A DNA stretch of 53,394 bases, the filler included, from Sluysia triapertura (taxonomy: Eukaryota), in assembly GCA_046118255.1 (NCBI GenBank). It is 2 parts of 2 records of this genome, joined end to end, with 100 filler letters (N's around TTAATTAATTAA, not from the genome) between each part and the next. Parts side by side here need not be neighbours in the genome. Positions count along the whole stretch, not along the records: positions 1 to 29,726 come from JBJNIA010252858.1; positions 29,827 to 53,394 come from JBJNIA010201818.1. The stretch is one strand, 5' to 3'. Numbering within the stretch: position 1 is the stretch's first letter; the number at the start of each line of letters is the position of its first letter. The notes under the pieces were generated by a model that was given only the letters and a program-made list of their open reading frames with translations, was not told the DNA's origin and did not search any database. Shown piece by piece: positions 1 through 53,394 of this stretch. Position numbers and translations under genes: made by a program.

Positions 1-12000: not shown

Positions 12001-15000
12001 TGCTGTGAGTCGTACTTAAAGGGTTAATTACCGTAGATGCTCTAACCGGCAAAATTATACATTTTAAAAAATTAAAAAATTTAACATAAAGACCTGAACA
12101 TACTCTATTACTAAAGCAAAAAATTCATGAAATAATTTTATTTAAAGAAATTTAAAATGTAAAGGTGTACATAATTTTATGTTTTTTATTTTTTATTTTT
12201 ATGATTTTTTAAATTGCAAAAATATTATAAACTTTATTAAAATTTATATATTCTAAAAAATTATCAATTTAATTATAATTAAAATTGAAATTATTATTAT
12301 CATAATTTTAAAATGACCTAAAAAAAACTTCTATAAAGAAGTTTATTTTAATGTATTAAATTTTAAAATGTCTTTATGAGTATATAAAGACAGTGATGAA
12401 CAAAGAAACCACCATTTGTTAAAATAGAAACCATTGTCGCCATATTTGTGAAATAAAGAAGTTAATTCGCCATTTGGGTAGACAACAACACGATCGCACT
12501 GGTGCAAATTGATTATATTGGTAGTGAATTGCTCTTCGCCAGAAACTCCGTCAAATTTCAATCAAGATTAAATCGTGTCCCGTGTCTACGATTAGAGGGA
12601 ACAATTTTCAACAGCACAATTAATTTTCAAGAAGGAGAAATATTTATCCAGTTTCCATATTTATTAATTTATCGTAAGTTTAATTTACATAGGTTTTTTA
12701 ACTTTCTGAAGAGTAATAAATTACACTTAAAATATCCTTTTTCACGGTTGGTCATTAAGGCCAATCACAAAATCTATTTTAAAATATAAAATCTCGAACC
12801 TTTAGTTGGCCCTTAAGGTCAATTATAAAATAAATATTGTAGGGTAGAGTCTTCTGGGCTAGACCCTTATTATACTTCAATTTTTATTGTTATTATAATT
12901 TTATCATTTTTGAAATTTTATATTATTAATATTAGTTTGTAGTATTTTTCGTATATTTGTATTAATTTTATTTTAATCACAATTGTAATATAATAAAAAG
13001 ATCAAGTCTTTAGCATTTTCTTTATTTGATTCGAACATACAATTGGTATATTTTAATCTAGTATATTTTAATTGTAATATTAACTTATTAAGCTTAAAAA
13101 CTAAAGATATAATAGACGATACATTTTTACACTTTCATTATCTAAGTAAAATTTTTGTAATAAACTAACGTTGGTCTTAATTGGTTAATTAGTTTTTTAG
13201 ATTATTTGTTGTTAATTGACATAGACGACGATTTTTGCCCATTATTGTTAAGTTAAGGCGAAGCATCTCTTTTGTAAGATTAATTTTGACAGTTGCTTTC
13301 ACGTAATTTTTACAGGTACATCATTAGTAAGTCGTATACTGTAAACGGACTCATAACAATTAATTATTAATTGTTTTTAGGTTAAGAAAACACTCAGCAT
13401 AATATACAATTGTTTTGGATATATACGAGGAAATCTTCTGAAAGATAATGATGAATTGTTGATTTATTGAGCATTTCTATCATTTTACTTTTAATTACTT
13501 TAAGAAATATGAAACACGTTTTTCTTACTGTACTAGTCTGTTCTAGTGTGGTCTGTGAACTGTTGCTATTTACTCAAACAAAAATGAGTAAAACCAGCGA
13601 ATTTGAGATTCAAATTAGAGTTAGAAACGTTAAGGTTTGTTTTCGAATAAATGAGTATTTGTAATATTGTAGAAGATATGTAGAAAAAATTAGAATGGTG
13701 TGAGTAAAATGAAAGTGATTAAATGTTTATTATGTTTTTTAGTTGGTTTAACTGATTAGAAATGTCTAGTTGGAAGTTTAGTGAATTTTGGGATAATAAA
13801 TTTAAATTATAGGTTTGGTCACCAGAGGGTATCGTTTACTAGTGTAAACAACCCTATAGTTTTCTGTCTTTTCTACTATTTGATTTGGTTTATTATTTTC
13901 TCTTTCTAGAAATAAGTAAGCTCTAACATCTTAAACCTTCATTATTATTATTATTATTATTTTGTAGAAATCTTTTATATTCAGTGATTTCTGGGATTTA
14001 TATGTTAAAAATTGTGATAAGATTTGCTAAAGGAATGTAGAAAGAATTATCTGATTATCTGAGATTGTGTGATTATGATTAAAGATTTTGTTGGATCTTT
14101 TATGAATTGTTAGATAATTATGTAATGTTAATGTTATAGAATTAAACATCATGAATTGATCCACCACACAAGTTCAATTATTTTAGGATAATATGGTTAG
14201 ATAAGTAAAGGTGTCCTTTAAACATCAAGATGAATATAAATAATAAATCATTCATAAATAAAATGTGGAAAAAATTTCAATCAACACCATCAAAAGTAAA
14301 TTATAGTAATTGATCGACTTTCATCAATTTGTTAATATTTTTCTGTGCTTTTTGCAACTCTTAACTTTAGGCAAAATAAATTTGTAACTAAAAAGTAACA
14401 ATGCAACGTTCTTTAATACGCTTTATATGTTTTAACTTATGTAGATTATTTTATTCTTGATTACTACAATGATTGTGACCGATTTAATTACTCGTGATTT
14501 ATTTTTATTAGTAGAAGATCTTAATAATTTAATTAATAAAGTTTTTAATTACAGTACTTTATTATATTATTTTGAAAAAATTAATGTAAATTTCCCAAAT
14601 GAGTTACAAGCAGCCAAATAACAAAAAAACACAAATATTACTGTAATTTTAAATTTTATTAACAAGTGGTTAATTAATTGCAAATCGTGATTAATAATGA
14701 AACAGCAGATTAAGAAAGAGAAGTAAAAATGAAATAATTTAAATTTAAAGCCTTGTTGAGCCTTTAATTTATTGATTTTGTAATTTTAGAATCAGATTTT
14801 GTCCCTCATTAAATCTTAGTTAAAAACGTTTAACAAAAAGAATTTTCAGTACATTTTAATTTAATAATAACTTATTAAAAAATTTAATTAATGAGAACCA
14901 AATAAAATTATTCTCATTGTGTCAATAACTAAATAAGTTGTTGAAAAATGTATTCGTGTCTGATAAACATAGAACAGAATAGTTATATAAACATGATTGC

Positions 15001-16144
15001 TGTGCTTCTTTATGATAAACTGTATCTTTCTAGCGCCAGCTAGCAACCCTTCAGAAACAAATAAAATTTTCCAAAAAATGATTTATTTTTTCGAAAATTA
15101 ATTCTATTTTTATAATTTTTAAGTTTTTAAAGGGTTATGATGACAACCGAATAATTTTAATTTAATCAGTATATTCAAAAATTACAAATTGCTTTTTCTT
15201 TAAAAGTGATACAATGCACAAATCGATTTTGAACAATACTCATGCATTTCAACTTAAATATTTTCCGTTTTACCTGATCAAGAGAATTAATTCGTTTGTT
15301 GTACAATTCATGTTTCATCATAGCTATAAGAATATACATTTTGCGTTATCCAGTTCAAAGCAAAAAAATGACAACTATTTGTTTGTACTGAGCGCTCTAC
15401 TGGATAAACTAATGAACGTTTAAAACAATAAAGCAATAACCGGATCTAATCAATCACATTTAAGTTACTTTATTTGGAAAATAGACTAAAATCATCTTAA
15501 TTTGTTTTTAACAATTATAAAATACATTGATTTATATAATTTAATTATTTTCTTATAAAAATTGAAATTTTTAATCTAAATTTTTTAAATTTTTTTTAAA
15601 TAATGTATATTTGTTTAAAATATGTAATATACATAAAATATAATATAAAATACAATAATATGCTAAATTTATTGTAAAATGCAATATATTACTAACAATG
15701 AAATTAAAGTGTTCATTATTTTAATATTAATTCAACATTCGTGGTTGTGAAATTAAATTTGAAAATATTAATATAAAAAAATTAAATTAAATCTTAAAAA
15801 TATTCTTTTCATAACACTTTTTGGAAGTGATAACTTGTCATTAATCATTTTTTTCTTTAATCTAATATGTTAAATTCTTTTTACAAGAAATTTTCGGAAT
15901 AAATTTCAGATCATATATGGCATAAATATTTTCAGTTTAAGAATATTTGCTAATTAAGTGAATTCTCAACATACGAGTTTATTTTAATAATATATAATAC
16001 ATAAATCTGAATTGTTTGCATAAATTCTATTTTAAAATTTAATAAGAGGAAAGAAAATGAAATTTCTTTCTCAAAATTTCGATACCTAATATTTTGTATA
16101 ATAAATACATTTTAGAAATTTAATTTATTAAATACATAACTTAC

Positions 16145-16264
16145 TTTAGCTTCATAAATAATGCCTTGTCTGAAAGCATCATCACTAAATAACGGTATCC
16201 GTGTATCAAGACAATCATCCGGTATATTAACATATTTTGTGCTATTACAAACTTTATTGAGCAT
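16145..16264 (-). CDS. NOS1AP: NOS1AP/CAPON (dyc-1-like) PTB adaptor, first coding exon
   Basis: MLNKVCNSTKYVNIPDDCLDTRIPLFSDDAFRQGIIYEAK followed by gtaagt; aligns with the recalled human N-terminus [31 protein letters not shown]; too short for the ORF track. Confidence 0.85.
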
Positions 16265-16468
16265 AGCTTATTAAATAGAAATAAACGATTTCAAAAAACA
16301 AATTATATTAATTGATAATGCTGATTTTTTGTGAAAGAATAAAATTATATTTTACAATAATTTCCCATAATTTTTTAAATTCATTTTAAAACTCAGATGA
16401 GTTTGGATATACTCATTGTCATTTAATGAAAGATGTCAATTCATAATGCCAGTATTTACTGAATTATA

Positions 16469-16525
16469 ATTGGTTATTAACCAATGGAAATAACGTTTCA
16501 ATTAATTTTTTAATCACTGACCAAT
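16469..16525. promoter_or_regulatory. Candidate bidirectional promoter with CCAAT boxes
   Basis: attggtta-t-taaccaat inverted pair at 16469-16485 plus ccaat at 16521, between two divergent genes. Confidence 0.4.
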
Positions 16526-17051
16526 ATTAAGTAATAAAAACATAAAAATAATCATTTCGAAAATAATGATAATATTTAATATTTAAAATCAAAAAGTGCT
16601 ATTTCCAAACTTTCATAGTTATATAACTTATTTTAATCAGAAATTTCATAAAAATTAAATATTTTTATTTTATTTATGAAATGTTTTTGAATTTCGATTG
16701 TTTAAATTTTCTGTGGTATTTACTTATTTTTAAGATTTTGTTTAATTTAAGGATAACATAAATAAACATCTGACTTATTAAATTTTAAATTATCAATAAA
16801 GTCATATGAAATATAGAGTGTTATGCACAATAATTCTTATAGTTTGATAATTAAAATATAAACTTCAATTTAAAGAATGTTTAATAATTTATATCTTTAA
16901 AAATTTATTAAATAATTGTTTTTATTTTACTTTTCTATGAAGATGAATATTAAATGAAATGATAAAATTATTCTAGTGTATCATTGATGATAAAATCATG
17001 CACTTTTATAAGTTGTTTTGAATTCAGTGTAGTTGAATATATTTTTAACTG

Positions 17052-17105
17052 GTAAGTGATTTTTATTTTAAAATAAATTGAATTATGTAATAATTTTGCA
17101 TTTAG
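17052..17105 (+). other. 5' UTR intron of the KMT2C/D-like gene
   Basis: gtaagt...ttttgcatttag, 54 nt, upstream of the in-frame TAA at 17137. Confidence 0.6.
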
Positions 17106-17184
17106 ATTCAAATATATAATAAATTTATTTTACGCATAATTGCTGATAAAGAAAACGGCTATATTGAACAATGTACATTATAAA

Positions 17185-20100
17185 ATGAATTCAGCTGGAG
17201 AAATTTGCAAAGAAAACTCAAAATCAATGTGTTTTTATGCCAATGAATCTTGTAAAGATGATGACTACGGAATGGCGGAGTTTAAAAATGATTTTGATGC
17301 AGAAATATCAATTGACTGTTGCGATTTATCTGCTAAAGCATCTTCCAGTTCAATGCACGAATCATTGACTAATATTTCCAATTCACACTCTACACCGGAA
17401 GATAATTTTTCTGAAAATGCTCTTATGTCGCCTATTGGGAAGTCTCATCCTAAATTGGAAAATGATTGTATTAATATGTTTAACGACAATGAAAGAAATG
17501 TTTCTAATGCTAGTCACAGTATTGATGATGCCATTGAGTCAGTACTGAATAAATTTCGTGTTGAAAATGATTTTTCTCACATTAAGTCTAACAATAGTCA
17601 TGATTCTTCGTCAGTTATACCATCTAAGTCAATGTATCTTTCACCGAATGGAACAAAAGCAAATGTTCAAGTTAGTTCTTCAAATCATAAAATGGAATCG
17701 GCAGTTTATACAAATACAAATGGAAATACTCAAAATTATGTTAGAGCTAAAAATTATCCTATTAATTATGGTAATGGCTATTCTAGTTATCGGAATTATT
17801 ATTCTAATTCAAATTATGCTCCACAAACTTTACCTTATTCTGCGCCCTACATTCGTAATAACGAACAAAATTGTTACTATTATTACCAATATCCGTATAG
17901 TAATCAATATCGTCCATATTATTCACCACCATCTTCATATCCTTATTCCGGACAATATTATTCACCAAATTATCAAATGTATAGACCAGCTATTAAACAA
18001 TCCTACGATCCTCACTATCAAATGATGGACGATTATTCCCATCTAAACTTTAAAATCCCACTTTCAAATTCAAATAACATATTACCTGAACAAAGTTCTG
18101 TAAAGAAAAGACGTCAAAGTGATTCAAAACAATGTAATACACAATCTAAACGTCGTAAAATAACTCAAACTCAACCTTTACCGACAACAAAATCTCCTGT
18201 AAGAAATTCTGTCAGTGCTTGTGATGAAATAATGTACAAATTAAAATCCACCAACAATTCATTGATAACAAACCCTCCAATTTGTTCAACAACTACTTTA
18301 TTACCACCATTAGGTTTTATAGAGAACCGAAGACATTCTCAAAAAACTTTTAAATATCAAAAGTATAAATCTGGTGTTTATGTAATTAAACGTAAAAATA
18401 ATTTTGATAAAGATTGTGATAAATATTTAAAGAAATTTATTGAAGAACCAGTAATATCTAATAATTTATTATCCAGTAGTCATAATAAAGATGATAATGA
18501 AAATTGTTTAGAAATTATTCCTAATTCTCCACTTGTAGAATTACCTCAAGAATGTTTATTAAAAAATATGTCTTCTCAAGATAAATCTGTTAGTTTAAAT
18601 CGTTCGGAAAGCCCAGTTTTGTTGAATGCACTATCCGCCAAATCAGAATCATCTTCACTTTTAACTACAATTTCTGATCATAATCGTCTTCCGGAAATAC
18701 ACAAAACTGCAAATCTTTCTCAACTTCGTCAGACAAATTTCAAAATTCCCGTTATTTCCTGTACAGAAACGGAAACTAAAATCATTAAAGAAACGCCTGA
18801 ACAATCACCTAATTACGAATTAGGTTTTTATTACATTCAAATGAATGGTAGCTTTTTGAAACGAACAAAAATAAACGGCAAAACATTTTCTAATGTTCAC
18901 ATTGAAGAAGCTGTCAATTTATCGACAATATCAGCTATAAAAAATGTTTTGTGTTGTTGCACATGTAATTCTTTTCTAAATCCTATCCATACTATTAAAT
19001 TCAAAGATACTGAATTAGGTTTAGAAAGCAAAAATGATGAATTTTCTTTTTGTACAGAGATTTGTTTAAATGAATTTAAATTTAAATGTCGAAATGATCC
19101 TAATTTTGATCGAAAAATGGTACTTAATCCTTATCAACTACAACAAAGTCAAATAATTTTGAAAAGTTCTCAATTTTTAAAACAACCTCTTAATAAAATC
19201 AATCAGAAAAAAGTCTGCGATTTTGAACAATATGTTCGACGACGTTTTCCAAGTGAAAATCAAAATGATTATTCGCCAAAAGTGTTGCCATCTGTACTTA
19301 GTTCTCATTCTACTACACCAGAATTAAAATTTAAATTTTCCGGCTCAAAGTTTTTTAATTACAATTCTGAAAAATTAAAACCGATTGTTAAAACAATAGG
19401 AAAAGATGATAAAAATTATTTACTAAGTAGATTTTCGTGTTCATATCGTAGTGATGGTTTAGTCGACAATCGTCGTTGTATTTTGTGTTTTGGGGTAAGT
19501 GATGCCGATGAAAATGTTGCTGGTAGATTAATTAATCTTGATATCGATAGTTGGATTCATTTAAATTGTGCATTGTGGTGTTATGAAGTTTATGAAACGG
19601 TTAGTGGGTGTTTGATGGAAATACCTCAAGCAATTCAAAAAGCTCTTAAAACAATATGTTCACATTGTAACAAATTAGGAGCTGGAATTCAATGCTACCG
19701 TAACAAATGTCCTTCAGTATATCATGTGCCTTGTGCCTATCAAGTTGGCTGTGTTTTTTACACAGATAGAGGTATGTATTGTCCTTCTCATGCAGTTTTG
19801 AATCATCCGATGTTGCTAACCAGTTTGTCAGCAATTGATCGACGAGTAGTAGTTTATCGAGATGAAAGTGCGCTAGTGGCGTCCACGCAAAATCCCTCAT
19901 TTGTATCAGATGATTTATCTAAACCTCTATTTCGCACGGGTGCCCTTATTCTTAATAATGTAGGTCAATTATTGCCGGAACAGTTAATGAGTGGTAAATT
20001 CAATTCCAGTTCTATTATTTATCCCGTAGGTTATCATTCTTCGCGTATTTATTGGTCATTTAATGTTATCAATAAGCGATGTCGATATGAATGTCAAATT

Positions 20101-21090
20101 GTTGAACATAATGATGCTCCATTGTTCAAATTATCGGTGATGGAAGAAAACAAAATTTACGAATTTCAAGAAATGAATTGTGATACGCTTTGGCGAATAA
20201 TTTTGCATAAAATTGCAAAAATGCGCGAAAATGCAGGTTTGACAAAATTATTTCCTGCATATTTAACTGGTGAACAATTATTCGGTTTGACAGAGCCTCA
20301 TATAATTCGCATAATTGAATCATTGCCAGGAGTTGAAATGATTAAGAATTACGCTTTTAAGTTTGGCAAGATGCAACTAATTACTGAAATGCCATTGGCT
20401 ATTAATCCAACTGGTTCGGCACGTACCGAACCAAAATTACGAACGTATGTACGTCGTACTCAACATTATCATACTGAAACAGTTAATGGGCAGGATAAAA
20501 ACGCTTTATCACAATGTGGAGTTTTGAAAGCAAAATCCAATCAATATGAATTTATTAATTCAATGAAATCATTATTTAACATTAATAGCAGTTCCAGTAT
20601 AACATCAACTCCTAGTTCTAGAATAGTTCAATATAAAAAGATGAAATCTGAGTGGATGAATAATGTGATTTTATCAAGATCTAAAATCCAAGGACTTGGT
20701 TTATTTGCAGCAAGGGATTTAGAGAAATCAACCATTATAATCGAGTATATTGGGGAGTTGATTCGTAATGAAGTAGCCAATCGTCGTGAACGAATGTATG
20801 CTGATCGAAATGATAGTATATATATGTTTCGATTGAATGATGATATAATCATTGATGCTACACGACAGGGTGGTTTAGCACGGTATATCAATCATTCCTG
20901 TAATCCAAATTGTGTAGCTGAATTATTACAATTGGAATGTGGCGATAGAATAGTTATAACAACTAAACAAAAAGTAACTCGTGGCGAAGAATTAACATAT
21001 GATTATAAGTTTGATTTCGAAGAAGATAGTAGCTCTTCACGGATACCATGTCTTTGTGGCTCAGTTAATTGTCGAAAATGGATGAATTAA
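17185..21090 (+). CDS. trr: Histone H3K4 methyltransferase, KMT2C/D (MLL3/4) family, trr type
   Basis: Extended PHD (GRLINLDIDSWIHLNCALWCYEVYE), FYRN, FYRC, WIN motif INPTGSARTE, SET (SKIQGLGLF, ARYINHSCNPNC, EELTYDYKF) and post-SET CLCGSVNCRKWMN; first ATG at 17185. Confidence 0.95.
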   Translation: MNSAGEICKENSKSMCFYANESCKDDDYGMAEFKNDFDAEISIDCCDLSAKASSSSMHESLTNISNSHSTPEDNFSENALMSPIGKSHPKLENDCINMFNDNERNVSNASHSIDDAIESVLNKFRVENDFSHIKSNNSHDSSSVIPSKSMYLSPNGTKANVQVSSSNHKMESAVYTNTNGNTQNYVRAKNYPINYGNGYSSYRNYYSNSNYAPQTLPYSAPYIRNNEQNCYYYYQYPYSNQYRPYYSPPSSYPYSGQYYSPNYQMYRPAIKQSYDPHYQMMDDYSHLNFKIPLSNSNNILPEQSSVKKRRQSDSKQCNTQSKRRKITQTQPLPTTKSPVRNSVSACDEIMYKLKSTNNSLITNPPICSTTTLLPPLGFIENRRHSQKTFKYQKYKSGVYVIKRKNNFDKDCDKYLKKFIEEPVISNNLLSSSHNKDDNENCLEIIPNSPLVELPQECLLKNMSSQDKSVSLNRSESPVLLNALSAKSESSSLLTTISDHNRLPEIHKTANLSQLRQTNFKIPVISCTETETKIIKETPEQSPNYELGFYYIQMNGSFLKRTKINGKTFSNVHIEEAVNLSTISAIKNVLCCCTCNSFLNPIHTIKFKDTELGLESKNDEFSFCTEICLNEFKFKCRNDPNFDRKMVLNPYQLQQSQIILKSSQFLKQPLNKINQKKVCDFEQYVRRRFPSENQNDYSPKVLPSVLSSHSTTPELKFKFSGSKFFNYNSEKLKPIVKTIGKDDKNYLLSRFSCSYRSDGLVDNRRCILCFGVSDADENVAGRLINLDIDSWIHLNCALWCYEVYETVSGCLMEIPQAIQKALKTICSHCNKLGAGIQCYRNKCPSVYHVPCAYQVGCVFYTDRGMYCPSHAVLNHPMLLTSLSAIDRRVVVYRDESALVASTQNPSFVSDDLSKPLFRTGALILNNVGQLLPEQLMSGKFNSSSIIYPVGYHSSRIYWSFNVINKRCRYECQIVEHNDAPLFKLSVMEENKIYEFQEMNCDTLWRIILHKIAKMRENAGLTKLFPAYLTGEQLFGLTEPHIIRIIESLPGVEMIKNYAFKFGKMQLITEMPLAINPTGSARTEPKLRTYVRRTQHYHTETVNGQDKNALSQCGVLKAKSNQYEFINSMKSLFNINSSSSITSTPSSRIVQYKKMKSEWMNNVILSRSKIQGLGLFAARDLEKSTIIIEYIGELIRNEVANRRERMYADRNDSIYMFRLNDDIIIDATRQGGLARYINHSCNPNCVAELLQLECGDRIVITTKQKVTRGEELTYDYKFDFEEDSSSSRIPCLCGSVNCRKWMN

Positions 21091-21679
21091 TTTACTTTAA
21101 CTCTATATTTGAGATTTCTGTAAGCACTTTTACATATTTTTTAATTAACTGACAATTTTCAAAGCAATTTTTTATAATTTAAATCATATTAAATTTTCAA
21201 TTTAGTGTTTTATTTAACCAATAGAAAACTTAACTAAACAATTTTATTTGGATAAAAATCCTTAAAATGGAAAGTCTGTTTATCATTTGCATAAGATTTC
21301 TGACAGTATTTTTTATTATTTCCATGACATTAGTTTTTCAATAATTTATTTACGCTTAAGGTCATATTTTGGTTGTGAAGGGGCGGTGCACGCAAACTTT
21401 TTGAATATTAATTGTTGAATTTCTGTTTTGGAAATATTTTATTACTATATAATTTTAAAAGTTTCAGTTTTAACATTTAAGCTCGTTTTTTTTAAAAAAG
21501 CACTGTATAATATCTGCTTAATTAATTTAGCGTTGATAATTTTTAAAATTAATTTGACTTTAAATATTCATTTATTTCAAAGTTTTGTTTAATTTAAGAT
21601 ATATTTAAATTTACTGCACAAAAGAAATATATTAACTTATACAGCGCTAATATCTACTATGAAATAAGTACACAATTGC

Positions 21680-24170
21680 TCATAGAATTCATCATTCATT
21701 ATAATATTTCTTAAATATAAAGAACTTTGTTTTACAAACTTAACATATTCTGGTAGCTAGTTGTACATATTTGAAACAAACAGTATATAACCTATCAATT
21801 ATTTTATAATTTATTCTGTATGAATTGTTACCTTAAATGCATTACTTGCGGTTTCCAATAGACGTGCAGAATTTGCATACTTAGTCATTTATAAATTACC
21901 ATCGTGATTTTGAATTCTTTTTTGCTTATATTAATTGTTTAAGGTAAAGTATTAATTCTTGTTTAATTGAAAAATTGTTCTTACTGGTGATTAATTAGTA
22001 ATTGTAACTTTTGTACTTTCCGTATGGAATTGAGTTAAGCATACTATTACTGTAATCTTTATTATTATTATTATCAATGCATGAACAATTCTAAATTAAT
22101 AATTTTCCTAATATTTGAATTCTCCTTACATTTATTCACATTTTGTGACAATAAAATTACTATTTTTTTCCATGTTCATTTTTGAAACTTTAACATACTT
22201 TTAATGTTACGCCTAACATCTTGCTTTCGTCGATTAAGTTTGACTGTTTTTGCTACAAATTATAAATTCTGATTTTTCTTCATTGCTTTTCAAATATTTC
22301 TCAAACAATTAAATACGACCTATTCAAAGAAAACTTCATAAAAGTCTAATTGTTTAAACGTTATTTTGATAATTTAAATTAATTTTAATTTATTCATGAT
22401 GATAAAACAGTTACAAAAATTTATATTCTGTCCAAATAATTATTTTTTTCCGAAATAATACTAATCAATTAATACTAATCCAACAAGTCTATGAAAACAT
22501 TCGTGTTTTATATTTCATGAACAATTCGTAAGAATTTACTAATGCCATTAATATAGATTTCTAAATTTTTTTCAGTTTTATCAACCTAAATGTGAAAAGA
22601 TTCGTTTTTATAAATTAATTCTTTATAACGCTGTTATGGTTTATTTTTACTTCTGTGTTTTGTAGTATATCCCAAATAAATTGTATGATCTACATTATAC
22701 TTTTTAGCATATTATCCAAAGCATGACTTTAGTGCTAAACAACCAGGACATTTGTCTGGAGTCCATATTTAATGATCTCTGTTTTGTTGCAAAAAGCGTT
22801 AATAAAGAAAGTTAAAATTAAGTCTAGACGTTACTAAACAATAAACTATTTTTGCAGCTTTCATATAAGTATTTAACCCTTTGTAAAATATTTTCAAGCA
22901 ATGTCATTCAATAAAACCAAGTTATTAACCGAAATTATTCCTACATGGAAAATGCGTACGGTTAACTTAATGCTTTTGCAAATTAGGTAGTTAATATAAT
23001 CTATTAGCATCTTAATTCAAATATTTATATAAAAATTTAGTAATATTTAATGTATTATTAAAAAACTTATTTATGCTGATATTTTGAATACAATCAGTAA
23101 TGAAAACTATTCTTATTTAAATATTAAGATATTTAATTTTTAGATATCTCAGATTTTTGTAATTTACTTTTAGAATCATTACCCTCTAAGTACTAGTGTT
23201 GTAAAATATTTAATCATACATCTACTTAATCTGATTACTAAGTAATTTCTTTTAATGAGTTTGTTGAAACTGAATTAGTAATTTCAAAACAAAAAAGTCT
23301 TCTGAAATTTGAGATTAGAAAAATAAAGATTAATATTTATCTTGTATCTTAATATCCTATGAATTTGGAATACATTAAATTATGTAAATTAATGAAACAT
23401 ATTAAAGTATGTATTTTAAAAACCCTAAAACATGACCTCTCACTTGCTAAAAAATAAAGCAATCAGTTTAAAGCTTTTATAATAAGTATTTTTAATTAAA
23501 GTATTTTATTATTTTAGTAATATTAATTTATATTTCGCTAATATTAAGTTCTCAAGTTCACCAAGAATCTATCATTCATAATATTTCTAAATAGAACTTT
23601 GGCTTAAATATTTTTAATATTTCAGTGATTTAGCATCTTTTCCTATGTTTATGTATTACGTATTATTTATCTTATTGTTTATTCTGCATGAATATCTTAA
23701 AGGCATTTTGAAATAACACTTTTATAACTTTCAAGAGATATTTATAACTGAATAAATCATCGTCATGATTTTGAATGCTGCTTTTACTCAAATGCGCTCT
23801 CAGTTTTTAAAACTGTGTACCACTACTTTGCATAAAAACACGCATTTATTTGATTATATTTATATTTTCATTATATTATTAAATTTTTATCACTTTATAA
23901 AATTTAAATAAAAGTGTTACTAAATAATATTTCTGAAATTGACCCTGAGATAATATATTGTATATGACTTAATTGAAAAGTTGTTCTTGGTGCACTTTTC
24001 TGTGTGGAATTGAGTACAATATACTATTTATTCTAATCTACGAGTGAACAATTAGTTTGGTTTTATATTATTTGATATTTACATTTTATAATACAATCCA
24101 TATGCAATTTTGAATCTTTATAACATCTTATATTTCGTACTTTGAATGGCACGTCTAGCATCTTATCATC
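21680..24170. repeat. Diverged direct repeat pair (about 21680-22230 and 23560-24170)
   Basis: Collinear shared blocks tcattcat..aatatttct, taattgaaaa.ttgttctt, tggaattgagt...atactatt and acg.cta.catctt. Confidence 0.6.
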
Positions 24171-25989
24171 TACAATTAATTTGGATTTTCGTATTTCAAT
24201 ATTGTGACTGTTTTTATACGTTACAAAGTAGTATGGCTTTTCTCTTTATACATATATCCAGAGTTATGATAGATAATAAAAACATTACTTAATGAAATTT
24301 AACCTTAAAAATATAAATAATATTATTAAATTAGTTACAAATAATATAAATAAATTATTTCCATTAAATTGTTGTGAAAATTAAATTATAAAAGACAAAA
24401 AAAATTACAGTTCATGCAAAAACAAAGATGAGAGATATAAATGTCTTAAAATGATTTATCCCAATCCATTCTAGATATTTTTAGAAAAAATTAAAGTATT
24501 CTTTAACATATTTTACTTGCCTCTGAAATATGCCTGTTAATGTATTCAAATTTTAGACAACACTTCAAGTAAACGATACTTAATTTTGTAGGTTTCATTA
24601 AAATGATATTCCCATTTCCAGGTTATAGAAATTTTTTGTTTTAATTGCTAAACTACAGGTTAAGAAAAATTGCAATAAATACTTGTGTTAAAATTGTATT
24701 GTGTTAATTGTTAAGTTATAATATTGATTGTATTCTTTGACATAACAAAATAAACTGATATTTTAGTTTAATCATTTCTAGAGTGGTTGCAAATTTCAAA
24801 AAGAATTTCCTTATTGTTTTTAAAATGGTTTTTAATTTATTAGTGTTTTTGTTGTCATATGCCTAGAAATGGTTAAATTATGCAATTGTTTAATTTTTCA
24901 TACAAGAATTTTGTTAGTTAATATTGTAAATGGTGCGCATTTATTTGTAAATAAAAATATATATATTATTATACTGTCTACTAGATTTAATGGTCTATTC
25001 TCTAAATTAACACAAATAATTTTGATTTTTTGGGATAAAAAGCTTTAAAACTTTATTATCTTATCTATCTAATTTGTCACTTATAAATCAACGTTATTTT
25101 AGTAAAAATGAAAGATTTTCTTTCGGTAAAATTCAATTATTGAATATATCATTTTATAATTTTATTCCATCTTATATATTATACATAACAAATGAAGATT
25201 GTATTTGGAAAGAATTTCTCTAAATTCTAGATGTTATTTTATATATTTGGTTTATGTTCTGAATATCTTTATTTTAAAAATACAATTTGAAAATCATTAA
25301 TTTACAAGTTTGATTCATTTAATTGCGCCAAATAAAAAAATTATTTTAGATTTAAATATTTGATTTTCAGAATAAAACCATTTGAAAAGTTTATTTTTAC
25401 GTTTTTCGTGATTTGCTTGCTTGTTTATTATTTTTTCGGGTTTAAAAATCTTATTTAAACTTATAACTATTTCTGTATAAATATAATTTTTATCATTTTT
25501 CAAAAATTATTAATACTACTACTGAAAGCATAATCAAATTTAAACCGTGATTTGAAAATATAATTGAAGAATCTGTTTTTATTTTTGTTTTCCGTTTTTA
25601 TAAGATTCTGTAAATATATTATGATATGGTTAGTCTTCGTTTTTTATTTACAGGGATGAGTTTTATAAATTTTGTCATTGTTTTCACCGTTTATCCATGT
25701 TTATAAAGGTTTAAAGTTTACCATGTAGCTCTTAAATAAAGAAATTTGTGGAGTTATATCAGCATTTAGTGGAAGTTTTGTTGTATTACCCTTTTTTCAA
25801 ACTCCAACTGGGTGTTTTGTTGACAAATGTCATCTGAAAGAAGTTTCACAATTGAATCCTCGATATGTGGATATTATATAATTATATACTGTATTTCGTT
25901 TGATCCTATTTATCAATAAATTTTTCAACAGGTTACCATTTTTTCAATGTATAATATTTTCTCAATCAAAAATTGGTATGACGATTCTA

Positions 25990-26600
25990 CAGTCTTTACA
26001 TAAAAGAAATGACGAAAACAATATTTTAAATGGTAATAAAAGTACAAATGAATAATAAATAATTTTTATATTATAGAGAAGAAATAATCTATTTCAATGA
26101 AAGTATTGGTGTCAAAACTTCAATCTTTAATGATAACTATGTTTTGATGTTAGTGCATCCACTAACTCAATTATGTTCAGAATATGGAGCAATATTGGTA
26201 AAATGATGGTTTCTCTGCGTCAATATTAACTTAGGTAAAACTTATTTCTAAACAGTTATGTTAGTATCAATCTAGCATTTACCTTAGAACTTCAGTGTGT
26301 TTTTTCTACGTCTTTTGAAAATGTGGTGTATAAGTATTTGCGAAAAACGATTTAGGCTGGAAAATGCTCTGTTGGCAAATAAATGATATTTTTCGGTCTA
26401 AATAATATTAACGGTAATGATGTTTTTTAGATAAAGAACGTAGAGAACTTATAATGTACGATGTAAACACTATCATTCCGTTGGATTTTGAGTGCTAGGC
26501 TGTTTCAGTAAATCATTAAATAGTTTAGACTCAAACTGTATTCCTTAGTACGTAATTATCCGTTTAGATATGCCAAATCTTGAAATCCAGTGAATAACTG
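25990..26600 (-). mobile_element. Gypsy-type integrase remnant
   Basis: HWISRFGISKRIITY*GIQFESKLF, SNGMI and LHRTL fragments with stops and frameshifts. Confidence 0.8.
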
Positions 26601-27487
26601 CTAGGTTTAGTCAAAAGTGGGAGTATACATTAGTGTTTATATGCTTATAGTATAAAAATAAAAATATTAATAAAATATAATACCATCATGGATTATGCTT
26701 GTTAAGTGCATGTGTTTGTAAAATATCTAAATTAAAATAAAAGGATAGAACTGTCTGTATGGTTTTGAATTAAAATTTAAAATTTGTTTTGATTTAATAA
26801 CTTTATACAAAATGTTTGTACATGGAAAAATAACGAACTAAAGTATAATGTTTAAATGTTACGAAACATATAAAATTACATTAACCAGTAAATAGTTTAA
26901 TAAAATGTATGCGTCCATCTACGATCCTAATCTTATGCTATTAATGGCTAGTCCGTAAGATTTTAAAGAAGGATTCAAACAATGCAATACTTCGGTAGTA
27001 TTGTTCTATTAACTCAACTGCTTGATTCGTCAAGAGTTTAATTGCAGTAATGGTGTTAATGCTTGGAAATTGTGAGAGTCAAAAATTATTAAATGATGGT
27101 AATTAATGTGATTTCTTAGAACTATTTAATAAGATTTAGACGTCTTATGCTTTGAAATTACGTTACAAAAGATTTATTTACAGCGAGGTTATGTTTGCGA
27201 GATTTTACATAGGATTCCATTTAAACAAGATCAGATTTTTATACCGAATTCTAGTCGGTTGTTAACAATTAATAGGTTAATTTTATAAATTTAAAGTTAG
27301 TGAGCAAGATCAATTTCGTCTTTTGTTCTCATATGAAGAGTGGATTTAGGATCTTTTTGCCAGCGAGGTTAAGGATAGTAGTTTAGAGTCCTCCGTATTA
27401 AAAGGGTCTGTTAAAAATATAGTTTTCTTAGGTTAAAATCGGTTTACTCTGAGAACTGTGATATGCTAAGTGTTAGAATTCATAAAA

Positions 27488-27567
27488 AGGATTGACGGGA
27501 ATCAAATCCAGCAACTCTAGTTTCACAGCTGTGCAGTTCGATGCTCTGACCGCTGAGCTATTAGCAC
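27488..27567 (-). pseudogene. tRNA-Cys(GCA)-like pseudogene or tRNA-derived SINE head
   Basis: atagctcagcggtcagagcatcgaactgca matches the 5' half of tRNA-Cys; degenerate B box ggatttgattcc; T-run follows; acceptor stem does not pair. Confidence 0.65.
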
Positions 27568-28390
27568 CGTCTAATAATTTTATTTTAATATAATCAATTA
27601 TAGTATCATTATTCTATGACACTTTTTGCATGTACACGAACATAATTTTAAATCCAATTTAAAAATGTCTTCAATATCATTTACTACCGAAAACTGAACT
27701 CGATTTTATTTATAAGAAAGAAATTCTATTTTGCAGAAATTCTAATTTAAATTTAATGCTTAAATATATAAATGTAATGCTTTTCATGTAAATAATTAGT
27801 GTAAAATAATTTTTTAATTTTAAATAGTTGTTATTTAATAATAATGTAAGTACAACAACTAATGTAAACACAACAACATTGACAAAAGTATCTATCTATT
27901 TATATATAACTGTTTATATAATTGTGCATTGTTTATAACATTTATTGATTTTGAAACATTTATTATAAAAATTGTGAAACATTTATTATAATTATTGAAT
28001 TTTTATTTGGATTTTTTATTTTTATTTTGACTTTTAAAAAGTAATTTTTGATTTTAAATTTTAAAATTTTTATATAAAATTTGAATATTAATTTAAAATT
28101 TTGAATATTAATTAAAATTGTAACCTGGTTTATAAATTTTTTAAAATCTTCATTTTTGTTTCAATTCGGTCATTGCCGAATTCACACTATTTATACTTGC
28201 AAATTTCATAACTTGAACACACTTTAAAATATAATTTTTAAATACAACTTTTTGAAAAACTCAATTTCGATTTCAATAGATTTTGGCAAATTAAATGCGA
28301 CTTGAAGATTTTTATGCTATTGACAATTATTGTTATAAACCACGTTAGTTTCTTACCAAGTGATAATAAAAGTCCTTAAAAGCAAAAATA

Positions 28391-28610
28391 AATTTAATAT
28401 TTTAAAATAAAATAACGAAGGGAGATTTTCCCTAAATGATACTAAAATACCTTAAAAATAACAACGAATTTAATATTTAAAATAAAATAACGAAGGGAGT
28501 CTTTCCCTAAACGATATTAAAATACCTTAAAAATGCCAATAAACTTAATATTTTAAAATAAAATCACGAAGGGAGTCTTTCCCTAAACAATAACAAAATT
28601 CCTTTAAAAA
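28391..28610 (-). repeat. Three about 75-bp tandem units, each holding an AG|15-nt|GT microexon candidate
   Basis: Exons 28582-28568, 28506-28492 and 28431-28417 (ggaaagactcccttc x2, ggaaaatctcccttc), each after tttag and before gt. Confidence 0.75.
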
Positions 28611-28701
28611 AATTAACAACTTTAATTTTAACAAATTTGATATTTTTAAAACAAAACTATTATTTTAATAATAAATAAATTAATGAAATTAAATACCTTA
28701 C

Positions 28702-28913
28702 CCTAAGCATGGATTTTCGTATCTATCATCATCATCTTCGTTGTCTTGGCTGTTATCTTGTTATTGTGTTGTAAAAATTATGAAATGTTTATTTCATACT
28801 CTTTCATCATCCAATCAATTCCCAGTCTCACAATTAAACACTCTCTCACACAAATCATCCTAACCTCTTTGAGAATCAGACCGACAATAACAACTTTGGT
28901 AACTACATGGTAC
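28702..28913 (-). pseudogene. TIL-like cysteine-rich exon plus ENPC mini-exon, copy A
   Basis: VPCSYQSCYCRSDSQRG*DDLCERVFNC then gtatga; NEDDDDRYENPCL then gtaagg; internal stops. Confidence 0.55.
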
Positions 28914-29140
28914 GAAAATATTACAATTTCTTTTCAATAACAACAACAACCAGGAGTGACGCAACAGACACTAATAATATCAGAAAATTAATTGTAATTA
29001 TGTTATTCAAATATTTTAGGCCAACGTAACAGAAGTGAACACGATTACAATAAAATCGCTTGGTAACAACAACTTCAAAGGAAGACTTAATAGTAAATAC
29101 TAAAGATACAATGTTGGTATTTTGATTAATTAAATTGTGT

Positions 29141-29360
29141 AAGGATTTTCTTCCAAAAGTATCTTTAAAATGTCTAAAAATCAAATATTATCGTTAACAA
29201 AAACTGCGCAGGGATTTTCTTCTAAAAATCTCTTTGAAATATCTAAAAGTCGAATGTTATTTTAGCAAAAATTTAGCAGGGAATTTCTTCTAAAAATTTC
29301 TTTAAAATATCTAAAAATCAAATGTTAATTTTTAAAAAAATTGCTCAAGGATTTTCTATT
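29141..29360. repeat. About 68-bp tandem repeat x4, degenerate microexon-like units
   Basis: a(a/g)ggattttcttc.aaaa.t.tcttt.aaat.tctaaaa units starting near 29141, 29210, 29278 and 29347. Confidence 0.75.
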
Positions 29361-29490
29361 AACTTACCTAAAAAAACAACTTAAAAATTTTACTAAAAAT
29401 GACAAAATATTATTCAAATTACAATAAAATCAATTATATTATTTTAGTAAAATAATAAATAAATAAATAAATAAAACTTAAAAATGTTAC

Positions 29491-29726
29491 CCTGTGCATG
29501 GATCTTCATTTGTTGACATCGTTGCTGCTATATTAACTCACTATAGCGGTGTGATATTACTATTATTGTTGTAAAAATTTTAAAATCTTTATTTTATACT
29601 CTCTCATCATCCAATCAATTCACAATCTCACAACCAAACACTATCTCACACAAATCATTCAAACCTCTTTGAGGATCATACCGACAATAACGACTTTGAC
29701 AACTACATGGTACGGTCTGTCAAACT
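29491..29726 (-). pseudogene. TIL-like cysteine-rich exon plus EDPC mini-exon, copy B (cut by gap)
   Basis: VPCSCQSRYCRYDPQRGLNDLCEIVFGC then gtataa; TNEDPCTG then gtaac; clear nucleotide similarity to copy A. Confidence 0.55.
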
Positions 29727-29826
29727 NNNNNNNNNNNNNNNNNNNNNNNNNNNNNNNNNNNNNNNNNNNNTTAATTAATTAANNNNNNNNNNNNNNNNNN
29801 NNNNNNNNNNNNNNNNNNNNNNNNNN
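29727..29826. other. Artificial contig linker (N44-TTAATTAATTAA-N44)
   Basis: Exactly 100 nt with a six-frame stop linker centred in Ns. Confidence 0.95.
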
Positions 29827-30010
29827 ACTAAGATGATATATTTGTGTGGAGCGATATTGGCGGAATGAAAATAACAAATTATTGTGGTTTATTACATAAT
29901 ATTATGAAAATTAAAAGATTATTATTTGTTTAAGTTATAATATATTAATGTAAAGTGTAATGGATGTTTGTGTTGTATGGGTTAGAGGTTAAGATCGACA
30001 GAACACTACA

Positions 30011-30520
30011 GTTATAAAGAATAATTTGTATTTTGATTGTAATTTTGTGATAATTCAAAGAATATATCGAGATTCTGAATTTGTTTAATCATTGAGTTTT
30101 TAAATGACAATTTGTAAAATAAAAACGAATAAAATACACAACGAACAGTTACATTTTTGCATAGAATCAGACGTAAAAAGCAAGATAAAATTGAATGAAA
30201 CTTTATAGCTGTACGGACACTGCCTTGATTCATCTCTGATTAACGGTGATATCAAGTTTTATTCTTTAGTAATTGATTAAAATAAGTATTTGGAATTAGA
30301 GGATTAAGGGTTAATGAATTATTTTGTATTAATACGGGTGCGAAAATTTAAAGAAGTTGTGTTGCCCGTGGTTGTGATATGTTTTTAAAGAATAATTTGC
30401 GTTGTTATAAAGAATAATTTATATCTTTTAAAAAGTAATTTTGTGATAATTCAAAGAATATATCGAGATTTTTAATTTGTCTAATTATTGAGTTTTAATT
30501 AGTAATTTGTAAAATAGAAA
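30011..30520. repeat. Direct repeat of about 115 bp (starts near 30011 and 30404)
   Basis: gttataaagaataattt...gtaattttgtgataattcaaagaatatatcgagatt shared by both copies. Confidence 0.85.
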
Positions 30521-31119
30521 GTATAAAAGATACAACAATTAACAAGTTTTATAAAAATGTTAACAATGCAATAATTTAATCAATGAACCAAGGGTGACGC
30601 AGCGCCTAAATCAAATTATTATTCCAAATTAAAAACTTCCCAAAGGTAATTTCATAAATACATTATTATTACAAAATTTCAATTATTAAATTAGTCTAAA
30701 ATCTTAATATATTTTTAATATAATTGAAAACCAAAGTAATACAATTTACTAATTAATCTCTTCTAAGTAAACGTTATTAACTACAAATCAATTTTACTCG
30801 TCAATTAATCAGAAACAAAATGTTTAGAATAAATATCAATAATTAAAGAGGAGGTATTCCCAAAAATTAATTTATTTGAATTCAAAATAACAAAACAATA
30901 AAATAATAAAATATTTATTTTAAAATGCTTAGGCTTTATAAAATTTCTAAAAATTTTTCTTTTCAATTTTATCTTAACACTAGGAACAATTAAATCAACA
31001 TAATTAACTAAATTTTTAATTAAAGAAACATTAATGAACTTATAAACAAGTTAAACTTTTTATTATACAATAAAAATACAAAAACAAAAATAACAAATAT
31101 CGCAATGTCTAATTCTCCG

Positions 31120-31318
31120 GAATTTACATCATTCAGTAACAGTTCTATTGATAAATTATAAGGGAGTTGAATAAATTTTAATAGAGCATCATTAATTTCT
31201 TTCAGTTGTAAAATACAAACTGAAAATGTAAATTACTGCTAAAAATGTAGCAAAAGGCTGAGCTAAAAGTAATACCAATAATAACCATATTATAACACTT
31301 ATAATCCGGACAAGCCAT
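31120..31318 (-). pseudogene. Frameshifted small hydrophobic protein gene
   Basis: MACP / ISVIIWLLLVLLLAQPFATFLAVIYIF / CILQLKEINDALLKFIQLPYNL; resembles a recalled uncharacterised about 70-aa invertebrate membrane protein family. Confidence 0.4.
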
Positions 31319-31599
31319 AAATATAATAACTTAATAACTTATAACATAATTTTTGAAAGGTTGATTTTTTTAAATTACTTTATCTTAGATACTAATTAAT
31401 ATTTATTTTTACACATTTCATACATTTTATAATTTCAGATGCTAGTGGGTGGCAGCGTCGACATCAGCAGCAGTAGTAGTATTAGCAGTAATAGTAGCAG
31501 CAGTAGTATTAATTAATAAATTGTAATAATAATAGTAAAATTGTTACATTTTAATAATTAACAGTACATTTTTGCAATAACCGAAAATGAAAAGATCTA

Positions 31600-34500
31600 A
31601 TGCTCCTAGTAGAGTTGGTTGTCTCTAAAGTATTGCGGATTAAGAATGACTCTAATTTTTCGGCTTCAAATTTTTCAACGGACGACAATAAAACAAACGA
31701 TGTTGAATTTTATTCCATAACATATGGAAAGGTATCTAACAAAAAAACATGAGACATGGCAAAGCAATCACCGAAGTTACATAAACCATTTAAGGGACCA
31801 TATGAGATAATGAAAGTCACTTATACTAACTTATTTGTCAAATGTGCTACCAAAATTGGATTCAGAAATATTTTTTGTACACGCCAGTAGATGTAAGATA
31901 ACACCAAATGACGAATATAAATATTGTCAAAAAGTCAATATAAAAAGTTAAACCGAAAATAAAAGATCGAGATAAGCCACCTTCAGTTCAATCACTAGTT
32001 AATAAAAAAGTAATAATGATATTAAATGCCTCAACCGGAATGCGTACACATATTTTCCAAAATGTACGTTTTAATTATAGATGGATTCGATCTGTTATCG
32101 ATACATCCGTTACACATTATAATTTTCTAACTACTTGGAAACTTGTATTAATGGATCCACAACAACAATTTATAGCATAGATCAAATACCAATCAACATG
32201 AACGGCGTGATACATTATATTATATTAATTATATTAGATCAATGGGGAAGACTACTCTTTTGAATTAATAATCGGACTAGATGTTACAGATAAATTGTAT
32301 GATGTAGTAATTCATAGTAAGTTCGGTTTTTTAAAATATCCACAAGGTGCACAAATGATAATACCACCAGTTGTTTTCCCACATATTGGCGATGAGATTA
32401 CTCTGTAAGAAACTCCGATTTAGGCTCCAACAACAAGACCTAATTTCGAATCTGTTGATCCTGTACTACCTTCTTTTCGGTTTTCCGATATGCTTTGGGA
32501 AGAATCATCTATTAACTCATCATTCACATCTGTATGGAGCGAATTTTCGGAATCATCAGGAATTGGCTTTGACGACACAATAAGACAAACAATCATAATA
32601 TTAGAAAATCATTTTGGACACCGTTACTGGTATTAATAGTTATACTCATATCTTTAATTGGTTTTGTGAAGCCGGTAGATCTTGAAGAATGTGAGGAACA
32701 TAGAAATTAATACACTGCCATCAATAACGGAAAAGAACACTAAATATCTATTACGAACATTTATAATGAGTATTGGGAAATAAAGTTTAGTTCAAAGAAA
32801 ATGTTTTACATCATAAACTTGATATTTGTTGTATTTACCTAGAACCATTGCTAATTGGTAAACCGCACCATTTGAATAAAGTCTCAATGTTAAAAGAAAC
32901 CCTCAAAGAGTATAAAACCTTGTGCGAAACATTACAGAGCGTAAATCAACAGAAAATTATTTAAATTGCACCTCTAAATTTAAAGCTAATAATGAAATAT
33001 TGTAATTTTAATTTATAGGCTATTCGCTCTCTCATCCTTAGAGTAGTATATGCAATTTGGATTATATTGCACATAATAAATTACAAGAAACTACGTACGT
33101 TATCAATCAATAACGATAAAGATTACCGAAGTACAATTTAATACACATGGTGCGCAATTCTATAAAACCAAATATCTCGAATTTCGTAATTATGATATAG
33201 AAGTTAGAGTTTAGGTATTGCAATTGACAATCAAGTTAGATTTATGTGCTTCAAACATGCCAGACTTAATTATAGTTATTGGAATGTGCAGCAGTACTAT
33301 ATTAATAATATAGTAAATCCTGTTTCTATATGCTCTGATTTCTTGCCTAACGAAGAACGATATGTTATCTCCCATATATATGTATCACCGCAAAATTAGA
33401 ACAATTGTATTTCTCACTAAAGGGAACAAGGAAATAATCCAGCATTGTTAATTTTAATTTTAACTGCAATATTGTTTATCATCGCTTTGGCGATAGTTAT
33501 ACTTGTAATTATTATACTTGCAATTATACTTGTAATATGTGTAGTTATTCATGTTTAACTCCAAATAACGGCAACAATGATGAATAACTTTGAATCACCA
33601 CCAGGATTTCCATTAGGATTACCTCCTGTTTGCGAATATGCAGCAGGTAATCACTCACAATTAATATACGGTAGTTGGCAAATGACAAGTTTACAATCTG
33701 TTATGTTAGCGTGTTTATGTATGACATTTAATCAATGCATATATAAAATCAGTAATAATATTAAGACCACGGATTACATTAAAAGCACTTCAGCAAAATA
33801 TATATGGAAAAATACAGAGTAACACTGTTAAAATCACTCTATCTCTAAGCGCTATTTGTAATTGGTTCAAGTACGAATCAGACATTGGAAAAAATGTAAA
33901 TCACTGGATTGCGTCATGCGAAGGTCTTGCAGAAAAACAATTATTTAATGTCACCCTAACTTCAGAAATTGAGTACGAATCAAATCAAAATTCGAGAATC
34001 GATACATCATTATAAAATTAGAACAAAGCCTTTTATCTTTGATCAACTTTTAACTGTTAAATTTCTAATGTTATTACATAGGGACAATAACAATTTTGTT
34101 CGTATAACAAATCCTTTAACAGAAAATATTATATTAATTGCCTATGAACTAGATAAAGCAAGTCACTATGCTTTGACACTTCCTAATGCTAGTATCCACA
34201 TACTCTTTATGCCAGATCCCGATCTTACATTTATTGAAGTTTGGATTTTACCTTATAAAGAAATTTATGATACTTTCGGATTTTGGCCATGATATAGAAT
34301 ATTTGACTTACTAGTACCTATTTTTGACAAACATGATGTTATCACTATTTCAATACCAGCTAATAAAACCTTGAGCCTAATAAATACCACATATAAATTA
34401 TCTTATCAAACTAGATAAGAATTTCAGTTTACGATGTAAAAATCACCTACACACAAATCTAACCAACGACTCCATAATAAATCTCTATTACGCTATATCT

Positions 34501-34700
34501 AGTTATTATGTTTCAACTTCCTTTCTTTTCGTCACATCAGTAATACATGTTGTATTTCAAATTCATAAATTTTATATATTCATTAGGCATAGAATCATCT
34601 TTTTATCAAAACAAAATTATAAGTAGTATATTAAAATGAGTAAAGGTATTTCCTGGTTGCTGATGGCTGCCAACTATCCATTTTTGGTAGAAGAAAGGAG
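31600..34700 (+). mobile_element. Decayed 3' half of a gypsy-like LTR retroelement with extra coding remnants
   Basis: Integrase GPY/F motif SPKLHKPFKGPYEI; retropepsin-like VIDTSVTH and ELIIGLD; long hydrophobic helix near 33435-33545; Cys-rich remnants; purine tract agaagaaaggag then TG at 34701. Confidence 0.65.
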
Positions 34701-34898
34701 TGATTAACTCATATTTTATTCTTAATATGTATCATATTTTAACATTAAATTTTGAATTTAACTATCTTACTTTCATTATAAATACATAGTTATCACTTTA
34801 ATTATAATAATGTAGAGTATATTTTAAGTACATCTTTATAAAATTTCAATTTATTTCATGTAATTATCACCTTATTATACTTCTCTTTCCAGTTAATC

Positions 34899-35120
34899 AT
34901 GTCTACTCAACTACGCGTTACAATCTGTGCAATTTGTCAACAACCAATTAGGAAATACTACGTTTCGATTATTCCCTGCAAACATAGATTCCATTTTCGC
35001 TGTCTATTTTTTGTTTGATTTTGCTCCAACTCCTTTTCCTCCTGCTCCATGTATCGCGTCACGATCAAAGAATGCGAAATTTACTATAGAAAACAGTTTA
35101 GGAGATCTTATTCACTGTAA
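34899..35120 (+). pseudogene. RING-H2 finger protein pseudogene
   Basis: CAIC-x13-CKHRFHFRC-LFFV*FCSNSFSS-CSMYR; TGA at the conserved Trp position and the last Cys reads Tyr; ttctctttccag acceptor just before the ATG. Confidence 0.75.
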
Positions 35121-35419
35121 AGTATGCCAGACCTGACTCAACTCCTGTTGTAGCTTATAATGGGCTCCAGGAGGGTCCTAGTGTTAATATTTTCCAACTC
35201 CCTAGTTTTTCGAATGTTCATATTTTGTGTAATGGATTTCAGGTGCCTAAGCCTGATTATCCACCGGATCTGACCAAATCTCAAAATCGAAATTAAAGAA
35301 GACGTCAATTAAAAATTTTTACAAATTACATGCTCATCCACGTAACAATCCTTTCCTAAAAAAGAAATAATCGTTTTTTAAATATTATCATTTATTATAA
35401 ATTTTATGTGAGAACAAAA

Positions 35420-36130
35420 AACAACCTTAAACATTTTCCATTAAAAAATTGAGTGTGAGGAATTGAAAATTAATTAAACTATAAAAACTAAAGTTAAATT
35501 CATCATTTTTAAGTATGTCAATAATAATAATAATTGTTATTTTAATGCAAGAACTGATTCATAAAAAATAGATCGAGTAGAGTAGTAGAAAAAACAAGAA
35601 TTGATTGTTAATCCAACTGTTATGTTTTGCTTGTCGTACCATGTAAATGTCAAAGTCGTTTTAGTCGGTTTAATCTGTAAACGAGGTTTTGATGATTTGT
35701 GTAAGAGTAATTCCTGATTGTGAGTTTGGGAGTGATTGGACAATACAGAGATATAAAAGCGAATAATTAAAAAATTTATAATCCAAGATATGAATGATTA
35801 ATGTAGAAAATAAGAAGGTCAATGTATTGGTAACGTTTATTATTTTTTAATTTTATTTTATTTATTAAAATATAGTTATATATTTTTGGGAGTTTTATAT
35901 TAAGGTTAATTATTTTGGGTCAAATGCATTTTTAGGAATTTCCCTTTTATTTTTATTTGAAAAATTTTACATGTATATTTATGTAATTATTAGAAATCAA
36001 CGTTTATAAGTATATTTTTATGGATTTCCCGATTATTATTTAAGTTTTATTTTTTTGACATTTGTTTAGAAATTCTCCTTTGATTCTTGATTCGTAATGG
36101 TTATCGTTGTGTCGCCTCTGGTTCATTGAT
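35420..36130 (+). pseudogene. TIL-like/mini-exon module, copy C (inverted relative to A, B and D)
   Basis: MSIIIIIVILM start; DC*SNCYVLLVVPCKCQS...RGFDDLC; EGQCI then gtaac; degenerate unit array; terminal motif shared with 28945 and 30578. Confidence 0.55.
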
Positions 36131-36639
36131 TAGTTAAGCGTATTAATATTATTATTTAATTTTTGTGACTCTATTAATTTTAGTTGACTGTAATTGATTT
36201 ATTTATATTATTATTTTTATTGTGCAAGTATAAGTTATTAAATTGTAGTTTGATTTTGTAATTAATAAATTGTTATTAGATTTGTTAATTTAAATTTGAA
36301 GATTTAGGAGAATAATTAATCGATTGATAAATAAAGATTTTAAGATTTAAGGTACTTATATCTAATTTATTTAATTTATTGAAGATATTAAAACTCTGTT
36401 AAGGAATTTGGTTCGATTTTAATTCATTATTGTTAACATTACTAAAGACACAACATTTTAGTTTTTTATTTTATTTATTTAAAGACATAACATTCATTTT
36501 TTTATTTGTTTTTATAATTTTCACGATTTGGCATCTTCACTTAAATAAAATAAAGTATACTCTTAATTATATAAAATTAAAATTAAGTTTAATTGAATTA
36601 AAGTAAGGGATGAGAATTAAAAAAAGATCCTAATCGTGA

Positions 36640-37980
36640 AAAATAAACTCTCTGGCCCATTACTGCAATATTTGGAATTCGATAGCAAACTGCCAACACT
36701 TGAATATTTACTATGTTCAAGCACGTTCAGATTAAGAAGTGATCACTGTTGCACAATTCTGCAATTAAATATCCACAGAAATGACACAGAAATTATTTAT
36801 CCCATTTCAATTTCAATATTAAATATATTCTGGGACAAGAAAACATGGTCACGGGTGGCTCTATCGCGAGCAAGAATCAGCATTATGGATTTTCTACCAA
36901 TGTTTACTGCTCAGAACTTACAATCAATCCACCATCGGTCAAGAGAATTCTAAAGTAGTATAATACCAGTACTCTGTGACCACCAGATATTATAAATCTC
37001 AAGTATAGTACTAAAACTACTTCGTATAAAATCATAATACCCCCCATTCAGAAGCTAAATCCACATACGGCTATTAACACCCAAAGACATCAAACAAAGA
37101 TAAGCGTCATCGGATGTGCGTCTACTATTATGACTTTATTGACATGCGATAGTCACTGCAATTGCGCAAAGTTCCACCTTTCTTGAAGAAATGTGACTCA
37201 TGAAGATGAAGATTAGTGCACATTTGATTTTTTCTATATCAAGGAATTCGGGGCCTACAGGGAACGGAATTTTTATGAAAGTTCCTGTCGTCGGTATCTA
37301 GTTTTAATTTGGTGTAGATCGAATTGGTTATGCAATAAATTCGGAAATACCAGTTCCATGTTTGATAGAATATTTGTTACGTTGACTTGAAGCTGTATCT
37401 TAATATGGGACAATTGCTTGAAGCAAATGCTTAACGTTTTAGTAAGGTAGTTAACTAGAAACTTGTATGGGATAAAAATTCGGCCCCTTTTATAGGTTAA
37501 AAGGAATTTTCATACTTTATTGAATTGGACATTTTTGAACTTTGAATATTTTCTGAATATTGAGATTGGAAGTTCCTAAAAGAATTATCACAGATCATGG
37601 AGCTCAATTAGATTATTAACAACATACCACCCATTGTTATATTGTTATGATTGATATATTTTATTGATGCTCAATAACATCTCATACTTAATCTCAATTC
37701 AACATAATGGGATGGATGCATTATCATTAATTTTATTAGGCTGGCGTAATATAACACATTTCAAACGGATATTCACCAATCCAAATAGTTCCATTCCAAC
37801 AAGCCCAATGAGCTAATTAAAATCCCAGTACACAGAAGTTCTTATATTCGCATACAAAAACATTTCGGATCGGTAGAAATGGAAAATACATCTTCATTAA
37901 AACCAGCATACATTGCACCATACGAAGTTTTTCATATTAATACAGACAACAAAGTAGCTGCTATAAATATATAATAGTTA
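36640..37980 (+). mobile_element. Gypsy pol remnant (RNase H end to integrase)
   Basis: IKYILGQENMV..ALSR, VPKRIITDHGAQL, MDALSLILLGWRN and SLKPAYIAPYEV fragments. Confidence 0.75.
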
Positions 37981-38579
37981 TCTGGTGTAAACTAAAACTA
38001 ATAACAGTTCTAGTAAATCGTCAAAATGAGACACTGAAATGAAGTCTTTCAACAGTACTAAATAAATATGTTTTATTTAAGATCACGATATAAACTAGCA
38101 TTAAATTTCAATAATATTAAATTTATCGTGCTTCTCGCGTCTTCAAAGATGACGAATGCGGTGGCTTTGAACCAAACTTACAATTCTATTACAATTAACA
38201 AAATAAATAAACCATATTGTTTATATTGTCAATAATACTACTTGTTACAATCAATAAAACATCCAAAACCATTTGTCATTCTCTGAATTGTATATAAACC
38301 AAATATAAATTAATAATGTTAGACTGTCATAATAACTTAAAAGGTTTTAATTTTAAAACATTGCCTCTTATTTTATGCTTTGCTCATATTTTCATTTTAT
38401 CATATTTTAGTGAAGCGTTATTTTAATTATAGCATTATCAAAAGGAATAACAATTACATTTTAATTCTAAATTTAACGAATCTAAAAACACTTTAATTTG
38501 CTTTAAAATTGAAAATAATTTAAACACTAATATATTAACCAAAAACAAAGAATATGTTGGGACTTATACTAAAATGTCA

Positions 38580-39480
38580 AAAATATTCTTAATAATAATA
38601 ATAGAAATTCCCAAAAATATTTATTACAATAATAAGTCTTTTTTAATATTATGGATCAATGATAAAATCGAAAATAACAATTTAATATATTTTAAGCAAT
38701 CTACAAAATAATGCTTATATGAAAAATGAAATTATTAACAATTATCAAAAACAAATTTATATCTATAAGGACCATTAATATCAATTTGTGTATTTAATCC
38801 TAATCTAGTCATAACACAGGAATAAAATCTCTAAAAATGTCAATCTAAAATGATACATATTTACCTCAAAATTGGGTATCTCTTATGTAAATTAAATTAA
38901 TTCCCTAAAATAACAAATTTGGTTACAAAATTGGCTACAAATATACTTAACTTTTTTAAATTAAATATAGAATAAACTATAAAATGTTATGACAAAATAT
39001 ATAATATTAAAATTAATACTTATTTAAAATAAAAGTTTATTTTAAGTGGGTCAATAAAATATTCTTGATTAAAATTAATATTAACAAAAAAATTTAAAAA
39101 ACGTTACTTAAAACATGGATCTTCTTTTTATAATCACCTGTGAATGTTTTATTTTTTCTAAGAGTGTGTAATTTATACTTTTATTTTATTCAATCAAGAA
39201 TTACTCTTACACAAATCATCACAACATCTTTTAAAGATTAAACCGACTAAAACGAATTGACACATGGTAAAACTTGTCAAGCAAAGCATAACAATTCGAT
39301 TAACAATCAACTCTCATTTTTTCTTCTATTGTACTCGATCTACTTTTTCATGAATCACTTCTTACATTAAAATAACTATTATTATTATTGTCATACTTAA
39401 TAATAATTAATTTAACTTTAGTTTTTACAATTAAATTAAATTTCAATTCATCACACTAAATTTTTAATGGAAAATGTTCT
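38580..39480 (-). pseudogene. TIL-like/mini-exon module, copy D
   Basis: 39170-39480 is a close inverted copy of 35420-35720; MTIIIIVILM*...DC*SNCY; 30-nt exon 39137-39108 ending EDPCF then gtaac. Confidence 0.55.
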
Positions 39481-39774
39481 CATTCCCAACAAACAATTTC
39501 ACAAACATATCAAAATCATTTTAGGATTCTTCTATTTCATAGCAATCACTCAATACCCAACTCGTCATCTTTTCATCATTGTAAATATGAAAATTTAAGC
39601 ATTTTTTAAATTAAAATTTAATTAAAATTCGACTTTATTCAATATAGATGCTTTCCTCACATGAATTCAGTCAAACTTTATCTCCATCGAAAGGTCTCTT
39701 TAAAATACATATGCACAATTACACTTTTAACTCATTTAAAAGTTATTCATACAAACGTAATTTTCCTTAATTAA

Positions 39775-40611
39775 CTCTATCGCAGCCATTGAGGTCGAAA
39801 ACGACTGCATTCAGAAAATCAATGATTTCTGTACTTTGTAAGCGTTCTACTGCTGAATCAACAAATAAACCTAAACTAATAGCTGACTGTAACGTAAATA
39901 TGAGTGGAGTCTATCTTTGCGATCAATTGCTAATTTATTATGCCGTGAACCGAAAAACCACGAAATGGTGGAAGCGAGTGTTTTTTCGTTTAATGGATTT
40001 AGCACTTATAAATTATGTGGTCTTGATGACAAGTGTCATTCCAGAGAAGGATGAGGAAAGACAGTTTCATAAGAAATTTAGAATGGAATTGGCCCACCAG
40101 CTGGTACAGCCGTTGTTAGACGTTTACTCGCATTCTGAAGTTCGACGTTCCGATTCAAGATGGCAAGGGAAAACACTTTGCAGTTAGTCAAACTCTATGC
40201 CGTAGTTGTGTTGTGAGTACATATGATAAAACGCCTGCTTGAAAGTATAGAAAAACAAAAACCACAAACTATTGTACAAAGTGTTGTAGATACATTTGCC
40301 GATACGCTCAGATATCAAGTGAATAATGTGTATATAGCAGTTAAATTTTTGTGGCTGTATGTTTGTCTCTAATTTGTATGTTTTTGCAGGTTTTTTGACT
40401 ATGTAAAATGTTGGAAAATAATTTTATGTTTTTGTATTATTTTTAACTTTTGTGACTGAATTGTGTCTTTTGAACGACTTTATGCATATTCTGCTCAAAG
40501 AGATGAACAAATTGGTGTATCACTTGCCATGTGCTTCTTAATATGTTAGTCATTAGTAATCTATAAATTGGTTCACCCGAATTTAGCAAAAACAATCTGG
40601 CTGCCGTAGAG
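39775..40611 (+). mobile_element. Internally deleted piggyBac transposon
   Basis: TTAA on both sides; TIRs ctctatcgcagcca and tggctgccgtagag (12/14 match); transposase C-terminal part KPKLIADCNVNMSGVYLCDQ...KWWKRVFF plus Cys-rich tail remnant. Confidence 0.9.
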
Positions 40612-41859
40612 TTAAGTTAATTAAGATTTTAATTAATTAATTATTTTAACTTATTTTATTCTAAGTTTAAAGATTTTTATTATGAGTAAAAAGTTGTTAA
40701 ATACTTTGTAAGGTACTCAGGAGGCTCCAGGTATTTTCATCTTCACATGCTGATTCATTTTTCTACTTTTTTATTTCAATTAAAGCATTAAATTTATCTT
40801 TGTTATTATGAACCATGATTTTAATTCTTGAACATTTCAAAGGTTCCAAAAATTTTACAAGGTTAGTCGAATGTCTTAAAAGTTTAATAAGGCCTTAAAT
40901 GTCTTCAAAGATTCCGAAAGATCAACAAGGTCTCAAATGATCCCAAGGTTCAGAAGGTATCTTTACACTTCAAGACATCTTTTCAAACCTTACTTAAGTC
41001 TTCAATACCCTACAAGGGTATTTGGAACTCCAAGGTGTTCTTCAGTTTCAAAATGATTATAAACATTTTACTGTTCATTATTCTTGCTCTAGGAATATAT
41101 AATTATATTTATATTATCATATTTCAGATATTTTATATCTCTTTTCTTTACATTCATTTTAAATCTTTTGCCTTTTTATCTACTTTCTTACACTAAATGC
41201 ACAATATCAACAAATAAATATTTTTAAGAACTAGAATCAAAAATATACATAATAACGTACTCGAGTAAGTGGATGTTATATTTGACAAATAGTAGTTGAA
41301 TTCGTGCAGCGTTTTAATATAATCAAATCTTGGTGGTAGCAAGTCAGATTCAAAATTTCTAGTTATTGTTTAGTTAATTTCAGATCTAGTACGCATACTT
41401 TACCATAAATGATTATTAATGGATCAGATCTAAATTCATTACATTTTGACGGTGTTGGTTTAGGAGTTTCAGTTAAATTATGTAAAAATAATTTCATAAC
41501 AATGTTAGATGATGACGAAACATTAGAACACCCAATATCATTTACTAAAAATGATTCTGCTCCTTTCAATAAATGAAATAAAATTATAATTTTCATAATT
41601 CTCAAACATTTTAACTATCAGCATCATTTTTAGGATTTTGTATTTTTTAAAAATTTTTATGTATTTTATATTTCAGATACGTATCAAGAACATACTTGAT
41701 ATTTGAGAATAATTGAAACCAGTTAAATCCACTTCTTAATATTGTTAACGTCAAAAATATTTTTATCAATCACATTATTTTCACTAGCTAATGACGTTAA
41801 AGCCATTTTTATACTTCCAATGAAAGGTTATTACTGAATTTCAAAATAATTGCATATGT

Positions 41860-42745
41860 TATTAAATAATCACCAGATCCTGTAGTGTTCATAATTTGAT
41901 TGTTCTAAATAAAATTTTCCATCTTTTTGGGACAACAAAACAATACCCTTCGGGCCTAATTTAATGATCCATATTGAAATTTGTTTTAACAAATCAGAAT
42001 TTCTAAAGATTGTTTTGCCACAATATTAAATTTTATAGTGCAACATTTGAATTACTTTTCAAAATGCTCGAGATTATATCAATTATTTTTGATTATTTAC
42101 TTTTATTTTCTTCACATAATTTCTGTAATTTATTTATCACTAATATATCAGTTGGTTCATAGAGTTTATTACAATAATCAATTAATATTGCTAATATTTA
42201 ACGTTGACAGATTTTTATTTAAGTAATCAAAATCGATATATTTATGAATGTTCATCTCACTGATTTGTAGTAAATATATTGGTAAATATATTTATTTGGT
42301 AAATATATTGCGATAATTTCAAAGTTATCAATAATATTAACATATGACCAATTAATGTGAGAATTTTTATTTTTAATAAAATAATTTTTTAGATCTGCAC
42401 CTAATGAAATTAACAATGAACATTGGCATCTAAGTTTTATAATTACATCAGCTATATTTCTAGCAACACCGCCACAAATCTGTTTCATACTACAACTATA
42501 AGTACCTTCTACTTTGAGATTATTCAAATTAACTTCAGAATTTATTCAACAATCTATGTCAACTACAGTTCCACCAATTGCAATGTATTTATCTTGATTT
42601 GAAAAAGATTTTTTCCGCATTTTTCATATTAACGATTTAAAACGGAAAATTAACTTTATAATTTTGTACTTTATGCTTCACGGATATCATTTGTTCATTC
42701 TAATGTGGTAGTAATATTTGTATAAATTAAATGGTGTTTCATGTT
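41860..42745 (-). pseudogene. PfkB-family kinase pseudogene, pseudouridine kinase-like
   Basis: IAIGGTVVDID, CGGVARNIAD, ISLGAD, IIKLGPKGIVL and MNTTGSGD motifs broken by stops and frameshifts; upstream ETPFNL may be a glycosidase tail. Confidence 0.75.
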
Positions 42746-43753
42746 TAGAAAAATAAACAATTAACGAAACTTATTTAAATTTAAAAGTCAATATATTTTA
42801 TTAAATAATTCCATAACATTTCCAAGTGAGACGTCACATTCTATGGTGCCGTTATTATTGAACATGAACTGACTGGTATTTGACGAAGATTCTGATGCCT
42901 ATTGACTATTTAATTGGATTGATTATTAGGATAATAATATTAATCTGCTGGGTTGACTTAGAAGTTATCATGCATACATACATACAGGAAATAAACGAAC
43001 ATACATATATACCCGCATGCAAACAAGAAGAGAATGAAAAAGTAAGATAAAATAATTTTGACAATATTAAAATCATAGCGATAACAATTATGATGTTAAA
43101 ATTATAAGATAATTATGTAGCTTAATGTGATAATGTTGATATAATTACGAGAATATTACATTTTTGTGAAAATTATTATTGTGATAGAAGTTATGATAAC
43201 AATAAACATAATTAATGATAATTATATGCAATGACTATGTTTGTGTTTTGAATGAATCGAGTAATTTATTTAGTGTTTTGTTTATGTAAGAAATGTTCAT
43301 ATGTGATGAAATGTGTTTGTGATTTTGATGTGAAAATGCGGAGATCACTACAAATATCTGTATATTGGCTGAAATAATTTCATTTTATTGTATTAATATA
43401 AATATTCAAGTATTGATTATATTTTGGATTTGTGAACAATTAAAGTAAATTAATTTGTGATAGGATTTAGTTAAAAATTTTAAGGCTTAATCATAAACCC
43501 TAAGCAAATTACATATTATTCCATAAATTGAACAAGATGTGATAATTCAAGATAGATTTAAATCATTAAATTATTAAAAAAATTTGCGCAGAATTAAAAT
43601 TAAACCATAAATCTTAGATTAAGTAATTTATCAAATATAATTAGAAAGTAAAAAGTTAAATTATAAACTAAAATCGTTTTTTATAGATACAGGTACGCGT
43701 TCTCTATGTCGCATACTCTTTTACAGGCAAGAATTTCTTTTGCCGTAGGTTAA

Positions 43754-43907
43754 NNNNNNNNNNNNNNNNNNNNNNNNNNNNNNNNNNNNNNNNNNNNNNN
43801 NNNNNNNNNNNNNNNNNNNNNNNNNNNNNNNNNNNNNNNNNNNNNNNNNNNNNNNNNNNNNNNNNNNNNNNNNNNNNNNNNNNNNNNNNNNNNNNNNNNN
43901 NNNNNNN
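43754..43907. other. Assembly gap
   Basis: Run of N. Confidence 1.
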
Positions 43908-44039
43908 TCAGAATGCCAAGTTAATAATTTTAAAATAGCTTTGGAAACTAAATATAAGATTTTTAATAGGATATTAACCATTACATTGAAAAGATGTAGA
44001 AACTTATCAAAACGAACTTGTCAGAACTGATAATCTCAA

Positions 44040-44070
<31 letters not shown>

Positions 44071-44133
44071 AATATTAATATTAATACATTTTCGTGATTT
44101 ATTAACATAATATTAATTATATTTCTTATTTAG

Positions 44134-44410
44134 CAACAACCAACTGAGGTAAAATTTGTAATACGTAGATTAACAAATCTGTTTTTAATATTATATTATA
44201 TTTCTTTTTAGCAACAATTTAGTGAAGTAAAATTTATAATACTTATATTAAGAAATTCATAATTAATGCATTTTTCGTCTAAAGATAAGATATTATATAA
44301 AATTTCTTTTTTTAGCAACAATTTAGTGAGGTAAAGTTGATAATACTTACATTAAAAATATTGCAATTATTGTATAATATAATATTTATTTTCAGAAACA
44401 TTCCAGTGAG
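44134..44410 (+). CDS. Four 15-nt microexon candidates (44134-48, 44212-26, 44316-30, 44396-410)
   Basis: Each has a pyrimidine tract, AG, 15 nt and GTAAA; phase 0 gives QQPTE, QQFSE, QQFSE, KHSSE; introns 63, 89 and 65 nt. Confidence 0.7.
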
Positions 44411-45249
44411 GTAAAGTTGATAATATTCATATTATATTAACAATGATACTATCATTATCGAATTCTGATTATTATTATTATTAATTATTGGTATCTAATT
44501 TTTTCAAAAATTATAGCTTTATCTTTGTTATAATTTAAAAAATAATATTTGTTTTACTGCTTCAAATAATAAAAAATGGTTGACATAAAATTAATTACAA
44601 AATAGTGCAACGAAATATAAGGTTATATTTTAACAGCAATCATAACATCAATGAAATGGATAAAGCAGGTTTTAAAGTGAAGAAGAACACTAAATCAAGT
44701 CATCCATATGGAATGATACATATCAGATATATAATCATATTGTAAATGTTAGTTAAAGCACAGTTTTAAAATGTCGCATATGAATAATTTTAAATATTAC
44801 AAACTTTAGGTCCTTAAATTAGAAACGAATTATTATGATTTGGGGAATGAATAGTACAGAATTGTTGTTTTATTATAAAACAACAAAATAGAGTATTGAG
44901 GGTGTTTAGAAGATTCCACTAGATAATGCTTGTTGCAGTTTCTATAAAAGTCTATTGATAAATTTAAATTTCTTATCAGAACATTATCAAACAGTTTAAA
45001 ATAGTACTAAAAAGGTCAGCAGTGATTTTGAAATAAATGTTATTGACATTATTATTGCATTGAAATATGTACTTAGGCTAAAGCGAATGACTTAAGATCA
45101 GTAGGGATTTTAGTCAAGGATTTATTTATTTTCTTTACATCTATGCTTAATGTATAAGATGCATTGGCTTTTTTTGTAAAATTGTTTCTTTTTTATTTAG
45201 ATAAGACGCATTTCAATAAAAAATTTTATTTTACCATTTGTTTTAATAA

Positions 45250-45650
45250 TAATGACTGAAGAAACTCATATGCAGCCAAGAAAGAATTGGAAATAATAGA
45301 ATAAGCAGAGCTCAATGGAAATAGAGAAGAAGGTAGACATTAAGAGATAAATGAAGCTAATGCGAGGAGATGGAGGGCAAATAAATCGGTTTTGAGTGTT
45401 TATGATACAACAAAAAGAGCCAAGAAGAAAGAAAAATTCATATTTGCCCGAACTTGAGATTGAATTCAAAAATTGGGTTTTAAATCAACGGAAGGAAAAT
45501 ATAAAAGTTTCTGTTTTATCTACTAAATTTGAAGCCAAAAAAAATTTCTTATTTTTCAACTACTCGAGTATACGCCGTATCATAATTGTCTTTGATTTTT
45601 CCATTTTTTTATTTGTACAAGACGTGGCTTTTGTACAAGATTTTATGGTA
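45250..45650 (+). mobile_element. pogo/Tigger-like transposase remnant (CENP-B-type HTH)
   Basis: INEANARRWRANK and LPELEIEFKNWVLNQRKENIKVS; possible right end gattttatggta. Confidence 0.7.
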
Positions 45651-47226
45651 CCTGTATAAAGCTTATTTTCATTGATTTGATTCTTTATTGGAAAATGCAA
45701 TTAAGCTTATTGGAATGAAAAATACGTAAAATAATGTTTATAATGATATTAAAAGAGAGATGTCATTAGGAAATGAAGCTGAGTTAGGGTCTGTGTTTTT
45801 CTTTTTTCAAGTCACTTTACATATTTTTCATACTAATTATTGACCATCGGTATACTTGTACAATTTCACAATCTCATAAACGAATATGAAACTTATTTGA
45901 ATTTAAATACTCAAAATAAGCAATAAAAGAATAATCATCTATTAGTAATAAAAGCAAAGAATAAGAAAATCCAAAAGTAATGGTAGCAGATAGTGTTAAG
46001 AGTTTGTATTTATAATAAATTTAATCCCTAACTAAGCATTTACTATTTATTAAACAACTTACAATTTTAAAATGTTCTTTGCCAGTTACGAGTTTGTGTT
46101 TCTATTAAATGGTTCAGAATATATTAATGGCTTCGTATTTTAACCTCTTGACGGTTTTATCCGAACTGCACTCGGATGTGACATTTTTTCGTACACTGAC
46201 GATTGCGATGTATTTCAAAATATGTTACACTAAAACTACTTATTGATTAAATTTATGGTAATTAATAAATGTAGTCAAATAAAAATATAAAAAGTGACAA
46301 TTTTTTACGCCTTTTCTCAAAAAATCCAAATGTTATGTGGTTAAGACCTAAGAATAAAAATGGATTTTTTTGACACTTCGAAACGAAAATAAGTTCCAGA
46401 GGCAATTACTCGATCTTAAATTTGAAGACTACTACACACATTAGCTGCGTGTAAAAATCTTTTTTGAATATTTTCCATAAATGCTTTTCTTGTTGACAGT
46501 ATTTTGTTAATTATATTTGTAAATTAAGATATTGTTTTCATAATAAAGTTTTAAAATTCTCGCATTTCGCCATTTTCTGGAATCAGCCAATTTATTTTTG
46601 CAAAAATGAATATAAATAAGTGTAATTTGGGTTAAAAATACTTTTTTAAATTATAATGTATTATTTATTTTTATAAATAAATAATAGAAACCGCCACCTT
46701 TTTTCATAGTCCCGTTTTTGGCGGATGAGAGAGTAGTTACTATGTATTGTTTTAAATTAATTTTTGAATCTCTCAAATAGTTTCCACTTTACATTCATTT
46801 TAAATTCTTGCTTTTCATTTTAAAAATAAAATATCTAGCAAGATAAATGCTAGGTAATGCAGAAATTCTAGTATGATATTAATACATTAATGTAAGGTTG
46901 TATTATTGTCGCTATACCGCCGGACATGAATTTTGCACTTCGTAACATGCAAGTTTTATTGTACAATAATGTAAAAAAAAGTTTACATTATTTAAAATTC
47001 GTAAAATATTACCAGATGTATAAATAAATGTGCGAACATTTAAGTGTTAAAAAAGCAACAATTCGTGTTTTAATTTCTGATTTTCAACGTACAATCAAAA
47101 GGAAAGTCAGTTGTAACTTTGTTAGATGATATGTGTATGACTTTAAGTTTACTTTTAACATTCAATAATCAGTAGTGATGATGAATTATTATAGTGGAGA
47201 AAAAATTAATTGTATTCAATTGGTAG

Positions 47227-47733
47227 ATTTTCCCAACCCAAAGCAGTCATACTCCCAGTAAAACTTATCATTCAACAGCAGAAGGTGGTGGTTTTGAAAC
47301 TTCTGGAGATTTGAATGGAGAATCAACAGTATCACAAGGATATGGTACTTCAACTTATAGCCCATCAGCAGTGGGAATATCAACTACAGGACCGTCAACG
47401 AGAGAAACATCAAAGAATATTAAACCAAAAATAGGACCATCAAAAATGGGTATATCATCTATAGGAGCAACAATAACGAGTCAGTCAGATGTAATGATGA
47501 CAAAAGGAACACCATCAACGGTCATGTCAACAACAGAACCAACAACTGCAACTAAGTATACATCTGGCAGAGATACAACCACTGCATATACAACAGATAA
47601 ATCTGGAGCGTCTAGTACAGAATCATCAGATGATGATGAATATGGTAATGATGATGGTAATGATGATGATGATGAAGATGATGAAGAGTATGAGGATGAA
47701 AAGGATGATAGCCACAGTTCAAATGAAAGCCAG
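47227..47733 (+). CDS. Mucin-like Ser/Thr-rich exon with acidic tract, phase 0-0
   Basis: tag acceptor at 47224-26; 169 open codons IFPTQSS...DDDEDDEEYEDEKDD...ESQ; gttata donor. Confidence 0.75.
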
Positions 47734-48631
47734 GTTATATTTTAAAATCTAACGGAATACTTGTGGTTTTTCTTATTTTAAATTTTACGATAAGTGGTAG
47801 GCATACCTGTAACAACTTAACTTTAACAACTTTAACGTATAATTTACTATGTAGATTATATTAATTTATAATTTACTTTATATTACTTAGAGGATCTTAT
47901 TTCTTATGCACTAAGAATTCCTCAAATTACGTTTATTGAATTTATTCTGACAATCTTAGTATTTCTGTCCAAATTTATTAAATTTTTCACTTAAATTTTC
48001 TTTAATCAACAAAACAATTAAAAACTAACATTTAATAAAATCATAATAATCAAAGGTGCTAGACAAACATAAGAAATAAATATAAAATAAACAAACAATA
48101 GTATCTTACGATCAAAAATATTTAAAGTATTTAATCGAACTAAATTCAGATTTTATGAGGATTTTCAACCACTAATAAAAAATATTAATTACTTACTTTT
48201 ACTAGTAAGTAATTTAAATTTAAAATTTTAAAACTTCTTTTTTAAAATAATGTATTAAAATAAATTTATTTATTATCTATTCATATATTTGACAGTTTAT
48301 GCTGATTTGTATCAGTTTGTGTTCATATTCATTATTTAATTTCTATTTTATTAAAAGCATGTTTATTTCGTTATTATCGTTATTATCGTCCTACTTGCCA
48401 ATTAAATTTAATGAGTCTCTTTCTATGGTTTTGAATTTTCTTTGTTTTTAAAATGTTTCCTTAAAACTATTATGATATTCTTACAATTACTAAGGTATAT
48501 TAGATTTGTTTAATTTATATAATAATTAAAATAATTCATATTAATAATATAATAATAATAAAATAAAAATAATAATAGTAATTATTACTTTATCAAAATA
48601 TTTTATTTGAATTTATTATATTTCAATTTAG

Positions 48632-48734
48632 AGTGTTTTTAGTGAGGTAATTTTACTACTTTTATTTTATAATTTAATTTTGTTAATAATTTTCAGTTTT
48701 CATTTTATTTTTATTTTAGCCCGGTTTTGGAGAG
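48632..48734 (+). CDS. Two 15-nt microexon candidates (48632-46, 48720-34)
   Basis: tttag|agtgtttttagtgag|gtaatt (SVFSE) and ttttag|cccggttttggagag|gtacat (PGFGE); 73-nt intron. Confidence 0.65.
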
Positions 48735-50842
48735 GTACATTTTATGATTCAGTTTGCTTTTTAAATTAACTATGAGTTGATATTAACATTATATTTTATA
48801 ATTTTTAATTTTGTTTTGTTTTAAAGTTAGATTAATTAATTTTTTCCAAATTTTATATTACACTACTTTATATTATTAAGAGTGCGACAATGGTTGGTGT
48901 TCAAATTTATTATTTATTTATTTTTAATCAATTAAAACAATTTATTGAAATTAAACCTTATTCTTTAAAACTAAATGCACTCTGATTTGTGTGTACCGGA
49001 ATTGATAAAATTTAATTAAATTTTAAAATTTAAAGAAATTTTGAACATTGAAACAAAATATGATTAACAGCTTAAGGCACACTTTGTTGTGAAAAAATCC
49101 GACAAAAAATCAATTTTTTATTAAAATAACACACTTTAGAACATTGTTTTAACAAAAAATACAAAAACAATCAAAATTTTAATTACAATTTTGGATTTTT
49201 GAGCAATCTTACATTTTTACATCAACTTTCATTTTCTTTCCTTTCAAATTTCTGTAAAATAATGGCTTTTATATAAATTGACGAATTTGCAAATGATAAA
49301 TCGTAAAAGTGATAAATATCAGTAAATAAATATGACATGTGAAATGAACAGATGTGATTGTATATCGTTTCAATAAAATGAATTAGGAATGTAATAATTC
49401 AAATCTAAAATTTTTAATAAGAATAAAGGAATATATCTTCCTTATTTTTATGTTAATATTTCTTTATGGTCCCAATTCAGATGCCAATAATTTTGCCAGT
49501 CTTTTTCATATATACTAAGCAAAACTTAATGTTAGAGATCCGCCTATAATATACGGTTTATTCTCAATAGAGAGATGTACTTAAAGGATTTTATGAGGAT
49601 AACAAATTGCTTCTTCTAAAAATGATTAAAAATTAAGAATAAAATCGGTCTATTACTTTACATCTTAAGCTTCACTAATTGTTAATTGAATATTGAATCT
49701 CTTATGGGTATATGCGAAGAATACAGCTTTTTAACCTTATCTTTAAAGGATTTATTTTTGTTTCTTTTTTATCAGTTCTGTGAGTTTATGTCGTGTAGTT
49801 TAGTTTTGTATATGTATATCAATTTATTTAGTGGTTTATATATTAATTCACTTTTATCTTATGTAAAATCAGAAAACGTCAAAAACTAAAAATGCATTGC
49901 CAATGTAACATAGGTTGTATAATAAATCACGAATTATAATTTATTACTTAGTCAGATTTTTTGACTTTACTTAAAAAGGTCCAAACTTAACTTAGAGAAT
50001 CTTTTTGTTTTGCTTTTCGTGATCAATTTATACGAAAATTGCCAACATATAATACGTTATACATTCATAATAATACACTATCAATTCAATTAGTATAGGT
50101 TTTTTTATTTCACGCGAAGTTTTAATCTGATATATTTTACAGTTAAAAATTTTTGTGAATTTTTTATAATATATAACTTTTAATCTATAATTAATAACTT
50201 ATAATTGTTTGACTAATTTAATACTTTTGATTTTAAAGCATAAAATTTTAATGCACACAATATTTCAACGTAATGTAAACATTCTTGCCATTCTTACATT
50301 CCAAAAATAAGAAATAATACGTAAACATTAAACAGATTATTACAAAGAAGTTCAATAAGAAAAATATAACCTAATTTTGAATATGTTCGTAATTTCAAGT
50401 TGGACTCCGAATTCTCTTCCAATACAAAAAGTTCAGGGACATTTTGCGCGTTAGACATGTAGATTTCATTTGACTGAGTTTCACTAGATGTATAAGAAGT
50501 TGCATCAGATGCCGGGGAAGATTTGTTTTTGGTGCAATTCTTTTATAAAAATGTTCTACTTGTAGACTAATTTTAAAAAGTGATAAACCATGACCTAAAC
50601 ATCTTAAAATCGTCGCATAAATTCTCATGGAGTTAAGCGCATGAGAATAGTATTCAACTCAAATAGTATTCATTTTTCTTTCTAGATTTTCCTTATTAAC
50701 CCGTAATTGTTTGTGCTGGCTAATTAAGTATGATATGGTACTATTTATATTTCTTATATTTTGTTTGAAAGTATTTCTAGGTGATTCTTGCTATTTGTAT
50801 TTCAAAGTACATGTATTCATTTATAATTCCTTTTATCACCAG

Positions 50843-52585
50843 GACAAATCAATAATAGGTCCAATGATAATTGGTCCATCAGTAACTGGTCAGCCATCGA
50901 TAGGACAATATAGAATTTCCAAGTCCAAAGTGCCCTTAAATGCAATGAAATCATCAATTAAGGGTCCGTCAACAACCAGCTATTCAACTATGGGTCGGTC
51001 AACAACAGGCTACTCAACTACGGGACCCACAACTACCGGTTATTCAACTACGGGAACCACAACTACCGGTTATTCAACTATGGGACCCACAACTACGAGT
51101 TATTCAACTATGGGCCCTACAACTACGGGTTATTCGACTATGGGCCCTACAACCACAGGCTATTCAACTATGGACCAAACAACCACAGGTTATTCGTCAA
51201 CTACAAGTACATCAAAATGGACACCAGCAACAAGTACATCAACAACGGGTACATCAAAAATAACATTACAAGTGGCCCCATCAAAAACAAAATCAATTAT
51301 AAAGCGAATGGACAAATTAGCACCAGGACCATCAAATACGGGCTATTCAACTGTGGGAAAACCAGGAACAACTATGTATTCATCAAAAGGTACTTCTACA
51401 ACAGGTACTTCTACAACTGGTAAGTCACTGTGGACACGAACAACTGGTGCATCGCAAGGAATGTTAGAAATAGAGGAGTCGGTCATTGGAGCCAAAAGAA
51501 TGGGCCCTTCAAGTAGGGCTTATTCAACAATGCCACCAACAGGAGTATCAACTCAATATTTATCAACAACAGGAACATCATCATGGACACCAACAACAAG
51601 AGGTACGTCATCATGGACACCAACAACAAGAGGTACGTCATCATGGACACCAACAACGACAGGTACTACGCAAGGAAAGTTAGTAATAGGACTTTCTGTG
51701 ATGGAACCATCAAGTAGGGCTTATTCAACAATGCCATCAACAGAAGTATCAACTCAATATTCATCAAGAACAGGAACGTCATCATGGACACAAACACCAA
51801 CAACAAGAGGTACGTCATCATGGACACCAACGACAGGTACTTCGCAAGGAACGTTAGTAAGAGAACAGTCTGTGATGGTAAACAAAAGAATTGGTCCATC
51901 AAGTAGGGCTTATTCAACAATACCACCAACAGGAGCATCAACAACAGGAACGTCATCATGGACACCAACAACGACAGGTACTTCGCAAGGAACGTTAGTA
52001 AGAGGACAGTCTGTGATGGTAAACAAAAGAATTGGTCCATCAAGTAGGGCTTATTCAACAATACCACCAACAGGAGTATCAACTCAATATTTATCAACAA
52101 CAGGAACGTCATCATGGACACCAACAACAACAGGTACTTCGCAAGGGAAGTTAGAAGTAGGACAGCCTAGGATGGTAACCAAAAGTATAGGTCCATCAAG
52201 TACGGCTTATTCAACAATTCCATCAACAGGAGTATCAAGTAAGTATTCAATCGCAACAGGAACACCAACAACAGGTAAGTCACTATGGACAAGAACAACA
52301 GCTACATCACTCGGCATGTCAGAAATGGAAAATTCAATGATGGGAATCAAAGGAATGGGTCAATCAACAACAGGTTCAACAACAACAATGGGTTTAACAA
52401 CAGGTCCGTCGAATACAACAGTTAGTTCAACAACGAAAACGACGGAAAGATCCATTAAAGGTACAAAAGGAATGTTACCAGTAGGAATATCAACTGTAGT
52501 CAAATCAAAAGCAGGAATGTCAGAAAATTTGGGTCCACCAAAAACAAAAGTCAGTCATGCAATACCAACAGAGTCATCAATAATG
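50843..52585 (+). CDS. Large mucin-like Thr/Ser/Gly repeat exon, phase 0-0
   Basis: ttttatcaccag acceptor; 581 open codons with TTTGYSTMGP and GPSSRAYST...GTSSWTPTT repeats; gtaggt donor at 52586. Confidence 0.8.
50962..51195 (+). repeat. 30-nt coding tandem repeat x8
   Basis: ggg.cc.acaactac.ggttattcaactat units. Confidence 0.9.
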
Positions 52586-53306
52586 GTAGGTGAAATATAT
52601 TTAATTTTCGACATTGTTTATATTGACAGAAAGATTTATTGTTTAATATTTGAATAATTTCACACTTTGTTTATATTTTCATAATTATAATATATTATTC
52701 GAGTTCTGATAATCCGCGTCGTAACTGATAACACAATAAATGTCTTAAGCTAAAATCAATACACGTGATAAAATGCAGACAGCAAACCAGGAAATTCTCT
52801 AGCAATTATTTTTGAAATCTAGTTCTTTGTACATGGCTCTAAAGCAAAATAAAGAAAATACAATAGGTGTATCTGTAACTATAACTAGTAACTTCCTAAT
52901 CTATCTTTCGACGAAAATAAATATAAATATAAAATCAAAAATTATTCATAGTTGCTATGAAAGAATAACAATTAAAAATGGAATTCTTACAAATAACTAC
53001 AACAAATACAACAAAAATGATGAAAATTTCAGATACATGAAAAGTTTAATTTAAACTTTTTAAATTAATTTAATAAACAATGACAGCTGAATGGTTATCA
53101 AATCAATTTGAGTTATGATTTAACGGTTACTGTATTGTGAAAAATGTACTGATTATTTGCCAATGAGATTCATTAACATAAAAATAAAATTTTTAATATT
53201 TGTGTTAATAATTGTCATGAATAAATAATACTATAAAATTTAAAATTAAAAGCAAAAACATACATGAACAAGTAATTTATCATTTTTATTAATAGTTAAA
53301 ATTTAT

Positions 53307-53335
53307 TACTCCCTCTTTCCGAAAATAAGAGTCCC
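53307..53335 (+). mobile_element. Possible Tc1/mariner MITE left end, Stowaway-like TIR
   Basis: TA|ctccctctttccgaaaataagagtc; the other end is not in the window. Confidence 0.35.
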
Positions 53336-53394
53336 ATTTCTAAATATTAGGTTTTTTTATTGATTTAAATGGTATGAAGGGATCAAGTTTTCAT

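Follow-up and report, generated by a model that had tools for sequence, protein, structure and literature searches.

A local cluster of mostly broken gene copies, probably from a small secreted cysteine-rich protein gene, in the flatworm Sluysia triapertura

The four copies described here (A–D) are real and mostly broken, and they probably stem from one gene for a small secreted cysteine-rich protein. We lean towards reading them as locally clustered, decayed paralogs of a flatworm gene that is lineage-specific. Its product would be a small disulfide-bonded protein, probably secreted, that belongs to no known family. The ancestral gene would have begun with a short ATG-hydrophobic exon, followed by an intron of 31/32 nt and the Cys-rich exon; a further intron would have led to an exon ending in E[ND]PC, and a short last exon would have carried one more Cys. 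Intron-plus-15-nt units would have been tandemly duplicated between the last two exons in A and B. In DNA rich in transposons, unequal crossing-over and local inversion may have given rise to the copies, which then died. The main rival is a non-coding repeat, either the relic of a non-autonomous transposon or an old minisatellite-bearing segmental duplicate; the Cys codons and splice-like motifs would then have arisen by chance on a G+T-rich strand. We regard such an origin as possible but doubtful.

Copies and their arrangement

The window, that is, the whole stretch of DNA analysed, is 53,394 nucleotides long and comes from assembly GCA_046118255.1. The host is a flatworm, and its DNA is AT-rich. 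A preliminary description had placed four homologous copies at 28391-28913 (A, −), 28945-29726 (B, −), 35420-36130 (C, +) and 38580-39480 (D, −), and both positions and strands were borne out. The identity was 89% between A and B over 148 nt and 85% between C and D over 297 nt. The cross-group pairs showed 61–68% identity over 169–201 aligned nt, with a core similarity of z = 8.5–32 against local shuffles. B and A stand in tandem with an 800-bp period, C and D are inverted, and these local copies show two depths of divergence. All four are confined to one 11-kb cluster, and the rest of the 53-kb window showed no other core copy. C and D have an upstream flank in common (35430..35514, +, in C; 39395-39478, inverted, in D), and homology of A extended upstream into C/D was not above background.

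A partial copy had also been proposed near 30578-30960. Its 30-nt end piece at 30577-30606 shows homology with the end of C, scoring 29.6 bits against 13.8 for the runner-up among 106,550 positions, but 30610-31100 matched no part of the module. This copy, E, consists of the terminal piece alone, past a TTAG acceptor (30560..30606, −). The terminal piece of C homologous to it lies at 36104..36133 (+). The candidate terminal piece of B, past a TTAG acceptor in phase 2 (28934..28970, −), matches the ends of E and C weakly; its score against E, 15.3 bits, was the top of 106,598 positions, yet marginal. Copy B is cut by a gap of 44 N, a 12-nt linker and 44 N (29727..29826). That the contig breaks within B is a hint of further copies, and an intact copy may exist in B itself or elsewhere.

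The copies lie in both orientations and are truncated differently, a piggyBac-like transposase remnant and a broken RING are among the neighbours, the core has aligned TATA-like and reverse CCAAT-like motifs, and no protein homolog was found; all of this would suit a non-coding repeat. The single cluster speaks against it, as do the eight tested spans, all without terminal inverted or direct repeats. The TIR or LTR ends with target-site duplications of an ordinary transposon were likewise found in none of the eight spans, the true copy ends being uncertain. Two flanking matches, 4 nt long and A-rich, lie outside the homologous arms. A reading of C and D as the arms of one transposon was rejected, since the arm ends have no target-site duplication. 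A promoter with a three-codon first exon (TATA-like motif, ATG six bases before GTAA) was also rejected, as it has no signal peptide and D stops immediately; it was retained solely within the non-coding explanation. Gypsy-like integrase motifs were seen by eye near 31780 and 37570-37950, and Pfam or PDB gave no confirmation of them.

Gene model and coding signal

The moderate evidence of codon composition and splice phases supports the strand and frame first chosen, as well as a layout of exons and introns that includes a hydrophobic start and an E[ND]PC exon, and marks that frame as the best ancestral one. From the splice sites, a model with consistent phases can be drawn up: the ATG-hydrophobic exon is followed by the 31/32-nt intron and the Cys exon, then by an intron, the E[ND]PC exon and the tail. 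The exon phases in it chain 2-2, 1-1 and 2-2 across copies. The frame showed host-like codon composition and ranked first of six in 7 of 8 overlapping segments. In the calibration of this method, the true frame ranked first in 23/26 held-out KMT2C windows and in 2/3 broken-gene controls. The codon signal over the whole frame of A had P(max of 6) < 1/400, and pooled GC3 was below GC1+2 (p = 0.017; fixed-frame P = 0.004 for this frame). The pooled codon signal weakened to P = 0.10 when the best frame was picked per segment, and 12% of 257 GC-matched background windows scored as high as B on codon composition. Codon periodicity and the phase-consistent splice model argue against a non-coding repeat.

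The hydrophobic start held for C and D but not for A/B, and it shares the frame of the Cys part only once a short intron is taken out. Candidate exon 1 of C (35515..35546, +, phase 2) has an ATG and nine mostly hydrophobic codons from an ATA run. It is followed on the plus strand by the donor GCAAGA and a candidate 31-nt first intron (35547..35577, +), for which alternative frame-restoring acceptors give 25, 34 or 52 nt. Candidate exon 1 of D (39366..39394, −, phase 2, donor GTAAGA) has an ATG and eight mostly hydrophobic codons, and its candidate 32-nt first intron (39334..39365, −) contains a 1-nt indel relative to C. Intron pairs that restore the frame made up 4/14 candidates in C and 4/22 in D, all with the same homologous donor. 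Among 1,888 ATGs, 31 head a hydrophobic run, and G[TC]AAG then follows only in C and D. This C/D match is a single independent event, of which chance alone would by our own estimate give about 0.3, and the run is an ATA microsatellite of a common kind.

The Cys-rich exon of A is a remnant that has lost its 5′ part and has one in-frame TAG (28832..28931, −; codon score rank 1/6, P(max of 6 frames) = 0.028); it ends at a phase-1 GTGAG donor (28831, −). In B, 29 visible codons are stop-free, and the 5′ side is cut by the gap (29632..29726, −; codon rank 1/6, P(max of 6) = 0.087; donor GTGAG at 29631, −). The exon of C (35578..35719, +; donor GTGAGT at 35720, +) has a TAA common with D and frame-breaking 1-nt insertions relative to A/B. 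That of D (39195..39333, −) has the common TAA, frameshifts and a 19-nt deletion removing the donor, so that the GTGAG donor past the Cys part is present in 3/4 copies.

The stretch from the GTGAG donor to the ENPC exon has no codon signal and contains stops common to the copies. In A it is a candidate 75-nt intron (28757..28831, −) without coding-like composition, also containing these stops, with a GC of 0.29 versus 0.13–0.16 in host introns. The two 5′ candidate introns are richer in GC than host introns. The next candidate exon of A ends in ENPC (28702..28756, −, phase 1 to 2) and shows a composition shift past its strong donor GTAAGG (28701, −). Its 37-nt candidate counterpart in B ends in EDPC (29491..29527, −, phase 1 to 2; donor GTAACA at 29490, −). 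C has a degenerate counterpart with a GTAAC donor at 35830 (35808..35833, +), and D has an EDPC end with a GTAAC donor at 39107 (39103..39125, −). GTAA after E[ND]PC-like codons was confirmed in 4/4 copies, and past it the GC falls in every copy from 0.25–0.35 to 0.09–0.15, with T at 0.52–0.60, which is intron-like. PMC4040987 gives intron length modes of about 32 and 58 bp for a flatworm, the short mode at first introns, and the candidate introns here (31–32 and 60–61 nt) fit these modes.

Cysteine pattern and database searches

The preliminary description assigned the Cys-rich part to secreted protease inhibitors with a trypsin-inhibitor-like (TIL) domain, Pfam PF01826. In the C-terminal half of that domain, CxC precedes an aromatic-x-R motif, with another Cys further on; the same succession here recalls it, and the hydrophobic start would be plausible. 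According to PMC9149172, the domain has ten conserved Cys in five disulfides, eight Cys in variants, and TIL proteins lacking two Cys exist, which also leaves room for this assignment.

The cysteines themselves tell against it. The combined pattern first given proved to be a composite of copies: only C and D have DC*SNCY, and in them DDLC is in another frame. Its last Cys codon (in "V..C") is formed by T plus the GT of the proposed donor. The Cys part has 5 Cys in A, 4 in B, 4 in C and 2 in D (C and D counted up to the frameshift). The composite exon places at most 6, and no single copy has more than 5 of the ten TIL Cys. At least 5 Cys appeared in some frame of dinucleotide shuffles in 5% (A) and 32% (B) of cases.

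Pfam gave no TIL match at E ≤ 10 among 26 translated segments (all six frames, four cores), where matches above E 0.1 are mostly removed by the HMMER filters; the other Pfam matches were weak hydrophobic or chance ones. As a positive control, the nearby broken half-RING was detected at E 2e-5 by the same approach. PDB searches with the B Cys stretch and a four-piece profile gave 0 matches. A 38-position profile run against 1.84 billion representative proteins returned no TIL protein; its sole match, a four-fold internally repeated unnamed protein without a TIL domain, was rejected. No homolog of the A read-through frame was found in a word-index search (47–151 aa only), and an atlas search with the B Cys stretch and the B 88-aa hydrophobic end ORF gave no usable match. 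That ORF was itself rejected, having no coding-like composition. Structure models of fragments had pLDDT of 49.9 and 58.5, which is low confidence and too weak for a fold search. The TIL identity was not borne out; the reading is largely refuted already, and we consider it very unlikely.

Two readings of the opposite strand were weighed. Decayed spliced-leader (SL) RNA genes would fit the ATG followed by GT in 4/4 copies, AUG-GU being a conserved flatworm SL motif (PMC12582326), and the window has just 6 occurrences of CATGGTA. However, none of the four downstream stretches (only 18 nt in B) has a UVUUUGG or RAU4-7GR site at ≤1 mismatch, two-mismatch Sm-like sites occur in 1020/1056 background windows, and folding was no better than shuffles in 4/4 copies, so that the Sm-like site and stable hairpin of the definition in PMC12582326 were both missing. 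Rfam gave no match at E ≤ 1 on 27500-41000. SL RNA genes are scarcely credible here. Hardly any more weight falls on an opposite-strand membrane protein, drawn from a 77-aa ORF with a hydrophobic stretch in A and an 86-aa ORF in C. Stop-free frames do exist in A, B and C, but they arise in 4–27% of shuffles, their codon score ranked 5 and 2 of 6 with P(max) ≥ 0.97, and a word-index search by reverse-strand alignment (31–151 aa only) gave 230 candidates, none of them a homolog. One reverse frame had a pN/pS of 0.26 and was rejected (P = 0.15 after six frames).

Tandem units, decay and comparison with known systems

Tandem tttag-led units were described for the copies; TRF detected them in A (76 bp × 3.3; 28362..28610, −) and B (69 bp × 3.1; 29143..29357, −) but not in C or D. 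Three 15-nt AG...GT units lie 60–61 nt apart in A (28568-28582, 28492-28506 and 28417-28431, −), with weak donors (gtgatt, gttatt, gttatt). The B units have acceptor-like ends and no GT at +15, so that 15-nt AG...GT ends were seen in 3/3 units of A and 0/3 of B. Tail-to-tail scores were equalled or exceeded by 6–87 of 696 unrelated windows. Microexon-encoded tails are plausible in A only, and not in B, C or D. The A units might be skipped without a frameshift, giving a variable spacer between two cysteines as in micro-exon genes (MEGs). By the MEG definition in PMC7653826, the copies fall short: three units in A, none of three with donors in B and no array in C/D. As a candidate signal peptide, an ATG-hydrophobic run with a donor was seen in C and D only. 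A search on "micro-exon" and "Monogenea" found, among titles only, none on such genes. The host has a clean 15-nt symmetric micro-exon array of its own at 44134-44410.

All copies had been called broken. This is correct for A, C and D but not for B, whose modelled exons contain 0 stops in their visible part; the gap at 29727 interrupts this copy. There is moderate evidence for the earlier view of a locally expanded, mostly dead family. The pN/pS in the Cys frame was 0.91, 0.72 and 1.29, indicating no purifying selection among copies; a neutral simulation of this frame gave P = 0.59, and differences by codon position were 6/12/4. Over six pairwise views, which are not independent, 24/34 gaps were frame-breaking. 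The divergence looks neutral, and this and the frame-breaking indels would also suit a non-coding repeat. Since C and D share the TAA, their ancestor was already dead.

It is quite unlikely that the family is alive here, with B an intact gene and some stops elsewhere due to assembly errors or fast evolution under positive selection. The stop-free exons of B fit this, and other genes in the window, such as the PfkB gene, look broken too. Mature MEG regions reach dN/dS > 1 (PMC4350168), so a pN/pS near 1 is no proof of death. On the other hand, C and D have the same stop and insertions, unexpected from random errors, the B tandem units have no donors, and B is cut by the gap at its 5′ side.

Rather unlikely, too, is a living undescribed flatworm secreted family with a new Cys-rich domain and tail, in which the skipping of 15-nt micro-exons, born in tandem, would determine the length between two cysteines of the tail. 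If true, it would be an MEG-like diversifier outside flukes and tapeworms, with micro-exons caught arising via intron-plus-exon tandem duplication and B or unseen copies intact.

If intact members exist, A would offer a concrete route to symmetric micro-exon arrays, and the family would be a candidate for variable surface or secreted flatworm proteins. An intact product would most likely be an extracellular binding or structural protein of the body surface or secretions; protease inhibition is not indicated. For annotation, the value lies in a pseudogene-like cluster of an unclassified family that would be masked as an unknown repeat; otherwise it is ordinary.

Like TIL proteins, the predicted cluster product is small, Cys-rich and probably secreted, with a CxC motif, but it has fewer than 10 Cys, its spacing differs from that of TIL, and no HMM or PDB match was obtained. 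The MEGs of Schistosoma, Echinococcus and Hymenolepis (PMC4350168 and PMC7653826) also belong to flatworms, and the cluster resembles them in its local expansion in tandem close to relics of transposons, in a candidate signal peptide and in the symmetric 15-nt units of copy A. It differs in having only 3 consecutive units in one copy, the bulk of its coding length in an ordinary Cys-rich exon, 3/4 copies broken and no sequence link shown to any MEG family.

Birth-and-death clusters of lineage-specific secreted Cys-rich genes are a recognised kind. Although the present cluster shows no intact member here and no relative in the searched databases, it is like them in its tandem and inverted copies, two divergence depths, preponderance of pseudogenes and repeat-rich DNA.

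Copies of the module and their state

Pairwise identity confirmed the four homologous copies of the preliminary description: A (28391-28913, -), B (28945-29726, -), C (35420-36130, +) and D (38580-39480, -). A and B form a tandem pair with a period of 800 bp and 89% identity over 148 nt, C and D form an inverted pair with 85% identity over 297 nt, and cross-group pairs (A/B vs C/D) showed 61–68% identity. No further core copy was found in the window beyond A–D. The partial copy E, placed near 30578-30960, was reduced to a 30-nt end piece (30577-30606) that C also has; this match scored 29.6 bits, against 13.8 for the next best. The statement that all copies are broken holds for A, C and D but not for B. 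Copy A is missing its 5′ part, and one stop interrupts its Cys exon. C and D have a stop and insertions in common, indicating that their ancestor was already dead, and D has also lost the donor of its Cys exon. The visible exons of B are stop-free, and the sequence runs into the assembly gap (29727-29826).

On balance, we regard the copies as probably decayed paralogs of a small secreted Cys-rich gene outside known classes; the earlier observation was partly confirmed and its interpretation partly supported. It is possible that the module is a non-coding repeat, but a search for TIR or LTR ends with target-site duplications found neither terminal repeats nor a duplication. Decayed SL RNA genes would account for the ATG-GT present in 4/4 copies, but failed the Sm-site and folding tests, which follow features in excerpts of PMC12582326, PMC8629364, PMC7346339 and PMC2770079. 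The Rfam search of the module region gave no match.

Cysteine pattern, predicted exons and coding signal

The combined Cys pattern of the preliminary description is a composite whose parts come from several copies and more than one frame. The codon of its final Cys shares the GT of the donor invoked with it. Ten Cys forming five disulfides characterise the TIL (trypsin-inhibitor-like) domain, and some variants have eight Cys (excerpt of PMC9149172); the Cys exon pieces contain 5 (A), 4 (B), 4 (C) and 2 (D). The Pfam search of 26 segments returned no TIL, and a control with the same X read-through detected a 27-residue half-RING (E 2e-5). PDB searches gave no match, and when 1.84 billion proteins were searched with a 38-position profile, the one hit was a repeated, non-TIL protein. 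The TIL identity is not supported. The word-index and atlas searches gave no match, and structure models of the fragments were too poor for use (pLDDT 49.9 and 58.5).

The paralog reading would place the exons in the order ATG-hydrophobic exon, short intron, Cys exon, intron, short E[ND]PC exon, tail units and end piece. C and D have an ATG and hydrophobic run followed by GCAAGA or GTAAGA. Among 1,888 ATGs, 31 lead a hydrophobic run, and C and D are the only two of these with such a donor, a match that counts as one event with ~0.3 expected by chance (our own estimate). Frame-restoring intron candidates (4/14 in C, 4/22 in D) all use this donor after the hydrophobic run. An acceptor common to C and D gives candidate first introns of 31 and 32 nt. 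Against the exon model, there were several acceptors to choose from, and the 5′ candidate introns have a higher GC content than those of the host. In A, B and C, a phase-1 GTGAG closes the modelled Cys exon. In A and B, phase-1 acceptors lead to the short exon whose E[ND]PC end abuts a phase-2 GTAA; intron-like sequence follows the GTAA in all four copies. The end pieces of B and E each come after a phase-2 acceptor. The tandem tails were much weaker than described: TRF found arrays only in A and B, and tail-to-tail scores were equalled by 6–87 of 696 unrelated windows. The three 15-nt units of A are phase 2-2; those of B have no donor, which counts against the exon model.

In the Cys frame, comparison among copies showed no purifying selection (pN/pS 0.91, 0.72 and 1.29; neutral simulation, P=0.59; differences by codon position, 6/12/4), and most indels between copies break the frame. 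Codon composition points the opposite way. A codon model trained on host genes picked the true frame in 23/26 held-out windows and 2/3 broken-gene controls, and ranked the frame of the preliminary description first in 7/8 module segments, which overlap; this weakens to P=0.10 if frames are chosen freely per segment. GC3 was depleted in that frame (p=0.017). The 70-codon frame of A beat the best of six frames in 400/400 shuffles (weakening to P=0.035 without its GAT run), and the score of B was equalled by 12% of 257 GC-matched background windows. The middle segment, which carries the stops common to copies, showed no coding-like codon signal, as expected of an intron; neither did the reverse-strand ORFs or the end ORF of B.

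Genomic setting

The window has a GC content of 25% and three N runs. The innexin gene (6875-8400, -; 45-nt intron) has an upstream splice junction that seems one base off by eye. Its best named relatives are flatworm proteins (~44% identity), so the host is a flatworm or close to one; no near-identical protein was among the matches listed. A KMT2C/D-like SET protein (17140-21090, +) occupies one 1316-codon ORF, apparently without introns, with PHD, FYRN, FYRC and SET domains. The PfkB-family kinase gene (41300-42620, -) has an in-frame stop and apparent frameshifts, reflecting either a pseudogene or assembly errors. A protein-kinase C-terminal fragment (2714-2989, +) lies on the opposite strand to a broken multi-exon Cys/His-rich gene assigned to no family (1300-2560, -).

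The DNA around the copies is gene-poor. A piggyBac-like transposase remnant (39771-40184, +; DDE_Tnp_1_7, E 8e-9) directly adjoins D. Heavily decayed coding-like DNA (31570-35010 and 36620-37950, +) includes a broken RING near 34930 and a long hydrophobic stretch near 33440-33560. By eye, it has motifs that we take to recall Gypsy integrase; Pfam and PDB gave no confirmation of these. A 135-nt direct duplication (30011-30142 and 30404-30536, +; 84%) that separates piece E from the gap has no relation to the module.

Comparison with known gene structures

Excerpts of PMC4040987 give Gyrodactylus salaris intron modes of ~32 and ~58 bp, the short mode at first introns; the module lengths of 31–32 and 60–61 nt fit these as a comparison only, not as host identification.

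The host has its own micro-exon array outside the module, cleaner than the module's, with six 15-nt phase-0 units (44134-44410 and 48632-48734, +) just downstream of an assembly gap (43754-43907). The units have TTTAG/TTCAG acceptors, GTAAA-type donors and introns of 63–89 nt, and splice sites are better kept than introns. Large Ser/Thr-rich mucin-like exons with internal 30–174 bp repeats (47227-47733 and 50843-52600) lie on the same strand (+), and possibly belong to one gene with the array. Four of the units are consecutive, the run that an excerpt of PMC7653826 sets for membership among micro-exon genes (MEGs); by that excerpted rule the module falls short. The bolder reading, a diversifier of the MEG kind that is still alive and has a new Cys domain, is unlikely. 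MEG features in excerpts of PMC4350168 are symmetric skippable units, a signal peptide and expansion near transposons. The module tail would work in a MEG-like manner, with symmetric skippable units, a probable signal peptide and expansion beside transposons.

What the first reader, a model, noticed from the sequence alone, without database searches (positions are those of the whole stretch)
44134..52585. Mucin-like gene interleaved with clusters of symmetric 15-nt microexons (MEG-like architecture)
Seen: six segments of exactly 15 nt, each with a pyrimidine tract plus AG before and GT after, all ending in GA(G/A). In phase 0 they encode QQPTE, QQFSE, QQFSE, KHSSE, SVFSE and PGFGE. They form two clusters around a phase 0-0 Ser/Thr/acidic exon (47227-47733) and precede a second phase 0-0 mucin exon (50843-52585). 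Any exon could be skipped without a frameshift. The first cluster arose by tandem duplication of exon plus intron. The second keeps length and splice sites despite dissimilar introns, which argues for selection. Known: schistosome micro-exon genes use symmetric tiny exons to vary secreted proteins. Inference: this is a comparable combinatorial splicing system for a surface or secreted mucin, invisible to ORF finders.
Basis: partly seen in the sequence, partly recalled or inferred. Interest (0 to 1): 0.88.

Follow-up and report, generated by a model that had tools for sequence, protein, structure and literature searches.

The report
Mucin-like gene with duplicated 15-nt microexons
An unidentified AT-rich animal has a gene for a floppy, serine/threonine-rich protein in which six probable exons of only five codons lie beside two very large ones; the layout is real and easy to miss, but no RNA data show that the tiny exons are spliced, let alone mixed and matched as in blood-fluke micro-exon genes.

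Summary
Chance is excluded: 7 such sites of 15 nt, against at most 2 for any other length and a null mean of 0.55. Both large phase 0-0 exons (47227-47733, 50843-52585) check out. Cluster 1 arose by tandem duplication of exon plus intron; cluster 2 is probably an older copy. New here: both large exons carry a hidden 5/10-residue period, the size of one microexon, although the sequences do not match. It is not a schistosome-type MEG: microexons are 3.8% of the visible coding sequence against about 75-80%. The nearest design is the schistosome mucin SmPoMuc, with its tandem 27-nt exon. No homologue, signal peptide or RNA run was found. Best reading: real microexons, spliced across short introns and included or skipped as blocks, in a disordered, probably secreted mucin-like protein. 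Combinatorial skipping remains possible (about 0.25).

The parts
44134..44148 (+). microexon 1 (15 nt, phase 0-0, QQPTE)
   Evidence: TTTAG/GTA sites, member of 4-copy repeat
44212..44226 (+). microexon 2 (QQFSE)
44316..44330 (+). microexon 3 (QQFSE; differs from microexon 2 by one synonymous change)
44396..44410 (+). microexon 4 (KHSSE)
44114..44455 (+). tandem array of four exon+intron units; inferred introns of 63, 89 and 65 nt with 15-16% GC
47227..47733 (+). large exon A, 169 codons, phase 0-0: Ser/Thr-rich part with 5/10-residue period (residues 40-134) followed by an Asp/Glu block
   Evidence: open only in frame 0, starts right after TAG, GC steps at both ends
48632..48646 (+). microexon 5 (SVFSE)
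48720..48734 (+). microexon 6 (PGFGE); 73-nt intron before it
50843..52585 (+). large exon B, 581 codons, phase 0-0, 42% Ser+Thr, no Cys, basic; pentads in register with the exon start, 10-residue repeats (50970-51195) and about seven 47-67-residue super-repeats
   Evidence: no confident fold

Best explanation
This is the middle part of one spliced gene for a large (at least 780 residues), cysteine-free, Ser/Thr-rich and probably disordered protein, most likely a secreted O-glycosylated mucin- or glue-type protein of an AT-rich invertebrate. One ancestral 15-nt phase 0-0 exon (roughly xxFSE) was copied together with its flanking intron: long ago to give the pair before exon B, and more recently to give four copies before exon A. 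Shown: the splice motifs, phases, the duplication of cluster 1, the coding-like base pattern and the pentad period of the large exons. Inferred: that the segments are spliced. Also inferred: the short 63-89-nt introns are recognised across the intron, so the tiny exons are included together and any skipping is mostly of whole blocks (a cluster, or the acidic exon A with its weaker sites). The microexons would then add short Glu-ending spacers. Their five-residue size equals the repeat unit of the large exons, which may mean they keep the repeat register.
For: Excess of 15-nt sites over all other lengths and over the null. Splice positions are invariant while introns change length (63/89/65/73 nt) and the exon never does. 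No in-frame stop occurs in any copy, GC1>GC2>GC3 in phase 0, and cluster-1 pN 0.21 is below pS 0.59 (very few, non-independent changes). Exon A is open from its first codon and its first Met is residue 74, so a phase-0 coding exon must lie upstream; the microexons are the best-scoring sites in the piece (the splice model was trained on them). Microexon sites score higher than the donors and acceptors of the large exons. Lag-5/lag-10 autocorrelation z is 2.5/4.0 in A and 4.8/11.8 in B, and 17 of 17 Gly in B residues 1-120 sit at pentad position 1 counted from the exon start. No fold is predicted (pLDDT 32 and 40; shallow alignments, so weak evidence). Intron definition of short introns is established knowledge, not tested here.
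Against: No transcript evidence at all. No start codon, signal peptide or last exon was identified. No homologue was found, so conservation across species is unknown. The microexons do not resemble the pentads of the large exons in sequence, so the size match could be chance; the register at each exon border is a 1-in-5 event. A broken pfkB-like pseudogene and transposon debris nearby show that this region holds dead sequence.
Confidence: 0.55

Rival explanations
1. The microexons are real and are skipped independently, giving a repertoire of variants as in schistosome MEG or SmPoMuc genes.
For: All eight seen exons are phase 0-0; up to 48 distinct peptide combinations are possible; the copies differ at many non-synonymous positions. 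SmPoMuc is a precedent for a mucin whose tandem small exon varies in number among transcripts (PMC2576457).
Against: The variable part would be at most 30 of at least 780 residues (3.8%). Symmetry is inherited from duplication. The microexon splice sites are strong and the introns between them short. No paralogous family was seen. No RNA evidence.
Confidence: 0.25
2. The segments are or were exons, but the gene is decaying or the microexons are no longer used; exon A splices directly to exon B.
For: No RNA holder; neighbouring pseudogene and transposon remnants; no homologue anywhere.
Against: 2,340 coding bases without a stop or frameshift in a 25% GC background, all 16 splice dinucleotides intact, exon GC kept high beside 11-16% GC introns.
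Confidence: 0.1
3. The gene is real, but the product is a structural fibre or glue protein whose pentad repeats form an ordered beta-rich polymer, or an intracellular or membrane-anchored protein; the microexons serve as register-keeping single repeat units.
For: Strict pentad register with Gly at position 1 and Tyr every ten residues; low-confidence beta hairpins in the super-repeats.
Against: pLDDT is below 50 almost throughout, and no structure appeared with a repeat alignment; the microexon peptides do not fit the pentad profile.
Confidence: 0.08
4. The pattern is a chance product of an AT-rich tandem repeat or an assembly artefact.
For: Four of the six lie in one local repeat next to an assembly gap.
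Against: The copies are only 66-79% alike, so this is not assembly stutter; the independent pair 4 kb away has the same length, phase and sites; null tests.
Confidence: 0.02

Closest known systems
Schistosoma mansoni polymorphic mucins (SmPoMuc; PMC2576457)
   Same: Mucin-type gene in which a small symmetric exon has been duplicated in tandem with its flanking introns in the 5' part.
   Different: There the exon is 27 nt in ~1-kb units over 94% identical, up to 20 copies, all exons small (15 exons, mean 60 bp), a multigene family with demonstrated transcript variation. Here 15 nt in 78-104-nt diverged units, two clusters between very large exons, no family seen, no sequence similarity found, splicing untested.
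Schistosome micro-exon genes (MEGs; PMC5825161, PMC4015677)
   Same: Symmetric exons within the 6-36 nt range; in-frame skipping is possible; some MEG proteins are predicted to be O-glycosylated and mucin-like.
   Different: MEG microexons form ~75-80% of the coding region of small secreted proteins; here 3.8%, beside exons of 507 and 1743 nt.
Avian fast troponin T 'P' exons (PMC7581897)
   Same: Up to seven small exons, each encoding a His/Glu-rich repeat motif, spliced in together as a regulated block; a model for block inclusion. That each encodes five residues is from my own knowledge and was not checked.
   Different: Intracellular muscle protein with a conserved core; no relation in sequence.
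Aphid bicycle genes (PMC9168663)
   Same: Insect genes with many microexons that escape similarity searches.
   Different: Almost all internal exons are phase 2, about 17 small exons per gene, CYC motifs; here phase 0, no cysteine, two very large exons.
Drosophila Sgs3-type glue proteins and casein/SCPP genes (own knowledge, not tested)
   Same: Sgs3 has Thr-rich pentapeptide repeats; SCPP genes have tiny phase-0 exons that often end in Glu codons.
   Different: Sgs3 repeats lie within one exon and end in a Cys domain; SCPP exons carry Ser-x-Glu sites, seen here in only one microexon (KHSSE).

Membership tests
Schistosome MEG | ~75-80% of coding region in 6-36-nt exons | tested here: not met
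   90 of 2340 visible coding nt, 3.8%; definition. The unseen ends could raise this but hardly to 75%.
Schistosome MEG | microexons symmetric (multiples of 3) | tested here: met
   all six 15 nt, phase 0-0
Schistosome MEG | signal peptide or membrane anchor | tested here: inconclusive
   no convincing first exon in the piece; weak candidate at 43252; an N gap lies at 43754-43907
Schistosome MEG | exon-skipping variants in transcripts | not tested
SmPoMuc | small exon tandemly repeated with its introns | tested here: met
   4-copy repeat, in design only
SmPoMuc | 27-nt exon in ~1-kb near-identical units; 15 small exons | tested here: not met
   15 nt, 78-104-nt diverged units, two exons over 500 nt
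SmPoMuc | sequence homology to SmPoMuc proteins | tested here: inconclusive
   no homologue of exon A or B; no direct pairwise comparison made
bicycle genes | internal exons almost all phase 2, CYC motifs | tested here: not met
   phase 0, zero Cys in 780 residues (definition)
Mucin-like proteins | long Pro/Thr/Ser-rich repeat region | tested here: met
   Ser+Thr 35% in A and 42% in B, with repeats
Mucin-like proteins | entry into the secretory pathway and dense O-glycosylation | not testable with these tools
   needs the first exon and glycoproteomics
Gel-forming or chitin-binding mucins | VWD, CK or chitin-binding domains | tested here: inconclusive
   no Pfam domain in A or B; the gene's ends are not in view

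The most novel reading that the evidence does not exclude
Outside flatworms, an AT-rich animal has independently evolved a secreted mucin whose pentapeptide building block exists both as in-exon repeats and as separately spliced 15-nt microexons, and it skips these combinatorially (with or without the acidic exon) to tune or diversify the protein, a convergent SmPoMuc/MEG-like system.
Probability: 0.2. Interest if true: 0.72.

Novelty: new variant of a known kind. Interest (0 to 1): 0.45.

Why it matters
Clusters of 15-nt exons are missed by ORF finders and most spliced aligners, so genes like this are mis-annotated and under-counted. This locus gives a simple pattern for finding more. It also shows microexons multiplying by exon-plus-intron duplication at two ages within one gene. 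If RNA showed combinatorial skipping, it would extend a diversification strategy known from schistosomes to another lineage. If inclusion is constant, it is a well-formed example of a known gene-building process in an orphan mucin-like gene.

Tried and rejected
The repeat finder and the self-BLAST worked beside them; local motif-count scripts ran over the whole piece. Homologue searches were empty for exon B, exon A and the pfkB-like piece. The 102 hits of the exhaustive search include only periodic low-complexity matches among the ten inspected. ESM Atlas gave nothing usable, and metagenome scans with exon B and with a microexon-plus-flank pattern were empty. Pfam, NCBIfam and AlphaFold gave nothing for the exons, so no fold search was run. 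No further microexons were found in the piece. A duplication of a whole 'cluster + big exon' module was not supported (compositional similarity only). Descent of the big-exon pentads from the microexon sequence was not supported. The N gap 43754-43907 was left unfilled. The organism was not identified. The original MEG paper was not held.

Full report
Observation. In register they share TT at -5/-4, AG, a final GA(G/A) and GTA in all six. A scan that does not use the exon sequence (T-rich tract, TTYAG, L bases, GTA) finds 7 sites at L=15 on the + strand and at most 2 for any other length from 6 to 39 on either strand. Three hundred local Markov shuffles give a mean of 0.55 and a maximum of 4. 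The seventh site, at 41374, lies antisense within a pseudogene and is background. The segments have GC 0.40 against 0.14 in their flanks and GC 0.60/0.37/0.23 by codon position in phase 0, as expected of coding sequence in an AT-rich genome. The copies are related, so these figures are not six independent tests.

Large exons. Exon A (47227-47733) and exon B (50843-52585) are open only in frame 0. GC steps from 0.17-0.25 to 0.37-0.40 at all four borders. 47733 is the only phase-0 donor near the end of A; 52585 is the phase-0 donor at the GC drop of B, though other phase-0 GT sites exist nearby. A is open from its first codon, directly after TAG, and has no Met until residue 74, so it needs an upstream phase-0 coding exon. 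The microexons are the best-scoring candidates in the piece, and no others were found (the scoring model was trained on these exons, so this is circular for them). The inferred introns are 63, 89, 65, 2816, 898, 73 and 2108 nt. No convincing first or last exon was found, and an N gap lies 226 nt before microexon 1.

Origin. Cluster 1 is a four-copy repeat of exon plus intron, 66-79% identical, with spacings 78, 104 and 80. All length changes fall in the introns. The intron of cluster 2 does not align with those of cluster 1, but the exon-plus-flank units show weak similarity (p at most 0.02 for several pairs), and microexon 5 shares its last nine bases with microexon 3. One ancestral exon copied at two ages is the simplest history. 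In cluster 1, pN is 0.21 and pS 0.59: a hint of purifying selection from very few changes.

Protein. A is 35% and B 42% Ser+Thr, and neither has a cysteine. A ends in an acidic block (31 Asp/Glu) and B is basic (50 Lys/Arg). In B all 17 Gly of residues 1-120 fall at position 1 of pentads counted from the exon's first codon, and the pentad register of A lands on its 3' end. A microexon is therefore one repeat unit long. The microexons do not resemble the pentads in peptide or DNA sequence, and each border register is a 1-in-5 event, so this is a lead, not a result. B also holds about seven super-repeats of 47-67 residues. AlphaFold gave no confident fold, and no family or homologue was found.

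Expression. Only one run holds exon B; it is of unknown kind and may be the source sample. I did not repeat it and kept those places out of all later search tools. Whether and how the microexons are spliced is untested.

Mechanism. Most likely (0.55) these are true exons of a disordered, probably secreted mucin- or glue-like protein. From established knowledge, introns of 60-90 nt are recognised across the intron, which removes the usual difficulty of tiny exons. The microexon sites also score higher than those of the large exons. This favours joint inclusion or block skipping; exon A, with weaker sites and the acidic block, is itself a candidate cassette. Independent skipping (0.25) could give 48 peptide combinations but would vary at most 30 of at least 780 residues. 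Decay (0.10), an ordered fibre or non-secreted product (0.08) and chance (0.02) are less likely.

Comparison. MEGs have about 80% (PMC5825161) or up to 75% (PMC4015677) of the coding region in microexons; here the share is 3.8%, so this is not a MEG. SmPoMuc is closer in design: a mucin with a 27-bp exon repeated with its introns up to 20 times (PMC2576457). Avian troponin T P exons show block-regulated repeated small exons (PMC7581897). Aphid bicycle genes are phase 2 with CYC motifs (PMC9168663) and do not fit. Ten literature searches, whose narrow term sets mostly returned few or no papers, found no report of this layout in an arthropod; that is weak evidence of absence. The host is unidentified: low GC, 63-89-nt introns and a piggyBac fragment suggest an invertebrate, which is an inference.

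Verdict. It is a new variant of a known kind of gene architecture in an orphan gene. Interest 0.45; it would deserve about 0.7 if combinatorial skipping were shown.

Noticed in passing
window 41360-42600, - strand: Intron-less, broken pfkB-family (pseudouridine-kinase-like) sequence with an in-frame stop and frameshifts; Pfam PfkB E 9e-5 for one piece. Probably a pseudogene, lying head to head with, or inside an intron of, the mucin-like gene.
   Followed up: partly
window 39771-40187, + strand: piggyBac-type transposase fragment (DDE_Tnp_1_7, E 7.5e-9).
   Followed up: partly
window 31600-35300, + strand: Decayed GC-richer element in many broken frames, with a RING-finger piece at 34842-35015 and, by eye, an integrase-end-like motif near 31790-31900. 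It may be a mobile element or endogenous virus remnant. One intact piece found no relative in viral contigs. Described only, not mended.
   Followed up: partly
window 35435-35720 and 39191-39474: Long inverted repeats (85-91% complementary) about 3.5-3.8 kb apart, suggesting a terminal-inverted-repeat element around 36600-38200.
   Followed up: no
window 43252-43285, + strand: ATG followed by a short hydrophobic peptide (MNRVIYLVFCL) and a GTAAGA donor in phase 1: a weak candidate first exon that would need a phase 1-0 exon, perhaps in the gap 43754-43907.
   Followed up: partly
window 45240-45660, + strand: Segment in the long intron that looks by eye like a pogo/Tigger DNA-binding fragment; no Pfam match.
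   Followed up: partly
window 50686: An unused-looking strong acceptor whose context resembles the acceptor of exon A (shared GTATTCA and TAGATTTTCC) but leads to a stop in frame 0; alignment score low.
   Followed up: partly
window 51420, 52239, 52275: Exon B contains consensus-like internal donors (GTAAGT/GTAAGTC) that are out of phase and presumably silent.
   Followed up: no
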